Positions 1 through 64,000 of a stretch of DNA of 64,000 bases are shown one piece after another. A program made the translations under genes and the position numbers. Each line of letters starts with the position of its first letter. Positions within the stretch are counted from its first letter, which is position 1. The notes below the pieces were generated by a model. That model saw only the letters and a list, made by a program, of their open reading frames with translations. It had not been told where the DNA came from and made no database searches. The DNA comes from Patescibacteria group bacterium (GTDB lineage Bacteria; Patescibacteriota; Microgenomatia; UBA8517): NCBI GenBank assembly GCA_041742135.1, contig JBGSJG010000008.1:96518-160517 (forward strand), written 5' to 3'.

Positions 1-1146
1 TTAGTCATTTTTCCCAATAAACCTAAAATGCGCGTATCTATTTCACTATTATTTTTTGTTCTTTATTTTATTCCAGAGCTTGTGGCCACCCATGTTACTT
101 TTTCATCGGACTTTTATTCGGTACTGTTCGCTCTTGAAGCCTCGTATGCGTGGATGACCAAGAAAAGTTTTGGCTGGATGACCTTTACAATATTACTTGC
201 CGTTTTCGTCAAACAATCATCCGGACTTTTTCTTCTGCCGATATTTGTCTACTTTGTCATTACGCGGCTAAAAACTATTTCGTTGAGGGATCTACTTGGT
301 GTTTTTCCACTTGTGCTGTCAATCGCTTTTTATCACATAGTCCTTTTTATAAGTACAGGCAACCCGTTGGCGTTTTTGTTAAATGGAATCTTTCATTCAC
401 CCCTGTATCCGATTGATAATTTTCGGGATATGCGCTGGGGCCCCTTTGGTTTCATGCAAATAGTTATCTGGCCAGTTGTTGGAAACTTAACTGATCGCTA
501 CAGCGAATTAACTCAAAAGTTCAAATCTAAATATTTTTTTGCATTACTTTCCGTTTTCTATATAGCTTCAGCTTGGGTTTTTGTAAGGACTAAGAAACTT
601 GTGTTTATGGTTCTTTTTTCAAGTTATGTTTTTTGGGCATGGCAGTCCGGGTATGGGCGCTACCATTTAGCTTTAGTGGCGATTGCTTCTGTTTTACTCC
701 TTAATGATTTTCGCAAAAATATTCCAAAACTTGGCATCAGAGCAATTTTTGTTACGACTGCACTTGTGACTGTTGTCTCGTTGGTCACATTTAGAATTGA
801 TGTCGGCCAGCGCGGATTTGTATTAGAAAAATATTTTCCTCCAAAAGTATCACCTTACTATTTAAGCCAATTTCAAAAAGGGCTCGAGCTTTACGGCCAG
901 GATAAATTCTACGACACGTATTTAGAACTATCAATCGAAACTTATGATACAAGCAGTATTATTGTTTCCCCACGGGGCCACGCGACCTTCGAAGCCTTTT
1001 TGCTAAACCGTTACGAAAACAAACCGGTTTATCTTAAACTTACTCCTGAAGATAGTGTGCGAATTCTTGCGAGCGAGCGTGTTTCGAGCAAAATAAAAGA
1101 AAATTTGAAACCCCTTGAGCCATCACTTTTGATAGACAGCAATTAA
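1..1146 (+). CDS. Polytopic membrane protein, probably the C-terminal two-thirds of a GT-C-type glycosyltransferase; 5' end likely truncated by the window edge
   Basis: Frame 1 is open from nt 1, with no stop before the first ATG at 28. The translation starts in hydrophobic helices with no N-terminal DE/DxD loop, followed by more TM segments and a C-terminal soluble tail, consistent with a GT-C body missing its N-terminus. Confidence 0.4.
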   Translation, partial: LVIFPNKPKMRVSISLLFFVLYFIPELVATHVTFSSDFYSVLFALEASYAWMTKKSFGWMTFTILLAVFVKQSSGLFLLPIFVYFVITRLKTISLRDLLGVFPLVLSIAFYHIVLFISTGNPLAFLLNGIFHSPLYPIDNFRDMRWGPFGFMQIVIWPVVGNLTDRYSELTQKFKSKYFFALLSVFYIASAWVFVRTKKLVFMVLFSSYVFWAWQSGYGRYHLALVAIASVLLLNDFRKNIPKLGIRAIFVTTALVTVVSLVTFRIDVGQRGFVLEKYFPPKVSPYYLSQFQKGLELYGQDKFYDTYLELSIETYDTSSIIVSPRGHATFEAFLLNRYENKPVYLKLTPEDSVRILASERVSSKIKENLKPLEPSLLIDSN

Positions 1147-1722
1147 ATTACTTCCAAGGGAAATAGGAAGAATATTTAATATCAAATACACAAGCCTTGT
1201 ACTAATTTTTAGTCCTAATAAAAATGCTAAAACGTAGTTAACCTCTAGTGTTTTTAGGCCTAAGATTTCTCCAAGAGTTTTAAAACTCTTTGGAGTGAAC
1301 GGCCGAACATGGGTTGGGTCGTCCCAAAAATAGGTACTCGGAGTAGGGGAGGAAATAATCAAGTAGCCACCCTTTTTAATAAATGGAAGAAGTGCGGTAA
1401 GCTCATTAATTGGGTCGTGCATATGTTCCACCACAGACTGAATAAAAATTGCATCAAAAAAATTCTTTTTATATTTTTTTGAAAGTACGTGGTAATCTCC
1501 CAGGTCCACTTCTAGGCCGCGTTTTTTGGCCATAACTACGGATCGTTCAAATAAATCAATTCCGTAGGTTTTTACCCCAAGCTCACGAGCCACGATCATC
1601 ATGTCTCCGGGGCCAGAGCCGTAATCTAAAAGACTTTTGTTGTGAAGTTCGTATTTTTTGATAACTTTTGCAAAATATACTTTTCTAATTTTGTCAAAAG
1701 TTCCTTCGTAAGCCAAGTACAT
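1123..1722 (-). CDS. Class I SAM-dependent methyltransferase
   Basis: 199 aa. Glycine-rich SAM motif LLDYGSGPGDM, an acidic residue after beta2 (GIDLFE), and a Methyltransf_11-like core VVEHMHDP. Paralogous to the methyltransferases at 5771 and 8315. Confidence 0.7.
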   Translation of the reverse strand: MYLAYEGTFDKIRKVYFAKVIKKYELHNKSLLDYGSGPGDMMIVARELGVKTYGIDLFERSVVMAKKRGLEVDLGDYHVLSKKYKKNFFDAIFIQSVVEHMHDPINELTALLPFIKKGGYLIISSPTPSTYFWDDPTHVRPFTPKSFKTLGEILGLKTLEVNYVLAFLLGLKISTRLVYLILNILPISLGSNLIAVYQK

Positions 1723-2940
1723 TTATTTCTTAAGTGTTTTGATTATAGCTGCAATGTCAGAGCGTTGCACGTACGGGTGGCAAGGGAGTGTTAACAGCTC
1801 TTGGCTAATTCTAAAAGCCCCAGGAAAGGCCTTTTGGTCGATCTCCATGCCGTGCTCGGTGTACATTGGGCTTGCTTCAATTCCGGCTTTAGCAAGTTTA
1901 TTGGTCCATTTTTCCCGCGACCTAACAAGAATGGGGTATCTGATGTAGTGGACTTGCGAAAGTCCTGAAAGTTTATTTACTATATTTAAGTTCTGGGATT
2001 TTGCCAAAGCTTCCTCGAGCTTCAAAGCGTTTTTTGATCTAGTGGCTTGGTTTTGCTCCAACCTAGACAGAATAATAAGTCCGAGCGCAGCTTGAAACGA
2101 AGACAAGCTCCCAACGTACTCGTCTTTATCAAATTCAAAATCAAATTCTGATTTGGTTTTTCGTATCGTGTCCTCCATCGAAAGCGACTTTCTGTTTAGT
2201 CGAAGTACACGAAAAAAGTTAATTAAAAGGCCATAAGCCCAAGGCTTGGACAGAATACTAAAAGCAGCCATTCTGATAAAGCTAGTGGCGCTCGTAGATT
2301 TTCTTTTTTTGTCCTCCCACTTTTCCATAATATTGCCGTTTTTTTCCACAATCGCCCCGCCTCCAATAGGCAAAGCCTTGCCTTCTTGGAAGTTTAAAAT
2401 TGTAAAGTCGCCATAGCTCCCCAGTCTCTTTTTTTTGTAGACTGAGCCAATTCCGTAGTCCGCGCCTTCTAGCACAAATATTTTATTAGATTTACATTTT
2501 TTGCAGATTTCATCGATTGGATTCGTAAGCCCGAAGAGGTTACTCACAATTACAGCCAGTACATCGTTACTCAGAGCCTTGTCAAAAGAAGTCATGTTTA
2601 TAGCCAGAGTGTCCGGGTCCATGTCGCAGTAACGGATTGTAAGGCCGCTGGCGAGTACCGCATGGGCAAAACTGGGGCACGAATACCTCGGAAGAACGAC
2701 ATATTTTCGTTTAGGATTAGCTTTTTTAAGACTGACAAGGCATGCATATGTTGCACGCATGAAAGAAGTAAAAGTGTAGGTAGATTGGCCGCCAAAATAG
2801 CTTGAAAGTGCTTGGCCAAACTCGGACAGCTTATCGTCTGATCTTATTGTATCAATCGCTGCTTTGTTAATATCAGAAAGCGAAACGGGGGTTATTGCGG
2901 CAGGAACTAGCCTAACCATATTTAAACAGTACAAAAACAC
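1723..2940 (-). CDS. DegT/DnrJ/EryC1/StrS-family PLP-dependent sugar aminotransferase (ArnB-like)
   Basis: 405 aa. Conserved aminotransferase core (SCPSFAHAVLASG, LEGADYGIGS) and a candidate Schiff-base lysine in ILNFQEGKALPIGGGAIV. Forms a 1-nt junction with the upstream methyltransferase. Confidence 0.8.
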   Translation of the reverse strand: MFLYCLNMVRLVPAAITPVSLSDINKAAIDTIRSDDKLSEFGQALSSYFGGQSTYTFTSFMRATYACLVSLKKANPKRKYVVLPRYSCPSFAHAVLASGLTIRYCDMDPDTLAINMTSFDKALSNDVLAVIVSNLFGLTNPIDEICKKCKSNKIFVLEGADYGIGSVYKKKRLGSYGDFTILNFQEGKALPIGGGAIVEKNGNIMEKWEDKKRKSTSATSFIRMAAFSILSKPWAYGLLINFFRVLRLNRKSLSMEDTIRKTKSEFDFEFDKDEYVGSLSSFQAALGLIILSRLEQNQATRSKNALKLEEALAKSQNLNIVNKLSGLSQVHYIRYPILVRSREKWTNKLAKAGIEASPMYTEHGMEIDQKAFPGAFRISQELLTLPCHPYVQRSDIAAIIKTLKK

Positions 2941-3265
2941 CGACTACAATTAAAGATAAAGCAAAGATTTTCATAGGCGTTATGGCTTCATGGAATACGA
3001 AATACGAGACGATTACTAACGCCACATAGTTAATTGAAAGCGCTGGATATGCTACTGAAATTGGAAGCTTCTTGACCACAAATAGCCACAAAACTGCGCC
3101 TAGAAAATATAATCCAAAGGTAAATAGCAGAGGAACATTGGTGAGAATTTGTTTGATCAAGTCGAGGCTAAAAGTAAGCTCGGTGCGTTGAGAGCTGTAC
3201 TTCATCATTATTTGCCCAACTGTAGCTATTACAACGCTTATGGCAAAAAGAACATATACAGACAT
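2912..3265 (-). CDS. Small 4-TM EamA/SMR-like membrane protein (ArnE/ArnF-like polyprenyl-phosphate-sugar flippase subunit candidate)
   Basis: 117 aa, four predicted hydrophobic helices, the size and topology of the ArnE/ArnF/SMR family. Sits beside the DegT aminotransferase and is divergent from the GT2/GT-C pair. Confidence 0.5.
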   Translation of the reverse strand: MSVYVLFAISVVIATVGQIMMKYSSQRTELTFSLDLIKQILTNVPLLFTFGLYFLGAVLWLFVVKKLPISVAYPALSINYVALVIVSYFVFHEAITPMKIFALSLIVVGVFVLFKYG

Positions 3266-3330
3266 CTTTTTAGTATAGCATTAATATTTACGCCAATTGC
3301 TGTGATATCATACATATTAGTGGATTAGGC

Positions 3331-4080
3331 GTGTTATTTATGGAGAAAAATCAACAGAACTACAAGAACTTGTCTATCGTTATCCCTGTCTATAATGAAG
3401 AAAAATACATTACAGAAATACTTAGCCGTGTAGTGAAGGCTGATTCTCTTAAGCTCACTAAAGAAATAATTATTGTCAACGACGGCTCGACAGACAAAAC
3501 CCGAGCAATCCTCGATAAACTAGAAAAAGAATATAAAAGAAAGAAGATAAACATCTCAATTTTTCATAAAAAAAACGGTGGGAAAGGCACTGCCGTAAAG
3601 TATGGCTTCACGAAAACCCATGGTGACATTGTCATTGTTCAGGATGCCGACTTGGAATATGACCCTAACGACTACACCCTTTTATTATCTCCATTTTTCA
3701 GAAGTAGCGCCGATGTGGTTTTTGGCTCGCGCCTTGTTACAGCTGAGCCTCACCGAGTTCTTTACTACTGGCACTCTGTAATAAATCATTTCTTTACAAC
3801 TCTTTCGAACATTTTTACAAACTTAAATTTAACTGACATGGAAACCGGTTATAAGGCCTTTAGGGGGGAGCTAATACGTGAGATTGCGCCGAAACTGGAA
3901 AGTGCAAAATTTGGATTTGAGCCAGAAATCACAGCACGAATCGCAAAAGTTAAGGGAGTAAAAATTTATGAAGTAGGAATATCCTATTCTGGAAGAACTT
4001 ACGAGGAAGGAAAGAAAATCGGTTGGCAGGATGGTGTTAGAGCAATTTGGGAAATTATTAAATATAACCTTCTTTCATGA
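3331..4080 (+). CDS. GT2 polyprenyl-phosphate glycosyltransferase (ArnC/GtrB/DPM1-like)
   Basis: 249 aa. LSIVIPVYNEE, IIVNDGSTDKT and the DxD motif VQDADLEYDP. Short soluble GT-A with a C-terminal amphipathic region, typical of polyprenol-P-sugar synthases. Confidence 0.8.
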   Translation: MLFMEKNQQNYKNLSIVIPVYNEEKYITEILSRVVKADSLKLTKEIIIVNDGSTDKTRAILDKLEKEYKRKKINISIFHKKNGGKGTAVKYGFTKTHGDIVIVQDADLEYDPNDYTLLLSPFFRSSADVVFGSRLVTAEPHRVLYYWHSVINHFFTTLSNIFTNLNLTDMETGYKAFRGELIREIAPKLESAKFGFEPEITARIAKVKGVKIYEVGISYSGRTYEEGKKIGWQDGVRAIWEIIKYNLLS

Positions 4081-5774
4081 AACGAATCGCGCGACTAATC
4101 CCTTGGCAACTTGTTGCTGTTTTAGTCGTTGCGCTCTTTCCGCTTCTTTTAACTTTTAAAAACATATCAGTCGGGTTGGTAGATTGGCGTGACTATCCAT
4201 TTATTGTTTGGGTGATGGAGCAAAACGTACGAAGTATTGTGAGTCTTGATTTTGCCGGTCTTGCAAACACGAATGGCTACTACCCTTTCGATGGCACAAA
4301 ATACCTATCTGATCTTCTGATTCCCCAGTCGATACTAATGCTCCCGCTAGGGCTTTTGACAAATAATTTGATCTTGAAATTTAACTTGGTATTTGCATTA
4401 ACAATTTTTCTGAATATCATTACGACCTACTATTTTTGGTTTTCGATTTTTAAAGACAGAAAGATTGCAGCAATTGGGAGTTTTTTGACTTCGTTTTCCC
4501 CATTTTTCCACTCAAACATCAACCATTTTCAGATGATTACCTTCTGGCCTTTTTTTGCAGCACTATTTTTCTTGTTTAAAGAACGAGAAAAGGCGAAAAC
4601 CTATGTGTATGTTGGGGTGTTGTTGGCAGTTCAGTTTTTGGCCAGTGCGTATTTGGGGGTGTTTTTAGCCTTTGTTGTTTTGGCCTTTGCCTTGTCTCAA
4701 AGTTTAACTAACAAAAATTTAAGCTTCATTAAATATTTTGGCATAGCGATCCTGATTTTTTTGGCAATCGACGGTGTGTTTATAAAAGGCTACATTGACG
4801 CGAAAAGCCAGTTTGAAATCGTACGAGGCTACACCGAATATATTTTTTACTCCGCACATGCGGCCGATTATCTTTTTCCTAAAGCAATAAACTCTATCGT
4901 TTATCGTTTGCCGCTATTTGGCAATTGGAACGCTTTGAGTGGCCACTTTGGTGAGGCAGCCCAATTCCCTGGATTTTCAGTATTGCTTTTGGCTGTCGTT
5001 GCATTAATAAAAAATCAAAAAGACAAAGGATTTTTTGTAGGTATTAAGTTTGGTAAATCTGAACTATTTTTTGTCACATTGATACTTGCAGGTTTTCTTT
5101 TTTCACTGGGACCTAGGCTTCAGTTTAACGGTAATTATGACCATCTTCCTTTGCCCTATCATTTCGTAGTCAAGTATCTACCCCTTGTTAACTCTGTAAG
5201 GACTCCTGGAAGGTGGAGTTTTATTTTCTATATTGGGCTTATTTATTTTGCCCTTAAAGCAATGAGCAAAATTAAAAGTAAATTTCTGTTTACTGCCATT
5301 GCAGTTTTTATGCTTTTTGAGTATTTGCCGATATCTATTCCAAGTGAAGTGCAGTCATATGTAGACCAAAATGACCATGTATTGGTAAATGAATGTCAGA
5401 AAGACAACTTGGTTGCTCTTCAAATCCCTGTCACGCATTTTGATGTCAAAGGAGGAATTGTTGAAGGCCTAAGCTACATCACGAAAGAAGAGCTGGCTAG
5501 CCTGTATCACGGCTGCAGGTTTGTTAATGGCTACAGTGGGTACGATCTACCGCATATTCAAGGAATTAAAAACGGACTTTACGAGTCGCTTAATGTTTAT
5601 AACCCAGAGCTGTTTTATGAAACAATTGTTAACTCTCAAGCAGAGCTTATCGTGATTAACCGTCAGCACATACTTTTGGAGCTTGAAGAAAACCTTCTGC
5701 CAACACTTAGTTTACTTGTAAACGAGGGCAAGTTAGAACAAATTTCCCAGTGGATATATAAGGTGAATAAATGA
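4077..5774 (+). CDS. GT-C-type integral membrane glycosyltransferase (ArnT/YfhO-like)
   Basis: 565 aa, more than 10 hydrophobic helices. An acidic first-loop motif (VDWRDYPF, VMEQN) and a C-terminal soluble domain. ATGA overlap with the upstream GT2 and the downstream methyltransferase. Confidence 0.5.
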   Translation: MKRIARLIPWQLVAVLVVALFPLLLTFKNISVGLVDWRDYPFIVWVMEQNVRSIVSLDFAGLANTNGYYPFDGTKYLSDLLIPQSILMLPLGLLTNNLILKFNLVFALTIFLNIITTYYFWFSIFKDRKIAAIGSFLTSFSPFFHSNINHFQMITFWPFFAALFFLFKEREKAKTYVYVGVLLAVQFLASAYLGVFLAFVVLAFALSQSLTNKNLSFIKYFGIAILIFLAIDGVFIKGYIDAKSQFEIVRGYTEYIFYSAHAADYLFPKAINSIVYRLPLFGNWNALSGHFGEAAQFPGFSVLLLAVVALIKNQKDKGFFVGIKFGKSELFFVTLILAGFLFSLGPRLQFNGNYDHLPLPYHFVVKYLPLVNSVRTPGRWSFIFYIGLIYFALKAMSKIKSKFLFTAIAVFMLFEYLPISIPSEVQSYVDQNDHVLVNECQKDNLVALQIPVTHFDVKGGIVEGLSYITKEELASLYHGCRFVNGYSGYDLPHIQGIKNGLYESLNVYNPELFYETIVNSQAELIVINRQHILLELEENLLPTLSLLVNEGKLEQISQWIYKVNK

Positions 5775-6835
5775 AAAAGAAATCAGTTGTAAATCTAAAT
5801 AGTAAAATCTACTACCAAGGCAAGTACTGGAATGATATCCCCATGGTGCTTCGGTACATGTCAAAAAATTTTACAGGAGACCCTCACAAATGGTGGACTG
5901 AAGACTTTATGGAAAAGTTTGGCCAAAAGCCATTTAAACACGCTTTGTTTTTAAATTGCGGTGACGGAAGGCATGAGATAGAGTTTTACGACAAAGGAAT
6001 TGCCAAAAAAATTACAGCCTTTGACATATCGCCTGAATTAGTAAAGATAGCTAATTCTCACAAAGGTAGGAGAAGAATTAAATTTATTGTTGCCGATGCT
6101 AACAAAATCAAATTTAAGAAAAATGAATTTGATTTAGTAGTTAACGTTGCAGCGCTTCACCATGTGCAATACATTAATCGTCTGTGCCGTGAAATTGCAA
6201 ATGCTCTTACGCCACAGGGCTTAATAGTTAATTTTGATTATGTTGGCTCTCACAGAAACCAATACTCACTTTTTTCTTGGGTAATTGTTAGGTTAATTAA
6301 TAAATTATTGCCGAAAAATGTCAGAAAAGGTCCGATCGGCTATCCTCATATTCCGACAATGCTGGCAACCGACCCCACCGAAGCGATCCATTCGGAGCTA
6401 ATCGAGCAGATGCTTGGAAGATATTTTAAAATTGTTAAAAATCGCAGGACAGGTGGAGGAGTGGCGTATGATATCTTGACCCACAATAACAACCTTAATA
6501 AGTTGAAAAAAGATGAGCTAAATAAACATGTTTCGAGGATTTTGTTTTTGGACAGGCTGTTTGTCTGGATGGGAATTTCTCCAAATCTTTTTTCCTATAT
6601 CATCGCTATGCCAAATAAAAAAATACTTACTGATAAAATTCAAATTTCTACTTGGCAGAGCCAAGAAAACATGCGTGAGGAAATTGCGTACGCAAATCGG
6701 GGAGTGTATGGCTTTAAAGATTATTGTAGGTTAGTACTTAATAGTCACGGATTTCTTGATCGAGCATATCTTATTTCCAAATATATAAAGAATCTTCCCA
6801 AAGTAGTTAAGTATAATCTTGGAATATATGATTAA
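5771..6835 (+). CDS. Class I SAM-dependent methyltransferase
   Basis: 354 aa. LNCGDGRHE, AFDISPELV, IKFIVADANKIKFKKNEFDLVVNVAALHH. Clear paralog of the 8315 methyltransferase. Translationally coupled to the flanking GT-C genes. Confidence 0.65.
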   Translation: MKKKSVVNLNSKIYYQGKYWNDIPMVLRYMSKNFTGDPHKWWTEDFMEKFGQKPFKHALFLNCGDGRHEIEFYDKGIAKKITAFDISPELVKIANSHKGRRRIKFIVADANKIKFKKNEFDLVVNVAALHHVQYINRLCREIANALTPQGLIVNFDYVGSHRNQYSLFSWVIVRLINKLLPKNVRKGPIGYPHIPTMLATDPTEAIHSELIEQMLGRYFKIVKNRRTGGGVAYDILTHNNNLNKLKKDELNKHVSRILFLDRLFVWMGISPNLFSYIIAMPNKKILTDKIQISTWQSQENMREEIAYANRGVYGFKDYCRLVLNSHGFLDRAYLISKYIKNLPKVVKYNLGIYD

Positions 6836-8318
6836 AGCTGTCCTGAAGCATTGGCCACTTCTGTGGCTTGTCGTAGTTTATGTTCTTTTCTCGCTTCTTA
6901 CCGCTCGAGATTTTGGTGTTGCTTGGGACGAACAAGAGATATACGCCAGATCAGCATTTTTGATAAACTACCTGCTTGGCCGCGTCGACTACAACTTGTA
7001 TCTTAAAGACACATACGGCCTGTTTTACAACCATCTTCACGGTCTTTTTTTGGTCTTATTAAACCCCAAAGGCACTTTTGGAATCTATCATTTTCTAAAT
7101 ATGCTATTTGCGGTTCCAATGTATGTTACTGCTTATCTATTGCTGTATAAAAAATACAAGCAAGTAGTATACGCGATTATCGGCCCTGCCTTTTTGTTGT
7201 TAATACCAAATTTACTTGGCCACATGCCAATCAATCCAAAAGATGGCTCGTTTGCAGTGTATTACTTTATCTCCTTGTGTGCAATTTATCTTCTGAGGAA
7301 TTTTAAAAATCCGAGTGCAAAGATTTTACTACTTGGAGTCATGTTTGGGTTTGCACAAAGCGCAAGAATTATTGGATTTACACTTTTCATAATTTTTCCG
7401 ATCTATGAACTTTTTTTTGGACCCCAGCGGATAAATATTCACAAATTTGTTTTCATTGCTTCGCAAACAGTCGCAATTTTTGTGGTAGCCAATTTTGTTT
7501 TAGTAGTAAGTTGGCCATATCTAGGCGCTAATTACCTAGCGCATATGGTAGAAATCTTTAATTCTGCCAAAAGCTATCCCTGGAATGGTAGTGTGCTATT
7601 TGATGGCATTGCAACTCCAGCAAGTGAACTACCAAATACATATCTGCCAAAATTGTTTTTGATTACCACGCCATTGTTTATACTTACTTTTTTTGGATGG
7701 GTTGCTGTAAAAGCAAAGAAAATTATTAAAGACGACATGCTATTTTTGTTTATGTTTGCTTTTACGCTAAACGTGTTTTTATATTTCTCCCTCAGGCCCG
7801 TCGTCTATGATGGGTTAAGGCACTATCTTTTTTTGCTTCCAATCATAGGGTTAGTCTCTGCAATTGGGTTTATCGATTACTTCAAAAGTTCAAGAAAGAC
7901 AATACTTAAAAAATTAGTGTTGATTTTTGTTGTTGTAAACGTCCTTAAAGTTGTTTTTGAAATGATAGTTTTACATCCTTACGAGTACGTTTATTTTAAC
8001 GAGATCGTAGGCGGGCTTCCTGGGGCATATGAGAAGTACGAGACAGAGTATATGGGAATATCCCACAAAGATGCCATAATGTGGTTAAAAAAGAGTGAAA
8101 TATCTGGCGATCGCGAGTATTTTGTAGTTAATTGTGGCCACCCGTTCTCCGGCATGTACTATCTTCGCGACAATATGCGTTGGACCGAAAAAGTGGAAGA
8201 AGCAGATTATCATGTTTGCTATACACGCTTTAACAACCATTTAGCTGTTTCAAACGACAAAACAATCTATATAATTAAACGGTTCGGAGTTCCAATAAAT
8301 TTTATTAGAAAACTATGA
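6819..8318 (+). CDS. GT-C-type integral membrane glycosyltransferase
   Basis: 499 aa, polytopic. First-loop acidic motif GVAWDEQEIY and a C-terminal globular domain. Possible paralog of 4077..5774. Confidence 0.5.
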   Translation: MEYMIKAVLKHWPLLWLVVVYVLFSLLTARDFGVAWDEQEIYARSAFLINYLLGRVDYNLYLKDTYGLFYNHLHGLFLVLLNPKGTFGIYHFLNMLFAVPMYVTAYLLLYKKYKQVVYAIIGPAFLLLIPNLLGHMPINPKDGSFAVYYFISLCAIYLLRNFKNPSAKILLLGVMFGFAQSARIIGFTLFIIFPIYELFFGPQRINIHKFVFIASQTVAIFVVANFVLVVSWPYLGANYLAHMVEIFNSAKSYPWNGSVLFDGIATPASELPNTYLPKLFLITTPLFILTFFGWVAVKAKKIIKDDMLFLFMFAFTLNVFLYFSLRPVVYDGLRHYLFLLPIIGLVSAIGFIDYFKSSRKTILKKLVLIFVVVNVLKVVFEMIVLHPYEYVYFNEIVGGLPGAYEKYETEYMGISHKDAIMWLKKSEISGDREYFVVNCGHPFSGMYYLRDNMRWTEKVEEADYHVCYTRFNNHLAVSNDKTIYIIKRFGVPINFIRKL

Positions 8319-8968
8319 AAATACAAAATGTCGGTAAATGGAACGACGAAATGTTTTCAAAGCATCCGACTCCATATACGGGGTTTGCAGGCTTAGTGGA
8401 AAAAATTAGGATTAGAACTATCTTGGCGGACGCCAACATCGGCCCTAAAGATAAAGTGTTAGAAATAGGTTGTGAAGCTGGGAATTTAATAACATCGATC
8501 AATACTAGCGATAAGCTTACAGGATTTGACATTTCCAAGGAAGCTCTCGGCAATGCTAAAAAACTAGCACGCAAACTTGGCAAAAAAATCAAATTTGTTC
8601 AAGGTGATGCGACTAAGAAATTGCCATTCAAAAAGGGAGAATTCGACGTAATAATTTGCTCTGAAACGCTTGAGCATGTTTTAGATCCAGCGAAAGCGAT
8701 TGATAGAATTTGGGAAATTGCCGGGAAAAAGTCGCGAGTGATCATAACAGTTCCGAACGAGAAACCAAAGCTGGTCGTTAAAAAATTACTTAAGAAATTT
8801 CGCATTATGGACCTGGTAATGCCAGGGATAGAAGACAAACAGAGTGAATGGCACATTCATGCTTTTTCAAAACCTATGATTCTTAAGCTTCTTAAAAAGA
8901 ACTTTAAGATTGAGCGCGTGGGCTCGATCTTGGGGCTTCATGTTATTGTCAGCGCTCGTCCAAAGTAA
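8315..8968 (+). CDS. Class I SAM-dependent methyltransferase
   Basis: 217 aa. LEIGCEAGNL, GFDISKEAL, IKFVQGDATKKLPFKKGEFDVIICSETLEHVLDP. ATGA overlap with the upstream GT-C. Confidence 0.7.
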   Translation: MKIQNVGKWNDEMFSKHPTPYTGFAGLVEKIRIRTILADANIGPKDKVLEIGCEAGNLITSINTSDKLTGFDISKEALGNAKKLARKLGKKIKFVQGDATKKLPFKKGEFDVIICSETLEHVLDPAKAIDRIWEIAGKKSRVIITVPNEKPKLVVKKLLKKFRIMDLVMPGIEDKQSEWHIHAFSKPMILKLLKKNFKIERVGSILGLHVIVSARPK

Positions 8969-10388
8969 TCAGTACTTTCTCGTTGTCAAAAAGTTTGGGA
9001 ATGCCCTTTTGTACAAAAGAAGGTCTGTAAACCCTGATTCGCTCGATTACTTCATTATTTTTTCTGTAAACGTTATTGACATAAATATAATTATTTTCAA
9101 GCATGTACTGAGCCAAAATTGGATCGTGGAACCATGCGTTTCTGTTATACATTATTTCCCCGGGGAGTAAATTAGCCCACCAAGCCCATTCGAGTTGGTA
9201 AGTTGTCAAAAAATTTAGATAGAAACTAAAAACGAAAGTAGTCGCGACTAGAATTTTTGCAATTTTCCTGTTTATATATTTTAAAGAATAGCTTGTGAGG
9301 AATATGTAAATTGGGACGGATTCTGATAGTAACCGTGCGTTTAGTGCCCCCCCTCCTATCCACATCCACCAGGATGAAGCAAACGCCACAAAAAGTATTG
9401 CCACAGGCAATATCGCTGTCAGAAAGAGTTCTTCTTCTGTTCTTTCCTCACGTCGCCTAGCGATTTTCCAAGCCCCAAGCACGCCAAGAAGCAATAATGG
9501 AGAGTAAAAGAACAAGCCAAAATTGAAACTAAAAAGAATTGATATTACGTTACGGATGAACTTTTCAAGGCCCCATGTCGTAAGAGAGTAGGACATTTCA
9601 CTTTCCAAACCATAAGGTACGCCGAGTTCTCGGTACCAAAGTGTAATAAACCCATAGGTAAGCGCAAAGCCTAACCCTATAACAAACATTTTCTTGAACA
9701 ACTCTTTAGTAATTCCACTTTTTGCCACAATTAATGCAAAAGGAAAAAATAAATAAAGTACATTACTAATTCTGACTTGAGTAAAAAGTCCAGCGATTAA
9801 TCCTGCTACCAGAAAAGGAAATAATTTGTTTTTTGCGCTTAGTAAAATCCACACATAAAGCATAATTAGAAAAAGTGAAACTCCGTGCATTGTATTGGCT
9901 TGAGATGCGGTGTTAAAAATATTAGTGCAAAATACATAAATCGCAGTCATAAGTAACGGTTTTGCATGCCCTTTTGAAAATCGGCTTAATATCAGAAATA
10001 CAAATATTACAGAAAGAGATGTGTAAAGTGATGCAGTAATTTTTCCTGCATACTGGTGATATGCAGAGTTAAAAATCTGCGTTTCTGTTAAATAGTCAAT
10101 CCCAAAATATTTGTTAACTAGATAGAATGGTGGAGTAGACAAAAGGCCAACTAGTGGTGGAGATTTAGAAAACACGATTCCATTTTCATTAGTAACCTTA
10201 ATGCCTGCAAGGCCACCTTCATCGATCAGTTCTTTGTAGTTTGTTAAGTCAATGCGGTTTTCAAAAATGAGATTCATGGCCACAAAGTTGTTTGGTATCG
10301 AATCAGTAGTAGGAAAAAAGCGAAGTGAATGCGTAAAAGAGAAAAATGAAACCAAAAAAACAACTAAAGCTAGTAAGATTTTTTTCAT
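8949..10388 (-). CDS. Polytopic membrane protein, putative GT-C-type glycosyltransferase
   Basis: 479 aa. N-terminal signal/TM, a large first extracytoplasmic loop, then about 10 TM helices. Placed next to a GT2/DUF2304/oxidoreductase set. Confidence 0.4.
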   Translation of the reverse strand: MKKILLALVVFLVSFFSFTHSLRFFPTTDSIPNNFVAMNLIFENRIDLTNYKELIDEGGLAGIKVTNENGIVFSKSPPLVGLLSTPPFYLVNKYFGIDYLTETQIFNSAYHQYAGKITASLYTSLSVIFVFLILSRFSKGHAKPLLMTAIYVFCTNIFNTASQANTMHGVSLFLIMLYVWILLSAKNKLFPFLVAGLIAGLFTQVRISNVLYLFFPFALIVAKSGITKELFKKMFVIGLGFALTYGFITLWYRELGVPYGLESEMSYSLTTWGLEKFIRNVISILFSFNFGLFFYSPLLLLGVLGAWKIARRREERTEEELFLTAILPVAILFVAFASSWWMWIGGGALNARLLSESVPIYIFLTSYSLKYINRKIAKILVATTFVFSFYLNFLTTYQLEWAWWANLLPGEIMYNRNAWFHDPILAQYMLENNYIYVNNVYRKNNEVIERIRVYRPSFVQKGIPKLFDNEKVLITLDER

Positions 10389-11650
10389 CGGATGGCTTTA
10401 GCAACTTTTTGTCCCAGTTCGATTGCATAATTCGTTCCGCGGTCCCACGGATACACCTGTTGAATATTTGCAATAAACAAATTAGGTAATGGAGTACTAA
10501 AGTTTGGTATTTTTTTTGAATAGTTTTTAGTAACAACAGGTTGGGCAAATGGGGCTTTGGCAATGTACACATTGTTAATCCAGCTTTTTTGGAAGTTTTT
10601 ATTAATTCTCTTTATGTAAGGTGTAAATATTTTAACGAGTGTTGCTGAATCAAGCGAAAAATAATCGTGTGTTACGGGAAGATAATTCCCAATATAGACC
10701 AAGTGCTCGTTGGCATAGTTTTTTTTGTTCATGAAATTGGTATGTTCAACGACTGCCAAAAAAGGATAGTTGAGATTGTTTACATTAAGCCAATATGTGC
10801 CGTCAGTCAGCAATTTGTTTTTCAAAGACAACACGATTGTAATCGCCCCGATTCCTTTGAATGAATTAATCTTTTTTGAATACGAAGCAGGGAGGCCTTT
10901 AGTAATTTTAGAAAAAAGACTAAAGGGAAGAGTGCAAATGACTTTATCAAATTCGAGTTTTTCTTTGTCGGTTGTGATAACAATTTTTCCTTTACTGCTT
11001 TTAACTGTGCGAACTTCGGTGCTAAATTCAAACTTAACGCCCTTTTTGCTTAAGCTTTTGGTGTAGCTATCGGCAAATTTTTGAAAACCCCCTTCAGGGT
11101 AGCTCAAAGAAGGCGTTCTTTTTTTAATTCGGGCCCAAAACCAAGAAGCGGGGATTTTTTTTGTTTCGCTCCCAAACTTTCCCACAAACAAGGGTTCCCA
11201 CAAGAGGTTCCATGCCCTTTCTCCCATCGTGGAGCTAACAAATTTTACTGCAGATATTTTTTCCAAAGGTTTCCAAAAAGGCACGACTTTAAGAGCTGTG
11301 ATCGTTGCTCCGACACGCAGTTTGTCTAGTAAGCTGATTGCCGGAAAACTCAGAAGACTTGCAGGGGAATCGAAAGGGTAGTAGTTGTCCCCAAACAAGA
11401 TTGAAGTTTTCGGGCGAACAGTTATTACTTTGTGTTTTAATCTCTTTGCTGTTTCAATGGCAAAGTAGTCATTTGTGAACCAGTGATGATAATGTCCTTC
11501 GAGGCTCCACTTCCATGAATTTTTTTTAAACCCCGACGCTAACCCGCCCGCTACGTTTGATCGCTCGATTACAGTTACTTCGCAATTTGGAGATAATGAC
11601 TCAGCAGCCGCAAGTCCTACAAAGCCTGCCCCAATTATTCCGACTTTCAT
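10385..11650 (-). CDS. FAD/NAD(P)-binding oxidoreductase (amine-oxidase/UDP-galactopyranose-mutase-like fold)
   Basis: 421 aa. N-terminal dinucleotide-binding MKVGIIGAGFVGLAAAE, ...IERSNVAGG, and EGHYHHWFTND resembling the UGM HGPHIFHT region. ATGA-coupled to neighbours. Confidence 0.55.
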   Translation of the reverse strand: MKVGIIGAGFVGLAAAESLSPNCEVTVIERSNVAGGLASGFKKNSWKWSLEGHYHHWFTNDYFAIETAKRLKHKVITVRPKTSILFGDNYYPFDSPASLLSFPAISLLDKLRVGATITALKVVPFWKPLEKISAVKFVSSTMGERAWNLLWEPLFVGKFGSETKKIPASWFWARIKKRTPSLSYPEGGFQKFADSYTKSLSKKGVKFEFSTEVRTVKSSKGKIVITTDKEKLEFDKVICTLPFSLFSKITKGLPASYSKKINSFKGIGAITIVLSLKNKLLTDGTYWLNVNNLNYPFLAVVEHTNFMNKKNYANEHLVYIGNYLPVTHDYFSLDSATLVKIFTPYIKRINKNFQKSWINNVYIAKAPFAQPVVTKNYSKKIPNFSTPLPNLFIANIQQVYPWDRGTNYAIELGQKVAKAIR

Positions 11651-12000
11651 TTCTTTCGGCTCCTGGTTTTTTTGATCTGGCTAATTGTCTGAGTGCGTAC
11701 TAATTGCTCGATCTTTTTTTCAATTTCTCGGTTTTTCATAAAGTTATCAAAGCTGATTATTGCAAGAACTGCAAATGCCATGAGCATCAACAAGTCCAAT
11801 ATCCTGATCACGTTTAATGGTTTGATAATCGGCTCAAGTATTTCAGGGAAGAGCGTGAGCGTGATGAACCCAAGCCATAAAACAGTCCAAAGAAAAAAGT
11901 CACCTGAAGTCAATTTACCCTTTTTGTAATTGATAAAATTTACATAAAGCATGAAGAATGCAAAAAGAAGAGCTAATAGTTGTATTCCTAGCAAATGCAT
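11647..12000 (-). CDS. DUF2304-like small membrane protein (commonly paired with GtrB-like GT2)
   Basis: 117 aa, three to four TM helices, with a charged C-terminal tail. Immediately downstream of the GT2 polyprenol-P glycosyltransferase gene. Confidence 0.5.
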   Translation of the reverse strand: MHLLGIQLLALLFAFFMLYVNFINYKKGKLTSGDFFLWTVLWLGFITLTLFPEILEPIIKPLNVIRILDLLMLMAFAVLAIISFDNFMKNREIEKKIEQLVRTQTISQIKKTRSRKK

Positions 12001-12007
12001 AATTTAA

Positions 12008-12670
12008 TTAATCAAATCGCCATTTAAAAACTGACGGTAAAATTGCCAATGCGTCTAAAATTGAGACCCCTTTGTGTTTATCTATGTAGATAGTAGAAAT
12101 CTCAACTTCAGCGTATTGTAGTTTGTTTTTACCTGTTCTTGCAACCACCTCTGATTCAATTCCGTATCTTGGGCTTTTCCATTCAATTTTTTTGTAGGCA
12201 TCTTTATTGAAGGCTAGATAGCCGCACAATAAATCTTGGCGATATATACCAAACATCAAATGTATAAGCGAAGCCCCGAATTTGTTACCGATGAGTCTCA
12301 CAAGCGGAGCCTTGCCCACTAACTTCCTTTTGCCGAAGACAATGTCGTTTGAGCGAAGACTGTCTGCAAAGCGCGGAATGAATTTCGGATCGTGCTGGCC
12401 GTCAGCGTCGAGAACTATAATGGATGTAGCCCCGATATCGAATGCTGCTTCGCAACCAGTTTTTAATGCAGCACCTTTTCCTAAATTTATCTTATGCCTC
12501 AATGGTACCACTCCGTGCATAGTCGCGTTTTGGGCAGTTTTGTCTGATGAACCGTCGTCGACGACAATAATTTTATAGCCGAATTTTAATGTCTTTTTCA
12601 GCACATCTTTGATCCGAGCCGCTTCGTTATAAGCGGGGATTACTATGAAGATATTATTTTTCGATTTCAT
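12008..12670 (-). CDS. GT2 polyprenol-phosphate glycosyltransferase (GtrB/DPM1-like)
   Basis: 220 aa. IFIVIPAYNEAARI, IIVVDDGSSDKT and the DxD motif VLDADGQHDP. Confidence 0.8.
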   Translation of the reverse strand: MKSKNNIFIVIPAYNEAARIKDVLKKTLKFGYKIIVVDDGSSDKTAQNATMHGVVPLRHKINLGKGAALKTGCEAAFDIGATSIIVLDADGQHDPKFIPRFADSLRSNDIVFGKRKLVGKAPLVRLIGNKFGASLIHLMFGIYRQDLLCGYLAFNKDAYKKIEWKSPRYGIESEVVARTGKNKLQYAEVEISTIYIDKHKGVSILDALAILPSVFKWRFD

Positions 12671-14222
12671 CGATTAGTTGGCTAGCAAAATTCTCTCTAG
12701 AAAAATATTTTGCCTTTTGAACCGATAACCTGGAAAGTCTGGCGAGCTTTTTAGGACTGTTAATTAATGAAGCTGTTTTGTCAGCTAGTTCAGAAATAGT
12801 TTTCCAAGTTTGCTCTTCATTGTCTCCCACCGTTTCGCTTAATCCGCCTTCTTTGTAAACAATTGGAACTGCGCCTGCAGCCATTGCTTCGACTGGAGTA
12901 ATACCAAAATGCTCAGTTCTTATTGGTTCACGGTTTGCGTTTACTCCGTAACCGGTTGCATGCCAGTATATCGAAGCCTTGCCGTAGTACTTTTTAAGCT
13001 CGTAAAAACTTGCATGATAATGAAACTTTATTTTATAGCCAACAGAACTGGCCTCAACGGTGGAGACATAATCTGTATGCTGTTTGCCTGCAGAGATTCC
13101 ACCAACCAAGTGAAGCTCCCAATCTGTGTCTACCATGTGTTGATCCACCATCCTCTTGAAGGCTTCGATTAGAATATCTTGCCTTTTAGCATGCCCACCG
13201 ACAAAAAATCTTCCAACATTAAGAATAATTTTTTCCTTTTTGGCTGCTTTAAATAAATGTGTATCGATAGGTGGGTACAAAACGCCCGCTTCGCGCCCCC
13301 AATATTTTTTGGTCCATTTTTGTGAAAACTTGGAATCTGCCAAAAGAGACTTGTATGTATCCAAACCGGCTGCGGTCTTATAAGAGGAGCTTCCGTAAAG
13401 TGCCATTTCGTAGCGGGGCATATAGCGCTTAATTAGGTTCCACATAAAAAAGCGGGGGTTTCTAACAGTCATACTTACAAGACCAAGTGCATTAGCGTTG
13501 TCCTTGCCGTCTACCAAGATGTCAATTGCGGTATTACTGTTTTCCGAAATAACTTCCAGTTTGCAGGCCATAATATTAAAGTCGTGATCAATGTATCGGT
13601 CGACGACTTTTACACTTGCATTTGGAGAAGCAAAGCTTACAAGCGCCAAGGAGGAACGACTAATCTGCTCGACATAAATTCTTGCAATCATACTAAACTT
13701 TTTCGGAGTGTTGGAAAATACAATTGTATTCTTGGCACTCAACCACCTGCCACCTCTCGTATATACATCGTCGATTGGTTCAAGCCCTTTAATAACTTCT
13801 GGAACGATTAGCATGTTTCGGAGTATGGGCAGTACTGTTTCGTACTTAAGAAAGCCAAGTAAAGAATTTTTCATCGGGGTGGGGAACAATATGTAGTAAA
13901 TCGATTTCTTGGCCAAGGATGGTAAGTGGTCCAGAAAGCTAACGTTAATAAACAAATCATACTTTTTTGTTTTTGGTGACAAAATCGAGTAGCTTCGCTC
14001 ATACCAAACCACCGTATTAACGCGGGATAAGTCGACGCCCATTTTGGACTCCAGTTGTCCCATATCGCAGTCAAAGTTGGAGATAATATCAACCTTGTGG
14101 CCTGCTTTTGATAAAACTTCCGCCATGACCGTCGCTACTTTTTCTCCTCCTCCCATGGAGTTGAGCCATTTGTCGTAAATACCTACACGCAATTTTTGTG
14201 AACTAGTTTTTTTTGTTTTCAT
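12654..14222 (-). CDS. GT4 (GT1-fold, retaining) glycosyltransferase
   Basis: 522 aa. C-terminal Glycos_transf_1 signature EHFGITPVEAMAAGAVPIV and an N-terminal GT4 domain with a long insertion. Confidence 0.7.
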   Translation of the reverse strand: MKTKKTSSQKLRVGIYDKWLNSMGGGEKVATVMAEVLSKAGHKVDIISNFDCDMGQLESKMGVDLSRVNTVVWYERSYSILSPKTKKYDLFINVSFLDHLPSLAKKSIYYILFPTPMKNSLLGFLKYETVLPILRNMLIVPEVIKGLEPIDDVYTRGGRWLSAKNTIVFSNTPKKFSMIARIYVEQISRSSLALVSFASPNASVKVVDRYIDHDFNIMACKLEVISENSNTAIDILVDGKDNANALGLVSMTVRNPRFFMWNLIKRYMPRYEMALYGSSSYKTAAGLDTYKSLLADSKFSQKWTKKYWGREAGVLYPPIDTHLFKAAKKEKIILNVGRFFVGGHAKRQDILIEAFKRMVDQHMVDTDWELHLVGGISAGKQHTDYVSTVEASSVGYKIKFHYHASFYELKKYYGKASIYWHATGYGVNANREPIRTEHFGITPVEAMAAGAVPIVYKEGGLSETVGDNEEQTWKTISELADKTASLINSPKKLARLSRLSVQKAKYFSRENFASQLIDEIEK

Positions 14223-15595
14223 TACGAAAATTTTTTAAGTTGAGTCAAGCTTAATCTTTTAGCTCTTAAAAGTCCATGCAAAAAGGGGACTACGATTGAT
14301 AAATTTACTTTTACTCTGGAAACAAAACGCTGCCTAGCCATTTTTAGGTTACGTCTCCGAACATAATATAGCGGAATTGCAAAAGTGGAATATGTTAGAT
14401 AAACCAACCACTGCCAAATTGCTAGGTGCCTTGGCCAGTGTTTTGCTACAAAGAGCAATCTTCCTCGTTCAACATGGTAGACAAAAAATTCAGACCATTC
14501 CTGGCTAGATGCTGAGTGAATGTGCCGTACAACACACTTTGGGGAGTAAATAATTTTCCATTTTGACTCACGCATCCTAAGAGATAATTCCCCGTCTTCG
14601 TAATACATAAAAAAGTCTGGATCAAAATGGCCAACTTCCATAAGTGCTTTCTTGTTTAAAAGCACACCAGCCCCGCAAAATCCTTCAATTTCTTCCTCTT
14701 CGGCATATTGCCCCAAGTCCTCTTCGTAGAATTGCTGACTTTTGTAAACTATTGACCCCCGATCACGGCTAAAACCGTCACGAAAATAATAGTTGCCTGC
14801 ATTTTGAATTAAGTCGGAAGTAAATTCACGAGAATTATTAAGCTTTAGTTCAACTTTTTCCCCTTGGCCAATCTGTGCGAATTTCTGTTTTTTTGCAAGT
14901 TTGCCTTTAAGAAATATCTTATACTCACTTTTCCTGAATGGTTTGATTTCAATTTTGAGGGTAAAGGGCTTATTGAAAGAATGTTTGACAGGCAGGAATA
15001 AGCTTTCGGTAAAAAGCGTTTGAGTGTCAAGCGGAATGAGAAACGGCTCAACATTTGTTCCGTTAGCTCCGTGAGGTATAGAAAAATCTGAAAAGGCAGC
15101 CTCCTCAATTTTTACGGGTATATACTTGTCGATCAGAACCATTTTAGCGTTTACTGCGCCAATTTTTTGAGTTCGGCTCCACTTGGTGAAAGTAGCGACG
15201 ATTTCTGATAAGCAGTTTTTATCAAGCTCAGTGTCGTTATTGACCAAGAAGAACAGCTCGCCACGCGCTTTGGTCATTGCCAAGTTATTACCTTTCCCAA
15301 AGCCTATGTTCTGGGGCGATTTGATTATTCTAGTTTTTGGATAATTCTCTTTGATAAATTTTACAGAGTTGTCGGTCGATGCGTTATCAACAACTATTAC
15401 CTCGAATTTGTTTTTCGGATAATTTTGTTTGTGTGCTGAGCTCAAGAAGGCATCAAGATATTTTTTGCCGTTATAATTGACGGTGATTATTGATACAAAT
15501 TTGTTATTTGCCATTGCGAAAGATGCGTTCAATTTTTTCTTTCCAATAGAATGCTTTTGATGAAACGATTTGCTTTCGAATATAGAGCAAATCAT
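14222..15595 (-). CDS. GT2 family glycosyltransferase
   Basis: 457 aa. FVSIITVNYNGKKYL, VIVVDNASTDNS, FFLVNNDTEL, plus a long C-terminal extension. Confidence 0.75.
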   Translation of the reverse strand: MICSIFESKSFHQKHSIGKKKLNASFAMANNKFVSIITVNYNGKKYLDAFLSSAHKQNYPKNKFEVIVVDNASTDNSVKFIKENYPKTRIIKSPQNIGFGKGNNLAMTKARGELFFLVNNDTELDKNCLSEIVATFTKWSRTQKIGAVNAKMVLIDKYIPVKIEEAAFSDFSIPHGANGTNVEPFLIPLDTQTLFTESLFLPVKHSFNKPFTLKIEIKPFRKSEYKIFLKGKLAKKQKFAQIGQGEKVELKLNNSREFTSDLIQNAGNYYFRDGFSRDRGSIVYKSQQFYEEDLGQYAEEEEIEGFCGAGVLLNKKALMEVGHFDPDFFMYYEDGELSLRMRESKWKIIYSPKCVVRHIHSASSQEWSEFFVYHVERGRLLFVAKHWPRHLAIWQWLVYLTYSTFAIPLYYVRRRNLKMARQRFVSRVKVNLSIVVPFLHGLLRAKRLSLTQLKKFS

Positions 15596-15667
15596 TTTTC
15601 TCTTTTTCGAGCCTTTTAATTTCTTTTTTTAGTAAACCGTTTTCTTTACTTAATTCTTTAATGGTTT

Positions 15668-16552
15668 TCATGAGCGTGTGGCAATTGATTTTTTAAAATT
15701 ATTATATGCTTGCCAGGATTTGAAAAATCGCGAATTAACCAATTCTTCTACTTCTAAGCGGAGCGGGAATATCTCGTTTACTAGGTTGATTATCTCAGAC
15801 TTGAGCTGGGAATTTTCCTCAAGACGAATATTTAGCTCTTGAATTTTTTTATTACTTTTTTTAGATAATATTCTGTATTTGTCTACAAGGTCATAATACT
15901 TTGCCCAGATATCTCTAAAGCAAAGAATTTCGTCATAATCATTACTTAAAAATATTAACCCCAACCCGTGAGAGTGAAAGAAATCAAAGTAGGGGTGCTT
16001 CTTTTTTAACTCATTCCATAGCCGGTAGACTTCAAAGTCGCCCTTTGTTTCTTGGGTGTCGTGGAAAAGAACTATGCCATTTGTTTTAACTTTACTGACC
16101 CACCTATCAAAATCGTGTTTAACTGCCTTGTAGGTGTGAAGCCCGTCGATATGCAAAATATCTACTGACTTGTTGTCAATCCTTTGAGATCCAATATCAA
16201 ATGACTGTTTAACGAGTTTGATACTTACCTCGTTATACACTTTTTTAGAAATGTTTTTTACGTTTTTAAAAATGTCAGGACCGTAAAAACCTGTGTGTTT
16301 GTCTCCTTCCCAGGTGTCAACACCCACAAGTTGGCACTTCATTTTTCCGTCTTTGATTGCTTGGGCCATTGAAAAAAGTGAACCGCCTTTATAAGTGCCC
16401 AACTCAACGATTTGTGTGGGTTTTAAATTTCGAATCAGATCGTAAATAAAATATCTATGCCCTTCCCAGGCTGAAGAAAGATCTCCAAATTCTTTTTCAT
16501 ATTCAAATTTTGGTGAATAGTAAATCCAATCAAGTGGTTTAACCGTTAACAT
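15668..16552 (-). CDS. SAM-dependent O-methyltransferase (Methyltransf_24/TylF-CmcI-like)
   Basis: 294 aa. VELGTYKGGSLFSMAQ, VGVDTWEGD, LHIDGLHTY. C-terminal 70 aa are predicted coiled-coil. Paralog of 22336..22995. Confidence 0.6.
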   Translation of the reverse strand: MLTVKPLDWIYYSPKFEYEKEFGDLSSAWEGHRYFIYDLIRNLKPTQIVELGTYKGGSLFSMAQAIKDGKMKCQLVGVDTWEGDKHTGFYGPDIFKNVKNISKKVYNEVSIKLVKQSFDIGSQRIDNKSVDILHIDGLHTYKAVKHDFDRWVSKVKTNGIVLFHDTQETKGDFEVYRLWNELKKKHPYFDFFHSHGLGLIFLSNDYDEILCFRDIWAKYYDLVDKYRILSKKSNKKIQELNIRLEENSQLKSEIINLVNEIFPLRLEVEELVNSRFFKSWQAYNNFKKSIATRS

Positions 16553-16561
16553 TTTATAGGT

Positions 16562-18112
16562 CTATATTTTAGATCTTAGTGATTTTAAACGATAAATGTA
16601 CTTTGCGTAAGTGACTGATTTCGGCGTGCCCACCCTTTTTAAAATTTTTTTATATTCCAAAATTCGTCTTTCGCTTCTGGGGATACAAATTTGTTTATAA
16701 ACTTCGGGAAGCAAACCTGCTTTATATAAATCGTACCAATCCTTCCAGTGCCAACCTAACCCGGGTGATTTATCGGGATTTTTCAAGTATGATTTTCCGC
16801 CATTTACAACCTTTGACTTGAATTGACTGTATGATCTGATTGAAAAATGGTGAATGAAAATATGCTGAACATCGATCCTTTTCTGGGGAGCATCTCCAGA
16901 CACCAAGTGGTTGCCTTGCTCGATTTTTACAAACTCCGAGGCGGTCATTACTTTAGGATGGTAAATATGCAAAAACAACCGCCAACTTGGATCGCGAGAA
17001 TATTCAGCAGCATGGGTGTAAGGATTGGATACTATGTATTTCTTGGAAGTTAAAGGGGTATTGTGTAACTCCGGCAAGTAGTTGATAACTGGAACATAAT
17101 ATACTTCGTTTTGCTTTGGCAATTGAGTTTTAAGATCTCCTGAGGTCGGGTACCAGAACTCGTCTGCATCTGCATGGAGGAGGTGAGTAGCTCCGAAACT
17201 ATCGACAGCCTTCTTTGCCATTTTTGATACCCACTTGCTTTGCTCGTATGTGTGCGTTTTTTCATTGTTTAAATCGAGAACCCCTTGCTTTTGGTATTTT
17301 TTGAGAATTTCCAAAGTCCCATCCTTTGATCCGTTATCAGTAGCTACGATATAGTCGACACCATGGTTTAGGTGGAAGCAAATGTTATTTTCTATTATGT
17401 CGGCTTCATCTCGGACGAGTAATGTCATGACTAGCCGTGGCTTGGTAACTTTGTGTTTGGAGACCGCACGATTTTTCCCCCATCTGTGAGACCAGTGGTG
17501 TATGGCGTGAGTATTTTTCTTAATGCAATCTTTGTTGTAGGTTTGATTCCACGCGTATGGATAAAAGTACGATGGTGGATAAATCATTACGTCGTCGACT
17601 CGAACTCCTTTTTCGTTATATTTTTTTAGACCGTGATTTTCGAGTAATTTAGTTACCAACCTCGGAGAGGAAACGTTTGCTTCTTCTGTGCCATCAAATG
17701 TGTCAAGAAGATTGTTCATACTTTCTTTGATAAACCAGTGATGTTTATTGGCACCAAAAACGGCGTTGTTAACCCAATCACCCTGATCTTTATGTGCTGA
17801 TTGAAACCCGAAAAAGCACTTATTCCTTAACAATTCGTCAAAATTTTTTAACACTAATACGTCTGTATCAAGGTAGACTCCACCGTGCTTGTAAACAGCC
17901 ACCAGGCGAAGTAAGTTAGAAATATTTGCCCAATTTTTTGACTTGAATGCTTTTTTGAAATAGGGGATTTCTAAATCGACATCTTTGTCGCTCCAAAGCA
18001 TTAGTTTGTAATCTGGATTGTGTTTGAGCCAAGAACGAATAAACCTATCCTTTTTGGGGTTTGGTGCACGTTGGTCGCCAACCCAGACATAGTGAATTAT
18101 TTTTGGAATCAT
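16562..18112 (-). CDS. Two-domain glycosyltransferase: N-terminal GT32 (DXD sugar-binding region) fused to a C-terminal GT-A (GT2-like) domain
   Basis: The MIPKIIHYVWVGDQ...YKLMLWSD...DTD block is characteristic of GT32. The C-terminal half has LLVRDEADIIENN...ATDNGSKDGT...HADADEF (GT-A DxD). The ORF track starts at 18142, but the duplicated remnant at 22339 supports the internal Met (18112) as the true start. Confidence 0.7.
   Translation of the reverse strand: MIPKIIHYVWVGDQRAPNPKKDRFIRSWLKHNPDYKLMLWSDKDVDLEIPYFKKAFKSKNWANISNLLRLVAVYKHGGVYLDTDVLVLKNFDELLRNKCFFGFQSAHKDQGDWVNNAVFGANKHHWFIKESMNNLLDTFDGTEEANVSSPRLVTKLLENHGLKKYNEKGVRVDDVMIYPPSYFYPYAWNQTYNKDCIKKNTHAIHHWSHRWGKNRAVSKHKVTKPRLVMTLLVRDEADIIENNICFHLNHGVDYIVATDNGSKDGTLEILKKYQKQGVLDLNNEKTHTYEQSKWVSKMAKKAVDSFGATHLLHADADEFWYPTSGDLKTQLPKQNEVYYVPVINYLPELHNTPLTSKKYIVSNPYTHAAEYSRDPSWRLFLHIYHPKVMTASEFVKIEQGNHLVSGDAPQKRIDVQHIFIHHFSIRSYSQFKSKVVNGGKSYLKNPDKSPGLGWHWKDWYDLYKAGLLPEVYKQICIPRSERRILEYKKILKRVGTPKSVTYAKYIYRLKSLRSKI
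18058..18112 (-). repeat. Copy A of a roughly 55-bp direct repeat (5' end of the GT32 gene); copy B is at 22268..22339
   Basis: A 33-nt exact match (ggtttggtgcacgttggtcgccaacccagacat) is flanked by about 22 nt of roughly 70% identity. The differences include synonymous codon changes. Confidence 0.8.
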
Positions 18113-18345
18113 AGCTGCATTATAAAGCGAAGTGGTATCCAAAGCATAACAAGTAAATCATACCCTAAGCCTTTACAATCAAAAAGATATCAAGAATAAT
18201 CGGTTTGAGCCTGTGAAGGTCGTTAAGGCAACATACGCAGTAAATCTCAACATGGTATATTTATACAACCAAGTGACCTCTGGTGTAAGCGCCAAAGGAA
18301 AGTATCTTGTTAGCTCAGTCAAATTTCGTATAAAAATGTAAAATA

Positions 18346-19584
18346 ATGAAGGTTTTGTTGGTTGCTGATGTCGGAAGAACTGATTATGGTTTTTATCATG
18401 TTGGTGACGAAGCCATGTTTTATGAAACAGTCAGATGGTATAGCAAAAACAGACCTTTGTATGCAATTGGCGCTCTATCTAGGTCCACAACTCGTAAAAA
18501 TTTGAGGGTTAAAGAATATCAACATCTGTCTTTCCCGCCCCAGGATTGGACCGCGAGAAAATACTTATTCAAGTTGATTATTAAGAATTTACTGTTCAAA
18601 TTTACGGGGATAATAAAATTCAATTCTGTTGAGCTTAACTTCGTTCAACTTGTGCAGAAATATGATCTGATTCACTTTTGTGGCGGCGGTAATTTCTATA
18701 GTATTTCTGTTTCGTGGTTATATTATGCCTTTTACATTATTTTTTTGGGGAAAATTTATGGAAAAACTACAATTTTAACTAGCCAGACAATAGGTCCTTT
18801 TCGAGGGATCGATAAAATATTTGTGCCTATTTTTTTGAATATGCCAAAGCTTATCGGTGTGCGAGAACCTTCAGACGATATTACTTTATATAAGCACAGA
18901 GTAATTCGACCAAAGGTGATATCTATGATTGATAAGGCCTATACACTACCAAGCATTAAATCTACATTAGTGGTACAAACCAAGAAAACAAAAATCGGTT
19001 TGAGCCTACATCGGTGGCAGGGCGTGGAAGATAATATGATTAACATAGTGTTGAAAGCATTAAATGAGATAGCGAAAACAAAAGACATTGAAGTATTTAT
19101 TATCCCCCACATTATCGTTAAAGCTGATAATGATTGGGACAACTTGTATATGAGCCAAATAATTAGCAAATTAAATAAGCAGATAAAGGTAAAGATTGTC
19201 AAATACAGTGATTTAACCAAATCTAAGAATGAACCTGCATGTTTAGTAAAGCATATTACCTCAAAAATGGATGTTCTAATATCTTCGAGATATCATGGAC
19301 TTGTTTTTGCACTGTCTGAAAACGTTCCTTGTATGTCTTTTTCGATGGGCGAGTATTACAAAAGTAAAAACGAGAAGGCACTGAAGTTCTGGTACGGGGA
19401 AAGGTATTCGGATTACATCTTCAGTCTCGAAAATTATAATCCAACACTATTCACAAAAAAATTAAACTCAATACTTGAGGATCTACCAAAACAAAAACTG
19501 GACTTAAAAGTGGCAAATCAAAAATTATCATCAAGCAAATCCATATTTAACCTTCAAGGTGTCCTTGAGATTACAAAATGTTAG
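18346..19584 (+). CDS. Polysaccharide pyruvyl transferase family protein (CsaB/WcaK-like)
   Basis: 412 aa. N-terminal Rossmann-like MKVLLVADVGRTDYG...HVGDEAM and the family's characteristic C-terminal ISSRYHGLVFAL. Confidence 0.65.
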   Translation: MKVLLVADVGRTDYGFYHVGDEAMFYETVRWYSKNRPLYAIGALSRSTTRKNLRVKEYQHLSFPPQDWTARKYLFKLIIKNLLFKFTGIIKFNSVELNFVQLVQKYDLIHFCGGGNFYSISVSWLYYAFYIIFLGKIYGKTTILTSQTIGPFRGIDKIFVPIFLNMPKLIGVREPSDDITLYKHRVIRPKVISMIDKAYTLPSIKSTLVVQTKKTKIGLSLHRWQGVEDNMINIVLKALNEIAKTKDIEVFIIPHIIVKADNDWDNLYMSQIISKLNKQIKVKIVKYSDLTKSKNEPACLVKHITSKMDVLISSRYHGLVFALSENVPCMSFSMGEYYKSKNEKALKFWYGERYSDYIFSLENYNPTLFTKKLNSILEDLPKQKLDLKVANQKLSSSKSIFNLQGVLEITKC

Positions 19585-20703
19585 TTAAGATAGCAACATC
19601 TTCTTGTAACTTCTTAAAAGCATCTTAAATATTAGCCATCTGGCATGCAAACGAGGAAACGGTAGATTTTTCAAAAGATCCCACCAAAGGAACAGTCTGT
19701 GCTTTGGTTCTATAAGTAAATTTAGTAAATGATAGGGAGGGATGCGCCCCATCGTTTTAAAGTTTTCCAGGGCACCAACCGAGTCAAGTTGCAGCATTGT
19801 TCTTAAACACTTATGGCACTTTGAGCAGTTATACGCACCTCCAATGTTCTCGTAGCATACACGTAAATGATCTTGAGCTAGTTTGTAATCGCGTATAAAA
19901 AATGTTTTTTCTGATCGTTTAAGTCCGGACCCAGACGAGTATATCTTTAGTGTTTTTGTAGACCACAAGCGATCAAGATCTGGGTGTGTGCCATACGGGG
20001 CATAGGAAAGATTTGCGTCTTCCGAGTTAAAAGCAACTACATCAAGCCCTTTGGCTAATAAATATGAAACCGATGCTAAAGCTGCGCCGTGCCCGGCATC
20101 CCATCTGACCGCTTCTTGCACAAACCCTTTTAGATTAGTTTTTACTACGATTAACTTCTTTTCTGTTTTTTTGGCAACCTTCTTGGCGTTTTTTAATACC
20201 ACGGAAAATAACTTTTTATCATTCAGAGCAATATCAAATCCATGTACGAGAATTAGATGAGTAAGACGTGTGGATTTACGTATTTCTGATTTCTTTAATG
20301 TATAAAACGAGTCTAGTCCCAAAGAAAAGAAAGCTCCTTTACCTTTCTTTACGGAACGTATTGAAACTGCTTTTGTTGTCGATGTAGCAATATTAATGGG
20401 ATAAAGTTTCGACCAGGAATCTGTGTCAGGCCAAGAGCTTGTTAGTTTCATGACTTTGTACAAACTGTTAAGTAGGTCTTGGGATATCGATTCTTCGATA
20501 ATAAGTTCCTCCTTAAATCGCATGGACATAAATAGCAAAATCGGAAGAAATACCTCTGGCCCCAGCGAAAGTAAATTGCGATTTGAAGCCTCGGTCTCAA
20601 ACCAGATTTCGTATTTTTTGTCCAAAGAAGGACTTGTGACAAAAGCTGAAAGTCGAATATTGCCTTTTCTGAATGAAATACGAGATCGAGAGAGTTTCAC
20701 CAT
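19585..20703 (-). CDS. QueC-like PP-loop superfamily protein with a C-x9-C-x2-C-x2-C zinc motif and a roughly 130-aa N-terminal extension; PP-loop degenerate (SLGLDS)
   Basis: 372 aa. FFSLGLDSFYT sits at the PP-loop position and CYENIGGAYNCSKCHKCLRT matches QueC-type Cys tetrad spacing. Paralogous over its whole length to 20723..22153. Confidence 0.45.
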   Translation of the reverse strand: MVKLSRSRISFRKGNIRLSAFVTSPSLDKKYEIWFETEASNRNLLSLGPEVFLPILLFMSMRFKEELIIEESISQDLLNSLYKVMKLTSSWPDTDSWSKLYPINIATSTTKAVSIRSVKKGKGAFFSLGLDSFYTLKKSEIRKSTRLTHLILVHGFDIALNDKKLFSVVLKNAKKVAKKTEKKLIVVKTNLKGFVQEAVRWDAGHGAALASVSYLLAKGLDVVAFNSEDANLSYAPYGTHPDLDRLWSTKTLKIYSSGSGLKRSEKTFFIRDYKLAQDHLRVCYENIGGAYNCSKCHKCLRTMLQLDSVGALENFKTMGRIPPYHLLNLLIEPKHRLFLWWDLLKNLPFPRLHARWLIFKMLLRSYKKMLLS

Positions 20704-20722
20704 GATATTATAAACCTAAACC

Positions 20723-22153
20723 ATGTTGATTAAAAAAGGATCAAAATTAACAAAGCTAAGAATGAAACATGGCGGATTGGTGTTTGAAAGTTTTGATGAA
20801 CGGTATGACGGCGCTTCGTTGATAGTTGGGTTCTCATATTTACTTGAACCAGATTTTAAAATAAGAAATGAGATTGTATTTCCGAATGTGTCAATCGGGC
20901 GTTACGAGCAAATTAAAGGAGATGGGCTGAGTAATCTGTTTTTTCATCTAGGCTTAGGAGAGATGATGCTTATGTGGAGATTTGCTTGTCCCCAGAACAT
21001 AAAAATTAAAGCCGGATACTTAAACAACAAACAGCTCCTTTTTTGGAAAGATGTGTTCACTGCAGGATTCGGCGAATTTTATTATAAAGAGAAAATAAAT
21101 TTTAAGAAAAAAGATTTTTTGTTGTTTCATGTCTTAGGCAAAAAGACAAAACCCGCACTTTTCAAAGGGCCTCTAATAGACAGAGACCTACTTTTAACAA
21201 CTGGCGGTAAGGACTCGGCAGTTACAATGGAGATTTTGAGAAATAGTGAACGAGAAATAGCATGCTTACTCCTTGATCCTCAAAAGTCCGCAATACAAGC
21301 GTGCCAAATTGCAGGTGTAACGTCAATTACACTCTCCAGGAGAGAAGATGATAAATTGTCAAAACTCGTAGGGAAAAAATATTTTAATGCGCACACCCCC
21401 TGGACTGTTTATCTATCGCTGCTATCAACTGTCGCTAGTGCCATTTACAATTATAAGAATGTCATCGTTTCCAACGAAGAAAGTGCCAATGAAGGCAATG
21501 CCGTCTTTTTGGGTATGCCGATAAATCACCAATACAGCAAAAGCATAATATACGAGAATGATTTTCGGGAATACCTGGTACATTATCTATCACTACGTAC
21601 AAATTTCTTTAGCTTCTTGAGACCATTGCAAGAACTACAGATATGTAAGCTGTTTGCAACGATGAGACAATATCACAACACTTTTAGAAGCTGTAATGTT
21701 GGAATGATGGCGGGGGATTGGTGTTTAAATTGTGCCAAGTGTCTTTCTATCTATTTGACTTTGTACCCTTTTATGGGTAAAAAGTTGCATCCTATATTTG
21801 GTGAGCGATTTTTGGACAAAACTGAGTTACTACCTTTGCTTTGTGGGTTAATGAATGTGAAAGGTAAGACAAAACCTTTTGAGTGTGTGGCGACCATCCA
21901 CGAAATTAAAGTAGCAGTATTTATGTGTAGGCAGAAAGCAAAACTTGAAGGCGAAAAACCTTTTAAGTTGCTTGAATATGTTAAGAGATATGAAGAAAAC
22001 GATATTGCTTGCCTAAATTATTGGAACAAGAACAACAATCTACCCACTTCTCATAAAAGAATTCTTAGAAACGTTTATAATGAGACTAAGCCAGATTCCT
22101 ACTTGGTACCGGAAGAGCGTTTTACAATCTTCAGAAAGTTATTTTTCAGCTAA
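20723..22153 (+). CDS. QueC-like PP-loop ATP pyrophosphatase-family protein (candidate sugar amidotransferase or other adenylating enzyme) with zinc motif and long N- and C-terminal extensions
   Basis: 476 aa. Intact PP-loop LLLTTGGKDSAV, an SNEESANEG block, and CNVGMMAGDWCLNCAKCLSI (C-x9-C-x2-C-x2-C). Divergent from its paralog, with start codons only 19 bp apart. Confidence 0.5.
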   Translation: MLIKKGSKLTKLRMKHGGLVFESFDERYDGASLIVGFSYLLEPDFKIRNEIVFPNVSIGRYEQIKGDGLSNLFFHLGLGEMMLMWRFACPQNIKIKAGYLNNKQLLFWKDVFTAGFGEFYYKEKINFKKKDFLLFHVLGKKTKPALFKGPLIDRDLLLTTGGKDSAVTMEILRNSEREIACLLLDPQKSAIQACQIAGVTSITLSRREDDKLSKLVGKKYFNAHTPWTVYLSLLSTVASAIYNYKNVIVSNEESANEGNAVFLGMPINHQYSKSIIYENDFREYLVHYLSLRTNFFSFLRPLQELQICKLFATMRQYHNTFRSCNVGMMAGDWCLNCAKCLSIYLTLYPFMGKKLHPIFGERFLDKTELLPLLCGLMNVKGKTKPFECVATIHEIKVAVFMCRQKAKLEGEKPFKLLEYVKRYEENDIACLNYWNKNNNLPTSHKRILRNVYNETKPDSYLVPEERFTIFRKLFFS

Positions 22154-22267
22154 CAACTTGTGGTGTAGCATTTCTTTTCGATAGCCTTCAACAATCTTTT
22201 TTGGCCCGTTGGATTTTTTTATAACATTTTTTTTGAAACGACTCGTCTCCAATAGTCAAGATTTCAT

Positions 22268-22339
22268 CTATGAGGAGTATTTGAGGTTTGGTGCACGTTG
22301 GTCGCCAACCCAGACATGGTGGATAACTTTAGGGATCAT
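22268..22339 (-). pseudogene. 23-codon remnant of a second GT32 glycosyltransferase gene (MIPKVIHHVWVGDQRAPNLKYSS*), ATGA-coupled to the upstream methyltransferase
   Basis: Copy B of the direct repeat. Identical to the N-terminus of the GT32 domain of 16562..18112 at 18 of 20 residues, and stops after 23 codons. Confidence 0.65.
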
Positions 22340-22995
22340 ATTGTCTTATACCAAATCGTGTCTTTGACCTCGACCTTTCCGCAAATTTTGTCAACATTCT
22401 CTCTAACATTAAAAAAAACTTTTGGATCTGCGAAAACAAAACCATAGTCATGTCCGCTGTAAATACCGCCCTTCTTAACTTTCGGGATATAATTTTTGAT
22501 GTCTTGGCTAACTACAGGTTCTGTATGATCTCCATCGACAAAACAGAAATCAAAAGCCTTGTCGGCTACAGCTTTATGTGCCTCGACAGAATTCATGATA
22601 ATAAAGCTAACCGGTAAGCCGTTTAGGTGCCTGAGTGCATTGTCTCTTAAAAAGTCTAAATTATCCGGCTTGCCTCCAAACAGCATGTCTCCGTTGAAAT
22701 TGTCAATACAGACCAAATGCGCGTTCCTTGTAGCACAGACACTAGCTATAATGTATGCGCTGTTGCCTTTCCACGTACCCACCTCGAGTGCCAGCCCATT
22801 TCGTTTGATGGCACGATTTGCTAAATCCCAGATAACACCTGACTCAACATCGGAGTGAATAATTTCTCCAGGAATTCTGGCTCTTTTAACTACTTTGGAC
22901 TTGGAATAGTAGCCATTAAAAGGATTTGATAGTTTACCGATCTTAATTTTAAGCCTCATTTTGGATATAAGTTTTGATAACCTGTCGTGGGTCAC
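22336..22995 (-). CDS. SAM-dependent O-methyltransferase (Methyltransf_24/TylF-CmcI-like)
   Basis: 219 aa. LEVGTWKGNSAYIIA, VCIDNF, FVDGDHT. Paralog of 15668..16552. Confidence 0.6.
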   Translation of the reverse strand: MTHDRLSKLISKMRLKIKIGKLSNPFNGYYSKSKVVKRARIPGEIIHSDVESGVIWDLANRAIKRNGLALEVGTWKGNSAYIIASVCATRNAHLVCIDNFNGDMLFGGKPDNLDFLRDNALRHLNGLPVSFIIMNSVEAHKAVADKAFDFCFVDGDHTEPVVSQDIKNYIPKVKKGGIYSGHDYGFVFADPKVFFNVRENVDKICGKVEVKDTIWYKTI

Positions 22996-23680
22996 CGTCA
23001 GCTTCTTTTTTGGTCGATTTAATATAGATTACTCTTGTGCAAAATTCCTTGACTGCATCCATCGAGTGGCTTACAAAAATAATGGTTTTCTTCTCCTTCT
23101 TAAACTCTTCCATTTTTTTCATACATTTACGCCTGAAACGCTCGTCGCCGACAGCAAGAATCTCGTCTACAAGTAAGATATCGGGCCCAGAATTTACGGC
23201 AATTGAAAAACCTAGCCGGACATACATTCCAGAAGAGTAATGTTTGAGCGGGGTATCAATAAACTCCGATAATTCGGCAAAACTAACGATGTCATCGAAC
23301 CTAGCGTCTATCGTTTTGCGCGAAAGGCCAAGAATGGCCCCGTTAATATATATGTTGTCACGGCCGGAAAGTTCTGGATGAAAACCTGCACCAAGCTCAA
23401 TAAGCGGAGCAATTTTGCCTTTGACACGCACCTCGCCTTTTGACGGAACCATAACGCCGGCAATTAATTTCAGAATTGTAGATTTGCCCGAACCATTCTT
23501 ACCGATTATTCCGACAGTTTCTCCACGTCTAATGCTAAAACTGACTCCATCTAATGCGTTGAAGTGGTCTTGAGACCTAAAATTAAGAATGTCCAAAAGT
23601 GCTTCTTTTAGAAGTAGCTTCTGCCCCTTTTTAAAGCTCTTTGAGACATTGTAAAACTCAATTGTGTTATTTGGGTCCAT
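22949..23680 (-). CDS. wzt: ABC transporter ATP-binding protein of polysaccharide/teichoic-acid exporters (Wzt/TagH-like, short form without a C-terminal carbohydrate-binding domain)
   Basis: 243 aa. Walker A GKNGSGKST, signature YSSGMYVRLGF, Walker B LLVDEILAVGD, and an H-loop FVSHS. Confidence 0.85.
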   Translation of the reverse strand: MDPNNTIEFYNVSKSFKKGQKLLLKEALLDILNFRSQDHFNALDGVSFSIRRGETVGIIGKNGSGKSTILKLIAGVMVPSKGEVRVKGKIAPLIELGAGFHPELSGRDNIYINGAILGLSRKTIDARFDDIVSFAELSEFIDTPLKHYSSGMYVRLGFSIAVNSGPDILLVDEILAVGDERFRRKCMKKMEEFKKEKKTIIFVSHSMDAVKEFCTRVIYIKSTKKEADGDPRQVIKTYIQNEA

Positions 23681-24468
23681 TAAATTACGTCGGCGAAATA
23701 CCTTGATCTTTTTCGAAAGTATACGAATCCTAAAACAAAAATTGCTAATGAGAAAATCATTGAATACGCGAATGACGGCATGGGTGGAGGGACACCATAT
23801 AGAACAACGTTGCGGTAAGCATTTACAATACCGGTCATCGGGTTTAGGTTAAAAAGTGAAACTAGATTTGCGGGGATTAATTCCGGTGGATAAATGATCG
23901 GTGTCATGTACATCCAGACCATCAAAAAAACGCTAAGAATATTTTCAACATCTCGAAAGAACACGTTTGTCGCGGATAGAACCAAAGATACACCCAGAAC
24001 TAGCATAAAATGAAACAGGAAAATGACAGGCAAAAATAATATTGAGGGGAAGATGGTGACCTTAAAAATTATCAAAATTACGGCCAAAATTGAAGCAGAT
24101 AAAATTAAGTCAACTGACTTGGCTAATATTGAAGACAGCGGAAAAATTTCTCTTGGGAGGTAAATTTTGGTAATAAGCTGTTGATTTGCTACCAAACTGC
24201 TTGTTGCTGCCGAAATAGAACTTGCTGTAAACATCCAAGGGACCAAAGCTACAAACAGAAATACTGGGTAAGGAATGTTGCCTGTTTGGATTCTCACAAG
24301 AAAAGAGAAGACTACGGTTAGTACGACAAGGTTAATGAGGGGAACCAAGATTACCCAAGCATAGCCCAAAATTGATTGCTTGTATTTAGCCTTAATTTCT
24401 CGCTTTACGAGTTCTTTTATAAGCGCGCGGTACTTGCGCACATTTAGAATGTTTATAAAAGGAAGCAT
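23680..24468 (-). CDS. wzm: ABC-2 type exporter permease (Wzm/TagG-like)
   Basis: 262 aa, six TM helices, ABC-2 family topology. 1-nt overlap with the ATPase gene. Confidence 0.75.
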   Translation of the reverse strand: MLPFINILNVRKYRALIKELVKREIKAKYKQSILGYAWVILVPLINLVVLTVVFSFLVRIQTGNIPYPVFLFVALVPWMFTASSISAATSSLVANQQLITKIYLPREIFPLSSILAKSVDLILSASILAVILIIFKVTIFPSILFLPVIFLFHFMLVLGVSLVLSATNVFFRDVENILSVFLMVWMYMTPIIYPPELIPANLVSLFNLNPMTGIVNAYRNVVLYGVPPPMPSFAYSMIFSLAIFVLGFVYFRKRSRYFADVI

Positions 24469-24507
24469 AACAGTTAAAATTATACTATTAAGCTAGCACA
24501 ATAGAAA

Positions 24508-25581
24508 ATGGACGCTGTTCGATTGGTCACAAAGTATTTTATGGTTTGGCGTCTTCTACTGTTTTTTCCATTGCTTCTTTCAGGTAATCTTCCCATGCGT
24601 TTAGCTTATGTGTATCCGTATCTGCAAAATCCTCTCCTTTCAATTTGGGCAAATTTTGACGGGGTTCACTATATTTCTATAGCTTCAGCAGGCTATGCCA
24701 ATCAAGCAGCATTTTTTCCTCTGTATCCGATGATTCTTAGAATGCTCGTTTTTGGTGCAGCAAATATAAATTACTATTTAGTTAGTGGACTACTAATTTC
24801 CAATATAGCTTTTTGGGCAGCGCTTGTAGTTTTTTACAAATTGATACGTTTGGATTATTCCGATTCAGTAGCAAAGTGGAGCGTAGTATTTATGCTTACT
24901 TTCCCTACGGCATTTTTTTTCGGAAGTGTTTATTCAGAAAGCTTGTTTTTACTTCTACTTCTATTGTCTTTTTGGTTTGTACGCAAAGGCAACTGGCTTA
25001 TGGCTTCTGTCTTTGGAATTTTTGTGTCTGCAACGCGTCTTGTTGGTGCTCTGCTTGCCCCTGCGCTTTTATTGATTCAACGCCGCGTAGTATTTTTTCT
25101 AATTCCAGTTGGGACTCTAGCCTATGCAGTTTTTAATTATTTTCGCTGGGGAGATCCACTTCATTTCATTAAAGTACATGGAGAACTTTCAAATGGCAGA
25201 TCTACTGAGTCTATGGTTTTAGTTCCTCAGACTATTTTTAGATACGCCAAAATTCTATTTAGTTTATCGCCTTCGCAGTTTGAATGGTGGATTTCGGCTT
25301 TGGAACTTTCAGTCTTTGTTTTGGTAGTTTATTTACTCTACAAAGCTGTGAAGCTCAAAGTTTATAAGTCGTATGTAGCGTTCAGCGCATTTGCATTTTT
25401 AATTCCCGTGAGCTCCGGAACATTTAGCGGGCTTCCAAGATACGTACTTGTTTTATTTCCGATTTATATAGTACTGGCAATGATAAAAAGTGATACAACA
25501 AAGAAGCTAGTCGCAATTCTTTTTGCCTTTTTGTTGACAATTCTTTTAATGTTTTTTTCAAAGGGTTATTTTATAGCATGA
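24508..25581 (+). CDS. GT-C-type membrane glycosyltransferase (PIG-V/GT87-like mannosyltransferase fold candidate)
   Basis: 357 aa, polytopic. The first-loop motif WANFDGVHYISIASAGY resembles the conserved loop of PIG-V/DUF2029-type GT-C enzymes. Confidence 0.45.
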   Translation: MDAVRLVTKYFMVWRLLLFFPLLLSGNLPMRLAYVYPYLQNPLLSIWANFDGVHYISIASAGYANQAAFFPLYPMILRMLVFGAANINYYLVSGLLISNIAFWAALVVFYKLIRLDYSDSVAKWSVVFMLTFPTAFFFGSVYSESLFLLLLLLSFWFVRKGNWLMASVFGIFVSATRLVGALLAPALLLIQRRVVFFLIPVGTLAYAVFNYFRWGDPLHFIKVHGELSNGRSTESMVLVPQTIFRYAKILFSLSPSQFEWWISALELSVFVLVVYLLYKAVKLKVYKSYVAFSAFAFLIPVSSGTFSGLPRYVLVLFPIYIVLAMIKSDTTKKLVAILFAFLLTILLMFFSKGYFIA

Positions 25582-26867
25582 CTAAAAAAATAATATTTAT
25601 TCTCGGCTTAGCACTGTTTTTGAGGCTAATTGCTTTAAACCAAAGCTTATGGCTCGACGAGGGGACTACGGCTCTTGTTGCTCGCGACATGACTTGGATA
25701 GAGTTTTGGGGGTTTCTAAAAGCCGATTTTCATCCGCCACTTTATTACATTATTGTGAAGGCTGTATCTGGTCTGGTTGGCAACTACTCTGAAATTGTTC
25801 TTCGAATGCCTTCGGTTGTTTTCGGAGTACTGACTGTGTATTTGGTTTACAAGATTGCAATAATTCGCAAAACCAATAACGCTGTTTTGGCAAGCCTTCT
25901 GATGGCGTCCGCCCCGTTGCATATTTATTACTCGCAAGAAGCCCGAATGTATGCCACCGCAGCGTTTTTTGTGGCACTAGCATTTTATTTTTACTTAAAA
26001 AAACAAAACTTGTGTTTATTGGGAGCTCTGGCCTTAGCGTTTTGGACAGACTATATGACAATTTTTGTGCTTCCTGTATTTCTTTTAATGCGACGATCCA
26101 GGCCCTATGCCATAGCCTCAATATTTACTTGTTTGCCCATGCTTTTATTTTTACCAGACCAGTTGACCGGCGGCAGTGCGGTGAGCGCTAACTGGGCGAG
26201 GGCTTTGGGAGATACCAATCTTAAAAACATTCTTTTAATTCCAGTCAAATTTTTGATAGGCAGAATTTCTTTTGCAAGGCCGGTTTACCTGGCAGTTCTA
26301 GGACTAACGCTACTTGCTATCCTGCCTGCAATTTTTGGAGCATTTAAGAATATTAAGAAAAACAGTGAACTCTACCCGTGGCTAGCTTTGCCTGTTTTTG
26401 CAGGTCTTGTTGTAGGTTTGTTTGTTCCAGTTGTAAGCTATTTTAGGTTTTTGTTTGTCCTGCCTGCGTTTTATCTAATTTTAGCCGAAGCTCCACGGAA
26501 ATACATTTTTATTCTTTTCGTACTTAATCTTACCTTTTCTGCCATCTATCTTTTGAGCCCCAACTTTCACCGCGAGGATTGGCGTAGCCTTGTGACGCAA
26601 GCTGAAGAAATTGATCCAGAGCCGCTGATAATTTTTCCTGCTGAGACGCAAATGGAGGCATATAAATACTATGCTAGCAAAAGCAATTTTGCCGGTCCTT
26701 TCGGAATTGACGATAAACATGCCCAAATCTGGCTTATGCGCTATGTTTACGATATAGTTGATCCAGACGATGCCACAAGAAAGAAAATTGAGACCATGGG
26801 ATACGAGAAAATTAGCGAACTCGATTTTAATGGGGTAGTGGTTTATCAGTATGAAAATCGGAATTGA
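25578..26867 (+). CDS. GT-C-type membrane glycosyltransferase (ArnT/PMT, GT39/83-like)
   Basis: 429 aa. First periplasmic loop LWLDEGTT (a DE motif), about 11 TM helices and a C-terminal soluble domain. ATGA overlap. Confidence 0.55.
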   Translation: MTKKIIFILGLALFLRLIALNQSLWLDEGTTALVARDMTWIEFWGFLKADFHPPLYYIIVKAVSGLVGNYSEIVLRMPSVVFGVLTVYLVYKIAIIRKTNNAVLASLLMASAPLHIYYSQEARMYATAAFFVALAFYFYLKKQNLCLLGALALAFWTDYMTIFVLPVFLLMRRSRPYAIASIFTCLPMLLFLPDQLTGGSAVSANWARALGDTNLKNILLIPVKFLIGRISFARPVYLAVLGLTLLAILPAIFGAFKNIKKNSELYPWLALPVFAGLVVGLFVPVVSYFRFLFVLPAFYLILAEAPRKYIFILFVLNLTFSAIYLLSPNFHREDWRSLVTQAEEIDPEPLIIFPAETQMEAYKYYASKSNFAGPFGIDDKHAQIWLMRYVYDIVDPDDATRKKIETMGYEKISELDFNGVVVYQYENRN

Positions 26868-27930
26868 TATCAGTCAAATTGTTTATGAGACCGGCGTTTC
26901 GGTTTATACACGAGAGTTGGTGTCAGCGCTCGTCAAAAAATATCCTGATCATGAATTTGTTTTATATGGCGGCTCGCTACGCAGATCTCGTGAATTAAAG
27001 AATTTTCTTCTTGGCTCAAAAAATGTCACAAAAAAGCTTTCAAAGCTTGCGCCTTCCTTCGCGAACTTGATTTGGAACAGGCTTCATGTCTTGCCGATTG
27101 AGCAAATGATTGGAAAAGTCGATGTTTTTCATACATCTGATTGGGCCGAAGCTCCGGCCAGTTGCCCCAAAGTAACCACCATTCACGATTTATCGATTTT
27201 TAAATACCCCGCTCTCACTCACCCTAAAATTTTGGCTACTCACACGCGGCGCATGGCTTGGGTTAAAAAGGAATCGGACTGTGTGATAGTGCCCTCAACC
27301 GCTACTAAAGACGAAGCCCTTAAGCTTGGAATTTATGAGGATAAAATCGTTGTGATTCCTGAAGCAGTAAGTGGCATCTTCACGCCTAAAAGTAAATCTG
27401 AAATTGGCAAAGTAATGAGTAAGTACAAAATTAGCACCCCCTATGCATTAGCTGTAGGAGCAAATCCGCGAAAAAATATCGACCGAATTATTAAGGCTTT
27501 TTATAAATCAAAAGCTAATAGCAAACTCAAACAATTGGTTGTAGTTGGTAGGGGGCCAGCGATTGAAGACCTGGGTGTTAATTTTCTGGGTCACGTACCG
27601 GCAGATGATCTTCCGGCGCTTTATAGTGGAGCAGGCTTACTTGTTTATGTTTCAATTAATGAAGGTTTTGGTCTTCCAATTCTTGAAGCTTTTGCTTGCG
27701 GCTGCCCGGTTCTCACGTCTAATGTTTCCAGTATGCCAGAGGTTGCAGGTAAAGCTGCGGTTTTGGTAGACCCAATGTCCGTCGAAGAAATCTCGAAAGG
27801 CTTCGTGAAAACTGTGAATAATAGGGAAAAATTAGTTGATTTGGGCCTTCGGCGTGTGAAAAAATACAATTGGGATATGGTGGCCAGTGAGACTATGAAG
27901 GCCTACGAGAGTGTGGTTGCAAGTAAGTAA
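26851..27930 (+). CDS. GT4 glycosyltransferase
   Basis: 359 aa. EGFGLPILEAFACGCPVLTS (E-x7-E region). Confidence 0.8.
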   Translation: MKIGIDISQIVYETGVSVYTRELVSALVKKYPDHEFVLYGGSLRRSRELKNFLLGSKNVTKKLSKLAPSFANLIWNRLHVLPIEQMIGKVDVFHTSDWAEAPASCPKVTTIHDLSIFKYPALTHPKILATHTRRMAWVKKESDCVIVPSTATKDEALKLGIYEDKIVVIPEAVSGIFTPKSKSEIGKVMSKYKISTPYALAVGANPRKNIDRIIKAFYKSKANSKLKQLVVVGRGPAIEDLGVNFLGHVPADDLPALYSGAGLLVYVSINEGFGLPILEAFACGCPVLTSNVSSMPEVAGKAAVLVDPMSVEEISKGFVKTVNNREKLVDLGLRRVKKYNWDMVASETMKAYESVVASK

Positions 27931-27932
27931 TT

Positions 27933-29066
27933 ATGATAATTGGAATAGACGGAAACGAAGCAAATGTAAAGAGCCGGGTAGGTGTCAATCAATATGCCTT
28001 TGAACTGCTGTGGGCGATGCGTAAACTACAGGATAAAAACGCACTAAAACACGACGTAAATGTTTACCTTAAAAATGAACCATCCAGTGAGCTTCCTAAG
28101 GCAAGTGAAAAGTGGAAATACAAAGTAATTGCCGGAGACAGGCTTTGGATCATACGAAATTTCATGCCGTATTTATTTTCTACACACGAGAAGCCGGATG
28201 TGCTTTTTTCTCCCAACCATTATGTTCCACCTTTGTGTCCCGTTCCTCGCGTTGTGGCAATAATGGATCTCGGGTATCTCGCGTCCCCGGGCCAATTTAA
28301 GGCATATGATTTTTGGCAGTTAAGGCTTTGGACTGCTTGGTCCTTGTTTGTAAGCCGAAAAGTGGTGGCGATTTCAGAAGCGACACAGAAAGATATAGTC
28401 AAACACTATCCTTTTGCATCAAAGAAGACCAGCGTTACTCTGCTGTCTGGAGACTCTTCTGTGGAAAGCGCAAAAATATCCGTGCAAAACATTGATTCTA
28501 TCAAGAAAAAGTATCTCATAGGAAAAAACTATATTCTGTTCTTGAGTACCTTAAAACCCAGTAAAAATGTCACTGGACTTTTGGGTGCATGGGCCAAAAT
28601 ACACAATGAATTTGGGAGGGATCATACCCTTGTAATTGCAGGTAAAAAAGGCTGGCTTTATGAACCAATTTTTGACCATGTCAAAAAACTTAAACTCGAA
28701 AAAAGCGTAGTTTTCACGGACTTTGTTCCTGAAAATGAAAAGCTTGTTCTCTTGGCTGGTGCCAAAGTATTTGTCCTTCCATCATTCTGGGAGGGCTTTG
28801 GAATTGACGTCGTTAATGCAATGAAACTTGGGGTTCCAGTGGTTGTGTCGAGTCGCGGTAGTCTTCCTGAAGTAGCTGGTGGGGTGGGTGAGGTTGTTGA
28901 TCCAGAAGATCACGGCTCAATAGCTCGGTCAATTTCAAAAATTCTAAAAATGCCTCAAAAAGAATATAATAAACTATCTGAAGAATCGATTAGCTACGCG
29001 CGAAGGTTCAGCTGGGAGAAAACAGCTCAAAAGACAGTAGAAGCTATCGAATCAATAATTAAATAA
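27933..29066 (+). CDS. GT4 glycosyltransferase
   Basis: 377 aa. EGFGIDVVNAMKLGVPVVVS. Confidence 0.8.
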   Translation: MIIGIDGNEANVKSRVGVNQYAFELLWAMRKLQDKNALKHDVNVYLKNEPSSELPKASEKWKYKVIAGDRLWIIRNFMPYLFSTHEKPDVLFSPNHYVPPLCPVPRVVAIMDLGYLASPGQFKAYDFWQLRLWTAWSLFVSRKVVAISEATQKDIVKHYPFASKKTSVTLLSGDSSVESAKISVQNIDSIKKKYLIGKNYILFLSTLKPSKNVTGLLGAWAKIHNEFGRDHTLVIAGKKGWLYEPIFDHVKKLKLEKSVVFTDFVPENEKLVLLAGAKVFVLPSFWEGFGIDVVNAMKLGVPVVVSSRGSLPEVAGGVGEVVDPEDHGSIARSISKILKMPQKEYNKLSEESISYARRFSWEKTAQKTVEAIESIIK

Positions 29067-29668
29067 TGTCACTTTTTAAAGATAAACACGGCAACCAGTT
29101 AACATACGGCCAAGCTCTAAAAAAAATCACCAATCGTTTTTATAATTACTGGCTAGATTTTGAGCTAATGTTATTGCGCTTTGTCGGCCACATTCCGCTT
29201 CACACAGTCAGAAATATTTTTTATAAATTTGCTGGTGTAAAAATAGGCTCAGGGTCAACGATTCATATGTGGGCAAGTTTTTTTGAGCCTCGAAATATTG
29301 TTATCGGTGAAGATACTATCATCGGCGATCATGCTTTTTTGGATGGCCGAGCACCGCTTGCGATTGGAAATCATACTGATATAGCCTCAAGCGTAATGAT
29401 TTATAATTCGGAGCATGATCTATCAAGCGATGAGTTTAGTGCGCGAGAGGAAGCAGTTGAAATTGGCGACTATGTGTTTATTGGTCCTCGCGCAATAATT
29501 CTTCCGGGAGTTAAAATCGGGCGTGGTGCCGTTGTTGCGGCAGCTGCAGTAGTTACGAAAAATGTGCCTGACTACGCAATCGTTGGTGGAGTTCCTGCTA
29601 GAGAAATTGGTGAGCGCAAAAATAAAAACTTAAACTATAAATTGGGTCGAGCTCGGCTGTTCCAGTAA
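29066..29668 (+). CDS. Hexapeptide-repeat (left-handed beta-helix) sugar O-acetyltransferase
   Basis: 200 aa. Tandem [LIV]-G-x4 hexapeptides (IGEDTIIGDHAFLDGRAPLAIGNHTDIAS...IGPRAIILPGVKIGRGAVV), WbbJ/LacA-like. Confidence 0.8.
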   Translation: MSLFKDKHGNQLTYGQALKKITNRFYNYWLDFELMLLRFVGHIPLHTVRNIFYKFAGVKIGSGSTIHMWASFFEPRNIVIGEDTIIGDHAFLDGRAPLAIGNHTDIASSVMIYNSEHDLSSDEFSAREEAVEIGDYVFIGPRAIILPGVKIGRGAVVAAAAVVTKNVPDYAIVGGVPAREIGERKNKNLNYKLGRARLFQ

Positions 29669-29670
29669 AA

Positions 29671-30207
29671 ATGAAACTTCTTGTCCGATCTGTTTTTGTC
29701 GCAATCACTTTATTATTAATCTTTTATGTGAGTAGGCCCTCTGCTGATTTTCCGCCTCCTCCGTCAGGAGCTAAGCAGTCAATGGAGCCAGCTGACACAG
29801 AGACACCACTTCGCCGAGCATATTTTACTGATTTTACCCGAGAAGAAATAATTGCTCATTACCAAAAAGAGTTTATTGGTTTTCCCACTCTTCGCCTAAA
29901 CTATCCTCCCGAGGATGCACAAACCATCATTCGTGATCAGACCAGAAGCTATTACTTGGAGGAGTTGGCTCATCCACTGCGTGAGTCTTTATACATCAAC
30001 GGTTTTGTCCCACAACACAAAAAGGACGCAATCCTGATTGACGGGGTCGAGTATTACCAGAAAATTACTATAAAGTATGTTCCAAGCTCAAGCGCTGCTA
30101 GGATAGTTTACGTCTTGGCATTTTCGGGGCTTACTTATTTTGTTTTTAATGAACTAACGAAACTTCTGACCTCGTTTGTAAAATTTATATTTTCATTTTT
30201 TAGATGA
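29671..30207 (+). CDS. Hypothetical membrane-anchored protein
   Basis: 178 aa. N-terminal TM, a proline-rich linker (PPPPSG), and a C-terminal hydrophobic segment. No recognisable family. Confidence 0.35.
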   Translation: MKLLVRSVFVAITLLLIFYVSRPSADFPPPPSGAKQSMEPADTETPLRRAYFTDFTREEIIAHYQKEFIGFPTLRLNYPPEDAQTIIRDQTRSYYLEELAHPLRESLYINGFVPQHKKDAILIDGVEYYQKITIKYVPSSSAARIVYVLAFSGLTYFVFNELTKLLTSFVKFIFSFFR

Positions 30208-31115
30208 TAAAACTGTCAATTGTAATAATTAATTATAAGACCCGTGAATTAACGGTTGATTGTGTTAGGTCGGTTATTAAAAACACGAAGCTTGATTTTG
30301 AAATACTCTTGGTGGATAACGCGTCAAGCGATGGCTCAGTGGAGCTGTTTCGCAAAGAATTTGGCAAGAAAAAAAACGTAACACTTATCGAAAGCCCTAA
30401 AAATGTTGGGTTTGCCAGCGGAAATAACGTTGGAATCAAAAAAGCACAAGGCGAATATGTTTTACTTTTAAACTCCGACACTGTGGTGCCAGCAGGTACG
30501 CTAGATGGTATGGTCGAGTGGGTAGTCGATAATCCTAAGGTAGGTGTTGCAACTTGCTCACTTAAAAATAAAGACGGCACACTTCAGGGGACTGGTGGCT
30601 ATTTCCCGACGCTTTTAAATGTTGCTTCGTGGATGACAATTGAAGATCTGCCGTTTGTTTCGGGGCTCATTAAGCCCTTTCACCCCATGCGAAAAATGAT
30701 GGATAAAAACGAGGAATTTTACACGGAGCCTCGGGAACTTGATTGGGTGACCGGCGCATTCATGCTTATTCGCAAAAGCGTTATAGACGAAATCGGATTA
30801 ATGGACGAAGATTATTTTATGTACACCGAAGATACGGATTTTTGTTATCGGGCAAAAAAAGCTGGCTGGAAGATCTTTTTTAACCCCAAGTGGAGTATTA
30901 CTCATTTCGGGGGAGCAAGCTCCACAAGCGAATTTGCAATTTTATCGGAATATAAAGGCATTAAGAATTTTTTTAAAAAGCATTACCCGAAATGGCAGTA
31001 TTTACCACTTCGTGCGTTTCTCAAAACTGGAGCGTTATTGAGGGCACCTGTTTTTGGATTACTTGAAGGAAAGGAGGCATTTGCAACTTATGCAAAAGCA
31101 TTTAATCAAGCTTAG
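30204..31115 (+). CDS. GT2 family glycosyltransferase
   Basis: 303 aa. LSIVIINYKTRELT, LLVDNASSDGS, LLLNSDT. ATGA overlap. Confidence 0.8.
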   Translation: MIKLSIVIINYKTRELTVDCVRSVIKNTKLDFEILLVDNASSDGSVELFRKEFGKKKNVTLIESPKNVGFASGNNVGIKKAQGEYVLLLNSDTVVPAGTLDGMVEWVVDNPKVGVATCSLKNKDGTLQGTGGYFPTLLNVASWMTIEDLPFVSGLIKPFHPMRKMMDKNEEFYTEPRELDWVTGAFMLIRKSVIDEIGLMDEDYFMYTEDTDFCYRAKKAGWKIFFNPKWSITHFGGASSTSEFAILSEYKGIKNFFKKHYPKWQYLPLRAFLKTGALLRAPVFGLLEGKEAFATYAKAFNQA

Positions 31116-32415
31116 TCAGTTTGCAAGGGCGGCGCTTAAATACGCAGTTTCAGCTTTAATTTTAGCAATTCCGCTGTATCCTAAGTTTCCCTTTTTGCGG
31201 CTTCCGGGAGTTGCGGTATCAATTCGCCTTGAGGATTTCGTAATTGGGATTGTCCTTATAATCTTTTTATTTGCCATCGGGCCAAAAATTTCTAGAGTCT
31301 TGAGGCTCAAGGTAACCAAGCTTACCGCCTTGTTTGTCTTGGCAGGGTTATTCTCAGTAATTGCAGGAATAGTGATTACCGATACTGTCGTTGCCCATGT
31401 AGGGCTACTTCATTGGGCAAGGCGAGTTGAATATTTGTCTATGTTTTTTGTGGGGCTTTATTCTCTCTCCAAGAAAGAAAATCTTCATTTTTATGTTCGT
31501 GTGATTTTTATAATAATTCCTTTGGTATTTTTATACGGGCTTGGACAGCGCTATTTTAATATTCCCATAATAACGACACAAAATGCGGAGTATGCGCGTG
31601 GAGTTGCGCTTCGCTGGATTGCCGGAAGCCATCTTATTTCAACTTTTGCGGGGCACTATGACTTGGCCTCGTTCTTAATTTTAGTTTTTCCGACGTTTTA
31701 TTTGCTTCTAACTGCTAAAGGCGAAACGCTCAAAAAACTGATGCCACAAACTAACAAGTTTCTAACTAGAGCGATCATTATGACAGTAGTGGCTATGAGC
31801 CTGTGGCTTATGATGCAAACAGCTTCAAGAATCTCAATCGTTTCTTACTTGGGGACGTCGTGCTTGGCCTTGTTACTTACCAATCGCAAAAAGTTTATTC
31901 CTTTTGTGATTGTTGTAAGTTTTGTATTTGCCGCTTTTTCTAGCAACCTAGTAGATCGCTATATGAATATAATTAATGTCTACGCTCAAGAGGAAGTAGC
32001 GGCTCCGCCTCCGCCAGTTGTCGAAGACAGATCAACTTCAATTAGGCTAAATGTCGAATGGCCACGGGCAATTCGTGCCGTAACTAAAAATCCGATTTCT
32101 GGACTGGGTTATTCATCTATCACGCTCGCGACCGATAATGACTATCTAAGAATGCTCGGGGAAATTGGAATAGTGGGCTTTGTTTCATTCTTCGTTTTAT
32201 TTGGACACATCGTTTTAAGGCTAATAAAAAACTTTCCAGCAGCTTCGACTAATAAAGTCGAAGACTTGTTTTTGGTGGGCATCCTGTGTTCAATTCCTGG
32301 CATTTTGTTAAATATGGTATTTATTGATATCCTTGAAGCCTCTAAATTCGCAATTATGATGTGGCTTATGCTTGGTATGGCTTATGGGTTAACCTTAAAA
32401 AATGAAAAAAATTAG
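31054..32415 (+). CDS. O-antigen polymerase/ligase-like polytopic membrane protein (Wzy_C/WaaL-like)
   Basis: 453 aa, about 12 TM helices, with a large loop late in the protein as in Wzy_C proteins. The true start is possibly at 31090 (MQKHL). Confidence 0.45.
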   Translation: MDYLKERRHLQLMQKHLIKLSQFARAALKYAVSALILAIPLYPKFPFLRLPGVAVSIRLEDFVIGIVLIIFLFAIGPKISRVLRLKVTKLTALFVLAGLFSVIAGIVITDTVVAHVGLLHWARRVEYLSMFFVGLYSLSKKENLHFYVRVIFIIIPLVFLYGLGQRYFNIPIITTQNAEYARGVALRWIAGSHLISTFAGHYDLASFLILVFPTFYLLLTAKGETLKKLMPQTNKFLTRAIIMTVVAMSLWLMMQTASRISIVSYLGTSCLALLLTNRKKFIPFVIVVSFVFAAFSSNLVDRYMNIINVYAQEEVAAPPPPVVEDRSTSIRLNVEWPRAIRAVTKNPISGLGYSSITLATDNDYLRMLGEIGIVGFVSFFVLFGHIVLRLIKNFPAASTNKVEDLFLVGILCSIPGILLNMVFIDILEASKFAIMMWLMLGMAYGLTLKNEKN

Positions 32416-33865
32416 TAAATTACTGAATTCTAAAATTCTCTTTGGTCTAGTTTTTGCGATTGTTTTTGTTGGAGGATTTATAGTTCGTTTATACAAAATA
32501 AATGGTCCCTTGGCAGATTGGCACGCGTGGAGGCAAGTCGATACCGCTTCTGTTTCAAAAACATTTTTAGATGAGGGCTTTGATTTACTTCGCCCTCGAT
32601 ATCACGATGTTTCAAAAATCCAAACTGGTTACTTTAACCCAGAGGGGTATAGATTTGTTGAATTTCCAATTTACAATCTTTTTCACGCAGGTTTTTACAA
32701 AATTCTACCTATAGTTTCATTTGAGGTATGGGGAAGATTGGTTTCAATTTTCTCGGCTCTTTTGACCGCGTTTTTCATTTACGGAACAGCAAGAAGAGTA
32801 TTTAATAAGTCGGTCGGCCTTGTGTCGGCATTTTATTATCTTTTTCTTCCTTACAACATTTACTTTACTCGAGTTATCTTGCCCGATCCAATGTCTGTAA
32901 TGCTCTCGATGGCATCTGTGTATACGTTTACCGTTTACACCAGCTCCAAAAAAAATACTAGCTTGTTTTTGTCGGCTGGATTTATGGCGTTGGCACTTCT
33001 GGTCAAGCCGCATGCAATCTTTTTCGCGATTCCAATTGTTTTTCTAGCGATAACTCGGTTTAAGCTCGCAGAAATATTTAAAAATAAATGGCATTATGTG
33101 GCTCTGAATTTGGCTTTAATACCTTTTCTGTTGTGGCGTATATGGGAGTTTCAAGGTGGATTTTTACGAGGAATTCCATTTTGGGAGTGGGCTTTCAATG
33201 GCAACGGGATCAGGTTCCGCCCTTCCTTTTTCAAATGGATTTTTGCTGAAAGAATAGGAAAAATAATTTTAGGCTCGTGGGGAGCTTTTCCTTTTGTTTA
33301 TGGCGTTGTCGCGTCCAAGAAGTTTTTCACGCTCGTTCATGCCTTTCTTCTTTCCATCTTCCTTTATCTTTCCATCTTTGCCTCGGCCAATGTAATGCAC
33401 GATTATTATCAAATTTTTATTGTTCCTGCAATCGCCCTTACTTTAGGTTACGGAGCATACTCGATTTGGACAAACACGTCTTTTAACCCATGGCTTTCAA
33501 AAGTTGCGGTTGTCGCCGTCACACTTGGGATGTTTTTCGTAAGCTTTTATGAAGTTCGCGATCATTTTCGCGTTAACGACACGGGCATCGTCGACGCTGG
33601 CCGTATAGCTGACGAAGTGCTTCCTAAAGACGCGCTGGTAATCGCTCCATACAATGGAGATACGACATTTTTGTATCAGACAAAAAGATGGGGTTGGCCA
33701 ATTGTGACTGAGTCTATTGAGGAGCTGATCGAAAAAGGTGCAGATTATTTTATTTCAGTCAATTTTTCAGATCCCGATGTCGCGGCTTTTAAGAGCAAGT
33801 TCGAAGTACTAATCGAAACAGACCGTTATATAATTATCGACCTAGGCAAGCCAAAAGAAGTATGA
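32402..33865 (+). CDS. GT-C-type membrane glycosyltransferase (PMT_2/ArnT family)
   Basis: 487 aa. The hallmark first-loop motif WHAWRQVDTASVSKTF (cf. the W-x-A-W-R-Q-x-DTA of PMT_2/GT39 enzymes), with many TM helices and a C-terminal soluble domain. Confidence 0.6.
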   Translation: MKKISKLLNSKILFGLVFAIVFVGGFIVRLYKINGPLADWHAWRQVDTASVSKTFLDEGFDLLRPRYHDVSKIQTGYFNPEGYRFVEFPIYNLFHAGFYKILPIVSFEVWGRLVSIFSALLTAFFIYGTARRVFNKSVGLVSAFYYLFLPYNIYFTRVILPDPMSVMLSMASVYTFTVYTSSKKNTSLFLSAGFMALALLVKPHAIFFAIPIVFLAITRFKLAEIFKNKWHYVALNLALIPFLLWRIWEFQGGFLRGIPFWEWAFNGNGIRFRPSFFKWIFAERIGKIILGSWGAFPFVYGVVASKKFFTLVHAFLLSIFLYLSIFASANVMHDYYQIFIVPAIALTLGYGAYSIWTNTSFNPWLSKVAVVAVTLGMFFVSFYEVRDHFRVNDTGIVDAGRIADEVLPKDALVIAPYNGDTTFLYQTKRWGWPIVTESIEELIEKGADYFISVNFSDPDVAAFKSKFEVLIETDRYIIIDLGKPKEV

Positions 33866-35055
33866 AAATTTTGATGATTGTGCCTTTTTTGCCAAACACC
33901 CAGATGTCTGGTGGGCAAACTCGTTGGTACAATATCATCAAATATTTAAGCCATAATCACGAAATAACTTTATACTCGCTTATTAAAGAGGACTCAGAAA
34001 AGCGCTTTATCCCGGAGCTTCAGAAATACTGTAAAAAAGTAAAAGTTTTCAGGCGTCCCAAGTCCCCATGGACGATCAGGAATATTGTTTTAACAATGTT
34101 TAGTCTTTATCCTCTACTCGTAATTCGAAATTGGTCTCCTAAAGAAAAAAGAGCCTTAAAGCGCGAGCTTGAAAAAAATAAGTACGATTTGATTCATGCG
34201 GAGACATTTTATGTTATGCCTCATATTCCAGACACAAATGTTCCTTCGATGTTGGTTGAGCAAACGATCGAGTATCAAGTTTACAAGCACTATGTTGACA
34301 ACGAAGTCCCGTTCTTTTTGCGCCCACTGTTCATGATTGATGTTTTAAAGCTTAAGTATTGGGAGCAGTATTTTTGGAAAAAAACAGACCAGCTCGTGGC
34401 AGTGTCTGACGAGGATCGCAAGGTGATGCGCGAGTTAATTCCTGGAATTAAAGTCGACATTATTCCCAATGGAGTAGACGCTCCACACTTTGTTAACTAC
34501 AAAGTAACCAAAAAAGAGCCTCCACGTGTCTTGTATGGTGCAGCAAACTTTAAGTGGCTTCAAAATGTAGAGGCAGTAGATTTTTTGGTTGATAAAATAT
34601 GGCCGACAATCGAGAAGAACTCAAACGCATTCCTTTGGATTGTAGGCACAAGTATTCCCAAAAAAATCCTTGATATGGCTCAAAAAAATAAGCGTATCGA
34701 AGTCACGGAATCGATTGTTGATGTGCGCGATGCCCTAAAAAGCGCAACCGTAATGATGGTACCTGTTAAAGGGCCAGGAGGAACACGGCTTAAGATGCTC
34801 GAGGCATTGGCAGCTGGCCTTCCTGTCGTCTCGACTACAGTGGGCGCAGCGGGGCTAGATTTGATAAATGAAAAGCACGCAATGATTAGCGATTCGCCAG
34901 AACAGATGGCCAAATACACACTCAAGCTTTTAAGGGATGCCTCACTCGCTAAAAAGATTGGTGCTAACGGTCAAGAATATGTTGAGAAATATTTTGATTG
35001 GGGAGTCTTGGGAAAGCTTCACGACAAGATTTATAAAAAAATAATTAAAAGATGA
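33862..35055 (+). CDS. GT4 glycosyltransferase
   Basis: 397 aa. C-terminal GTRLKMLEALAAGLPVVST. Confidence 0.75.
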   Translation: MKILMIVPFLPNTQMSGGQTRWYNIIKYLSHNHEITLYSLIKEDSEKRFIPELQKYCKKVKVFRRPKSPWTIRNIVLTMFSLYPLLVIRNWSPKEKRALKRELEKNKYDLIHAETFYVMPHIPDTNVPSMLVEQTIEYQVYKHYVDNEVPFFLRPLFMIDVLKLKYWEQYFWKKTDQLVAVSDEDRKVMRELIPGIKVDIIPNGVDAPHFVNYKVTKKEPPRVLYGAANFKWLQNVEAVDFLVDKIWPTIEKNSNAFLWIVGTSIPKKILDMAQKNKRIEVTESIVDVRDALKSATVMMVPVKGPGGTRLKMLEALAAGLPVVSTTVGAAGLDLINEKHAMISDSPEQMAKYTLKLLRDASLAKKIGANGQEYVEKYFDWGVLGKLHDKIYKKIIKR

Positions 35056-35921
35056 AAAACCCCATTCTTTCTATAGTCATCGTTAGCTACAACACAAAAG
35101 ATATCTTGGCTGATTGTTTGGAATCACTTAAAAAAGTTCAAAACGAGCTATCTTTTGAGACGATCGTTTCCGACAATGGCTCATCAGATGGCACGCCAGA
35201 GATGATTAAAACTCGATTTAATTGGGTGAAGTTATTGGATAATGCTAAAAATTTGGGATTTTCCAAAGGGAACAATAAAGCTAAAGGCATTGCCAAGGGT
35301 GAGTACGTACTGTTTTTAAACTCCGACACTTTAGTTCATAAAACCACGTTATTAAAATCAGTGGAGTACTTAGATAGCCACAAAGACGTGGCATCTATGA
35401 CTTGTAAAATTGTTTTACCCAGTGGCAAATTAGACCCAGACACAAGGCGTGCTTTTCCGCGCCCAGAAGTAGCACTCTTTCATTTTTCGGGATTAGACAG
35501 ATTGTTTCCAAAATCAAAAATATTTTCCAAGTATTGGTATGGATATTTAAATGAAGACGAAGAGCACGAAGTGGATGTTGTGCAGGGTGCTTTTCATCTT
35601 ACCCACAGATCAATTCTCGACCAAGTTGGCTGGTTTGACGAAGACTATTTTTTGGACGGGGAGGATATTGACCTTTGCTGGAAAATCAAAAAGCTTGGTC
35701 ATAGAATAGTTTATTACCCTAAAGTTTCTATAACTCATATCAAGAAGGCCTCCAAGAAAAAGCAAAAAAGTAGCTTCGCAATCACGTCCGGTGTTCGTGC
35801 AATGGAAATCTTTTACAGAAAACGACTTTGGAGCGAATACCCGCTATTTGTTAATTATTTGGTGATTATTGCAATAAAACTATTACTGTACATAAGGCTT
35901 TTAAAGCACGCCATCAAATGA
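35052..35921 (+). CDS. GT2 family glycosyltransferase
   Basis: 289 aa. LSIVIVSYNTKDIL, SDNGSSDGT, LFLNSDT, DGEDIDLCW. Confidence 0.8.
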   Translation: MKNPILSIVIVSYNTKDILADCLESLKKVQNELSFETIVSDNGSSDGTPEMIKTRFNWVKLLDNAKNLGFSKGNNKAKGIAKGEYVLFLNSDTLVHKTTLLKSVEYLDSHKDVASMTCKIVLPSGKLDPDTRRAFPRPEVALFHFSGLDRLFPKSKIFSKYWYGYLNEDEEHEVDVVQGAFHLTHRSILDQVGWFDEDYFLDGEDIDLCWKIKKLGHRIVYYPKVSITHIKKASKKKQKSSFAITSGVRAMEIFYRKRLWSEYPLFVNYLVIIAIKLLLYIRLLKHAIK

Positions 35922-37045
35922 AAATTGTAATAGATGCCAGAATGTATGGTACTGAAAATAGTGGCATTGGGCGTTATATTTTAAATTTAGTAAGCGAGCT
36001 GGTAAATATGGATCACGACAATAATTACGCGATTTTACTTCGGAAAAAATACTACAATCAGCTCAAATTCCCTGAGAATTGGCAAAAAGTTGAAGCTGAC
36101 TTTCGGCATTATAGTTTTTCAGAGCAGTTTGTTTTGCCCAAGATATTAAAAAAGTTATCACCTGATTTGGTTCATTTTCCTCATTTTAATGTGCCTGTAT
36201 TTTTTAAAGGTAAATTTGTAGTGACTATTCACGACTTGTCGATGCACAAGCGAACCGGCATGTCTGCCACAACTCTGCCTCCTTTGATGTACCTAGTTAA
36301 ACGTGCGGGCTATCGAAGTGTTTTTGGCAATGCTGTCGCAAAGGCCACGAAGATCATCACTCCAAGTAAATATGTTTCTATGGAGCTTATACGAAAATAC
36401 CCGAAAGTTGGCGCAAAAGTGCAGCACGTTTATGAAGGCGTGGATAATAAAACATTTGAGAATTCGGGCACGACCGGGATGCTTAAAGATCTAGGAATCG
36501 AAAAACCTTATTTTTTGTATGTGGGCAACAGTTATCCTCACAAAAACGTGTCACGGTCAATTGACGCATTAGTGGCTTTAAATAATCGAGCGGTTAAAGC
36601 GAATCTTGTTGTTGTGACGCCAAAAAGTATTTTTATGGACAGGCTAAATCAAGAAGTTAGCCAAAAAAATGCATCAAAATTCGTCCATATTCTGGGCTAC
36701 CAAAGCGATCAGGTTTTGGAGTATCTTTACAAACAGGCAACAGCGTTTGTGTATCCATCTAAAGAGGAAGGTTTTGGTCTACCAGGACTTGAAGCTATGG
36801 CAAATAAGACTTTAGTGCTGGCTTCTGATATTCCGGTTTTCAAAGAAGTTTATAAAAATAATGTAATTTATTTTAATCCCCACGATTTTTCGTCGATAGC
36901 CGATGCTATGAATACTGTACTTACAATGCCACGCTTGGAAAAAGCTAAAATCACCGATCAGGCATTTGAATTTTCCAAAAGGTACACTTGGGAGAAGGCG
37001 GCGGAGGCAACACTCGGCATATATGAAAGTTGCATTAGTTTATGA
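35918..37045 (+). CDS. GT4 glycosyltransferase
   Basis: 375 aa. EGFGLPGLEAMANKTLVLAS. Confidence 0.75.
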   Translation: MKIVIDARMYGTENSGIGRYILNLVSELVNMDHDNNYAILLRKKYYNQLKFPENWQKVEADFRHYSFSEQFVLPKILKKLSPDLVHFPHFNVPVFFKGKFVVTIHDLSMHKRTGMSATTLPPLMYLVKRAGYRSVFGNAVAKATKIITPSKYVSMELIRKYPKVGAKVQHVYEGVDNKTFENSGTTGMLKDLGIEKPYFLYVGNSYPHKNVSRSIDALVALNNRAVKANLVVVTPKSIFMDRLNQEVSQKNASKFVHILGYQSDQVLEYLYKQATAFVYPSKEEGFGLPGLEAMANKTLVLASDIPVFKEVYKNNVIYFNPHDFSSIADAMNTVLTMPRLEKAKITDQAFEFSKRYTWEKAAEATLGIYESCISL

Positions 37046-38126
37046 CCGCGTAAATAAGTGGGGTGGAGCTGAGCGAGTCCTTTTGGCCTTGCATAAGATG
37101 TTCCCTATGGCCCCGCTTTATACATCGGTTTATAGCCGTCACGATGCCAAATGGGCGAGCGAGTTTTCAGAGGTCATAACCAGCTTTTTGCAAAAAGTCC
37201 CCCTCGCGAAAAATCACCACGAGTGGTTTGCGCCACTTATGCCGCTTGCTTTTGAAAGCTTTGATTTTTCTGAGTTTGACCTAGTAATTTCCGTCACGAG
37301 TGAATTCGCAAAAAGCATTATAGTCCCACCCGGGACTCGTCATGTTTGCTATTGCCTAACCCCCACAAGATATCTGTGGAGCGGGTACGAAGAGTACTTC
37401 AAAAACAAATTTCTAAAATACACATCATGGCCGATTGTGTATTGGCTTAGAAAGTTTGATAAAGCTGCGGCCCAACGACCAGATGTTGTGATTGCAATTT
37501 CAAGTCAAGTGCAAAACAGAATCAAGAAGTATTACGATCTGGATTCGCAAGTCATTTTCCCACCGACAAACACACTCCCGTCGCATCGCAAAAACTCGCT
37601 CCTTCGAGGGCCTTCGGCAGCCAGTCGCTCGTTTTCGCTAGACGCTAACTATTTTTTAATAGTAAGTAGACTGGTGCCATACAAAAAAGTAGATTTGGCA
37701 ATCCGAGTCTTTAACAAACTTGGGCTTCCGCTTGTTGTCGTAGGAACTGGATCAGAAGAAGCCAAGCTTAAAGCCATGGCAAAAAGCAATATATATTTTG
37801 CGAGGAATGTAACTGATGATGAGCTTGCGACGTATTACAAAAACTGCAAAGCCCTAGTGTTTCCTCAGGAAGAAGACTTCGGTCTAGTGGCAATTGAGGC
37901 TATGAGTTTTGGAAAACCTGTTATAGCATATAAAAAAGGAGGGGCTTTGGATTTTATCGAAGAGGGGGAAAACGGCATATTTTTTGATGAGCAAACTGAA
38001 GACAGTTTGTCCCACGCTGTAAAAAAGCTTTTCACAATGAAATGGAGTGATGATATAATAGTTTCCACAAGCTCTGAGTTTTCAGAAAAGAGGTTTAAAG
38101 AAGAGTTTGTTAAAATAATTTATTAA
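37023..38126 (+). CDS. GT4 glycosyltransferase
   Basis: EDFGLVAIEAMSFGKPVIAY. Start placed at the internal Met (MKVALVYDRVNKWGGAERVL) rather than the ORF-track start at 36966, which overlaps the upstream gene by 80 nt. Confidence 0.7.
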   Translation: MKVALVYDRVNKWGGAERVLLALHKMFPMAPLYTSVYSRHDAKWASEFSEVITSFLQKVPLAKNHHEWFAPLMPLAFESFDFSEFDLVISVTSEFAKSIIVPPGTRHVCYCLTPTRYLWSGYEEYFKNKFLKYTSWPIVYWLRKFDKAAAQRPDVVIAISSQVQNRIKKYYDLDSQVIFPPTNTLPSHRKNSLLRGPSAASRSFSLDANYFLIVSRLVPYKKVDLAIRVFNKLGLPLVVVGTGSEEAKLKAMAKSNIYFARNVTDDELATYYKNCKALVFPQEEDFGLVAIEAMSFGKPVIAYKKGGALDFIEEGENGIFFDEQTEDSLSHAVKKLFTMKWSDDIIVSTSSEFSEKRFKEEFVKIIY

Positions 38127-38127
38127 G

Positions 38128-39222
38128 ATGAAAATTGTAATTTTTTGCGGAGGGTATGGTACGCGGATGTGGCCAGCGAGCCGGAAGACTTTTCCAAAGC
38201 AGTTTTATCCGGTAGTTCACGGCAAGTCGTTCTTTCAAACTACTGTAAATCGTTTTAAAAAGGGCTTTAAGCCCGAGGACATTTTAGTTTCCACTGAAGA
38301 GCCATATGTTAAATATGTTCTTGAACAAGCTCCAGAAATACCTAGAGAAAATATTATTTTAGAACCTGAGAGGCGAGACCTTCTTGGGGCAGTAGGACTA
38401 ATTAGTGCAATTGTTGAAAAAAGGTTTCCAGGCGAGGTTATGTTTTTTTCATGGGCCGACCACTTCATATCAGATGAAGACAAATTCATCAAAGCTGTAA
38501 AAGCAGCTGCGGAATACACTAAAAATACAGGTGTGCCAGTTTCAGTTAACGAAAAGCCTACCTTTCCATCTGTGCACAATGGCTGGCTAGAGCAAGGCGA
38601 GCGGGTGAATAGGCAAGATGGTTTCTCGCTGTATCAGATTGTGCGATTTATTGAAAAACCTGATTTCAAGACGGCAAAAAAGTTCTTACGTGATAACGGT
38701 AAATACTATATCCACACCGGGTACGGCGCGTGGCGCTCTGATGAGATGCTCGGTTATTACAAAGAACATAGGCCGAACGAATATCGCGGGTTGGTCAAAA
38801 TCATGGAGGCGTACGGGACTTCAAGTTACGACTCAGTTTTAAAAACTGAATATCATAAGTTTGAGAAAATTTCTATTGAATATGGATTGTTTGAGCACTT
38901 GCCCGCAGATCTTAGGCTAAACATTCCAATCTCGGTAGGTTGGGAGGACGCTGGAACCTGGCAGCTTTTTTATAGTGCAATGTTAGAAAAGGGTGAGGAC
39001 ACAGTGATTGAAGGGAAGTCTGATATTGTCCAAATTGAATCGATCAAAAATCTTATTGTTGGTGAAGCCAGCAGAAACAAAGTGATCGCCATCGTTGGGC
39101 TCAAAAACATAGCAGTCATTGACACGGACGATGCACTTTTAATATGCGATATGGACAGCACTCAAAAAGTTAAAGAAGTATTTAAAGAACTGGAAGAAAA
39201 GGATCCTAGATATGTTAAATAG
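38128..39222 (+). CDS. Sugar-1-phosphate nucleotidyltransferase, mannose-1-phosphate guanylyltransferase-like (no PMI domain)
   Basis: 364 aa. N-terminal MKIVIFCGGYGTRMWPASRKTFPKQF (the G-x-G-T-R-x-W-P motif of ManC/GMP enzymes). Confidence 0.75.
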   Translation: MKIVIFCGGYGTRMWPASRKTFPKQFYPVVHGKSFFQTTVNRFKKGFKPEDILVSTEEPYVKYVLEQAPEIPRENIILEPERRDLLGAVGLISAIVEKRFPGEVMFFSWADHFISDEDKFIKAVKAAAEYTKNTGVPVSVNEKPTFPSVHNGWLEQGERVNRQDGFSLYQIVRFIEKPDFKTAKKFLRDNGKYYIHTGYGAWRSDEMLGYYKEHRPNEYRGLVKIMEAYGTSSYDSVLKTEYHKFEKISIEYGLFEHLPADLRLNIPISVGWEDAGTWQLFYSAMLEKGEDTVIEGKSDIVQIESIKNLIVGEASRNKVIAIVGLKNIAVIDTDDALLICDMDSTQKVKEVFKELEEKDPRYVK

Positions 39223-39238
39223 GACCGCATAGCTCGAC

Positions 39239-39901
39239 TTGCCCAATATGACTTACGAATTACTGAAAAGAACGATGGACATCCTCGGCTCCGTTGTTCT
39301 TTTAATTGCCTTTTCTCCTTTAATGCTTGCAACAGCCGTGGCAATAAAGCTAACTTCTCCAGGCCCAGTTTTAGTTGAAAAAACCAACTCTCACATGCGG
39401 CGAATGGGAAAAAACGGCAAACTTTTTAGACTTTACAAATTCCGCTCAATGATTGTCAAAGCCGATATTTTAGAGCGCACTGACCCAAAATATAAACATG
39501 TTTATCGCGAAAAGCACACAGGCGGGGCTTACAAACCCAAAAACGACAACAGAGTAACGCCAGTTGGCAAATTTATTCGCAAACATTCGATTGATGAAAT
39601 GCCACAATTGATCAATGTACTCAAAGGCGAAATGAGTGTGGTTGGGCCAAGGGCATATCTACCAGAGGAACTTAAGGAGCAGCAAAAAAAGTTTCCGGGA
39701 ACCGAAAAGTATGTAGGAGAGATGCTTACCGCCAAGCCCGGAATTACGGGTTACTGGCAGGTAACTGGGCGAAGCGATGTTAAGTTTGATCAGCGCATCC
39801 AGATGGATGCTTATTATGCTCGCAAACGCTCGATTTTTTTTGATATTTTGATAATGCTTAAAACCCCCTGGATAATGCTTACTGGAAAAGGCGCAGTCTG
39901 A
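39239..39901 (+). CDS. Small polyprenyl-phosphate sugar-1-phosphate transferase (PglC/WbaP C-terminal-type Bac_transf), the priming enzyme
   Basis: 220 aa. One N-terminal TM helix, then LYKFRSM...DEMPQLINVLKGEMSVVGPR, diagnostic of the bacterial sugar transferase family. Confidence 0.85.
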   Translation: MPNMTYELLKRTMDILGSVVLLIAFSPLMLATAVAIKLTSPGPVLVEKTNSHMRRMGKNGKLFRLYKFRSMIVKADILERTDPKYKHVYREKHTGGAYKPKNDNRVTPVGKFIRKHSIDEMPQLINVLKGEMSVVGPRAYLPEELKEQQKKFPGTEKYVGEMLTAKPGITGYWQVTGRSDVKFDQRIQMDAYYARKRSIFFDILIMLKTPWIMLTGKGAV

Positions 39902-39919
39902 TAGTATAGAATTTAACCT

Positions 39920-41971
39920 ATGCCACCAGAAGATATCCCACAAATAAAGCCGCCTTCTGTCTTAGATCCACCTCAGATCAAGCTTGCCCCGGAGCCTGTT
40001 TTAAGCTCCAACGAGCTCCACCTAGGTGCTGTTGAAGCAGATTTGCCTGTATTGGCAAAAAAAAGACGTTTCAAGCTTCCTAATTTCAAAATAAAATTAA
40101 AGAACAAGAAAGTGTTGCTCCGTGTAGGTTTAGTTCTTGGCGTACTTTTGGTTTTAGTGGCAATTTTAGTCATAGTTCCAGTACTATCGCTTGTGGGAAG
40201 TGGGCGAGCTCTGGCCACTGGTGCTGATAAGCTTAAAGCTTCGGTCGACTCAAAAGACATAACAGTTGTAAAAAGTAGCCTGCAGGATTTTCAAGCTAAA
40301 TTCCAAGATTTTGATTCTAAATACAAAAGACTGTCTTGGGCGGGAGCTTTGCCGTTTGTAGGCGTGTATTACAAAGATGGTATTGCAGGTTTAACAGCAG
40401 GCAAAAGCGCTCTGGAAGCTGGCTGGATCGTGACGGAAACAATCGAGCCCTATGCTGACATTATTGGATTTGGCGGACCCGGTGGAGAACTCGGTGACTC
40501 GGCGAACGACAGAATTGATTTCTTAATCCAGACTATTGGAAGCATCTTGCCTCGCGCAGACGAGCTTGTGGTTAAAGCCCGTGCCGCGAATGAAGAACTC
40601 GCAAAGATTGACCCCAATCGCTATCCTGAGGAGTTTCGTGGCATTGAAGTACGCGCAAAGCTGGCAAAATATTTGGAGCTTGCCCAAGAAGCAACAAACT
40701 TTATCGCTAACAGTAAGCCACTTTTGGAATCAGCCCCCTATCTTTTAGGTACTGATGCTCCCCGCACATATCTTCTAATTTTTCAAAACGACAAAGAGCT
40801 TCGGCCAACTGGCGGCTTTTTGACGGCTTATTCAATTGTCCAGGTGAGTAACGGCAAGATTCAGCCAGTGAGTTCAAATGATATTTACAATTTAGATAAC
40901 AAGTACACTCCAACGATTGAAGCGCCCGAGGTAATCCGCAAATACCTTGAAGGCCCTTATCTTATTTCAGACAACCTGAGGCTTCGCGATATGAATTGGT
41001 CGCCCGATTTTAAGGAAGCGATGGAGATGTTCTTGCCGGAAGCCGAGAAGGCGGGGATTGCGGATATCGATGGTGTTATCGCAGTGGACACACAAGTAGT
41101 TGTAAACATCCTAAATGCTATTGGCACAGTCGATGTTCCTGGATATGGGCAATATAGCACCAATCACGACGAGCGCTGTGCTTGCCCGCAAGTGATCTAC
41201 GAGCTTGAGAGTTTTGCCGATGTTGAAGGCCCGATCGTCTGGAGTGAAAACGAACCAGGGAAAATTGTATTTGCCCCGCCAAATTATTTGAATCGAAAGG
41301 AAATAGTGGGTCCTTTGATGAATTCGATTTTGTCCAACGCCCTGGGCCAGCCAAAAGAAAAATTGCCACTTTTGTTTGAAGCTGGTTGGAAAAGTTTAAT
41401 TGAAAAACATGTGCTTTTGTATATGTATGATGCAAAGGCTCAAGAAGGTGCTGAAGCATTTGGTGTAGCTGGTCAATTGAGTGAATTCGATGCGGACTAT
41501 GTCCACATTGTCGATGCCAACCTAGGAGGCAGAAAATCAAATTTATATGTAACGCAAGAAGTTCACCACGAGATTGAAATTGATGGCGAAGGAAATATCG
41601 TCAAGACGCTAGATGTCACCTATCAAAACCCAGAAAAATACGATGGGTGGCTAAATTCCGTGCTTCCTAATTGGACACGAATTTATTTGCCTAAAGGTAG
41701 CGAAATTTTGGACCAAGTTGGTTTTGAAGACCCGGGAGAAGTATATGAAGAGTTTGGAAAGACTGTAGTTTCTGGAGGCTTTGAGTTGCGCCCAGAAGGA
41801 GTCAAAAAAGTAACGATCAAATACAAGCTCCCTTTCAAAGCTAAAGACAAGTATGAACTGATGATTCAAAAACAGGCAGGCACAGACGCTCCTCTCCACA
41901 CAATTACTGTTGGTAAAAAGAGTGAAGAATTTTACCTTAGGAGTGATCGCACTCTTCGGATTGCGCTATGA
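39920..41971 (+). CDS. Large membrane-anchored extracytoplasmic protein of unknown function (size and context reminiscent of DUF4012 proteins that follow priming sugar transferases)
   Basis: 683 aa. A single TM at about residues 60-90 (VLLRVGLVLGVLLVLVAILVIVPVL), otherwise hydrophilic. DUF4012 attribution is unverified. Confidence 0.4.
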   Translation: MPPEDIPQIKPPSVLDPPQIKLAPEPVLSSNELHLGAVEADLPVLAKKRRFKLPNFKIKLKNKKVLLRVGLVLGVLLVLVAILVIVPVLSLVGSGRALATGADKLKASVDSKDITVVKSSLQDFQAKFQDFDSKYKRLSWAGALPFVGVYYKDGIAGLTAGKSALEAGWIVTETIEPYADIIGFGGPGGELGDSANDRIDFLIQTIGSILPRADELVVKARAANEELAKIDPNRYPEEFRGIEVRAKLAKYLELAQEATNFIANSKPLLESAPYLLGTDAPRTYLLIFQNDKELRPTGGFLTAYSIVQVSNGKIQPVSSNDIYNLDNKYTPTIEAPEVIRKYLEGPYLISDNLRLRDMNWSPDFKEAMEMFLPEAEKAGIADIDGVIAVDTQVVVNILNAIGTVDVPGYGQYSTNHDERCACPQVIYELESFADVEGPIVWSENEPGKIVFAPPNYLNRKEIVGPLMNSILSNALGQPKEKLPLLFEAGWKSLIEKHVLLYMYDAKAQEGAEAFGVAGQLSEFDADYVHIVDANLGGRKSNLYVTQEVHHEIEIDGEGNIVKTLDVTYQNPEKYDGWLNSVLPNWTRIYLPKGSEILDQVGFEDPGEVYEEFGKTVVSGGFELRPEGVKKVTIKYKLPFKAKDKYELMIQKQAGTDAPLHTITVGKKSEEFYLRSDRTLRIAL

Positions 41972-42510
41972 GCCATTCGTTAGTTTCTGAGGGCATCGTT
42001 TTGTCTGCCCGTCCCTACTCCGACGCCGACAAGATTGTCACTGTATTCACGCGAGATTTTGGGCGGATTGCCCTTTTGGCAAAAGGAGTAAAACGCCCCA
42101 AAAGCCGAAAACGTGGATCTCTTGAAGTCGCAAGCTACATCAAGTTTATCGCGCACCGTGGGCACGGAATGCCAATTGTTACTGAGGTCGAAATTCTCGA
42201 ATCTTTTTCTGAAATTCGAAAAGATTTAAAAAAAGTCGCAGTTGCATATTTTTTTATTGAAGTCGTGACGCGAGCCATGCGGGATGAGGAAAAAAATCTG
42301 GAAGTTTATACTCTGCTTTTGCAGTATTTAATCAGGCTAACTCAGGACGACAAATTAAAGGCCTTGCGCCGTCAGTTTAGTATCGAGCTTGCCCAGGAGT
42401 TAGGATTTATCCCGGAAAACCAGTTTGTTCCAGACGCTGATGAGATGATCGAAGCCATAATTGAGCGCAAACTAGGGAGCGTTAGAGTTGGCAAAAAGCT
42501 GCAACTCTAG
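41968..42510 (+). CDS. recO: DNA repair protein RecO (short form)
   Basis: 180 aa. N-terminal OB-fold region EGIVLSARPYSDADKIVTVFTRDFGRIALLAKGVKR typical of RecO. ATGA overlap with the upstream gene. Confidence 0.7.
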   Translation: MSHSLVSEGIVLSARPYSDADKIVTVFTRDFGRIALLAKGVKRPKSRKRGSLEVASYIKFIAHRGHGMPIVTEVEILESFSEIRKDLKKVAVAYFFIEVVTRAMRDEEKNLEVYTLLLQYLIRLTQDDKLKALRRQFSIELAQELGFIPENQFVPDADEMIEAIIERKLGSVRVGKKLQL

Positions 42511-42544
42511 AATATAAATTCGTAGTAAGTTACAATAGCCTCAG

Positions 42545-43924
42545 ATGGTAACACTCGAAGAAATCGTAGCACTTTGTAAGCGTCGAGGGTTTATTTTTCC
42601 GGGATCAGAAATTTACGGAGGGCTTGCCAATACTTACGACTACGGTCCTCACGGAGTTGAGCTCAAAAGAAACCTTCTAAATTATTGGTGGGATACTTTT
42701 GTCTCAAAGCGAGATGACATGTACGGCATCGATTCTTCAATTCTCATGAGCCCTAAGGTCTGGGAAGCCTCTGGGCACACGGCCAGTTTTACCAACGTGT
42801 TAATCGATTGCACCAATTGCCAATACCGCACTCGTGCTGACCATTTGATTGAAGATGGAATGCCTGATATCGGCAATGTTGAAGGAAAACCCTTAAGCGA
42901 ATTAGACGAAATTATTAGCGAAAATAAACTGCAATGTCCAAAATGCGGCAAAACCGCGTGGACCAAAGCCCGTAACTTTAACCAGCTTTTTGAAACTCAA
43001 GTAGGAATTATCACTTCTGGAAAAAATACTGCGTATCTGCGCGGAGAGCTTGCTCAGGGAATGTTTGTAAACTTTAAATCCGTAATGGATAGTATTCACC
43101 CAAAGCTTCCGTTTGGACTTGCGCAGTCAGGCAAAGCTTTTAGAAACGAAATAACGATGGGCAAGTTTACTTTCAGAACTTTGGAGTTTGATTTGGCCGA
43201 ATTTGAGTATTTCGTTGATCCTTCTGAGTGGGAAAAATGGTTTGAGTATTGGAAAGAGGCGATGTATCGCTTCGCGCTCTCACTTGGGTTTGCCGAGGAA
43301 AACCTGAGGTGGCGAAGTCACAGCAAAGAAGAGCTTAGCCATTATTCAAGTCGGACCGAGGACTTGGAATACAAGTTCCCTTGGGGGTACAAGGAAATGT
43401 GGGGCTTAGCTTATAGGACAGATTTTGACCTTAAAAATCACATGGAAAAAAGTGGCGTAGATTTGCGCTACACAAACCCTGTTTCAAACGATAAGTTTAT
43501 TCCTCATGTCTTGGAGCCTACATTTGGGCTCTCGAGGCTGATCACTATAATTTTAATGAATTCGTATTTTTATGACGAAGAGAAAAAGCGAGTGGTTTTG
43601 AAGCTGCCTGCTATTTTGGCACCGTATAAAGTAGCTGTATTTCCTCTACTTCCTAATAAACCAGAGTTGGTTGAGAAGGCAAAAGAGATTTATCAGTCGC
43701 TAAGTGAAAAATTCGCAACAGCTTGGGACGACCGAGGAAACATTGGTAAGCGTTATGCAGCACAAGATGAAGTGGGAACCCCATGGTGTATAACTGTAGA
43801 CTTTGATACTTTGGAAAAGGCCGATGTCACGGTGCGAGATCGTGATACGGGGCAACAACAGCGCGTTTCTATTGACAAACTAACAGAGTTTATTCAAAAT
43901 GGTCTCACTGGGTCAAATGAATAA
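42545..43924 (+). CDS. glyQS: Glycine--tRNA ligase (alpha2 dimeric type)
   Basis: 459 aa. N-terminal CKRRGFIFPGSEIYGGLANTYDYGPHGVELKRN and a C-terminal anticodon-binding domain. Confidence 0.9.
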   Translation: MVTLEEIVALCKRRGFIFPGSEIYGGLANTYDYGPHGVELKRNLLNYWWDTFVSKRDDMYGIDSSILMSPKVWEASGHTASFTNVLIDCTNCQYRTRADHLIEDGMPDIGNVEGKPLSELDEIISENKLQCPKCGKTAWTKARNFNQLFETQVGIITSGKNTAYLRGELAQGMFVNFKSVMDSIHPKLPFGLAQSGKAFRNEITMGKFTFRTLEFDLAEFEYFVDPSEWEKWFEYWKEAMYRFALSLGFAEENLRWRSHSKEELSHYSSRTEDLEYKFPWGYKEMWGLAYRTDFDLKNHMEKSGVDLRYTNPVSNDKFIPHVLEPTFGLSRLITIILMNSYFYDEEKKRVVLKLPAILAPYKVAVFPLLPNKPELVEKAKEIYQSLSEKFATAWDDRGNIGKRYAAQDEVGTPWCITVDFDTLEKADVTVRDRDTGQQQRVSIDKLTEFIQNGLTGSNE

Positions 43925-44642
43925 GAAACTTCCATTAATTCTTCTTGCAGTAGCAGCAGTTGTAGTTTTAGCCTTTGTTCTAATGCGTGGCCGGGGTACT
44001 AGCAATACCTCAGAAGATGATAATGTTCCCGAGCTTCCGTTTTCGCAACGTCCATATACACAGCTTGTTCCTACAGAGGATGGTCACTATTTGAACATGA
44101 TTATTTCTAACATCAACGTTCCAGGAGCCGCCTCGATGGATTATGAGCTTTATTACGATACTGCCGAGGGGATTACCCAAGGGGTTCCGGGCAAAGTAAA
44201 TCTTGAAGGTAAAAATAGTGTTGAGCGCGAGCTTTTATTGGGGTCTGAGTCTTCTGGCAAGTTTAGGTACGACGAAGGAGTTGACGATGGAACTCTCACG
44301 CTTCGTTTTAGAGACCAAGGTGGCAAGCTTATTGGAAAAGTAGCTGGTCAGTGGGCGCTTTTGAGTGACACCGACAAATTAATGTCGGTCGATGGCAAGT
44401 TTACCTATACACTCGAAGAAGCAAGCGAAGATTACTTTGTAGTGATGCCAACGTTTGGCCTACCGGGCTCAGCCAACTTTGAAGTTGATATGGGGCCTTA
44501 CGGCGTCTTTGCTGCTATGGATGATGAGATGCCAGGCGCACTGAATTTAGGTGGCAATCTTTACATCTGGGACGGTACAGCTTGGGAAGCTCTATCTAGT
44601 GGTGAATCAGACAACCTCGGTGTATTTGTAACTTCAAAATAA
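43899..44642 (+). CDS. Hypothetical membrane-anchored secreted protein
   Basis: 247 aa. N-terminal TM (LPLILLAVAAVVVLAFVLM), then an acidic beta-rich domain. Confidence 0.4.
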   Translation: MVSLGQMNKKLPLILLAVAAVVVLAFVLMRGRGTSNTSEDDNVPELPFSQRPYTQLVPTEDGHYLNMIISNINVPGAASMDYELYYDTAEGITQGVPGKVNLEGKNSVERELLLGSESSGKFRYDEGVDDGTLTLRFRDQGGKLIGKVAGQWALLSDTDKLMSVDGKFTYTLEEASEDYFVVMPTFGLPGSANFEVDMGPYGVFAAMDDEMPGALNLGGNLYIWDGTAWEALSSGESDNLGVFVTSK

Positions 44643-44912
44643 GTAAATTTACTTTATAATAACCCCATGAGCGGTCCAGAACACTTAGAAGAAGAAACAG
44701 ATTTTCGCCCGGTGACAAGGATAAGTGATGCAACAGGCGAACGCGGTGCGATAACTACAGGTCTAAATGAAACAATCGCTGCAATCGAAGGATCGATTAA
44801 GGCAGACTCCGCAACCACAGGAGATCCAGACACAGACGTTCGGTTTGTAACCCACATAAATCAAGGGTCCAAATAACTTCAGCCTCACATTAATTTTCGT
44901 GTAAAGTTTGTA

Positions 44913-44967
44913 TTGACATGCCCGTGAAAACATATCAAAATGGTTGGTAGTGGTGAAAAGTGGTGAC
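44913..44967 (+). promoter_or_regulatory. Putative mraZ promoter (-35 TTGACA at 44913-44918) followed by three 10-bp-phased direct repeats TGGTTGgtag/TGGTGAaaag/TGGTGActgc (44941-44967), a candidate MraZ operator
   Basis: Read directly from the sequence. The repeat phasing and position (between the promoter and the mraZ start at 44984) mirror the E. coli MraZ binding site of three TGGGN direct repeats. Confidence 0.5.
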
Positions 44968-44983
44968 TGCCTAATCAAAATAT

Positions 44984-45418
44984 ATGTTAATAGGCAGCTA
45001 TCAGAGCAACTTAGGGGATAAACGAAGAGTTGCAGTACCTAAAAAATTTATAGAAAGTCTTGGGGAGAAACCAATAATTGCCAAGTGGTATGAAAACTGT
45101 TTGGTTTTGGTTAGCCAAGAATTTTGGGAAAAACTCTTAAACCGATTAACGGGTGGAAAAAAGACTGCCAGTTTGGGAGTTCGAGACATTGAAAGGTTTA
45201 TCTTGGGCTCAGCTTATGAAGTTGAACCAGATACACAGGGGAGAATAATTATTCCCGAATTATTGGCACATTACGGAGGACTCAAGCAAGAAGTAGTTTT
45301 TATAGGCTTGGGAGACCGGGTCGAGGTTTGGTCAAAGGAAGCTTGGGACAGCAAGGCCACAGAGCTTTCAAAGACCACCCGAGATTACATTGAAAGTTTA
45401 TCTGAAAGGGAAAATTAA
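44984..45418 (+). CDS. mraZ: Transcriptional regulator MraZ
   Basis: 144 aa. Two tandem MraZ/SpoVT-AbrB-like halves (GDKRRVAVPKKF ... DTQGRIIIPELL). First gene of the dcw cluster. Confidence 0.85.
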   Translation: MLIGSYQSNLGDKRRVAVPKKFIESLGEKPIIAKWYENCLVLVSQEFWEKLLNRLTGGKKTASLGVRDIERFILGSAYEVEPDTQGRIIIPELLAHYGGLKQEVVFIGLGDRVEVWSKEAWDSKATELSKTTRDYIESLSEREN

Positions 45419-46249
45419 ATGCATGAACCTGTATTAGTTAGTGAGGTAATTGATTATTTGCACATTCAAAATAACGCACAGTACATAGACGCGACCTTGG
45501 GAGCGGCTGGGCACAGCTTAGAAATTCTTAAAAGAGGCGGAATGGTTTTAGGAATAGAAGCAGACCCTGCGATGCTAAAGTTTTCAAAAAAACGAGTGGG
45601 AGAAGCCTGCCCTACACTTGTTTTAGGTAACTTCAGAGATATCGCAAAAATCGCTCGCGGAAGCGGATTTACAAATGTGTCTGGGATACTTTTTGATCTT
45701 GGGATTTCAAGCATTCATTTTGATACCGATGCTCGTGGGTTTTCCTTTAAAGACCCCAGCTCACCTCTTGATATGAGGCTAAATCCTGAAGTTCAAGCTG
45801 TAACCGCAGCTGATTTGTTAAATAGTTTGGACCAAACTCAGTTAACGAATTTGTTTGAGTCGTCAAGGTTAGCACGCGATGTAGTAAACGCCAGAAAATT
45901 TAAGAAATTTGCTTTAGTTGGCGATTTATTGTCACTTTTTGAGGGAAAAACGCGAGGCAAAATTCATCCAGCTACCAAGGCTTTTATGGATTTGCGTATC
46001 GCGGTCAATAGCGAGCTGGACAATATCGCCGAGGCTTTACCGGATGCATTTGATCTTTTGGCCAAAGGCGGAAAATTGTGCGTAATATCTTTCCACTCTG
46101 GTGAAGATCGGATTGTTAAAGAGAATTTTAGACGTCTGGTTGATCAGGGCATAGCAGAAGCGACCGACTTGATTCTACCTAGTCAATCAGAAGTCGAGCG
46201 AAATCCGAGGTCCCGAAGTGCAAAGATGCGAGTTTTAACAAAGTTATGA
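45419..46249 (+). CDS. rsmH: 16S rRNA (cytosine1402-N4)-methyltransferase RsmH (MraW)
   Basis: 276 aa. YIDATLGAAGHS, FDLGISS, with a conserved C-terminal SQSEVERNPRSRSAK. Confidence 0.9.
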   Translation: MHEPVLVSEVIDYLHIQNNAQYIDATLGAAGHSLEILKRGGMVLGIEADPAMLKFSKKRVGEACPTLVLGNFRDIAKIARGSGFTNVSGILFDLGISSIHFDTDARGFSFKDPSSPLDMRLNPEVQAVTAADLLNSLDQTQLTNLFESSRLARDVVNARKFKKFALVGDLLSLFEGKTRGKIHPATKAFMDLRIAVNSELDNIAEALPDAFDLLAKGGKLCVISFHSGEDRIVKENFRRLVDQGIAEATDLILPSQSEVERNPRSRSAKMRVLTKL

Positions 46250-46536
46250 ATAAAACAAAATTGATGGTTTTGATTTCTGTAATAGCCGCAGCTGCTCTGA
46301 TGGTGACAGTCGCGGTTGGCTCCAGTCTTTGGGGCTCTGAGCTTCATGAGCTGGAGAACGCTATTTCTCAACTTGAGGAAGAAAATAAAGTAACACAGGA
46401 AAAAATTGTCCAAGGAACTTCTTTGACGGCGCTGTATGAAATCCGCGAAGAGCTAGGATTTGCCAAACCTTCAAGAGTGATTTATATGGGGGATCATACA
46501 TCAGTTGCCCAAGCGCATAATGGAGCTTCGAATTAG
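46246..46536 (+). CDS. ftsL: FtsL-like cell-division membrane protein
   Basis: 96 aa. A single TM then a coiled-coil (LHELENAISQLEEENKVTQEK). In the canonical position between rsmH and ftsI. Confidence 0.5.
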   Translation: MNKTKLMVLISVIAAAALMVTVAVGSSLWGSELHELENAISQLEEENKVTQEKIVQGTSLTALYEIREELGFAKPSRVIYMGDHTSVAQAHNGASN

Positions 46537-48250
46537 GATCATTTCTATCGGTTTTGTAGTAGCAGTTGTTGTTTTGGTGGGAAAATTAGCTTTTTGGCAG
46601 GTGGTCCGCGGCCAAGAGCTTGCAAGTCAAGGAAGGTATCAGCAACAAAGTACTCGATTGATTGATGCTAAAAGAGGGGACATTCTTTCCTCTGACGGAA
46701 GCTATCTTGCAGCAAGTAACGACGCATGGCTTTTGGTGGCTCAGAGGCCAAAATTTGTCGAAAGTCCGGCTAAAGTTGCAAGTGAACTTGCTAAATTATT
46801 CAAAGGCGAAGAAATCTATGAGGACGATGAAGAAAAAGATGAAGCTTTGGATCGTGAAGAAAAACGGCTTTACGACCTTTTGGTGCGCGATGAGCTCATG
46901 TGGATTCCGCTTAAAAATCGTGTTGATAGAGCAATGCGAGAAAAAATTGAAAAACTTGCGTTTGAGGGCTTGGAGTTTGAGATTGAGGAGGATCGATACT
47001 ATCCGGAGGCTTCCGCCGCCGCACAAATTTTAGGTTTTGTGGGCAAAGATGAAGACGGAAACGATAAGGGTTACTTTGGCTTGGAAGGTTATTACGATTT
47101 GTCGCTTGCGGGCAAGGAGGGTTTTAGAAGCCGCGAAGCAAATGCTCTTGGAGTACCCATTATTTTTGGTGACAGCAAGGAAGCCTCAGCGATACGTGGA
47201 ACCGATTTAATCACACACATTGACAGGACAATTCAGATTGTGGTCGAGAGTAAGCTTGCCGAAGGGCTTGAAAAATACGGTGCACTTTCGGGCAATATTA
47301 TTGTTACCAATCCTCAAACAGGTGCAATTTTGGCTATGGCCACAAGCCCCAGCTACGATCCTAAGAAATATTATGATTATGGCGATGAATTTTTTAGAAA
47401 TCCTGTGATTTCGGATGCTTTTGAGCCTGGGTCGATTTTTAAGCCTTTAGTGATGGCTGCTGCATTGGACGCGGGAGTGGTCAAACCTGACACGATTTGC
47501 GATATTTGCGACAAGCCCTATCAGGTGGACAAATATTTTATTCGCACTTGGAATAATGAATACAACGCCGGCGCCACAATGCAAGACGTTATAGTTCACT
47601 CAGATAACGTAGGAATGGCATTCACGGGCAATAGGCTAGGAGCCGACCGATTGCATGATTATCTATCGGCCTACGGCTTTGGCGGCCTTACAGGGATTGA
47701 TTTGCAAGGAGAAGTGACGCCTTCGATTCGCTCAAAAGGGACATGGAACGTGGTGGACTTGGCGACTACATCTTTTGGCCAAGGAATTGCTGTCACTCCT
47801 ATTCAGATGGTTTCGGCATTGGGTGCATTGGCCAATAAGGGCGTGCTTATGGCCCCGCAACTTGTCGATAAAATAAAAATTGCGGGGGATACGGAAGATA
47901 TTGAGCCTGTGGAAGTTCGTCGTGTCGTTTCACGAGATGCTGCGGAGGACATCACGCGGATGATGATTGCCGCGGTTAAAAGTGGTGAGGCGAAGTGGGC
48001 GGTCCCTGCGGGCTTTACCATTGCAGGCAAGACCGGTACAGCTCAGATTCCGGTAGCTGGGCATTACGATTCAGAGAAAACTATCGCAAGCTTTGTGGGC
48101 TTTGCTCCACCTTCAGACCCCAAGTTTTTAATGCTTATAACGCTTCGTGAGCCTCAAAGCTCTCCTTGGGCATCTGAAACCGCAGCTCCTTTGTGGTTTG
48201 ATATTGCCAAGGAAATATTTCCCTATCTAGGTATACAGCCAGGCGAATAA
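46505..48250 (+). CDS. ftsI: Penicillin-binding protein 2/FtsI (class B transpeptidase)
   Basis: 581 aa. N-terminal TM, SxxK (GSIFKP), SxN (HSDNVG) and KTG (AGKTGTAQ). Confidence 0.85.
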   Translation: MPKRIMELRIRIISIGFVVAVVVLVGKLAFWQVVRGQELASQGRYQQQSTRLIDAKRGDILSSDGSYLAASNDAWLLVAQRPKFVESPAKVASELAKLFKGEEIYEDDEEKDEALDREEKRLYDLLVRDELMWIPLKNRVDRAMREKIEKLAFEGLEFEIEEDRYYPEASAAAQILGFVGKDEDGNDKGYFGLEGYYDLSLAGKEGFRSREANALGVPIIFGDSKEASAIRGTDLITHIDRTIQIVVESKLAEGLEKYGALSGNIIVTNPQTGAILAMATSPSYDPKKYYDYGDEFFRNPVISDAFEPGSIFKPLVMAAALDAGVVKPDTICDICDKPYQVDKYFIRTWNNEYNAGATMQDVIVHSDNVGMAFTGNRLGADRLHDYLSAYGFGGLTGIDLQGEVTPSIRSKGTWNVVDLATTSFGQGIAVTPIQMVSALGALANKGVLMAPQLVDKIKIAGDTEDIEPVEVRRVVSRDAAEDITRMMIAAVKSGEAKWAVPAGFTIAGKTGTAQIPVAGHYDSEKTIASFVGFAPPSDPKFLMLITLREPQSSPWASETAAPLWFDIAKEIFPYLGIQPGE

Positions 48251-48288
48251 TTAGACTGACTTGCGTGAAAAGTGTATAATTTGCACAC
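48251..48288 (+). promoter_or_regulatory. Putative internal promoter for murA with an extended -10 (TGTATAAT, 48273-48280) ending only 8 nt before the ATG, implying a leaderless or near-leaderless transcript
   Basis: ttagac (48251-48256), an 18-nt spacer, then tgTATAAT. No Shine-Dalgarno sequence between the -10 and the start codon at 48289. Confidence 0.35.
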
Positions 48289-49575
48289 ATGAATCTTCGC
48301 GTTTATGGCGGTACGGCGCTTTCCGGAGAAATTACTCCTTCAGGGAGTAAAAACGCTATAGTGGCGCTTCTTCCTTCAACTCTTCTGTTTGATAAACCAG
48401 TAACATTCACAAACGTCCCCGACATTACCGATGTAGGCAGACTTGTAAAAGTATTAACTGCGTTGGGTGGCAAAGTTGACTGGAATAAAGCAGAGAAGAA
48501 GATGGTTATAGATAACTCGAATGTATCCATGAAGGGTTTGGGAAAAGAAGAGGTCGGAAATATGAGGGGCACGGCACTTTTATGGGGGCCAATGTTGGCA
48601 CGTTTCAGAAGTGTAGCATTTGATGAACTTCCCGGAGGTTGTACATTAGGAGTTCGCCCGCTAAACCCTCATTACGATGCTTTTGAAAAATTGGGAGTTA
48701 AAGTTGACGCGAGCTTTAAAAGTACAAAAATGGATGCCGCAAACGCTCGCTCAGCTGACTTTTGGCTCACTGAAATGAGCCCAACCGTGACTGAGAACGT
48801 GATAATGTTTGCGACTTCGCTCCCCGGAAAAACAAGAATAACCGGTGCTGCTTCTGAGCCCAATGTTCAGGATCTCTGTGTCTTTTTAAATAAGTGCGGA
48901 GCAGATATCAAGGGAGTTGGCTCAAGTATTTTAGAGATCGAAGGCGGCAAGCCATTGTCTCCCGTGGAGCACAAAGTTATAAGCGACCATTACGAGATTG
49001 CAACTTTCCTTTCGCTCGCCGCGGCAACCGGAGGCGAAATTTCAATTAAGGATGCTATCCCTGAGCATTTTTCTTATATCAACCATATATTCTCGCGTTT
49101 TGGGGTTAATGTAATTTACGAGGGTACTACTGCAAAGATTGCCAGAAACTTAGAGCTTTCGATTCACTGCGAGAATGGACCTCTTCAAATAAAAGCTCAG
49201 CCATGGCCGGGATTACCAGTGGATTTACTTCCGATATTTATGCCACTGGCACTTGCCGCTCCTAAAAATGCAGCCCTTTTTCATAATTGGATGTATGAAT
49301 CTGGATTGTTTTGGACTTCAGAATTTTCAAAATTTGGTGCAAATGTTCTTCTGTGTGATCCTCATCGTGTGCTTATAACAGGCGGGCACAAACTTTACGG
49401 CAGTGAAATCGAAGCCCCATACATTATTCGAGCGGTGGTGGCCCTCATGATGGCAGCCATGATTGCTGAGGGTGAAAGCACAATACTAAACGCGGATGCA
49501 ATTCACCGGGGGCACCCGGACTTTGCTGAGAACTTAAAGAGTTTGGGTGCTAAAATCGAGGAAATTAATGGTTAA
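48289..49575 (+). CDS. murA: UDP-N-acetylglucosamine 1-carboxyvinyltransferase MurA
   Basis: 428 aa. SGSKNA, a catalytic Cys in LPGGCTLGVRP, and a conserved EPSP-synthase-like fold. Confidence 0.9.
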   Translation: MNLRVYGGTALSGEITPSGSKNAIVALLPSTLLFDKPVTFTNVPDITDVGRLVKVLTALGGKVDWNKAEKKMVIDNSNVSMKGLGKEEVGNMRGTALLWGPMLARFRSVAFDELPGGCTLGVRPLNPHYDAFEKLGVKVDASFKSTKMDAANARSADFWLTEMSPTVTENVIMFATSLPGKTRITGAASEPNVQDLCVFLNKCGADIKGVGSSILEIEGGKPLSPVEHKVISDHYEIATFLSLAAATGGEISIKDAIPEHFSYINHIFSRFGVNVIYEGTTAKIARNLELSIHCENGPLQIKAQPWPGLPVDLLPIFMPLALAAPKNAALFHNWMYESGLFWTSEFSKFGANVLLCDPHRVLITGGHKLYGSEIEAPYIIRAVVALMMAAMIAEGESTILNADAIHRGHPDFAENLKSLGAKIEEING

Positions 49576-52030
49576 ATCTTCTAAAGCTAAGCTTTATTTC
49601 ACGCCAAAGACGAAAGTACACTTCATGGGAATTGGTGGAAGTGGCATGTCCGCAGTTGCCATGCTTGCCAATGCAGCTGGCTACGAAGTAGATGGTTGTG
49701 ATCAGTCACCCGCGACACCGTATATGAAAGAGCTTGCTCAGATAAATATCAAAACTGGCCACTCAAAAGATCATGTAAAAGGAAAAATTTTGGTTATTAG
49801 CCCGGCGATCAGTTTTATTAAACCCACTCCAGACGAAGTTCGCGCGGCCAAAAAAGTTATAACTTGGCAGGAGCTTTTGGGAAAAGAAATCGTGCAAGAC
49901 AAGAGCGTTATTGCAGTAGCTGGAACTCATGGCAAGTCTACTACCACGGCCATGCTTGCCTTAATCTTTGAGCAGGCGAAGTTAGACCCCGGAGTTATGA
50001 TTGGCGCAAAAGTCCCACAGTGGAACAGCAACTTTCGAGTTGGTCAGGGTAAGAATTTTATCGTTGAAGCGGACGAATTTAATGACAATTTCCTAAATTA
50101 CTCCCCAGAGATAGCCATAATCAACAATATCGAGTTCGATCACCCTGATTATTTTAAAGACGAGCCTCAGCTCATAAATAGTTTTAAGAATTTTATTTCT
50201 CGTCTTAAAGGTAGAAAAATATTAATTTTTAATTCTGACTCGAAGATTTTGTCTGATTTAGTCAAAGCAGCTGATAAGGATATTACGCGTATTAGCTATA
50301 GTTTAATAGATGAAAGCGCAGACGTTTATGGAAAGATAGTTAAAAAATCGTTAGCAGAAACTCGCTTTTCAGTCGTTTCAAAAAAGCTAAATGTTAATTT
50401 TACTTTTACGCTTAAGTTGGCAGGGGACTACAATGTGTCAAATGCTTTGGGTGCAATTGCTGCGGCAGTTTCCTGTTCAATAGACAAAAGTACCATAAAC
50501 GCTTCCCTTTCTAGCTTTTATGGAATTGGTAGACGTATGGAATTACTTGGCAAACCTGCCGGGGTTTTTGTTTATGATGATTATGCTCATCACCCTACAG
50601 CAATAAGAGAAACTCTTAAAGCACTGAGGCAAAGACATCATAAATCAAGAGTTACTGCTGTGATTGAGCCTCACTCTTTTTCTCGTACAAAAGCACTTCT
50701 GAATCAGTATAAAGGGGTATTTGAAAACGCTGATCGCGTTATAGTAGCACCAATTTTTAAAGCTAGAGACTCAGCAAATTTTGGAATTAGTTCAAATTCA
50801 ATAGTTAAAGTAGTCACTCACGGCAACATCCATGCTGCAAAAACATTGCATGATGCCACCGAAATGGCATTAAAAGGAGTAAAGAAGGGTGATGTGATTA
50901 TTGTTATGGGTGCGGGGCAAAGTAACGTTATTGCTACAGATTTAGTCAAGGCACTGTCTTTAAAAATATATAAAAATTACTCGTTAAAGAAGCTAAACAC
51001 TTTCAGAGTAGATGTGAAGGCTAAGCAATTTGTGGATGTTGAATCCGAGTTGGCTCTTAAACGATTGCTCAGCGATAAAAAAGTTAGAGCTGAAAAAAGG
51101 CTAATTATCGGGGCTGCAGCAAATATCCTTTTTACAAAAGATTTTGATGGGTTAGTCATTAAAAACTCTATAAAGGGAATCAGTTTAATTAGTGAAAGTA
51201 AAAATTATGTTACTCTCGAGGTAGGATCTGGCGAGAGCTGGCATGAATTGGTTATGTATAGCGTTAAAAACGGATGGGCTGGTATTGAAAATTTAGTTTA
51301 CATCCCAGGACTTGTTGGTGCGGCTCCGGTGCAAAATATTGCAGCTTATGGCCAGAATTTCTCAGACGTGTTTGTTAGCCTTGACGCTATAGATACTAAA
51401 ACAGGCAAAAAGAAAGTTTTCAGTAAAGAGGACTGCATGTTTGGTTATAGAGATAGTTATTTTAAGTCAAAAGCTCCGGGTCGGTTTGTTGTCACAAAAG
51501 TTAGACTAAAGCTCGCAAAAACCGCTCATATTAATACTTCGTATTTTGAAACAGGTAAGACTTTTGCAAAAAATGTTTCACTTGAGCAAGAGTTAGCATT
51601 AATCGCAAAGCCACCTTATACAATTCACGACGTTGCAATGGCAGTTATGAGTATTCGCAAAAAGAAACTTCCTGAAGTCTCCGACGTAGGAACTGTTGGT
51701 AGTTTTTTTAAAAACCCTGTTATTACTAAAGAGAAATACTTAGCACTTAAAGAGGCAGATCCTGATTTGCAATCTTACCCAGTCGAAGACTTGAGGTACA
51801 CAAAAAAAGTAAACGGCGAGATGGTCAAAATCCCGGCCGCCAGACTTTTAGATACTCTAGGATGGAAAGGCAAAAAAATTGGCAAAGTGGGAACACACCC
51901 CACACAAGCGCTTGCTGTAGTTAATTACGGAGCCAAGCCTAAGGATATTTTGAAATTTACGAGACAGATGCAAAAGGCGGTACTGGATAAGTTTGGAATC
52001 GAGCTTGAGCCGGAGGTCGTAATTATATGA
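49547..52030 (+). CDS. murC/murB: Fusion protein: UDP-N-acetylmuramate--L-alanine ligase (MurC, residues about 1-470) fused to UDP-N-acetylenolpyruvoylglucosamine reductase (MurB, about 475-827)
   Basis: 827-aa single ORF. MurC motifs are HFMGIGGSGMSAVAMLA and AGTHGKSTTT. MurB motifs are YIPGLVGAAPVQNIAAYG, FGYRDSYFK, GSFFKNPV and a C-terminal FGIELEPEVVI. No stop between the domains. The probable start is the Met at 49568. Confidence 0.85.
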   Translation: MLKSRKLMVKSSKAKLYFTPKTKVHFMGIGGSGMSAVAMLANAAGYEVDGCDQSPATPYMKELAQINIKTGHSKDHVKGKILVISPAISFIKPTPDEVRAAKKVITWQELLGKEIVQDKSVIAVAGTHGKSTTTAMLALIFEQAKLDPGVMIGAKVPQWNSNFRVGQGKNFIVEADEFNDNFLNYSPEIAIINNIEFDHPDYFKDEPQLINSFKNFISRLKGRKILIFNSDSKILSDLVKAADKDITRISYSLIDESADVYGKIVKKSLAETRFSVVSKKLNVNFTFTLKLAGDYNVSNALGAIAAAVSCSIDKSTINASLSSFYGIGRRMELLGKPAGVFVYDDYAHHPTAIRETLKALRQRHHKSRVTAVIEPHSFSRTKALLNQYKGVFENADRVIVAPIFKARDSANFGISSNSIVKVVTHGNIHAAKTLHDATEMALKGVKKGDVIIVMGAGQSNVIATDLVKALSLKIYKNYSLKKLNTFRVDVKAKQFVDVESELALKRLLSDKKVRAEKRLIIGAAANILFTKDFDGLVIKNSIKGISLISESKNYVTLEVGSGESWHELVMYSVKNGWAGIENLVYIPGLVGAAPVQNIAAYGQNFSDVFVSLDAIDTKTGKKKVFSKEDCMFGYRDSYFKSKAPGRFVVTKVRLKLAKTAHINTSYFETGKTFAKNVSLEQELALIAKPPYTIHDVAMAVMSIRKKKLPEVSDVGTVGSFFKNPVITKEKYLALKEADPDLQSYPVEDLRYTKKVNGEMVKIPAARLLDTLGWKGKKIGKVGTHPTQALAVVNYGAKPKDILKFTRQMQKAVLDKFGIELEPEVVII

Positions 52031-53412
52031 AATCAATCAAAGGTGTCACTGATGACTCTAGAAAAGTTAAAAAAGGCTTTGTTTTTGTGGCAATAAAAGG
52101 AGAGCATTTTGATGGCAACGATTATATTTCAGAAGCTATCGATAATGGGGCGGCTGAAATTGTAAGCGAAAAGAAAATGCCGATAAACTGGGACTCTAAG
52201 GTCAATTACCGAAAGGTTGCCAATGCCCGTCGTGAGCTCTCGTTATTGGCTTGTGAATTTTACGCCAATCCTTCAAAAAAAATGACGGTTATTGGTGTTA
52301 CAGGGTCGGACGGAAAAACGACAACTTCCCATATGATTTATGAAGTTTTAAAAAAAGCTGGTAAGCCAGTGGGTTTGATTTCAACAATCTCGGCAAAGAT
52401 CAAAAATCGTGAAGTCGATACGGGCTTTCATGTTACAAATCCTGAGCCTCTAGAATTACAAAAACTGCTATCTCAAATGGTCAAATCAGGACTTGACTAT
52501 GTTGTTTTGGAGGTAACTTCGCATGGCATTGATCAAGAGCGAATTGCTGGAATCAATTTCGATTTGGCGGTTTTGACAAATATCACACACGAGCATCTTG
52601 ATTATCATAAAACTTTTAGTAAGTATCGGGATACCAAGCTTAGGTTGTTTTTGGATGCGAAAACTTCTGTCCTAAATAAAGATGATAAAAATTACGATTA
52701 TTTGAGTGGGAAAATTAAAAATAAAAAAATCTCTTATTCTTTGAATCAAGACGCAGATTTCACTCCTTCTACTCTTGAGCTTGATAAATTAATGGGCTTA
52801 TCACTTCCAGAAGTTGGTTCATACAATATTCAAAATGCTCTTGCTGCCGCGGCAACTGCCTCGGTACTCGGAGTTTCACTCAAAATAACTCAAGATGCTT
52901 TGGCAAAAATGCAATTGCCCAAAGGCAGGCTCCAGAGAATAAAAAACACAAAAGGAGTCAACCTGTACGTCGATTTTGCCCATACGCCAAATGCACTGCA
53001 GCAAGTTCTCGGGTTACTTAAAGAGCAAACGGAAGGCAAATTGATTGTCGTTTTTGGTTGCGCCGGAGAGCGAGACAAGCAAAAACGCTCAATGATGGCT
53101 AGAATTGCAACAGATATCTCTGATTTTTCAGTCTTTACGGCTGAAGACCCCAGAAGTGAAAAGATTGAAGATATCTTGGCGCAAATGGAATTAGGAGTTA
53201 AAAACAAAAAAGCTGCACGTTTCAAAATAGCCGAGCGGGGTGAGGCAATCAGTTTTGCCGTAAACGAGCTGTCAAAAGCCGGAGATACATTGGTCATAAC
53301 AGGTAAAGCGCACGAAAAAAGTATGGCTTATAATGGTATTGAATATCCATGGAGCGACTTTGAGGCAGTTGATATGGCGCTAAAGGGCAAGACTTTAAAA
53401 ATTAAAAGATGA
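52027..53412 (+). CDS. murE: UDP-N-acetylmuramoyl-L-alanyl-D-glutamate--2,6-diaminopimelate ligase MurE
   Basis: 461 aa. N-terminal DDSRKVKKGFVFVAIKGEHFDGNDYI, P-loop GVTGSDGKTTTS and a DNPR-like EDPR motif. Confidence 0.8.
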   Translation: MKSIKGVTDDSRKVKKGFVFVAIKGEHFDGNDYISEAIDNGAAEIVSEKKMPINWDSKVNYRKVANARRELSLLACEFYANPSKKMTVIGVTGSDGKTTTSHMIYEVLKKAGKPVGLISTISAKIKNREVDTGFHVTNPEPLELQKLLSQMVKSGLDYVVLEVTSHGIDQERIAGINFDLAVLTNITHEHLDYHKTFSKYRDTKLRLFLDAKTSVLNKDDKNYDYLSGKIKNKKISYSLNQDADFTPSTLELDKLMGLSLPEVGSYNIQNALAAAATASVLGVSLKITQDALAKMQLPKGRLQRIKNTKGVNLYVDFAHTPNALQQVLGLLKEQTEGKLIVVFGCAGERDKQKRSMMARIATDISDFSVFTAEDPRSEKIEDILAQMELGVKNKKAARFKIAERGEAISFAVNELSKAGDTLVITGKAHEKSMAYNGIEYPWSDFEAVDMALKGKTLKIKR

Positions 53413-54536
53413 AAAAAAATATTGCAGTCTGTTTCGGGGGAGTATCTCCCGAGCATGAAGTTTCCGTTATTACTGGCCTGCAGGTGATGGAGCAGATTGA
53501 CCGAGATTTATTTGAGCCATTTGCGATTTATTTTACCAAAGAAGGACTTCTTAAGTTTCAAGATATTAAAAAGCGACATGACTTTAAAGTCGATGGGGGA
53601 AAAATTGTGAATTTTGCCAAAGATGAAAAAGGCGTTTATTTTATTGGTAGCACTCCCCTAGCCAAGAGAGTATATGTAGACTCGGCATATCTTGCTTTTC
53701 ATGGAGGATATGGGGAAGCTGGGCCCGTTCAAGGCTTTTTTGAAACGCTTGAATTGCCCTTTACATCTCCGCCCTTGGAAGCCTCGGCGATATCTATGAA
53801 TAAGCAGCTGACTCGGCAGGTTTTGTCACAGAACACGATAAATGTTGTCCGGGGGGTTTCAGTTTTTTCGGATGATGTGCTCAAAGACCCCGATGTTACA
53901 ATGCAAAAAGTGAAGAAGGAAATTGGATTGCCCGCAATAATTAAGCCTGTACATTTAGGTAGCAGTATCGGAATTAATGTTGCCAAAAAAGAAGTGGAGC
54001 TTAAAAAGTTTTTACTAGAAGCGGCCCATGTTGATAGCGAGATTTTGGTAGAGAAGCTTCTTGTCAACTTCGTAGAATATAATTGCTCGGTACGCGCAGT
54101 TGACGGAAAACTTGAAGCAAGCGAAGTGGAGCGACCCATCAAGTCGGATGAGATCTTAAGCTTTGCCGATAAATACCAAAAGGGTGGAAATAAAAAAGCT
54201 GCAGGGATGGCGTCGCTTGTGCGGGAACTCCCAGCTAAAATTCCAGTAAGTCTTAAAGATAAAATTCAAAAAATTGCGCGTGAAGTATTTAAAGCTACTA
54301 GATGCAAAGGACTGGTTAGAATTGATTTTATGGTAACTAGTGATAACGAAGTCTATGTAACTGAAGTAAATCCAATTCCTGGATCGATGGCTTTTTATCT
54401 GTGGGAAGCAAGCGGAGTTAGTTTTACTAAGCAAATTACTGATTTAATTGAGCAAAGCATCGTTGATTTCAAGAGTAAAGTGGGGAAAAAACTAGATTAT
54501 CAAAGTGATATTGTCGAGAAGTTTGTAAAAGTTTAG
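53409..54536 (+). CDS. ddl: D-alanine--D-alanine ligase
   Basis: 375 aa. N-terminal IAVCFGGVSPEHEVSV, an ATP-grasp core, and C-terminal EVNPIPG. Confidence 0.85.
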   Translation: MKKNIAVCFGGVSPEHEVSVITGLQVMEQIDRDLFEPFAIYFTKEGLLKFQDIKKRHDFKVDGGKIVNFAKDEKGVYFIGSTPLAKRVYVDSAYLAFHGGYGEAGPVQGFFETLELPFTSPPLEASAISMNKQLTRQVLSQNTINVVRGVSVFSDDVLKDPDVTMQKVKKEIGLPAIIKPVHLGSSIGINVAKKEVELKKFLLEAAHVDSEILVEKLLVNFVEYNCSVRAVDGKLEASEVERPIKSDEILSFADKYQKGGNKKAAGMASLVRELPAKIPVSLKDKIQKIAREVFKATRCKGLVRIDFMVTSDNEVYVTEVNPIPGSMAFYLWEASGVSFTKQITDLIEQSIVDFKSKVGKKLDYQSDIVEKFVKV

Positions 54537-55738
54537 TAGTAATTATCTCCAAGCTCCGGTTGCATTAGGACAAGATACTCTTTGGGGCTAAAGTTTTTTT
54601 TGATAATTTCCCAAGCATCAGTCATGCCTTCTGCAAGTAGTACTTCTTGGCTAATTCCTTCCAAGACTTCGTTGTGAAGAACAGTTTTGCAAAGGACTAC
54701 TTGCGCCTTGGATTCGGCTAATATTTTGCCGTATTCGAAGTTGGCATCTTTGTTTTCGCGCCCCAACTCTGGTATTCCCGCAGTAACTACAATTAGTTTT
54801 TTCTTCATTTGTTTTGCCAACAAAAGTGCATTTTTAAGCGTGAACTTTGCTGTGGTAAAGCTTATGTTGTAGCTTTCGTCAATTGTCTCAAAACCGTGAA
54901 GATCAATGATGTTTCCGCGTCTGTCTGGTTTGGCAAGTTTTTTAGCAGTATCATCGACAATATCTTTAGGAATTTTCAAAGCCTTGGCAACTGCCAACGC
55001 ATATTCAAGATTAGATTCCTTGTCGGAAATTTTAATCGCCCCAGCTTTTGCGTAATTAAAAACTTCGTGAAGCGCGATTTTAAGCTTTGCCTTGCTGCCA
55101 AATCTTTCCAAATGTTGGTCCCCCACGTTTGTTAAAATTGCGATGTCGGGCGGAGTTATCGCGCAACTTCTTTTAATTTCTCCGATAAAGTACGTATCCA
55201 TTTCGACTATTAAAATTTCAGTAGTTGTGTTTAAATTTTTTAGAATCCACGCAGCAATTCCTGTCGGCGTATTAATGTTGCCCGGAATCATCTGGGTTTT
55301 AAAGTTATAGCGAACCAGTTCGTAAATATAATTTTTGGTCGTGGTTTTGCCAAAGCTTCCTGCGACGGCTATAACTTTCCCGTTATATTTGTTAGCAAAA
55401 TGTTTTGCCGCGGATTTTTGGATGCCATGCTTAATACGCTCGTAAATCGGGTTTAAAACAATGTTTGCGAGAGCAACCCAAAAAGGAATCAAAAGAACCG
55501 TGAAAATAATCGTCAAGTATGATCCCAGAATGGTGAGCACTACGCTAAGTGCCAACGTAACCCTCACTCTTGAAGTTAAAACCAGCTTTTGCCGCTTTTG
55601 AAAGCCTCTTTTTAAAAAAAATCTGGAGATTAATTTTAAGTAGCGTTTAGTATCATACTCTTCGAGTTGAAGAAGGTACAAAAAGTCAAAGAAGGGGAAA
55701 ATTTTGTCAATCATATAAATTTGTTTATGAGTCCCCAA
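54533..55738 (-). CDS. murF: MurF-like Mur ligase with a hydrophobic (2-TM) N-terminal region in place of the usual N-terminal domain, encoded antisense to the dcw cluster
   Basis: 401 aa. P-loop VIAVAGSFGKTTTK, GNINTPTG (cf. MurF GNxNNxIGxP), TNVGDQHLERFGS and IDESYN (cf. MurF DDSYNAN). N-terminal LALSVVLTILGSYLTIIFTVLLIPFWVALANIVL is predicted membrane-spanning. Confidence 0.55.
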   Translation of the reverse strand: MGTHKQIYMIDKIFPFFDFLYLLQLEEYDTKRYLKLISRFFLKRGFQKRQKLVLTSRVRVTLALSVVLTILGSYLTIIFTVLLIPFWVALANIVLNPIYERIKHGIQKSAAKHFANKYNGKVIAVAGSFGKTTTKNYIYELVRYNFKTQMIPGNINTPTGIAAWILKNLNTTTEILIVEMDTYFIGEIKRSCAITPPDIAILTNVGDQHLERFGSKAKLKIALHEVFNYAKAGAIKISDKESNLEYALAVAKALKIPKDIVDDTAKKLAKPDRRGNIIDLHGFETIDESYNISFTTAKFTLKNALLLAKQMKKKLIVVTAGIPELGRENKDANFEYGKILAESKAQVVLCKTVLHNEVLEGISQEVLLAEGMTDAWEIIKKNFSPKEYLVLMQPELGDNYY

Positions 55739-56367
55739 AGTAAGTTTGGATTTTCAAACTGAATGTTGTGGCCGCTATTTTGAATTTCCTCAAACCTTGA
55801 GTGCTTTATAAGTGAATGCATTTTTTGCCCTATGGCAATAGGTGCTGTTTTATCTTTGGATCCCCAGATAATTAGCGTTGGGCATTTTATTTCTGGCAGT
55901 TGTTTTGTCATGTCGTAGTTAACAGATTTTTTGAAAACCTCGCCCAAGCCTTTTTCTATAGCTTCCTTGTACTCCATGTTTTTAGTTATCGATCTTTTCT
56001 TGGGAAAGAGTCGCTTGCCAACTTTATGTAAAACGATTTTAAGACGAATTTTTAAGGGTGGCATATACAAAAGAGGCGCGGCGACAAGAATCAGCTTTTT
56101 GACAAGCTCCGGATGATCAATGGCAACTTGTGCTGCAATTTTACCTCCAAAAGAATGGCCAACAAGCACAATGGAGTTAAGATTATTTTTCTTAATTTTT
56201 TTTGCTACCCACTGGGCATATTCTTTGATTCCCCAGTCTGAAGAAATTAGTTTTTCATTCCCAAATCCAGGAAGGTCCATTAGAAGAACGTCTCTATCAA
56301 ACTTTTGTGCAAAGCCTTGCCACGCTTCTTTTGAATGCCCCCATCCATGGAGGATTACTATTGGCAT
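55711..56367 (-). CDS. Alpha/beta-hydrolase fold protein (esterase/lipase-like)
   Basis: 218 aa. N-terminal HGWGHS oxyanion region and a nucleophile elbow VGHSFGG. Overlaps the MurF-like gene by 28 nt. Confidence 0.7.
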   Translation of the reverse strand: MPIVILHGWGHSKEAWQGFAQKFDRDVLLMDLPGFGNEKLISSDWGIKEYAQWVAKKIKKNNLNSIVLVGHSFGGKIAAQVAIDHPELVKKLILVAAPLLYMPPLKIRLKIVLHKVGKRLFPKKRSITKNMEYKEAIEKGLGEVFKKSVNYDMTKQLPEIKCPTLIIWGSKDKTAPIAIGQKMHSLIKHSRFEEIQNSGHNIQFENPNLLWGLINKFI

Positions 56368-56424
56368 GTCCTTATTTTACTACAAACAACTTGTGCCGTG
56401 AAAAGTTGGGCAGAGATTGATATA

Positions 56425-57495
56425 ATGAGTGGTACGATGAATACTCCGTCAGTTCTGCCTTTAGCTCTCGGGCTCGTAATAGTGTCGTTTTTTGTTTCCA
56501 GCTCACTGATTGTTCCTTTTATCAATTTGCTTTATAGAATTAAGCTTGTAAGAAGGAGAGAAGGTGAGTTTGGGGGGAAGACAAAATCTCTTTTTGACAA
56601 ACTTCACGACAAAAAAGCAGGAACGCCCATAGGTGGAGGAATTATCTTAATTTTTATTACCACGATATTATTTTTTGTCATCCTTCCTTTTGCCGCAAAA
56701 ATGGGACTTTTTATTCATACTTCTTTTAACCTGCGAGACGAGCTTGTGGTAATTTTTGTAACCTTTGTTTCGTTTGGGCTTTTGGGGCTACTTGATGACG
56801 TGGTCAAGATTTTTGGTAAACCGAAAGCTGGCAAAATTGGCGCAGTTTTTGGTATGACCAAGCTTCAGAAATTTGCTCTACAGTGGATTTTGGGGCTTAT
56901 CATTGGATTCCTGATTTATAATAATCTTGGAATTAGAATCCTTCATATCCCACTTTTTGAAATAGTTATTAATCTTGGTCCTCTTTATATTCCATTTGCT
57001 GCTTTTGTGATTGTGTTTTTTGCGAACGCTTTTAATCTTACTGACGGCTTGGACGGCTTGGCATCGGGACTTTTGATGATTTATCTGTTTGCCTACATAA
57101 TCATCGCAATTGAGCACTTGGACACTCCACTGTTTATGTTTATTTCAATTTGGCTTGGGTCGATTATTGCTTTTCTTTATTTCAATATTCCGCCTGCCAG
57201 AATTTTTTTGGGCGACACCGGGGCTCTAAGCTTTGGGGCAATGATCGCGGTTATTGGGCTTATGATCGGAAACGTGGCTACACTGTTTATTATCGGCGGA
57301 TTATTTGTGTTTGAAGCAGCTTCTTCTTTGATTCAGATGGCTGGCTGGAAGTATCTTAAGCGCGGCATTTTTCCTTTGGCGCCGATTCACCATGCCCTTG
57401 AAGCCATGGGTTGGGAAGAGCCAAAAATTGTAATGCGTGCTTGGCTGGCAGCTTTAATGCTGGCTGTCTTCGGCCTTTGGTTGACTACTATATGA
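56425..57495 (+). CDS. mraY: Phospho-N-acetylmuramoyl-pentapeptide transferase MraY
   Basis: Polytopic. DD motif region NAFNLTDGLDGLA and GDTGALSFGAMIAVIG. Start set at the internal Met; the ORF-track start at 56335 would overlap the convergent hydrolase gene. Confidence 0.85.
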   Translation: MSGTMNTPSVLPLALGLVIVSFFVSSSLIVPFINLLYRIKLVRRREGEFGGKTKSLFDKLHDKKAGTPIGGGIILIFITTILFFVILPFAAKMGLFIHTSFNLRDELVVIFVTFVSFGLLGLLDDVVKIFGKPKAGKIGAVFGMTKLQKFALQWILGLIIGFLIYNNLGIRILHIPLFEIVINLGPLYIPFAAFVIVFFANAFNLTDGLDGLASGLLMIYLFAYIIIAIEHLDTPLFMFISIWLGSIIAFLYFNIPPARIFLGDTGALSFGAMIAVIGLMIGNVATLFIIGGLFVFEAASSLIQMAGWKYLKRGIFPLAPIHHALEAMGWEEPKIVMRAWLAALMLAVFGLWLTTI

Positions 57496-57498
57496 AAA

Positions 57499-58614
57499 AT
57501 GGCTGCCAGACGAAAGAAAAATTTTCGATTCAAAACTCAAAACACTGGTGTCTTCGATAGACAACTATTTTGGCTTACGGTGCTTCTAACAGTTATTGGC
57601 CTTCTTGCAGTCTCTGATGCTTCGGGACCTCAAGCTATGGCAGCTTTTGGCAGCCCTTTTTATTTTGCACGGCAACAGATTATGTGGGCGGTGGTTGGTT
57701 TTGTTGGCCTTATTGTTGCTTCTCGAATTCATTATTCTTATTGGAAGAAAGTGGCTTTTATAATCGGCATATCAGCAGTTATTTTACTACTGGTAGTTCT
57801 GATCCCGGGAGTTGGCACGAAAGCTTTGGGGGCACGCAGGTGGCTTAATCTTGGGCCAATGGCGCTTCAGCCTTCAGAAGTTGCCAAGTTTGCAGTCATA
57901 GTAGTCATTGCACGTCTCTTGGACGAAAAATACCCGTTTAAATATCCAGTGGCTCTAATCGGGGGGATTAGCATGCTTGTAATGCTTCAGCCAGATTTGG
58001 GAACGACGATTGTAATTGCGGGAGCTGGCCTATTGCAACTATTTGTCGGCGGAATGCCCCTGGCTTCTTTGTTTGCTACTATTGCCTCGGGAGCAGTTGC
58101 AACTGGATTTCTAATTTTGACTTCCGAGTATCGCCGCGCGCGCCTTATGACTTTTTTGGAAAGCGGCAGTGATCCATTGGGAAACTCGTATCATATGAAG
58201 CAAATCTTGATAGCACTTGGATCGGGAGGTTTATTTGGTGTAGGTATTGGCCAATCACGCCAAAAACACCTTTTTTTGCCTGAAAGTGCAAGCGATTCGA
58301 TTTTTGCGGTTGTCGCTGAAGAAACAGGTTTTGTTGGCGCTGCTCTTCTTGTTATTCTTTTGGCTTATTTTATTATTAAAATCTTGAAAGTGGCGGTTAA
58401 TGCACCTGACAATTTTTCCAAATTACTAGCCTCGGGGATTGCCATTTGGTTATGTCTTCAGATGTTTCTTAATATCTCTTCTGTTGTTGCAGTTACACCT
58501 TTGACTGGCATTCCACTTCCATTTTTTAGTTATGGAGGCTCAAGCCTTGTGATGATTCTCTTCGGAGTGGGTATAATACTAAATATCTCCCGCTATGCCA
58601 AAGACAAAAAATAA
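57499..58614 (+). CDS. ftsW: SEDS-family cell-division peptidoglycan polymerase FtsW
   Basis: 371 aa. About 10 TM helices with C-terminal PLTGIPLPFFSYGGSSLV. Confidence 0.85.
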   Translation: MAARRKKNFRFKTQNTGVFDRQLFWLTVLLTVIGLLAVSDASGPQAMAAFGSPFYFARQQIMWAVVGFVGLIVASRIHYSYWKKVAFIIGISAVILLLVVLIPGVGTKALGARRWLNLGPMALQPSEVAKFAVIVVIARLLDEKYPFKYPVALIGGISMLVMLQPDLGTTIVIAGAGLLQLFVGGMPLASLFATIASGAVATGFLILTSEYRRARLMTFLESGSDPLGNSYHMKQILIALGSGGLFGVGIGQSRQKHLFLPESASDSIFAVVAEETGFVGAALLVILLAYFIIKILKVAVNAPDNFSKLLASGIAIWLCLQMFLNISSVVAVTPLTGIPLPFFSYGGSSLVMILFGVGIILNISRYAKDKK

Positions 58615-59704
58615 TTTAGTTTTAACCGGTGGCCACGCAGCAACAACTGCTATGGCTTTGGTCGAAGCTCTCAAAGAAAAACTGTCCAAGAACGCAACAA
58701 TATCGTGGATAGGAACAAAAAATGCTGTGGAAGGGAAAAAGGGCCTCACCTTGGAATTTAAAACTTTTCATGCTTTGGGAATTAACTGCTATGCAATTAC
58801 AACAGGAAGAGTGCAGAGGAAGTTCACAAGACATACAATCTTTTCGCTTTTAAAAATTCCTTTGGGTTTTGTCCATGCTTTGTGGCTAATATTAAAAATT
58901 CGTCCTGACGCGATTGTTTCATTTGGAGGTTTTGCTGCTTTCCCTGTTGTTGTGTGGGGCAGGCTATTGGGCGTGCCTGTGGTGATACACGAGCAGACAA
59001 CGGCAATTGGTATGGCCAATAAATATTCAGTACCATTTGCTGCTAAAGTCGCAATTTCTCGTGACGAGAGCCGCAAGTATTATCCCAAAAATAAAATAGT
59101 TCTCACAGGCAATCCTGTGCGTAAGGCCTTTTTTGAAATTCCTGCAAAAGCTAAAATGGCCGTGCCACCAACAATATATGCAACTGGAGGCTCGCGTGGG
59201 TCTCAGAATTTTAATGCAAAGCTGCTTGAAATTTTGCCAAGCGTTCTTGATGAGTTTAAAGTAATCCACCAATGTGGCGATTTTGATTATGAATTATTTA
59301 CGACCTTTAAAGATTCACTTATGGGATTCAAAAAAGATCACTATGAAGTTCATTCTACTATCGACCCACTCAAAGTCCCACAAATACTTAAAATTGCCGA
59401 CATTGTCATTGGGCGTGCAGGGGCCAATACCGTCTCTGAGGTAATCGCCGCGCGCCGGCCAGCAATTTTTATCCCCATCCCTTGGAGCCAAAATGACGAG
59501 CAGACCAAAAATGCCAAACTTATGGAGGCTGAAGGCATGGCGATTGTTCTTAATCAAAACGATATGAGCTCGGAATCATTTTTGAAAGCAATACACCAAA
59601 TTAAGGCTGATTATGGAAAGTACGCACTTCACAGCGATTCGGATTTGCGTGAACTGGATCGACAGGCCGCAGAAAAACTAGCGCTCTTGGCATTATCACT
59701 ATGA
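58595..59704 (+). CDS. murG: UDP-N-acetylglucosamine--N-acetylmuramyl-(pentapeptide) pyrophosphoryl-undecaprenol GlcNAc transferase MurG
   Basis: 369 aa. N-terminal LTGGHAATTAMAL and the GT28 C-terminal ATGGSRGSQNFN. Confidence 0.85.
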   Translation: MPKTKNNLVLTGGHAATTAMALVEALKEKLSKNATISWIGTKNAVEGKKGLTLEFKTFHALGINCYAITTGRVQRKFTRHTIFSLLKIPLGFVHALWLILKIRPDAIVSFGGFAAFPVVVWGRLLGVPVVIHEQTTAIGMANKYSVPFAAKVAISRDESRKYYPKNKIVLTGNPVRKAFFEIPAKAKMAVPPTIYATGGSRGSQNFNAKLLEILPSVLDEFKVIHQCGDFDYELFTTFKDSLMGFKKDHYEVHSTIDPLKVPQILKIADIVIGRAGANTVSEVIAARRPAIFIPIPWSQNDEQTKNAKLMEAEGMAIVLNQNDMSSESFLKAIHQIKADYGKYALHSDSDLRELDRQAAEKLALLALSL

Positions 59705-60357
59705 AAAGAAAAATTGGCGCAGCAGTTCTTGTCCTCGTAATCATAATTTTGAGTTTAGTTTTTTTGTCAAAGGCATTTACGATTAATTCGATTCAATGCA
59801 CGAGCGAAGGCTCTTGTGATGGTGAGGTTGTAGGTTTACTGGAATCTCAGAAAGGCAAAAACTATTTTGCAGCCAAAAAAAGCTTAGGCGACTCCTTGTC
59901 CTCGCACCCAAAAGTTGAAAGTTACGAGATTCATTTTGCTGTTCCTTCTACTTTAAGCCTTTCTTTAATTCAAAAAAAAGAGGCCTTTGGTTTAAAGTTT
60001 GCTCAAAATCGCTATCTTTTGTTTGACGAAGATGCAAGCCTTATTGGTGAGTCGGAAAGTACCGATCTGCCTTACGCCACAGTTTTGGGAGTTCCCCTTG
60101 ATAACGAGTTAGTTTTTGGGGTTAAATTAATGCTTGAGTTGGTTAAGTACTATGGAGCAGAAAATATGAGAGTGGACAAAAATGGCTTTTACGCGGTTTT
60201 GCCAAACCGTGGAGAAGTAACGTTTCCGCTTTCGGGAGACGTGGACGTCGTTTTGGGCTCTTTAGAGGCTGTTCTTTCACAGTTGAATCGCTCGCCGCAA
60301 AATCATACAATTACGATAGATCTACGGTATAAAAATCCAGTAGTTTATGGAATATGA
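59701..60357 (+). CDS. ftsQ: FtsQ/DivIB-like cell-division protein (short)
   Basis: 218 aa. N-terminal TM, then a POTRA-like region. In the canonical position between murG and ftsA. Confidence 0.5.
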   Translation: MKRKIGAAVLVLVIIILSLVFLSKAFTINSIQCTSEGSCDGEVVGLLESQKGKNYFAAKKSLGDSLSSHPKVESYEIHFAVPSTLSLSLIQKKEAFGLKFAQNRYLLFDEDASLIGESESTDLPYATVLGVPLDNELVFGVKLMLELVKYYGAENMRVDKNGFYAVLPNRGEVTFPLSGDVDVVLGSLEAVLSQLNRSPQNHTITIDLRYKNPVVYGI

Positions 60358-61634
60358 ATAAATCTCGGTTAATCGCAGGTGTAGATATTGGCTCTTCAAA
60401 AATAACCACGCTAATTGCTCAAGTGGTTGTGGAAGAAATTACGCAGGATACTTCTGTAAACATTATTGGTGTTTCAAATACCAACTCAAAAGGCGTTAAA
60501 AAGGGCCAGATTGTAGACATTGAGGAGGCCGTGGAGGCAATTATCGCTTCAGTCGAAGCCGCTGAGCGCATGGCGGGGTTTAACTTGGACCGAGCTTTCA
60601 TTTCTGTCGGTGGGGCACATGTCGCTTCCCAAAACTCAAAGGGTGTTGTGGCGGTGTCGAGCAGTAACGGTGAAGTTAACGATGAAGATATTGCGCGCGT
60701 TATTGATGCCGCTCGAGCTGTGAGCCATCCCGCATCTCGTGAAATTATCCATGTAATCCCCAGAGAATTTATCGTTGATGGCGAGGCGGGTGTGCGAGAC
60801 CCAGTTGGCATGAGCGGAGTCCGTCTTGAAGTGGAAACTCATATTGTTACTGCCAGCTCAGCCGCGCTTAAGAATTTAAGTAAAAGTGTAAACGAAGTGG
60901 GGATTGAAGTTGACGAAATGGTGTTCGCCGGGCTTGCGAGTAGCTACGCAACTCTAACACCAACAGAAAAAGAGCTTGGCTGCGCGTTAATTGATATTGG
61001 GGCTGGAACAACTTCTATTGCTGCATTTGTGGACGGAGCCTTGGCATATTCGGGGTCCCTCCCTGTTGGGGCCAGAAACGTAACTAACGATTTGGCCATA
61101 GGCCTTCGAGTTTCTTTGGATAACGCCGAAAAAATAAAACTAAGTTTAAATAAAAAATCCAAACTTACAGACAATCATGGAAAAGAAATTGTGGAGATTG
61201 AAGAAACAGGAAGTGAAGATCCTAAGAAAATATCAAAGCGAACTATCACGGAGGGGATAATTAAGCCTCGCTTGAATGAAATATTTTCGATGGTGAAAAG
61301 TGATTTGGATAAGGCGGGACTGATTAATAAAATCCCTTCAGGTGCGATTCTTACTGGTGGTGGGGCAATGACTTTGGGAGTCGAAGAAGCGGCAAAGCGA
61401 ATTCTATCCCTTCCTACTCGCGTGGCAATTCCGGGCGGAGTTCGAGGACTAATTGATGATATCGAGGATCCACGTTTTGCGACGGCTGTAGGACTTATTT
61501 TGTACGGCCTGTCTCAGGGTGATGTTGGTAAGAAAAAAAGCCCGATGCCGTCACTTCCAAAGAAGATGAAATTGCCCGGTGGAGGAGGAGCTCTCAACAA
61601 AATTATCGAATCAATTCGCGATCTTCTGCCTTGA
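60354..61634 (+). CDS. ftsA: Cell-division protein FtsA
   Basis: 426 aa. Actin-like ATPase, N-terminal LIAGVDIGSSKITTL and a phosphate-2 LIDIGAGTTSIA. Confidence 0.85.
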   Translation: MNKSRLIAGVDIGSSKITTLIAQVVVEEITQDTSVNIIGVSNTNSKGVKKGQIVDIEEAVEAIIASVEAAERMAGFNLDRAFISVGGAHVASQNSKGVVAVSSSNGEVNDEDIARVIDAARAVSHPASREIIHVIPREFIVDGEAGVRDPVGMSGVRLEVETHIVTASSAALKNLSKSVNEVGIEVDEMVFAGLASSYATLTPTEKELGCALIDIGAGTTSIAAFVDGALAYSGSLPVGARNVTNDLAIGLRVSLDNAEKIKLSLNKKSKLTDNHGKEIVEIEETGSEDPKKISKRTITEGIIKPRLNEIFSMVKSDLDKAGLINKIPSGAILTGGGAMTLGVEEAAKRILSLPTRVAIPGGVRGLIDDIEDPRFATAVGLILYGLSQGDVGKKKSPMPSLPKKMKLPGGGGALNKIIESIRDLLP

Positions 61635-61674
61635 CGTTTAGTATCAATCTGCTACACTGCCGTTAAGATTAACT

Positions 61675-62847
61675 ATGGCACTCGTTAAACCCGATGCTTC
61701 AAGACTTGCCAAAATTAAAGTTGTTGGAGTAGGTGGTGGAGGAGGAAATGCCGTAGGCTCCATGGTAGCTGGCAACGAAATTTCAGGTGTTGAGTTTATT
61801 GTGTTAAACACAGATGCTCAGGTGCTTCTCGCAAATGCAGCTCCGACAAAACTTCAAATTGGTGAAAAGCTCACTCGAGGTCTGGGAGTAGGTGGCAATC
61901 CTGAAGTGGGAGGCCAAGCCGCAGAAGAATCCGCAGAAAAAATTAAAGAAATATTAGTAGACTCTGATATGGTTTTTGTTACTGCTGGTATGGGTGGGGG
62001 AACAGGAACTGGAGCCTCGCCCGTTATTGCACGAATGGCCCGAGAAGCTGGGGCACTGACCGTTGCTATTGTGACAAAGCCATTTGCCTTCGAAGGGGCA
62101 CGCAGGCAACTTCTGGCAGAAGAGGGAATCGAACAACTTCGCGAAGAAGTCGACACTCTCATTGTTATTCCAAATCAGCGACTTATGGATGTCATTGACC
62201 GAAAAATGACTTTGGTTGAAGCGTTTAAGGTAGCCGATGGAGTCTTGGGCCAAGCAGTTACAGGAATTGCTGAAATTATAACCACTCCGGGATTAGTCAA
62301 CGTAGACTTTGCCGATGTTAAGACAATCATGAAAGACGCTGGCTCGGCACTTTTGGGAATTGGTCAGGGAGTTGGCGAAAATCGAGCTCAGATGGCAGCG
62401 CGTGCTGCTGTATCTTCTCCGCTTTTGGATCTTTCAATTGATGGTGCTCGTGGAGTCTTGTTTAATATTTCAGGCGGCCCAGACATGACAATGTTTGAGG
62501 TTGATGAAGCGGCTCGAATAATTTCAAGCTCCGCTGATCCCGATGCAAATATTATTTTTGGATCAGTCATCAAAGAAGATCTTGCAGATCAGGTGAAAAT
62601 TACAGTTATCGCTACAGGTTTTGATGAAACTCAGGCGAGAATAAGCAAGATGCATAAAGGTGAAGTTCTCCCGGAGCCAGCTCCTCGATTCCAAGGGGTG
62701 GTAAGCGAAAGCCCGAAAGAGGAAGACCGTTTGGCTCAAGAGCAAAAACCGCAAGAACAAGTTTATGCGGCCGCAGAAGAGGCGGAGGAAACCGATGACT
62801 CGGGAGAAGACTTCGACATCCCGGCATTTTTAAGAAAGGTACACTAA
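61675..62847 (+). CDS. ftsZ: Cell-division GTPase FtsZ
   Basis: 390 aa. Tubulin signature GGGTGTG ([14 protein letters not shown]), N-terminal [12 protein letters not shown], and an acidic C-terminal tail with DIPAFLR. Confidence 0.95.
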
Positions 62848-62883
62848 AAATATTTTATTCTTTCAGTTATTACTGATACAATA

Positions 62884-63297
62884 ATGAGAGGAAAGGAATA
62901 TGAAGAGCAAATGCCGGACATTCACGATCAACGCGGAGATCTTTTTAGAGTCGAGAGTACAATTTATGCTACGACCGAAGCAAATAAAAGGCTGGCTGAC
63001 TTATATCCGCAAGTAACTCCTGAAACACCATTAGTACTTGATGCTTACGAGAGAAGGGAAATTGCTCATGTCTCAGTAGCCTTGAATGAAAGTCCTCAAC
63101 TGTTAAGACGAGTCGTAACTGATGCCCTCACTTATGCTACGAATCCTGAAGACACGGCATTTTGTCGACATGGGGCGGAGGACCACGCGGTATTTGATGA
63201 AGCCGTAGAAAGGGTCAAAGATAGTGTTGGAGACGGAACTGCCAATTTTTCAGTTCAGTCGCATAAGGTTGAAGCTAGGACAGAAATTGGCCCTTAG
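62884..63297 (+). CDS. Hypothetical protein
   Basis: 137-aa ORF downstream of ftsZ. Acidic, no recognisable motifs. Confidence 0.3.
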   Translation: MRGKEYEEQMPDIHDQRGDLFRVESTIYATTEANKRLADLYPQVTPETPLVLDAYERREIAHVSVALNESPQLLRRVVTDALTYATNPEDTAFCRHGAEDHAVFDEAVERVKDSVGDGTANFSVQSHKVEARTEIGP

Positions 63298-63408
63298 TCC
63301 ATCGAAGTACAAAGAGTTGTAATAGAATCAGAGGCTAAAAATCGCTCAGCTTTTATACCTCGGGCATCTAGCCTTGGTGAAGCTGTAGCTAAAGAATCGG
63401 ATATAAAG

Positions 63409-63921
63409 ATGAAGGCAAGGCGACTCCGTGCTTTGGCTGAAGATGAAGGTGTAGCGCAAGCAATGCTGACCGCAACTTATTCGGGATTAAGTATTGACGA
63501 AACCTTTGACATATTTGCTGAACCGAACTTCCAGCGCAAGATGAAAGAGGCTAGAGTTCGTATCCCAACGCGCAATCGACAAGGAGATGCTTCAGTATTA
63601 AAGAATTTGCGCGATTCTTTGGTGGTTGTTACGTCTGCAGGCGTGTTTCCGAAATACAGCCTAGAAGCGTTTTCGAATGGGCTATCAACACTAGAGCAAG
63701 GTAGGTATATTACTCCTGAAGAGGCTAGGACTCTCTTTGTTCCAGATCGCGTAGATAAGATCGCCAGAGGACGAGCAGTTTTTTCTGGGCTAAGTGAGGC
63801 GGCGCAAAGAGGAATTGGGCCTAAATTACATTCCGTGGCACGCGTAAATTATTTGTCTGAAAGAAGTAATATTATTACGACAAATTTAGTTACAGGTTAT
63901 TTGTTAGTTGAACCAAATTAG
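63409..63921 (+). CDS. Hypothetical protein
   Basis: 170-aa ORF with no recognisable motifs. Confidence 0.3.
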   Translation: MKARRLRALAEDEGVAQAMLTATYSGLSIDETFDIFAEPNFQRKMKEARVRIPTRNRQGDASVLKNLRDSLVVVTSAGVFPKYSLEAFSNGLSTLEQGRYITPEEARTLFVPDRVDKIARGRAVFSGLSEAAQRGIGPKLHSVARVNYLSERSNIITTNLVTGYLLVEPN

Positions 63922-64000
63922 TTTTCTTTTTCATTAATAACTGGATTAGTGTAGAATAGCCTCATGGGTTCTAAGATAAAACCATATTTTGATCCAGTAG

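Follow-up and report, generated by a model that had tools for sequence, protein, structure and literature searches.

The O-antigen and capsule clusters of E. coli, Salmonella and Shigella exchange modules by recombination between conserved flanking genes, and the gene remnants and non-coding gaps left over in O-antigen clusters are regarded as marks of relatively recent events; a review of the E. coli O antigens records gene remnants in 9 clusters among 178 serogroups (PMC7685785). Gene remnants in polysaccharide loci are already well known. In homology-facilitated illegitimate recombination (HFIR), incoming DNA is anchored by homology at one end and joined illegitimately at the other, with the outcome that new genes are added and resident genes are displaced or truncated (PMC3240628). 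HFIR has been proposed for the effector-immunity arrays of the Vibrio T6SS and for Rhs loci, where orphaned gene ends build up (PMC5361080). We have analyzed a scar in a glycan locus within a 64-kb stretch of DNA (the window). The scar is real, and it is an ordinary evolutionary scar, not a new kind of element. It differs from the O-antigen and capsule remnants in that the window has no IS element or mobile-element gene (profile searches found no transposase or integrase) and in that the remnants come from two genes of one operon, the head of one being fused to the middle of the other. No tRNA and no terminal inverted repeats were found.

The locus resembles those of ABC-transporter-dependent (Wzm/Wzt-type) glycans, with ABC2_membrane and ABC_tran genes followed by methyltransferase and glycosyltransferase genes and, as in such loci with modifying enzymes, a predicted CsaB-like pyruvyl transferase; it differs in that the ATPase is short (243 aa) and lacks an extra C-terminal domain. 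The operon's first gene here encodes an ABC-2 type transporter permease (23680..24468, minus strand; Pfam ABC2_membrane, E=7e-18). It is followed on the same strand by the intact ATPase (22949..23680; Pfam ABC_tran, E=2e-21) and by a 207-aa Methyltransf_24 methyltransferase (MT24; 22336..22959; Pfam PF13578, E=1.6e-17). Beyond these lies a block of three genes, encoding a MurL-family protein of 476 aa (20723..22153, plus strand), a PP-loop-fold protein of 372 aa (19585..20703, minus strand), divergent from the MurL-family gene, and a polysaccharide pyruvyl transferase of 412 aa (18346..19584, plus strand; Pfam PS_pyruv_trans, E=2e-17). A preliminary description had placed these intervening genes on the strand opposite to the operon; this holds for two of the three, while the middle gene shares the minus strand with the operon. 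A 233-nt spacer (18113..18345) separates the start of the pyruvyl transferase gene from that of the divergent gene for an intact 516-aa fusion of GT32 (Gly_transf_sug) and GT2_4 glycosyltransferase domains (16562..18112, minus strand; Pfam PF04488, E=6e-17, and PF13704, E=7e-13). Downstream of the fusion lies a second Methyltransf_24 gene (15668..16552, minus strand, 294 aa; Pfam PF13578, E=4e-21), which is 44% identical to a 297-aa methyltransferase of relative L010; a duplicate origin of the two methyltransferases was rejected (28% identity, 207 vs 294 aa).

MurL is an ATP-dependent epimerase (PMC8788868). The MurL-family protein matches the NCBIfam MurL equivalog with E=8e-54, and its database copy carries the Pfam MurL_N and MurL_epimerase_C domains, but the score of 183 bits is far under the 700-bit equivalog cut-off and the gene stands in a glycan locus beside a PP-loop-fold protein, not beside MurD2. 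The PP-loop-fold protein is uncharacterized and matched no Pfam or NCBIfam family; it was recognized by fold comparison of its AlphaFold model (pLDDT 96), the closest solved folds being TilS, TtuA, MnmA and LarE, although these matches are weak (E~0.01). Its family has the motif FFSxGxDSFYT and a C-terminal Cys cluster. Only a short Cys motif is common to the two proteins, and no QueC model matched either of them, so the earlier term 'QueC-like pair' is replaced by the names used here.

The searched collections held no strain-level relatives, and the database clusters of the window proteins are all singletons; the closest genomes compared share ~50-72% protein identity with the window. The order ABC2, ABC_tran, MT24, an optional MT23, and GT32/GT2_4 is found in 4/4 fusion-bearing relatives (L001, L002, L009 and L010), and is called type I here. 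Collinearity with L003 extends from 8949 to 24468 of the window, and L003 has ABC_tran, then the same three-gene block, then a GT2_4 gene; L011 has the 3' end of ABC_tran, the PP-loop gene, PS_pyruv and GT2_4. The GT32 domain is absent from both, and MT24 is not present in L003. Compared with L003 and L011, the window has as extras MT24 with the gene stub and ATPase relic described below, and also the GT32 domain together with the 233-nt spacer, which corresponds to only 40 nt in each of these two relatives. Within the window's spacer, tblastn found no relic of any neighboring gene, and there is one promoter-like site on the plus strand (18172-18200). A new insertion of the three-gene block relative to L003 and L011 was rejected, since its location, flanked by the ABC ATPase and GT genes, is the usual one.

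The MurL-family, PP-loop-fold and pyruvyl transferase proteins are 65%, 63% and 53% identical to those of L003 (the last is 42% identical to that of L001). Since this range of 53-65% compares with 53-72% for the flanking genes, the block appears to be as old in the lineage as its flanks, and its GC3 is normal. The permease is 68% identical to that of L003 and 43-47% to those of the type I loci; the intact ATPase, 72% and 53-56%, respectively. The ABC genes are thus outside the type I clade (43-56%, vs 71-87% inside it), and the signature CM.K.EEF is common to the intact ATPase, L003 and L011. MT24 falls within the type I clade (72-73% identity to MT24 of L001, L002 and L009, vs 69-77% among those three), so that its ancestry conflicts with that of the neighboring ABC genes. 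The fusion glycosyltransferase is 49-51% identical to the five other fusions, and over its C-terminal half it shares 59-62% identity with the GT2_4 proteins that stand alone in L003 and L011; the start of the L003 protein, MKPRLVMTLL, matches the linker of the window's fusion, TKPRLVMTLL. None of the relatives was found to carry a second, intact GT32, a case that the preliminary description had named as refuting it.

A repeat search of the 64-kb window identified a 61-nt direct repeat (18053-18113 and 22280-22340, 89% identity, spacing 4227 nt) and no other long direct repeat. Counted from the ATG, copy A (18056-18112, minus strand), the 5' end of the intact fusion gene, and copy B (22283-22339, minus strand) are identical at 50/57 nt, with mismatches at nt 5, 8, 12, 14, 17, 21 and 55. 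The repeat has an exact core of 33 nt (18058-18090 in copy A, 22285-22317 in copy B). Even with up to 3 mismatches allowed, the core has just these 2 matches in the window, and 100 shuffles gave none. The duplication of the GT32 5' end with a 33-nt core thus stands as described, except that the repeat ends at ~22283; position 22268, to which it had been extended, is the stop of the stub ORF only. About 4 differences would be expected in the core, and their absence is non-random at about the 1-2% level, which makes gene conversion after the duplication, also raised earlier, a fair suggestion.

Copy B is the start of a dead 23-codon ORF (22268-22339, minus strand; MIPKVIHHVWVGDQRAPNLKYSS followed by a stop), in which GT32 codons 1 to ~19 survive. 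With 19 of ~225 GT32 residues and no DXD motif, this stub is presumably non-functional. Its substitutions I5V and Y8H point to decay, since they fall on residues invariant across all six functional fusions. The segment VGDQRAPN, which is lineage-specific and 3 codons shorter than in relatives, is present in both the stub and the live gene. The stub start overlaps the end of the MT24 ORF at 22336 by 4 nt (ATGA), and MT24 in turn overlaps the ATPase stop by 11 nt. The start of MT24 is most likely the ATG at 22959, because this gives 207 aa, like its orthologs (207-209 aa); the GTG at 22995, from which the gene had previously been drawn, appears less suitable. The coupling of the stub to its upstream methyltransferase reproduces the MT24 to GT32/GT2_4 order of all four fusion-bearing relatives, and the footprint of glycan-locus remodeling recognized earlier is genuine.

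What adjoins the stub is a relic of an ABC-transporter ATPase, identified by tblastn (22194..22292, minus strand; codons ~166-198, including Walker B and the D-loop; TKPQILLIDEILTIGDESFQKKCYKKIQRAKK), which the preliminary description had not recorded. The block does not simply cut GT32, as had been proposed; the stub is joined instead to the middle of this dead gene, GT32 codon ~19-20 (~22283) being fused to ATPase codon ~166 at Walker B. Relic and stub are in different reading frames. The first ~10 nt of the relic overlap the end of the GT32 homology, so that the illegitimate joint lies here, and microhomology at the joint is bounded to a few bases within 22283-22292. By tblastn the relic shares 75, 74, 71 and 66% amino acid identity with the ATPases of L009, L010, L001 and L002, and 58% with both the window's own ATPase and that of L003; its nucleotide identity to the window's intact ATPase gene is 55%. 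It lacks V8, M24, E28, E29 and F30, of which the last four are common to the window ATPase, L003 and L011, and V8 to the window ATPase and L003 (the L011 fragment stops short of V8). Because it lacks these five residues uniform in resident-type ATPases, the relic is not a copy of the resident gene. The relic abuts the convergent MurL-family gene, which is the position of the live ATPase in the nearest relatives, L003 and L011. In L003 the convergent ATPase and MurL-like genes have 5 nt between their stops; compared with this, ~95-100 nt of ATPase 3' sequence is missing from the window, and the degenerate stretch left between the relic and the MurL-family stop (22154..22193, minus strand) showed no convincing homology on alignment. 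The two broken ends have decayed alike, at ~5/57 nt in the stub and ~6/84 nt in the relic (otherwise conserved positions, counted from the sequences).

The analysis demonstrates a repeat, a joint and a relic, together with the synteny and with discordant ancestries for MT24 and the relic. Our preferred explanation, to which we give about an even chance of being correct, is that the duplicated 5' end is a stub at one illegitimate recombination joint in a mosaic glycan locus. Read along the minus strand, the operon is normal through the ABC2 permease, the ABC ATPase, MT24 and GT32 until codon ~19-20, where the GT32 stub passes out of frame into a second, dead ATPase gene at codon ~166; GT32/GT2_4 then restarts from codon 1 past the three-gene block and the spacer. 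Two versions of the ATPase-to-GT32 interval are present, one with MT24, as in L001, L002, L009 and L010, and the other with the MurL-like, PP-loop and pyruvyl transferase genes, as in L003 and L011. Since both orders occur here, two known operon layouts appear to be stacked via a single joint, most likely by one homology-facilitated illegitimate event involving two versions of the locus, in which one live copy of each gene would have been retained and the broken ends would persist as stub and relic. The window is like HFIR products in having one novel joint with both modules retained, and the same mechanism may, by analogy, have acted here. Because the 5' end of a downstream gene is joined to the 3' half of an upstream one, the topology matches an unequal crossover or a tandem duplication; the start of a 3'-proximal gene joined to the middle of a 5'-proximal gene on the same strand is the diagnostic join point, and the implied interval runs from ATPase codon 166 to GT32 codon 19. 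It was not a simple recent duplication within the genome, because one copy of the interval holds MT24 and the other the three-gene block, and the relic is so far from the live ATPase in nucleotide sequence. We infer one event, the identity of the resident parent, and an age corresponding to ~9-10% neutral divergence. As a consequence the former operon would now have MT24 as its last gene and run on toward the MurL-like gene, which is convergent with it, and GT32/GT2_4 and the genes downstream would need a promoter within the spacer. Deletion of the block through the 33-nt repeats could still occur.

Against this explanation, no single-event route fits all of the ancestry signals: L003-like features are seen in the live ABC genes and in the block, MT24 is type I-like, the relic is non-resident, and the GT32 sequence of the stub is the window-specific one. 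One parent or both must have been mosaic beforehand. There is no direct example of the second parental layout (block, spacer, GT32/GT2_4), because L003 and L011 lack the GT32 domain. The difference-free tract needs an extra assumption, gene conversion, or luck at the level given above. On its right-hand side the homology stops precisely at the ATG, which orthologous genes in different upstream contexts explain naturally, although an insertion could also end there by chance. Such an insertion, rather improbable in our judgment, would have brought the 3' half of an ATPase gene, the three-gene block and the spacer, as one foreign fragment, into GT32 codon ~19 of a type I operon and duplicated a 57-nt target; it is close to the 'inserted into' reading of the preliminary description. 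The operon is indeed native-looking and unbroken to the stub, with its 11-nt and 4-nt gene overlaps; the stub, as a copy of the resident gene, would have its lineage-specific sequence in common with the live one; and the relic, not copied from the resident ATPase, is contiguous with the block as the ATPase is in L003 and L011. But the right edge of the target duplication must coincide with the ATG, the block does not differ from its flanks as foreign DNA would, either in identity to L003 or in GC3, and it looks ancestral in the clade because L003 and L011 carry it here with resident-type flanks. Unlikely, yet with several signals in its favor, is the converse, in which ~0.8 kb of a circularly permuted type I operon entered an L003-like locus at the ATPase/MurL-like boundary and GT32 was joined to the resident GT2_4, either by that import or by another one. 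The permuted order would be MT24, GT32 codons 1-19 and ATPase codons 166 onward, and a donor tandem duplication or a circularized fragment is a possible source. In L003 and L011, the nearest relatives, the ATPase is directly followed by the block without MT24; MT24 is type I-like, the non-resident relic scores best against type I ATPases, the two foreign-looking pieces are adjacent with the stub alone between them, and the L003 GT start resembles the window's linker. However, the stub has the VGDQRAPN segment and the 33-nt identity with the live GT32, so this route needs a donor of the same GT32 lineage or conversion across non-homologous sequence; after Campbell-type entry via ATPase homology the live ATPase should end in a donor-type tail, but its tail looks resident-type (EFC..VYIK...GD, as in L011) to ~residue 230; and more steps are required than in one unequal crossover.

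The remaining alternatives are far less probable. The preliminary description had suggested a tandem duplication of a methyltransferase-GT32 unit, with the block taking the place of most of the first GT32 and of the second methyltransferase. The region does contain two Methyltransf_24 genes and two 5' ends of GT32, but the methyltransferases are only 28% identical and of unequal length, the second is downstream of the live GT and not upstream, so that the layout is MT, GT stub ... GT, MT instead of MT-GT, MT-GT, tblastn found no methyltransferase remnant in 18113-18345, and the stub's partner is an ABC-ATPase fragment, which is not predicted; we consider this history very improbable. An assembly artefact, whether a chimera formed at the 33-mer or a duplication of contig ends, is hardly credible: the source is a metagenome-assembled contig (297 kb) and 33 nt is a common assembler k-mer size, but the copies differ at 7/57 positions, and the copy B core continues into a decayed pseudogene fragment that occurs nowhere else in the window, so that this adjacency must exist in a real molecule. 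A k-mer chimera is moreover a path switch, not a novel gene-gene joint with a ~100-nt internal deletion, and the synteny of both flanks agrees with real relatives. It is also very doubtful that the 33-nt repeats are kept identical as a maintained excision site, for loss and regain of the 4.2-kb block and a phase-variable glycan. The lack of differences in the core favors this, and recombination there would rebuild an intact MT24-GT32/GT2_4 operon, as in L002, L009 and L010. Against it, neither a recombinase nor inverted repeats were found, the alternative allele was not found in any searched collection, 33 nt is close to the minimum length for exchange that depends on RecA, deletion would be irreversible without a donor, and the block's MurL-family gene may be needed for peptidoglycan.

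Gene families were called by Pfam and NCBIfam profile searches. Read on the minus strand, the locus begins with an ABC2 permease (24468-23680, -) and an intact ABC ATPase (23680-22949, -), each assigned by profile match, followed by the Methyltransf_24 gene MT24 (22959-22336, -). A preliminary description had started this methyltransferase gene at a GTG at 22995; the gene itself stands, but the probable start is the ATG at 22959, which gives a product of 207 aa, as in the orthologues. Next on the minus strand comes a stub, copy B of the 5' end of a glycosyltransferase gene, and then a block of three genes: a MurL-family gene (20723-22153, +), an uncharacterised PP-loop-fold protein (20703-19585, -) and a pyruvyl transferase (18346-19584, +). 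Only the outer two of these genes are opposite in strand to the operon, as had been said of the intervening genes in general; the middle gene is on the minus strand, like the operon. A spacer of 233 nt (18113-18345) separates the pyruvyl transferase from the live 516-aa GT32/GT2_4 fusion (18112-16562, -), in which Gly_transf_sug is fused to GT2_4. The second Methyltransf_24 gene, MT24b (16552-15668, -), comes next, and then GT2 and GT1 genes. Scores of 62.5 bits against Pfam Gly_transf_sug (cut-off 23) for the live GT32 gene and 64.4 bits against PS_pyruv_trans (cut-off 25.3) for the pyruvyl transferase place both within their families. The latter did not reach the NCBIfam CsaB equivalog (80.8 vs 213 bits).

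The sole long direct repeat found by self-comparison of the window is 18053-18113 versus 22280-22340 (61 nt, 89% identity, spacing 4227 nt). Counted from the ATG on the minus strand, 50 of 57 bases are identical, the mismatches being nt 5, 8, 12, 14, 17, 21 and 55, and there is an exact 33-nt core (18058-18090 = 22285-22317). With 3 mismatches allowed the core has 2 matches in the window and none in 100 dinucleotide shuffles, as expected of a non-chance direct repeat of the segmental duplication type. These results confirm the repeat and its core as previously described, but copy B does not extend to 22268, since the homology stops near 22283. A clean run of 33 nt, given 7 differences in 57 nt, has a probability of ~0.01; a gene-conversion patch after the event could plausibly account for the identical core.

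The copy B ORF has 23 codons, translated as MIPKVIHHVWVGDQRAPNLKYSS and then a stop, and its ATG overlaps the MT24 stop by ATGA, so that the remnant is still coupled to the upstream methyltransferase, as had been reported. In operons with this fusion GT32 usually follows MT24, and this accounts for the coupling. Only 19-20 codons of the stub derive from GT32 and they end before the DXD region; it cannot therefore be a functional GT32 member. Two substitutions in the stub, I5V and Y8H, hit residues that do not vary among the six functional fusion proteins, and the live copy has two differences, both synonymous. We interpret the stub substitutions as decay under relaxed constraint. The segment VGDQRAPN, present in both the stub and the live GT32, is lineage-specific and three codons shorter than in relatives; both therefore derive from closely related GT32 genes.

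Immediately after the stub, in another frame, the sequence from ~22292 down to 22194 (-) encodes TKPQILLIDEILTIGDESFQKKCYKKIQRAKK, the Walker B / D-loop stretch corresponding to residues ~166-198 of an ABC-transporter ATPase. This relic shares 66-75% identity with the ATPases of four related loci and 58% with the window's own intact ATPase; at the nucleotide level it is 55% identical to the live gene. A member of ABC_tran should have Walker A, the signature motif, Walker B and the D-loop in one open frame. Here only the Walker B / D-loop stretch ILLIDEILTIGD is left, with stops on both sides and ~100 nt deleted, and to judge from its sequence the relic is an ABC_tran pseudogene fragment rather than a member gene. 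Past residue ~198 the homology is gone, the ~100 nt being absent before the stop of the MurL-family gene; a match of the last 40 nt of the relic to an ATPase C-terminus (G..KIV..Y) was too weak to be accepted. The GT32 and ATPase homologies share about ten bases, which places the joint within 22283-22292. We thus read the stub as one half of a gene-to-gene joint, from GT32 codon ~19 to ATPase codon ~166 on the same strand.

Five residues uniform in resident-type ATPases (those of the window and of its nearest relatives, L003 and L011) are missing from the relic: V8, present in the window ATPase and L003, and M24, E28, E29 and F30, present in L011 too. One of the changes, Met to Tyr, takes three base changes. 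The relic therefore did not arise by decay of a copy of the resident ATPase. Change amounts to ~9% in the stub and ~7% at conserved positions of the relic (our count from the sequences), and this similarity suggests that stub and relic stem from one event of moderate age. Pseudogene fragments are the proper annotation for both the 23-codon ORF and the "spacer" at 22154-22335.

No strain-level relative or parental sequence was found in the collections searched by exact-sequence look-ups of window proteins, and the clusters were all singletons. A scan of genome contigs with MT24 gave only the contig of locus L001 and two distant matches, and a scan of metagenome contigs with the MT24 alignment gave one distant match. 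There are five other GT32/GT2_4 fusions, with 49-51% identity. The order ABC2, ABC_tran, MT24 (MT23 optional), GT32/GT2_4 is found in all four type I loci, those carrying the fusion with readable context (L001, L002, L009 and L010). L003 is the nearest relative overall, and its genes are collinear with window positions 8949-24468. They run ABC2 (68%), ABC_tran (71-72%), MurL-like (65%), PP-loop gene (63%), pyruvyl transferase (53%) and a stand-alone GT2_4 with 59-61% identity to the C-terminal half of the fusion, then GT2, GT1, GT2 and DUF2304; neither MT24 nor a GT32 domain is found in this locus. The ATPase stop in L003 is 5 nt from the MurL-like stop, and this is the site of the relic in the window. 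The partial locus L011 has the ATPase 3' end, the PP-loop gene, the pyruvyl transferase and a stand-alone GT2_4.

Several further features of these relatives were observed. The stand-alone GT2_4 genes (L003 6714-7586, L011 3058-3948) correspond to window positions 16562-17430, and the start of the L003 protein, MKPRLVMTLL, coincides with the inter-domain linker of the window fusion, TKPRLVMTLL; the GT32 domain was thus lost there or gained here, exactly at the domain boundary. In L001 a radical-SAM gene and a pyruvyl transferase (42% to that of the window) lie on the opposite strand between the ABC ATPase and MT24 (7030-9343). The region just 3' of the ATPase looks like a recurrent module-exchange site. 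A 297-aa methyltransferase upstream of the fusion in L010 (1692-2585) has 44% identity to MT24b, which lies downstream of the fusion in the window, so that this module occupies opposite sides of the GT gene in the two loci. At 1757-1878 (-) L003 has a 13-aa 5' stub, MKVGIIGAGYTGV, of an amine-oxidase gene that is intact in the window at 10385-11650, flanked by the same two genes. We tentatively regard it as a second 5' stub from gene loss in this locus family; the short match is over the Rossmann motif.

MT24 shares 72-73% identity with the MT24s of L001, L002 and L009, which are 69-77% identical among themselves. The window ABC2 and ABC_tran genes, on the other hand, are only 43-56% identical to those of the type I loci (71-87% among themselves), and 68-72% identical to those of L003. 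MT24 falls within the type I range and the ABC genes outside it, so the history of MT24 differs from that of its upstream neighbours, an incongruence that rests on 5-7 sequences. Block genes and flanking genes resemble their L003 counterparts to the same degree. GC and GC3, taken gene by gene, are unremarkable (pyruvyl transferase GC z=-2.2, GC3 z=-0.9), and by these measures the block appears to bear no mark of recent arrival. Segment-wise identities of the live ATPase were used as a test of a chimera with a donor-type tail, as in Campbell-type entry; its tail looks resident-type.

When the 5' end of a downstream operon gene is fused to the 3' half of an upstream one, the topology is that of an unequal crossover or tandem duplication, here of the interval from ATPase to GT32, and such a novel junction is what was found: GT32 codons 1 to ~19, then ABC_tran codons ~166-198, all on the minus strand. 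The two interval copies are not recent paralogues, however, as the relic has only 55% nucleotide identity and is off at five residues, and their contents are unlike, with MT24 in one and the three-gene block in the other. This argues for recombination between two versions of the locus rather than plain duplication. In homology-facilitated illegitimate recombination (HFIR), by definition, one end is exchanged through homology and the other is joined illegitimately (PMC3240628). The most economical reading, which we rate at about an even chance, is one HFIR-like illegitimate recombination between two locus versions. The two copies of the interval would have carried different cargo, MT24 in the style of the type I loci and the three-gene block in the style of L003 and L011; the event would have stacked both modules, with one live copy of each gene retained and the stub and relic left behind. 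No single-event scenario covers all of the ancestry signals, and at least one parent must therefore have been mosaic already. Two directional variants are both unlikely and, on these data, of nearly equal standing: in one, a piece comprising MT24, stub and relic entered an L003-like locus; in the other, a fragment of ATPase tail, block and spacer went into a type I operon, within its GT32 gene, and 57 nt were duplicated.

The tandemly duplicated methyltransferase-GT32 unit proposed in the preliminary description is contradicted by the methyltransferases themselves and we hold it to be very improbable. MT24 and MT24b are only 28% identical, which rules out a duplicated unit of this kind; MT24b lies on the wrong side, downstream of the live GT; and 18113-18345 holds no methyltransferase remnant. 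Assembly artefacts such as k-mer chimeras or duplicated contig ends would not give what is seen here: the copies differ at 7 positions, copy B continues after the core into a decayed pseudogene fragment that has an internal deletion and no second occurrence in the window, and both flanks fit real synteny in other genomes.

The preferred reading, recombination between two locus versions, has counterparts in other systems. In O-antigen clusters, remodelling by recombination is recognised from leftover pieces of genes and from non-coding gaps, and 9 of 178 E. coli serogroups have such remnants (PMC7685785); HFIR has been invoked for the arrays of orphaned gene ends at T6SS and Rhs loci (PMC5361080). 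The locus described here resembles these cases and is another example, from a poorly studied lineage; an HFIR product would show one homologous and one microhomology junction relative to both parents. The joint is unusually legible, yet it presents no new mechanism or principle, remnants being already recognised in polysaccharide loci. It offers a clean, datable example, from an uncultured and probably Patescibacteria-like bacterium, of a surface-glycan operon whose rebuilding would have involved no mobile element: a single illegitimate joint would have stacked two alternative modules for modification, one being a methyltransferase and the other the pyruvyl-transferase/PP-loop block.

Mobile elements were considered as a source of the repeat. 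A transposon or IS would encode a transposase, end in inverted repeats and lie between identical target-site duplicates of ~2-15 bp. Here the duplicate runs to 57 nt and differs at 7 positions, neither 18113 nor 22282 has a terminal inverted repeat, and a Pfam scan of window ORFs gave no domain of a transposase or integrase; this origin was rejected. An integrase-mediated island, which should end on each side in an att direct repeat, carry an integrase gene and in many cases have a tRNA as its target, was likewise rejected: the scanned ORFs gave no integrase domain, the window has no tRNA (nor any Rfam family), and one repeat copy is joined to a pseudogene fragment and not to an island end. 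A search for further relics in the 233-nt spacer and all intergenic segments of the six loci gave only the ATPase relic in the window and the 13-aa stub in L003. A weak 45-aa match of the spacer to pyruvyl transferase was attributed to chance, as frame and spacing are inconsistent. So was a repeat between the spacer and the pyruvyl-transferase interior (18192-18212/18987-19007; 21 nt, 90%, 15 nt exact), which is borderline by chance expectation but has differing frames and inconsistent spacing.

In its present arrangement the ABC/MT24 transcript would run into the convergent MurL-family gene, and GT32/GT2_4 and the genes downstream would need a promoter in the 233-nt spacer, so that the old operon is now probably split into at least two transcription units. 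A promoter and terminator scan gave background level, with only a plus-strand consensus site in the spacer. Since the repeats flank the block, recombination at the core could delete it, removing 4227 nt and rebuilding an MT24-coupled GT32/GT2_4 gene. The deletion allele would be expected to join ATGATCCCTAAAGTTATCCACCAT, the core and CCCAAAAAGGATAGG, and the excised circle ATGATTCCAAAAATAATTCACTAT, the core and TCAAATACTCCTC. One can imagine that the 33-nt repeats are held identical, by recurrent recombination or selection, as a recombinase-independent site of excision and re-acquisition. The population would then switch between a methylated-only operon, with the MT24-coupled GT32/GT2_4, and a form that also has the pyruvyl-transferase/PP-loop block, and these uncultured bacteria would exchange modules by using the conserved GT32 5' end as a portable anchor of homology. 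We regard this as a long shot.

Losing the block would be costly if its MurL-family gene serves peptidoglycan synthesis. Pfam MurL_N and MurL_epimerase_C are matched by the database copy of the protein. MurL proper is recognised by the NCBIfam equivalog (at least 700 bits) and by being next to or fused with MurD2. The protein scores 182.8 bits (E=8e-54), below the 700-bit cut-off, and so is a member at family level only; MurD-MurL fusions are common among the homologues, and this gene has no Mur ligase neighbour, the mur cluster being ~30 kb away. The dcw/mur cluster of the window (45419-60357) contains MraW, PBP, MurA, a MurC-MurB fusion (49568-52030), two further Mur-ligase genes, Ddl, MraY, FtsW and MurG. 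With this cluster in the window, the MurL-family gene may be the one by which the cell epimerises L-Glu to D-Glu for its peptidoglycan, and not a gene for a glycan enzyme.

The divergent pair had been called QueC-like. Neither protein matches QueC (Pfam E<=1, NCBIfam E<=0.1), and what survives is a fold at superfamily level: the predicted structure of the 19585-20703 protein (pLDDT 96) is PP-loop ATPase-like, with weak best matches to TilS, TtuA, MnmA and LarE. In the window, L003 (8847-11431) and L004 (8831-11440) the MurL-family and PP-loop-fold genes stand ~20 nt apart as a conserved, divergently oriented pair; the PP-loop partner occurs alone in L012. No Pfam model exists for the partner family, which is marked by the motif FFSxGxDSFYT and, at the C-terminus, by a Cys cluster resembling that of the MurL-like protein (R.C...C..C.KCL).

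Divergent from the ABC operon is a gene of 357 aa (24508-25581, +), whose GC3 of 0.30 (z=-2.7) is the window's lowest. Homologues at 34-37% occur in L001, L002 and L003, that of L003 with a precomputed Pfam match to Mannosyl_trans2. Three diverged short direct repeats (73-77%) were also seen, at 27641-27695/36747-36801, 30450-30487/35298-35335 and 35918-35952/38128-38162. The first two pairs sit in paralogous GT1 or GT2 genes and are probably conserved motifs, not recent duplication; the third pairs the start of a GT1 gene with that of an NTP-transferase gene.

Follow-up and report, generated by a model that had tools for sequence, protein, structure and literature searches.

The divergent genes A and B probably encode two separate enzymes, B a member of the MurL family and A an active-looking enzyme that acts together with a pyruvyl transferase on a glycan; we put the probability of this reading at roughly 0.6. 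The two proteins share an ancient PP-loop ATP-pyrophosphatase domain of the QueC type with a four-Cys zinc-type motif, and they belong to separate families with different usual partners. Both genes lie in the window, by which is meant the whole 64-kb stretch of DNA that was analysed, and the relevant features are as follows.

18346..19584, plus strand: polysaccharide pyruvyl transferase (PF04230, E 2e-17), convergent with A and abutting the A stop codon
19585..20703, minus strand: gene A, 372 aa; belongs to a large unnamed PP-loop family, QueC/MurL-like and associated with pyruvyl transferases
19807..19857, minus strand: four-Cys motif of A, C283-x9-C293-x2-C296-x2-C299, a predicted zinc site (from the translation)
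20308..20325, minus strand: pyrophosphate-binding loop of A, SLGLDS, aa 127-132 (from the translation)
20353..20703, minus strand: N-terminal domain of A, aa 1-117; predicted beta-meander plus helices, matching no family
20704..20722, no strand: divergent spacer between A and B, 19 bp from start codon to start codon (sequence)
20723..22153, plus strand: gene B, 476 aa; predicted MurL-family ATP-dependent epimerase of a divergent clade
20723..21172, plus strand: MurL_N domain of B, about aa 1-150 (Pfam annotation of P0001 and model)
20987-20989, plus strand: invariant C89 of B, inside MurL_N
21200..21217, plus strand: PP-loop of B, TGGKDS, aa 160-165 (from the translation)
21692..21742, plus strand: Cys motif of B, C324-x9-C334-x2-C337-x2-C340 (from the translation)
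21884-21886, plus strand: further invariant C388 of B (MurL alignment)

A preliminary description of this region had the coordinates, strands and lengths (372 and 476 aa) of the two ORFs right, along with their divergent arrangement 19 bp apart, and the motifs that it quoted (SLGLDS, TGGKDS, NSEDANLSY, SNEESANEG, CYENIGGAYNCSKCHKC and CNVGMMAGDWCLNCAKC) are all found in the translations where it placed them. It also recognized correctly that A and B are QueC-fold PP-loop/Cys-motif enzymes about twice the size of QueC, and that the glycan cluster around them is real, with the pyruvyl transferase adjoining A. An HMM search found no second paralog of A or B in the 64-kb window.

The same description regarded A and B as paralogous over their whole length, which holds for one part of the proteins and not for the other. 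The regions with the PP-loop and the Cys motif are remotely homologous: hhalign aligns A 118-307 with B 151-348 (52% probability, E 1.4e-4), with the Cys motifs in register and SLGLDS of A lying on TGGKDS of B, and the A and B HMMs hit each other reciprocally. The N-terminal domains, in contrast, show no sequence similarity between A and the MurL_N domain of B (hhalign probability 0.4%), and BLASTP of A against B gave nothing significant (E 0.27). The order of secondary-structure elements in the N-terminal domain of A parallels that of MurL_N in the predicted models, and from this element order alone we infer that the two domains may be alike. MurL proteins conserve the acidic Ser/Asn block that had been counted among the shared features, whereas the A family as a whole does not. 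Neither family varies in its Cys motif, which, at C-x9-C-x2-C-x2-C, is longer by one residue in its spacing than the QueC zinc motif, C(x)8CxxCxxC (PMC13329287), with which it had been equated. A and B are remote homologs, and not the recent duplicates that a possible objection had envisaged.

Gene B had been proposed to encode an undescribed enzyme, and it is instead a predicted full-length member of a described family. Residues 21-407 of B match positions 10-398 of 447 in NF041275 (E 7.8e-54), which models the experimentally characterised MurL of Xanthomonadales. At 182.8 bits, B falls short of the 700-bit equivalog cut-off of this model, and so do seven other Patescibacteria MurLs (231-269 bits). 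The protein P0001, which is 100% identical to B across its 457 aa, carries the two MurL domains PF26299 (MurL_N) and PF26298 (MurL_epimerase_C), and this architecture is present in all 120 B homologs listed. B also has the xGGKDS loop and all six of the cysteines that are invariant in 120/120 MurLs (C89, C324, C334, C337, C340 and C388). The loop reads GGGKDS in 107 of the 120 sequences, and TGGKDS is restricted to the B clade. The AF2 model of B (pLDDT 93.3) finds its best PDB fold match in QueC, and the only B match in the PDB sequence/profile search was to the PP-loop of TtuA (E 3.3e-5). MurL was described in a 2021 minireview as a protein without known conserved domains, and an adenylation mechanism has been proposed for it (PMC8788868). 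The possibility, raised with the preliminary description, that both proteins are ordinary members of a characterised family is borne out for B, as a MurL, and so for one of the two genes only.

Gene A looks like an active enzyme, and the uncharacterised family to which it belongs is very large: clustering at 50% identity gives some 4,600-9,700 clusters, whose members come from Bathyarchaeia as well as from many phyla of bacteria. It matches no Pfam, NCBIfam or PADLOC family, and sequence/profile searches of the PDB returned only designed helical repeats, which are spurious; the model of A (pLDDT 95.7) has a QueC/Cap9-like fold. A profile of the family scores 420.8 bits on P0121, a protein identical to A. 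The invariant residues of the family are D131, S132, G155, D157, T189, N190, R263, K266 and the four cysteines, and A carries every family-invariant signature (FFS/T-x-G-V/L-D-S, HGFD, TN, W..HG, R263, K266 and C..YNCxxCxKC). Of 196 A-family sequences, 194 have C283, N292, C293, C296, K298 and C299. MurL models do not detect A, which shares the PP-loop/Cys-motif domain of MurL only, and remotely, together with the similar N-terminal element order; it differs from MurL in having no equivalents of C89 and C388 and in its genomic partner.

The loop of A had been called degenerate, because a Leu replaces the first Gly of the canonical PP-loop, and A was accordingly suggested to be a partner without catalysis of its own, perhaps a regulatory subunit, to a catalytic B, adjacent and divergent as the two genes are. 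The commonest loop in the A family is indeed the canonical SGGVDS (69 sequences), followed by SAGVDS (29) and TAGVDS (28), with SLGLDS in 6. However, the Leu form persists in a subclade of about 16 proteins, with identities as low as some 30%, and several of these have no MurL nearby. G129, D131 and S132, which are essentially invariant across the family, are retained in A along with the other family-invariant polar residues. SLGLDS is best read from the alignments as a stable subclade variant that fits a functional SxGxDS motif, and not as decay. By analogy, the active enzyme Cap9, which adenylates a carboxylate that is then attacked by an amine, has an SXGXDS loop. Since the family as a whole also pairs with pyruvyl transferases and not with MurL, a non-catalytic A is highly improbable.

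Among enzymes of known structure, QueC (PF06508; PDB 3bl5) is the best or second-best match of both A and B. In all three the PP-loop lies N-terminally in the domain and the C...CxxCxxC motif C-terminally, and the carboxylate adenylation proposed for A and B is QueC-like chemistry. A and B differ from QueC in the x9 rather than x8 spacing of their cysteines, in their loops (SLGLDS and TGGKDS, respectively, versus SGGxDS), in an extra N-terminal domain of 120-150 aa and a helical C-terminal extension, and in lacking queuosine-pathway neighbours; neither is matched by the PF06508 profile at E<=1. From Cap9/QatC (PDB 9nto), the anti-phage, protein-deazaguanylating QueC family, A and B are set apart by a sequence identity of about 12% and by their glycan biosynthesis context. 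A defence-system QueC homolog was rejected, as there is no PADLOC match and there are no CBASS or Qat neighbours. A PAPS reductase or DndC identity was likewise rejected, no PF01507-type HMM match having been found for A or B.

Glycan clusters are also where the PP-loop amidotransferases WbpG/WbuX/PseA (TIGR03573; PDB 8wex) are encoded, and the PP-loop fold and location of A would suit such an N-acetyl-sugar amidotransferase, a maker of acetamidino sugars. This identity was nonetheless rejected and is scarcely credible. A has no NCBIfam match at E<=1 (the library presumably includes TIGR03573), and neither a TIGR03573-type match nor a HisH/HisF-like partner was found for A or B; as had been noted before, no HisH/HisF-like gene is identified among the annotated ORFs of the window, nor is there one among the conserved neighbours of A. 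A further reading makes A a sulfur-inserting enzyme of the TtuA/NcsA/LarE type, in which the four cysteines hold a [4Fe-4S] cluster and not zinc. This is very unlikely, because C-x9-C-x2-C-x2-C, placed C-terminally in the domain, matches the QueC zinc motif and not the three-Cys sites of LarE and TtuA (PMC13329287), and because genes for sulfur carriers and cysteine desulfurases are not prominent among the conserved neighbours of A.

The conserved partner of A is a polysaccharide pyruvyl transferase and not MurL, as seen from both adjacency and gene fusion. A PS_pyruv_trans gene lies within 10 kb of the A homolog in 34 of 66 loci (adjacent in 21, within 5 kb in 10 more and within 10 kb in another 3), and 17 of the 21 adjacent pairs are on the same strand, with gaps of -22 to 104 bp. 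The convergent pair of A and pyruvyl transferase is common to the window and the loci L001 and L089. In the fusion protein P0312, an A domain (1-385) is followed by PS_pyruv_trans (425-757, E 1.7e-44), and two more A-family proteins, P0257 and P0244, also carry PS_pyruv_trans. About half of the A loci lack a pyruvyl transferase at distances of up to 10 kb, and one subgroup of the A family is coupled instead to a PEMT/ICMT-like membrane methyltransferase. Neither MurL nor MurD was found near A homologs in any of 80 diverse loci, with flanks of up to 10 kb per side, and so the proposal that A and B form a general two-component module does not hold. A literature search returned nothing relevant on a PP-loop or QueC-like enzyme tied to pyruvyl transferases or polysaccharides.

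The placement of A-family genes next to, or fused with, pyruvyl transferase genes across many phyla suggests an undescribed modification of sugar chains. Most likely A adenylates a glycan carboxylate, probably that of a pyruvate ketal; the substrate, the adenylation and the nucleophile are all inferred from context. The pyruvyl transferase would first add a pyruvate ketal, and hence a new carboxylate, to a glycan sugar. A would then bind ATP through its SxGxDS loop and adenylate the pyruvate-ketal carboxylate or a neighbouring one, and an amine or ammonia would attack the adenylate to yield an amide or a related derivative. No natural glycan is known to carry a pyruvate ketal in amidated form.

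The adjacency of A and B is specific to a small lineage and does not reflect a general two-component system. The pair is kept in three related genomes and in none of the 80 other A loci; A's close relatives P0124, P0125, P0126 and P0128 also have no adjacent MurL. Within the three genomes the divergent spacer measures 19 bp (window), 17 bp (L001) and 21 bp (L086), and L086 retains the tight pair amid different neighbours, with no pyruvyl transferase within 10 kb. The B clade is represented by only three members in a database of 5.8 billion proteins, each of them paired with A.

This clade is rare and fast-evolving, and it has left the usual murL-murD operon. At the 110 MurL positions that are at least 90% conserved in the family, its members deviate at 20-25 (B itself at 24), whereas the other 117 MurLs deviate at no more than 12 (median 2), and the SYWK motif adjoining the invariant C89 has become LMWR. 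Their median identity is the lowest in the MurL set, and against NF041275, an outgroup model, they score 183-200 bits, with B 40-85 bits below the seven other MurLs. Many Patescibacteria homologs of B are MurL-MurD fusions, and three relatives have a separate murL gene that overlaps the murD-like ligase gene downstream of it, whereas B is neither next to nor fused with murD. A tblastn search with MurD domains found no MurD in the 64-kb window, and an NCBIfam scan of the ten ORFs of its dcw cluster (48.3-61.6 kb) found no murD. With no murD in the dcw cluster, peptidoglycan synthesis probably depends on a MurD2/MurL route, in which B may simply be the MurL. B may still be the peptidoglycan MurL of the cell, or it may be a diverged paralog.

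The L086 arrangement and the divergence of the B clade hint at a real functional link between A and B in this lineage, and a lineage-specific cooperation in the three pair-carrying genomes is possible. In its simplest form, A would adenylate a glycan carboxylate, such as a pyruvate ketal, and ligate an L-amino acid to it, and B, as a neofunctionalised MurL paralog, would epimerise that terminal residue to the D form, giving the surface glycan a peptidoglycan-like D-amino-acid cap. The conserved divergent spacing, the exclusive pairing of the B clade with A, its sequence divergence next to C89 and elsewhere, and its loss of the murD adjacency all speak for such a two-step module, and Cap9 offers an analogy in using an amine in place of ammonia. 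Against it, the pairing could be explained by shared ancestry, given how closely the three genomes are related; a second, canonical MurL could not be shown in any of them; MurL is absent near the 80 other A loci; and B may itself serve the MurD2/MurL route. On balance this module is unlikely. A more elaborate version is a long shot: the A family as a whole, with its thousands of members in bacteria and some archaea, would use ATP to derivatise pyruvylated glycans in a reaction not yet described, and here A would ligate an amino acid to the pyruvate carboxylate, after which a recruited, neofunctionalised MurL (B) would epimerise it, leaving a peptidoglycan-like D-amino-acid stub on a surface polymer other than peptidoglycan.

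With A and B read as two separate enzymes, A opens a way into a very large unnamed enzyme family for which no Pfam or NCBIfam model exists. Its adjacency and fusion to pyruvyl transferases predict that pyruvylated glycans undergo a further chemical step absent from current biosynthesis schemes, and because homologs of A are carried by cultured organisms (Aliagarivorans taiwanensis, Rhodococcus tibetensis), this prediction is directly testable. For MurL, the analysis reveals a QueC-type adenylating domain that carries a zinc-type motif, along with two more cysteines that are invariant. This agrees with the adenylation mechanism proposed for the enzyme and points to candidates for its acid/base residues. 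The B clade, finally, may be a first case in which a MurL-type epimerase has been recruited to a setting other than that of murD.

Genes A and B are divergently transcribed, with 19 bp between their start codons, and their coordinates, strands and lengths agree exactly with the preliminary description; the motifs quoted there for both proteins were all found at the expected positions upon translation. The glycan cluster said to surround them is also real, with GT2 and GT4 glycosyltransferases, methyltransferases, a DegT aminotransferase, a Wzm/Wzt-type ABC transporter, Wzy_C, Bac_transf and a mannose-1-P guanylyltransferase among the neighbours.

18346-19584, polysaccharide pyruvyl transferase (PF04230), abutting the stop codon of A
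19585-20703, minus strand, gene A, ORF of 372 aa
20723-22153, plus strand, gene B, ORF of 476 aa

For six sizeable ORFs of the cluster, Pfam returned nothing at the thresholds applied (28-1146, 4077-5774, 6819-8318, 8949-10388, 24508-25581 and 29671-30207); the first of these encodes 372 aa, like A, yet is a paralog of neither A nor B. At the cluster end, directly after the Bac_transf initiating transferase, lies a DUF4012 protein of 683 aa (39920-41971).

Gene B is not an unknown but a divergent member of the MurL family. PF26299 (MurL_N) and PF26298 (MurL_epimerase_C) match its database copy (P0001) and 120 of the 120 homologs listed, and its score against the MurL model falls under the lineage-specific cut-off of that model. 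Many Patescibacteria homologs of B are MurL-MurD fusions, and a standalone murL overlaps a downstream murD-like ligase in Daviesbacteria, Curtissbacteria and another relative. The ATP-dependent epimerase MurL has been proposed to adenylate the alpha-carboxylate of Glu, and in 2021 was said to lack known conserved domains (PMC8788868). The AF2 model of B is confident (pLDDT 93.3); its best match among solved structures is QueC (3bl5, target TM 0.70) with TtuA next, and the B family profile also matches the TtuA PP-loop, so that the original QueC-like assignment was right at the level of the fold. Six cysteines are invariant in MurL (120/120 sequences): those of the C-x9-C-x2-C-x2-C motif, C89 (20987-20989, in MurL_N) and C388 (21884-21886, after the Zn motif). 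C89 and C388 are candidate acid/base residues for epimerisation; family A, to which gene A belongs, has no equivalents of them.

The B clade comprises only three proteins in a 5.8-billion-protein database, B itself, P0002 (65% identity) and P0003 (61%), and the matches that follow have at most 48% identity. In the other 117 MurLs, 110 columns reach 90% conservation or more; the clade departs from consensus at 20-25 of these columns, and those 117 themselves show a median of 2 departures and a maximum of 12. The changes include SYWK to LMWR beside the invariant C89, and GGGKDS to TGGKDS. Against an outgroup MurL model the clade scores 183-200 bits versus 231-269 for seven other MurLs, and its median identity is the lowest in the MurL set. 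murD does not adjoin B, and it is missing from its canonical mraY-ftsW slot in the dcw cluster of the window, since ftsW comes directly after mraY:

45419-61634, dcw-type peptidoglycan/division cluster: murA, murC-murB fusion, murE, ddl, murF-like gene, mraY, ftsW, murG, ftsA, also mraW and PBP
49547-52030, murC-murB fusion gene, 827 aa
56335-57495, mraY
57499-58614, ftsW

Inside this cluster, on the opposite strand (54533-56367, minus), a 401-aa Mur ligase that is weakly MurF-like (125.6 bits, cut-off 288.6) is paired with an alpha/beta hydrolase; a comparable pair adjoins murL or murL-murD at two loci in other genomes (L090 and L094).

A and B had been described as paralogs along their whole length; sequence comparison shows them to be only remotely related. 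Homology is detected over the PP-loop/Cys region, where hhalign with deep alignments gave 52% probability (E 1.4e-4, 171 columns, A118-307 to B151-348) with the PP-loops and Cys motifs in register; a shallower alignment gave 31%, and reciprocal HMM searches gave cross-matches of 20-25 bits. BLASTP of A against B was negative, and no sequence similarity could be detected between the N-terminal domains. The order of secondary structure in these domains is alike (three strands, short helix, long helix, strand, helix, strand).

Nothing in Pfam, NCBIfam or PADLOC matches A, and its homologs are unannotated without exception. Literature searches found nothing on family A, and neither MurL nor glycan-linked groups are mentioned in a QueC-family survey from 2026. 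An exhaustive profile search returned 9,683 clusters (50% identity) at E<=1e-3, the weak-scoring end of which may take in other PP-loop families, and 4,576 at E<=1e-30. Species-representative genomes from many phyla hold at least 513 family-A loci, the carriers including Rhodococcus, Aliagarivorans, cyanobacteria, Planctomycetes and Bathyarchaeia. Invariant positions include G129, D131, S132, G155, D157, T189, N190, R263, K266 and the four Cys. Tandem copies, two to four, occur in several genomes (L041 from Okeania sp., L084, L053, L068, L027, L063), and A-A tandem fusions of 640-850 aa are found among database proteins.

The commonest loop in the family is the canonical SGGVDS (69/196 members), and position 128 is most often Gly (107 of these 196), followed by Ala (58) and Leu (19). 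Leu128 marks the subclade to which A belongs, some 16 proteins, and is kept down to about 30% identity; the NSEDAN block of A is likewise a subclade trait, not kept across the family. The SLGLDS loop of A, previously judged degenerate, is a conserved variant of this subclade and not a sign of decay, and Cap9, an active QueC-family enzyme, has a pyrophosphate loop given as SXGXDS, in which both Ser are essential.

A survey of 80 diverse A loci, taking in as much as 10 kb per side, found no MurL or MurD homolog, and several Leu128-subclade members have no MurL nearby. The A-B pair is confined to the window, L001 and L086, divergent in all three with spacers of 17-21 bp. A-B pairing is not a general two-component system. 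L086 has entirely different neighbours, with no pyruvyl transferase within 10 kb, and the same A-B layout there indicates that the pair survived rearrangement within this small lineage; this retention, together with the accelerated divergence of B, keeps a functional link specific to the lineage in play as a rival explanation, though we consider it unlikely. In L086 the place of the glycan cluster is taken by genes for a PF01553 acyltransferase and a RimK-type ATP-grasp protein, of an amino-acid ligase family, which are the nearest ones upstream (6774-8863).

The immediate neighbor that recurs beside A is instead the Pfam-confirmed polysaccharide pyruvyl transferase. Among the 66 loci where a crude gene caller recovered A (the other 14 of the 80 being excluded), it is adjacent in 21, with gaps of -22 to 104 bp and on the same strand in 17 of the 21; it lies within 5 kb in a further 10 and within 10 kb in 3 more. 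The convergent arrangement of the window recurs in L001 and in L089, the latter without MurL. The two functions are also fused, as in P0312 (A domain, 1-385; PS_pyruv_trans, 425-757, E 1.7e-44), and PS_pyruv_trans is found on P0257 and P0244; other family-A fusions are with GT2 or a SAM methyltransferase. GT2, GT4, NAD-dependent epimerase/dehydratase and RmlA-like genes make up the broader context. We conclude, with a probability of roughly 0.85, that the function of A is linked to pyruvylation. A second subgroup (8 loci) is translationally coupled to a PEMT/ICMT-like membrane methyltransferase instead, and has no pyruvyl transferase; family A thus has a second, different conserved context. 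The subgroup loci (L008, L010, L011, L014, L015, L022, L038 and L040; also L004/L005) mostly have TAGVDS or SAGVDS loops, with the family-A gene overlapping the downstream methyltransferase; genes for an FAD monooxygenase and a rhomboid protein flank them.

In every characterised QueC-fold relative (QueC, Cap9/QatC and MurL; PMC8788868 for MurL), a carboxylate of the substrate is adenylated, followed by nucleophile attack or, in MurL, by epimerisation. A pyruvyl transferase adds a new carboxylate to the glycan, and in the simplest model A would then adenylate this carboxylate for amidation or a related derivatisation; we offer this activity tentatively, as somewhat less than an even bet. The family of A is a large variant of the QueC/MurL-type adenylating enzymes that is uncharacterised and has a new partner.

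What the first reader, a model, noticed from the sequence alone, without database searches (positions are those of the whole stretch)
49547..52030. MurC and MurB encoded as a single 827-aa fusion ORF
The N-terminal 470 residues carry MurC motifs (GIGGSGMS, GTHGKSTTT). Residues from about 475 carry the complete MurB FAD-binding and substrate domains (IPGLVGAAPVQNIAAYG, GYRDS, GSFFKNP, LEPEV), with no stop or frameshift between them. The fusion would physically couple consecutive cytoplasmic peptidoglycan steps: MurB makes UDP-MurNAc and MurC adds L-Ala. It is also a useful phylogenetic marker for the lineage.
Basis: seen in the sequence. Interest (0 to 1): 0.55.

Follow-up and report, generated by a model that had tools for sequence, protein, structure and literature searches.

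The report
Independent MurC–MurB gene fusion, Woesebacteria-like
Two consecutive cell-wall precursor enzymes (MurC and MurB) are encoded here as one 820-residue protein, an architecture already known from Verrucomicrobium and common in Patescibacteria; this copy arose on its own, because all of its closest relatives keep two overlapping genes.

Summary
Window 49547-52030(+) is one uninterrupted ORF, most likely starting at ATG 49568 (820 aa). The N-terminal part (about residues 16-458 of the 820-aa protein) passes the curated MurC equivalog cutoff. The C-terminal part (about 466-820) passes a type-I MurB equivalog cutoff. All catalytic motifs are kept.

The architecture is not new. [quoted passage not shown] More than 100 fused homologues, including MurC-MurB-MurD triples, exist in Patescibacteria.

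The lineage-specific result is new. The 120 nearest listed MurB relatives (45-72% identity) are all free-standing. Eight syntenic loci from five related lineages have separate murC and murB genes, overlapping by 4 nt (ATGA) or 29 nt. In trees the window nests among unfused genes (99/100 bootstraps with its unfused sister), apart from the main fused clade and from P0002.

This is therefore an independent, lineage-restricted fusion. It came from a net +4-nt change that removed both the murC stop and the murB start. Fusion state is labile, so it is a poor phylogenetic marker.

A sequencing indel cannot be excluded (about 10%). No reads and no second assembly are available. The window shows no split genes, and the junction is not a homopolymer.

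Substrate channelling remains an inference.

The parts
49568..52030 (+). Fused murC-murB gene (820 aa plus stop).
   Evidence: An identical 820-aa protein, P0001, is in NCBI. The stop overlaps the murE start as ATGA.
49558..49562 (+). GAGGA Shine-Dalgarno-like motif, 5 nt upstream of ATG 49568
   Evidence: Read directly from the sequence; inferred function.
49568..50956 (+). MurC module (residues 1-463): UDP-MurNAc:L-Ala ligase with P-loop GTHGKST and the EADE, DHPD, DDYAHHP and EPHS motifs. It ends with a C-terminal helix, '...DLVKAL'.
   Evidence: TIGR01082 382.7 bits, above the 335.1 cutoff. Pfam finds three Mur ligase domains. PDB MurC 9ir5 E=4.7e-69. AF2 helix 452-463.
50957..50965 (+). 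Junction TCT TTA AAA (S464-L465-K466). L465 (TTA) sits where relatives have the MurB start Met. There is no stop and no canonical start codon here.
   Evidence: There is no in-frame ATG/GTG/TTG between 50906 and 51014. pLDDT is about 90 across the junction.
50960..52027 (+). MurB module (residues 465-820): type-I UDP-N-acetylenolpyruvoylglucosamine reductase. The catalytic R (YRDS), S (GSFFKNP) and E (LEPEV) are conserved.
   Evidence: NF000755 359.3 bits, above the 277 cutoff. End-to-end alignment to P. aeruginosa 4JAY (E=1.3e-68) and E. coli 1MBB. Column conservation.
50954..50954 (+). The C in GCACTG. Without it the sequence would read as two genes, murC '...KACL*' and murB 'ATG-MSLKIYKNYSL', overlapping by 10 nt. 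This is the most plausible single-base difference between the fused and split states.
   Evidence: Exhaustive single-edit scan. Control on bona fide fusions.
48289..49575 (+). murA, immediately upstream (the preceding pathway step)
   Evidence: NF006873 361 bits, above the 297 cutoff.
52027..53412 (+). murE, immediately downstream, with a 4-nt overlap
   Evidence: NF001126 467 bits, above the 373 cutoff.
44984..62847 (+). Enclosing dcw cluster: mraZ, mraW, 96-aa ORF, ftsI, murA, murC-B, murE, ddl, [murF and an alpha/beta hydrolase on the minus strand], mraY, ftsW, murG, 218-aa ORF, ftsA, ftsZ
   Evidence: The same order is seen in relatives L081 and L085-L090.

Best explanation
A genuine bifunctional MurC-MurB enzyme gene in the dcw cluster of a Woesebacteria-like (Patescibacteria/Microgenomates) genome. 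It arose in this lineage from adjacent, translationally coupled murC and murB genes. Small indels (net +4 nt relative to ATGA-overlap relatives) removed the murC stop and the murB start and put the two reading frames in register.

The product joins MurC's C-terminal helix to MurB's first beta-strand through about three residues. The C-terminal module reduces UDP-GlcNAc-enolpyruvate to UDP-MurNAc using FAD and NADPH. The N-terminal module then ligates L-Ala to UDP-MurNAc using ATP.

Shown here: an uninterrupted ORF, two complete modules with intact catalytic motifs, the ancestral two-gene state in relatives, and the independent phylogenetic position.

Inferred: that both activities are present, that the benefit is fixed 1:1 stoichiometry and proximity rather than true channelling, and that the fusion is not an assembly error.
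For: The ORF and domains pass curated cutoffs, and the catalytic residues are conserved.

The exact 820-aa protein is on record.

Relatives with identical synteny carry separate murC and murB with ATGA or 29-nt overlaps.

The junction aligns as '...KAL | S | L(=Met)KIYKNYSL', with neither the ancestral stop nor the ancestral start.

In the MurB tree the window is sister to unfused P0121 in 99/100 bootstraps. It is separated from fused P0002 by at least 12 unfused sequences in 100/100 bootstraps. The MurC tree agrees.

The GAG-to-NYSLK spacing is 19 aa, the same as in the independent fusion P0002.

More than 100 natural fusions have equally short junctions.

The AF2 model has pLDDT 91 and pTM 0.82, and stays confident through the junction.

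Assembly quality in the window looks good: 60 dense ORFs with no split genes. The two halves have equal GC and GC3. The junction is not a homopolymer.

The same-order V. spinosum fusion complements E. coli murB(ts) and murC(ts) mutants (PMC4803751).
Against: Only one assembly carries this sequence. The protein cluster has 1 member, and no contig could be retrieved. Reads cannot be inspected.

Deleting the single C at 50954 would restore a plausible two-gene state.

Every near relative is unfused.

The FAD-domain motifs show two rare substitutions: GAAAN for GxG[SA]N and IPGLVG for IPGTVG, each seen in only 3 of 120 free-standing MurBs.

No biochemical data exist for this protein. MurB activity of the V. 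spinosum fusion could not be shown in vitro (PMC4803751).
Confidence: 0.85

Rival explanations
1. Assembly or sequencing artefact. The real genome has two overlapping genes, as all relatives do, and a spurious single-base insertion (for example C at 50954) merged the frames.
For: All closest relatives have separate genes. A one-base deletion yields murC '...KACL*' and murB 'MSLKIYKNYSL...' with an ATG start. A 7-residue MurB head lies within the natural range of 5-20. There is no independent copy of the sequence.
Against: The context GCACTG is not a homopolymer. The rest of the 64-kb window shows no frameshift-split genes. An error would therefore have to fall by chance within about 10-20 specific bases out of 64,000. 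Bona fide fusions are also 0-16 single edits away from formal two-gene states, so this proximity is not diagnostic. The in-frame reading gives a MurC terminus, '...KAL', of exactly the length seen in relatives. Real fusions of this gene pair recur in the phylum.
Confidence: 0.1
2. The fused ORF is real but MurB is also, or mainly, made separately. This would happen by internal initiation (for example at ATG 50906 or a non-canonical codon) or by proteolytic cleavage at the junction, so the cell effectively has two enzymes.
For: An in-frame ATG at 50906 lies 19 codons upstream of the MurB module. The V. spinosum authors felt the need to test for cleavage.
Against: There is no canonical start between 50906 and 51014. 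ATG 50906 encodes the conserved Met of MurC's 'VMGAG' motif. The connector is only about 3 residues and is confidently ordered in the model. V. spinosum extracts did not cleave that fusion (PMC4803751).
Confidence: 0.04
3. One module is a decaying remnant of a recent, slightly deleterious fusion. MurB would be the candidate, given its rare FAD-motif substitutions, and the lost activity would be supplied by another gene elsewhere in the genome.
For: The rare substitutions GAAAN and IPGLVG. Only 64 kb of a contig of at least 297 kb was visible.
Against: All catalytic residues and the full-length alignment to type-I MurB are intact. The equivalog score is above its cutoff. No second murB or murC lies in the window. 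The same substitutions occur in a few free-standing MurBs.
Confidence: 0.02

Closest known systems
Verrucomicrobium spinosum MurB/C fusion enzyme (VspiD_010100018130; Naqvi et al. 2016, PMC4803751)
   Same: Same five Pfam domains in the same order (MurC N-terminal, MurB C-terminal) in a single polypeptide of 770-820 aa. Both catalyse consecutive cytoplasmic peptidoglycan steps.
   Different: Different phylum, and an independent origin. The paper describes about 100 residues between mapped Pfam domains, whereas here the modules abut with about 3 connecting residues. The V. spinosum enzyme has genetic complementation and MurC kinetics; this protein has no experimental data.
MurC-MurB fusions of Patescibacteria/Woesebacteria (e.g. 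complete genome CP011214.1, locus L009; P0006, P0014 and more than 100 others)
   Same: Same superphylum, same architecture, equally short junctions, and a dcw-cluster context.
   Different: Their MurB modules are only 29-38% identical to the window's and form a separate clade. The window's MurB belongs to a type-I clade that is otherwise free-standing. I found no publication describing the Patescibacteria fusions in the searchable library.
P0002 (locus L084), a fused protein with the same MurB type
   Same: The MurB module is 55% identical, and the GAG-to-NYSLK spacing is the same 19 residues.
   Different: Its MurC module and MurC tail (GAGKSYLWAREI...) belong to the main fused clade, which suggests a MurB domain replacement inside an existing fusion. 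It is separated from the window by at least 12 unfused sequences in every bootstrap, and its synteny differs.
Separate murC + murB of the nearest relatives (L085; L086/87, Ca. Woesebacteria RIFCSPHIGHO2; L088; L089/90; L081-83)
   Same: Orthologous genes (MurC 53-57% identical, MurB 60-72%) in identical cluster order.
   Different: Two genes in different frames, with an ATGA or 29-nt overlap.
Other natural Mur chimeras (MurE-MurF of Bordetella, MurC-Ddl of Chlamydia, MurG-MurC; PMC10214165)
   Same: Fusion of neighbouring dcw genes into one polypeptide. The proposed roles are fixed stoichiometry, stability and complex assembly.
   Different: Different partners. A structure exists only for MurE-MurF. 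That survey counted MurC-MurB as 11% of UniProt Mur chimeras and assigned it to Verrucomicrobia, after excluding unidentified species.

Membership tests
[quoted passage not shown] | Full-length match above the curated equivalog cutoff | tested here: met
   382.7 bits against a cutoff of 335.1, residues 23-465, profile positions 1-447 of 449
[quoted passage not shown] | Three Mur-ligase domains, an ATP P-loop GxxGK(S/T), and conserved acidic/His motifs | tested here: met
   PF01225, PF08245 and PF02875. GTHGKST, EADE, DHPD, DDYAHHP and EPH are invariant in alignment A2.
[quoted passage not shown] | L-Ala-adding activity on UDP-MurNAc | not testable with these tools
   Needs an enzyme assay or complementation of an E. 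coli murC(ts) mutant
MurB type I (UDP-N-acetylmuramate dehydrogenase, NF000755) | Full-length match above the curated equivalog cutoff | tested here: met
   359.3 bits against a cutoff of 277, residues 473-827, profile positions 3-335 of 343. End-to-end alignments to 4JAY and 1MBB.
MurB type I (UDP-N-acetylmuramate dehydrogenase, NF000755) | Catalytic Arg (YRDS), Ser (GSFFKNP) and Glu (LEPEV), corresponding to E. coli R159, S229 and E325 (residue numbers from my own knowledge) | tested here: met
   All three are present and near-invariant in 236 homologues
MurB type I (UDP-N-acetylmuramate dehydrogenase, NF000755) | Canonical FAD-binding glycine motif GxG[SA]N | tested here: inconclusive
   The window has GAAAN. 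The second Gly is Ala in only 3 of 120 free-standing homologues. The effect on FAD binding is unknown.
Bifunctional MurC-MurB ('MurB/C') fusion enzymes | Both complete modules in one uninterrupted reading frame, with MurC N-terminal | tested here: met
Bifunctional MurC-MurB ('MurB/C') fusion enzymes | Fusion confirmed independently of a single assembly (reads, or a second genome) | not testable with these tools
   The cluster has 1 member, and the contig look-up found nothing. There are no hits above 72% identity to either half.
Bifunctional MurC-MurB ('MurB/C') fusion enzymes | Common descent with the V. spinosum or main Patescibacteria fusion clade | tested here: not met
   The window nests within unfused genes. 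It shares the architecture by convergence, not by descent.

The most novel reading that the evidence does not exclude
The window captures a very young, independent MurC-MurB fusion, still one or a few mutations from its ATGA-overlap ancestor. It sits within a phylum where this gene boundary has repeatedly fused, split, swapped its MurB module (P0002) and extended to MurC-MurB-MurD triples. Patescibacteria would then be a natural replicated experiment on why consecutive peptidoglycan enzymes become covalently linked in ultra-small cells. This distribution is not described in the literature I could search.
Probability: 0.5. Interest if true: 0.4.

Novelty: new member of a known kind. Interest (0 to 1): 0.25.

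Why it matters
The protein itself is an ordinary example of a known chimera. The value lies in its evolutionary context. It shows that murC-murB fusion is recurrent and reversible in Patescibacteria, which rules it out as a lineage marker. It also shows that the fusion arises trivially from translationally coupled, overlapping genes. The fused gene and its unfused orthologues (53-72% identical) could be compared directly to test whether covalent linkage changes flux, stability or stoichiometry in early peptidoglycan synthesis. That question was left open by the V. spinosum and MurE-MurF studies.

Tried and rejected
1. Independent copies of the sequence. I looked for another copy to confirm the junction. 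The protein cluster has one member, the contig look-up for P0001 returned nothing, and the genome scan found nothing closer than 46% identity.

2. Exhaustive single-edit test. The idea was to exclude a sequencing error outright. It failed: 92 of 680 edits formally split the ORF, and one (deleting C50954) is biologically plausible. A control on established fusions showed the property is generic, so it neither supports nor refutes an artefact.

3. MurB N-terminal length. It varies from 5 to 20 residues before the N-Y-S-L motif, so it does not discriminate between hypotheses.

4. MurB type. My initial idea was that the window differs from other fusions by carrying type-I rather than type-II MurB. 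I dropped this, because MurB modules in the main fused clade are also about 320-335 aa. The real difference is clade membership.

5. Horizontal transfer or chimeric join at the junction. Rejected, because GC and GC3 are equal in the two halves and match the neighbouring genes.

6. RNA features. No tRNA or Rfam elements were found in the window.

7. Literature. Searches for a description of the Patescibacteria/CPR fusions found none.
Full report
**The observation.** Window 49547-52030(+) is a single ORF of 827 codons with no internal stop. Pfam places Mur_ligase, Mur_ligase_M and Mur_ligase_C at residues 23-457, and FAD_binding_4 and MurB_C at 494-827. NCBIfam equivalog models are passed by both halves. 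TIGR01082 (murC) scores 382.7 bits against a cutoff of 335.1 over residues 23-465. NF000755 (type-I MurB) scores 359.3 bits against 277 over residues 473-827.

The most likely start is ATG 49568. It has a GAGGA motif 5 nt upstream and overlaps the murA stop by 8 nt. The resulting 820-aa protein is exactly the one on record from NCBI (P0001, on a 297-kb contig).

**Are both halves functional?** The MurB half aligns end to end with solved type-I MurBs: P. aeruginosa 4JAY (E=1.3e-68) and E. coli 1MBB. It keeps the catalytic Arg (YRDS), Ser (GSFFKNP) and Glu (LEPEV), which are near-invariant in 236 homologues. The MurC half keeps the P-loop and the EADE, DHPD, DDYAHHP and EPH motifs, all invariant in a 69-sequence alignment. 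Its best PDB match is MurC 9ir5 (E=4.7e-69).

There are two rare substitutions in FAD-domain motifs: GAAAN for GxG[SA]N, and IPGLVG for IPGTVG. Each is shared by only 3 of 120 free-standing MurBs. I note them as a caveat, not as evidence of decay. No second murB or murC copy, and no murD, lies in the window.

**Genomic context.** The gene sits in a complete dcw cluster: mraZ, mraW, a 96-aa ORF, ftsI, murA, murC-B, murE, ddl, then murF and an alpha/beta hydrolase on the minus strand, then mraY, ftsW, murG, a 218-aa ORF, ftsA and ftsZ. The best-named relative is a Candidatus Woesebacteria MAG (P0124). The window is therefore from a Woesebacteria-like member of Patescibacteria/Microgenomates.

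**Is the architecture known?** Yes. The V. spinosum MurB/C enzyme has the same five domains in the same order in 770 aa. It complements E. coli murB(ts) and murC(ts) mutants and shows MurC kinetics in vitro, although MurB activity could not be demonstrated in vitro (PMC4803751). A 2023 survey counted MurC-MurB as 11% of UniProt Mur chimeras and assigned it to Verrucomicrobia, after excluding unidentified species (PMC10214165).

My protein search found more than 100 full-length fused homologues at 37-48% identity. Many are labelled Woesebacteria or Patescibacteria. About 16 of them are roughly 1150-aa MurC-MurB-MurD triples. Among species-representative genomes, L001-L004 and L009 (the complete genome CP011214.1) are fused. 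I found no paper describing the Patescibacteria fusions.

**What the nearest relatives do.** This is the main new result. A search with the MurB half alone returned 120 hits at 45-72% identity, and every one is a free-standing MurB of 344-378 aa. The most similar MurC halves (P0033 at 57%, P0107 and P0117 at 53%) are free-standing 454-aa proteins.

I retrieved eight loci from five related lineages: L085, L086/87, L088, L089/90 and L081-83. All share the window's gene order but have separate murC and murB. Four lineages have the classic ATGA stop/start overlap, and one has a 29-nt overlap.

Aligned, the relatives read '...GAGKSSDLAKMIIRAL*' and 'MKVYTNFSLKK...'. The window reads '...GAGQSNVIATDLVKAL-S-LKIYKNYSLKK...'. 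The window's MurC tail therefore has exactly the ancestral length (13 residues after GAG). One Ser is added, and a Leu (TTA 50960-62) occupies the position of the MurB initiator Met. At the DNA level the window is a net 4 nt longer than the ATGA-type relatives. That is the frame change needed to merge the two genes.

**Phylogeny.**
- In a neighbour-joining tree of 237 MurB modules, the window is sister to unfused P0121. Successive outgroups of 9, 7, 1 and 3 sequences are all unfused.
- The fused P0002 appears only at the sixth level, among unfused sequences. The main fused clade of about 115 sequences is a distant branch at 29-37% identity.
- Bootstrapping a 56-taxon subset gives window+P0121 in 99 of 100 replicates. 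At least 12 unfused sequences lie inside the smallest clade joining the window and P0002 in all 100 replicates.
- The MurC tree agrees.
- P0002 carries a MurC tail typical of the main fused clade, joined to a MurB of the window's type. This suggests replacement of the MurB module inside an existing fusion.
- Within the main clade, some species have reverted to, or retained, separate genes. L005 and L006 have a stop followed directly by ATG. L007, L008, L010 and L019 have overlaps of roughly 40 nt.

Fusion of this gene pair is therefore recurrent and labile. The window represents an independent event confined, as far as current data show, to its own lineage.

There is no canonical in-frame start codon between ATG 50906 (the Met of MurC's VMGAG motif) and GTG 51014. 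However, an exhaustive scan of single-base edits showed that deleting C50954 (GCACTG to GCATG) would give murC '...KACL*' and murB 'ATG-MSLKIYKNYSL...' with a 10-nt overlap. A 7-residue MurB head is within the natural range. An artefact therefore cannot be excluded from the sequence alone.

Several points argue against an artefact:
- The site is not in a homopolymer.
- The 64-kb window has 60 tightly packed ORFs. The five adjacent pairs with unusual overlaps all carry distinct, complete domains, so there is no sign of indel errors.
- GC and GC3 are the same in both halves and in the neighbouring genes, which argues against a chimeric join.
- The same single-edit test on bona fide fusions (L002, L003, L009, L091) finds 0-16 ATG-creating edits. 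Being one edit from a split state is therefore generic for these AT-rich junctions.
- The in-frame reading reproduces the ancestral MurC terminus.
- The GAG-to-NYSLK spacing is 19 residues, identical to that in the independent fusion P0002.

Weighing a chance error in about 10-20 critical bases against a fusion that demonstrably recurs in this phylum, I put a real fusion at about 85% and an artefact at about 10%. The remaining few per cent goes to the two minor rivals (internal initiation or cleavage, and a decaying module). No reads or second assembly were available.

**Structure and likely mechanism.** AlphaFold2, run with 69 fused homologues, gives mean pLDDT 91 and pTM 0.82. Helix 452-463 is the MurC C-terminal helix and ends at '...KAL'. 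S464-K466 form the connector, and strand 467-472 is the first strand of MurB. pLDDT is about 90 throughout the junction. This fits a compact, fixed two-enzyme protein rather than beads on a flexible tether. Two caveats apply: the alignment is dominated by the other fusion clade, and I could not inspect inter-domain error estimates.

Functionally, MurB (the C-terminal module) makes UDP-MurNAc, and MurC (the N-terminal module) adds L-Ala to it. Fusion guarantees 1:1 stoichiometry and proximity. True channelling is an inference with no direct support, here or in V. spinosum, where the MurC domain works without the MurB domain (PMC4803751).

**Verdict.** The architecture is already known and common in this superphylum. 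This copy is a new, independently arisen member whose closest relatives are all unfused. Novelty: a new member of a known kind. Interest is low to moderate and rests mainly on the evolutionary lability of the murC/murB boundary in Patescibacteria.

Noticed in passing
P0005, P0009, P0010, P0011, P0013, P0015, P0017 and others: Proteins of about 1130-1170 aa in Patescibacteria are triple fusions in the order MurC-MurB-MurD, with the MurD-like_N domain PF21799 at the C-terminal end. I found no description of these in the searchable literature.
   Followed up: partly
L084 2382-4679 (P0002) and L084 407-2398: P0002 combines a MurC tail typical of the main fused clade with a MurB module of the otherwise free-standing clade, an apparent in-situ MurB domain swap. 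Its upstream neighbour is a 663-aa Mur-ligase + NTP_transferase fusion.
   Followed up: partly
window 54533-56367 (-): A murF-like gene (401 aa) has only Mur_ligase_M detected and scores 125.6 bits against the TIGR01143 cutoff of 288.6. It lies with an alpha/beta hydrolase (218 aa), both inverted, in the middle of the otherwise co-directional dcw cluster. The same inverted pair is conserved in relatives L081, L085 and L086.
   Followed up: partly
window 1-64000: No murD was detected anywhere in the window, although the rest of the dcw cluster is complete. tblastn with a MurD module hits only murE, and weakly.
   Followed up: partly
L005-L010, L019: Among Woesebacteria-type species representatives, the murC/murB boundary occurs as a fusion, as a stop followed directly by ATG, and as overlaps of roughly 40 nt. 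The gene boundary is unusually labile.
   Followed up: yes
window 50951-52027, residues 514-518 and 579-584 of the 820-aa protein: The MurB module carries two rare substitutions in conserved FAD-domain motifs: GAAAN for GxG[SA]N, and IPGLVG for IPGTVG. Each is seen in 3 of 120 free-standing homologues.
   Followed up: partly
window ~30200-38130 (+): A run of surface-polysaccharide genes lies upstream of the dcw cluster: a GT2 glycosyltransferase, a Wzy_C O-antigen-ligase-like protein, and two adjacent GT4 glycosyltransferases.
   Followed up: no
Record titles of L002, L003, L006, L011 and others: Many MAG records that clearly carry Patescibacteria-type dcw genes are titled 'uncultured Gammaproteobacteria bacterium'. 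These are probably placeholder or mislabelled taxonomy in the TPA assemblies.
   Followed up: no
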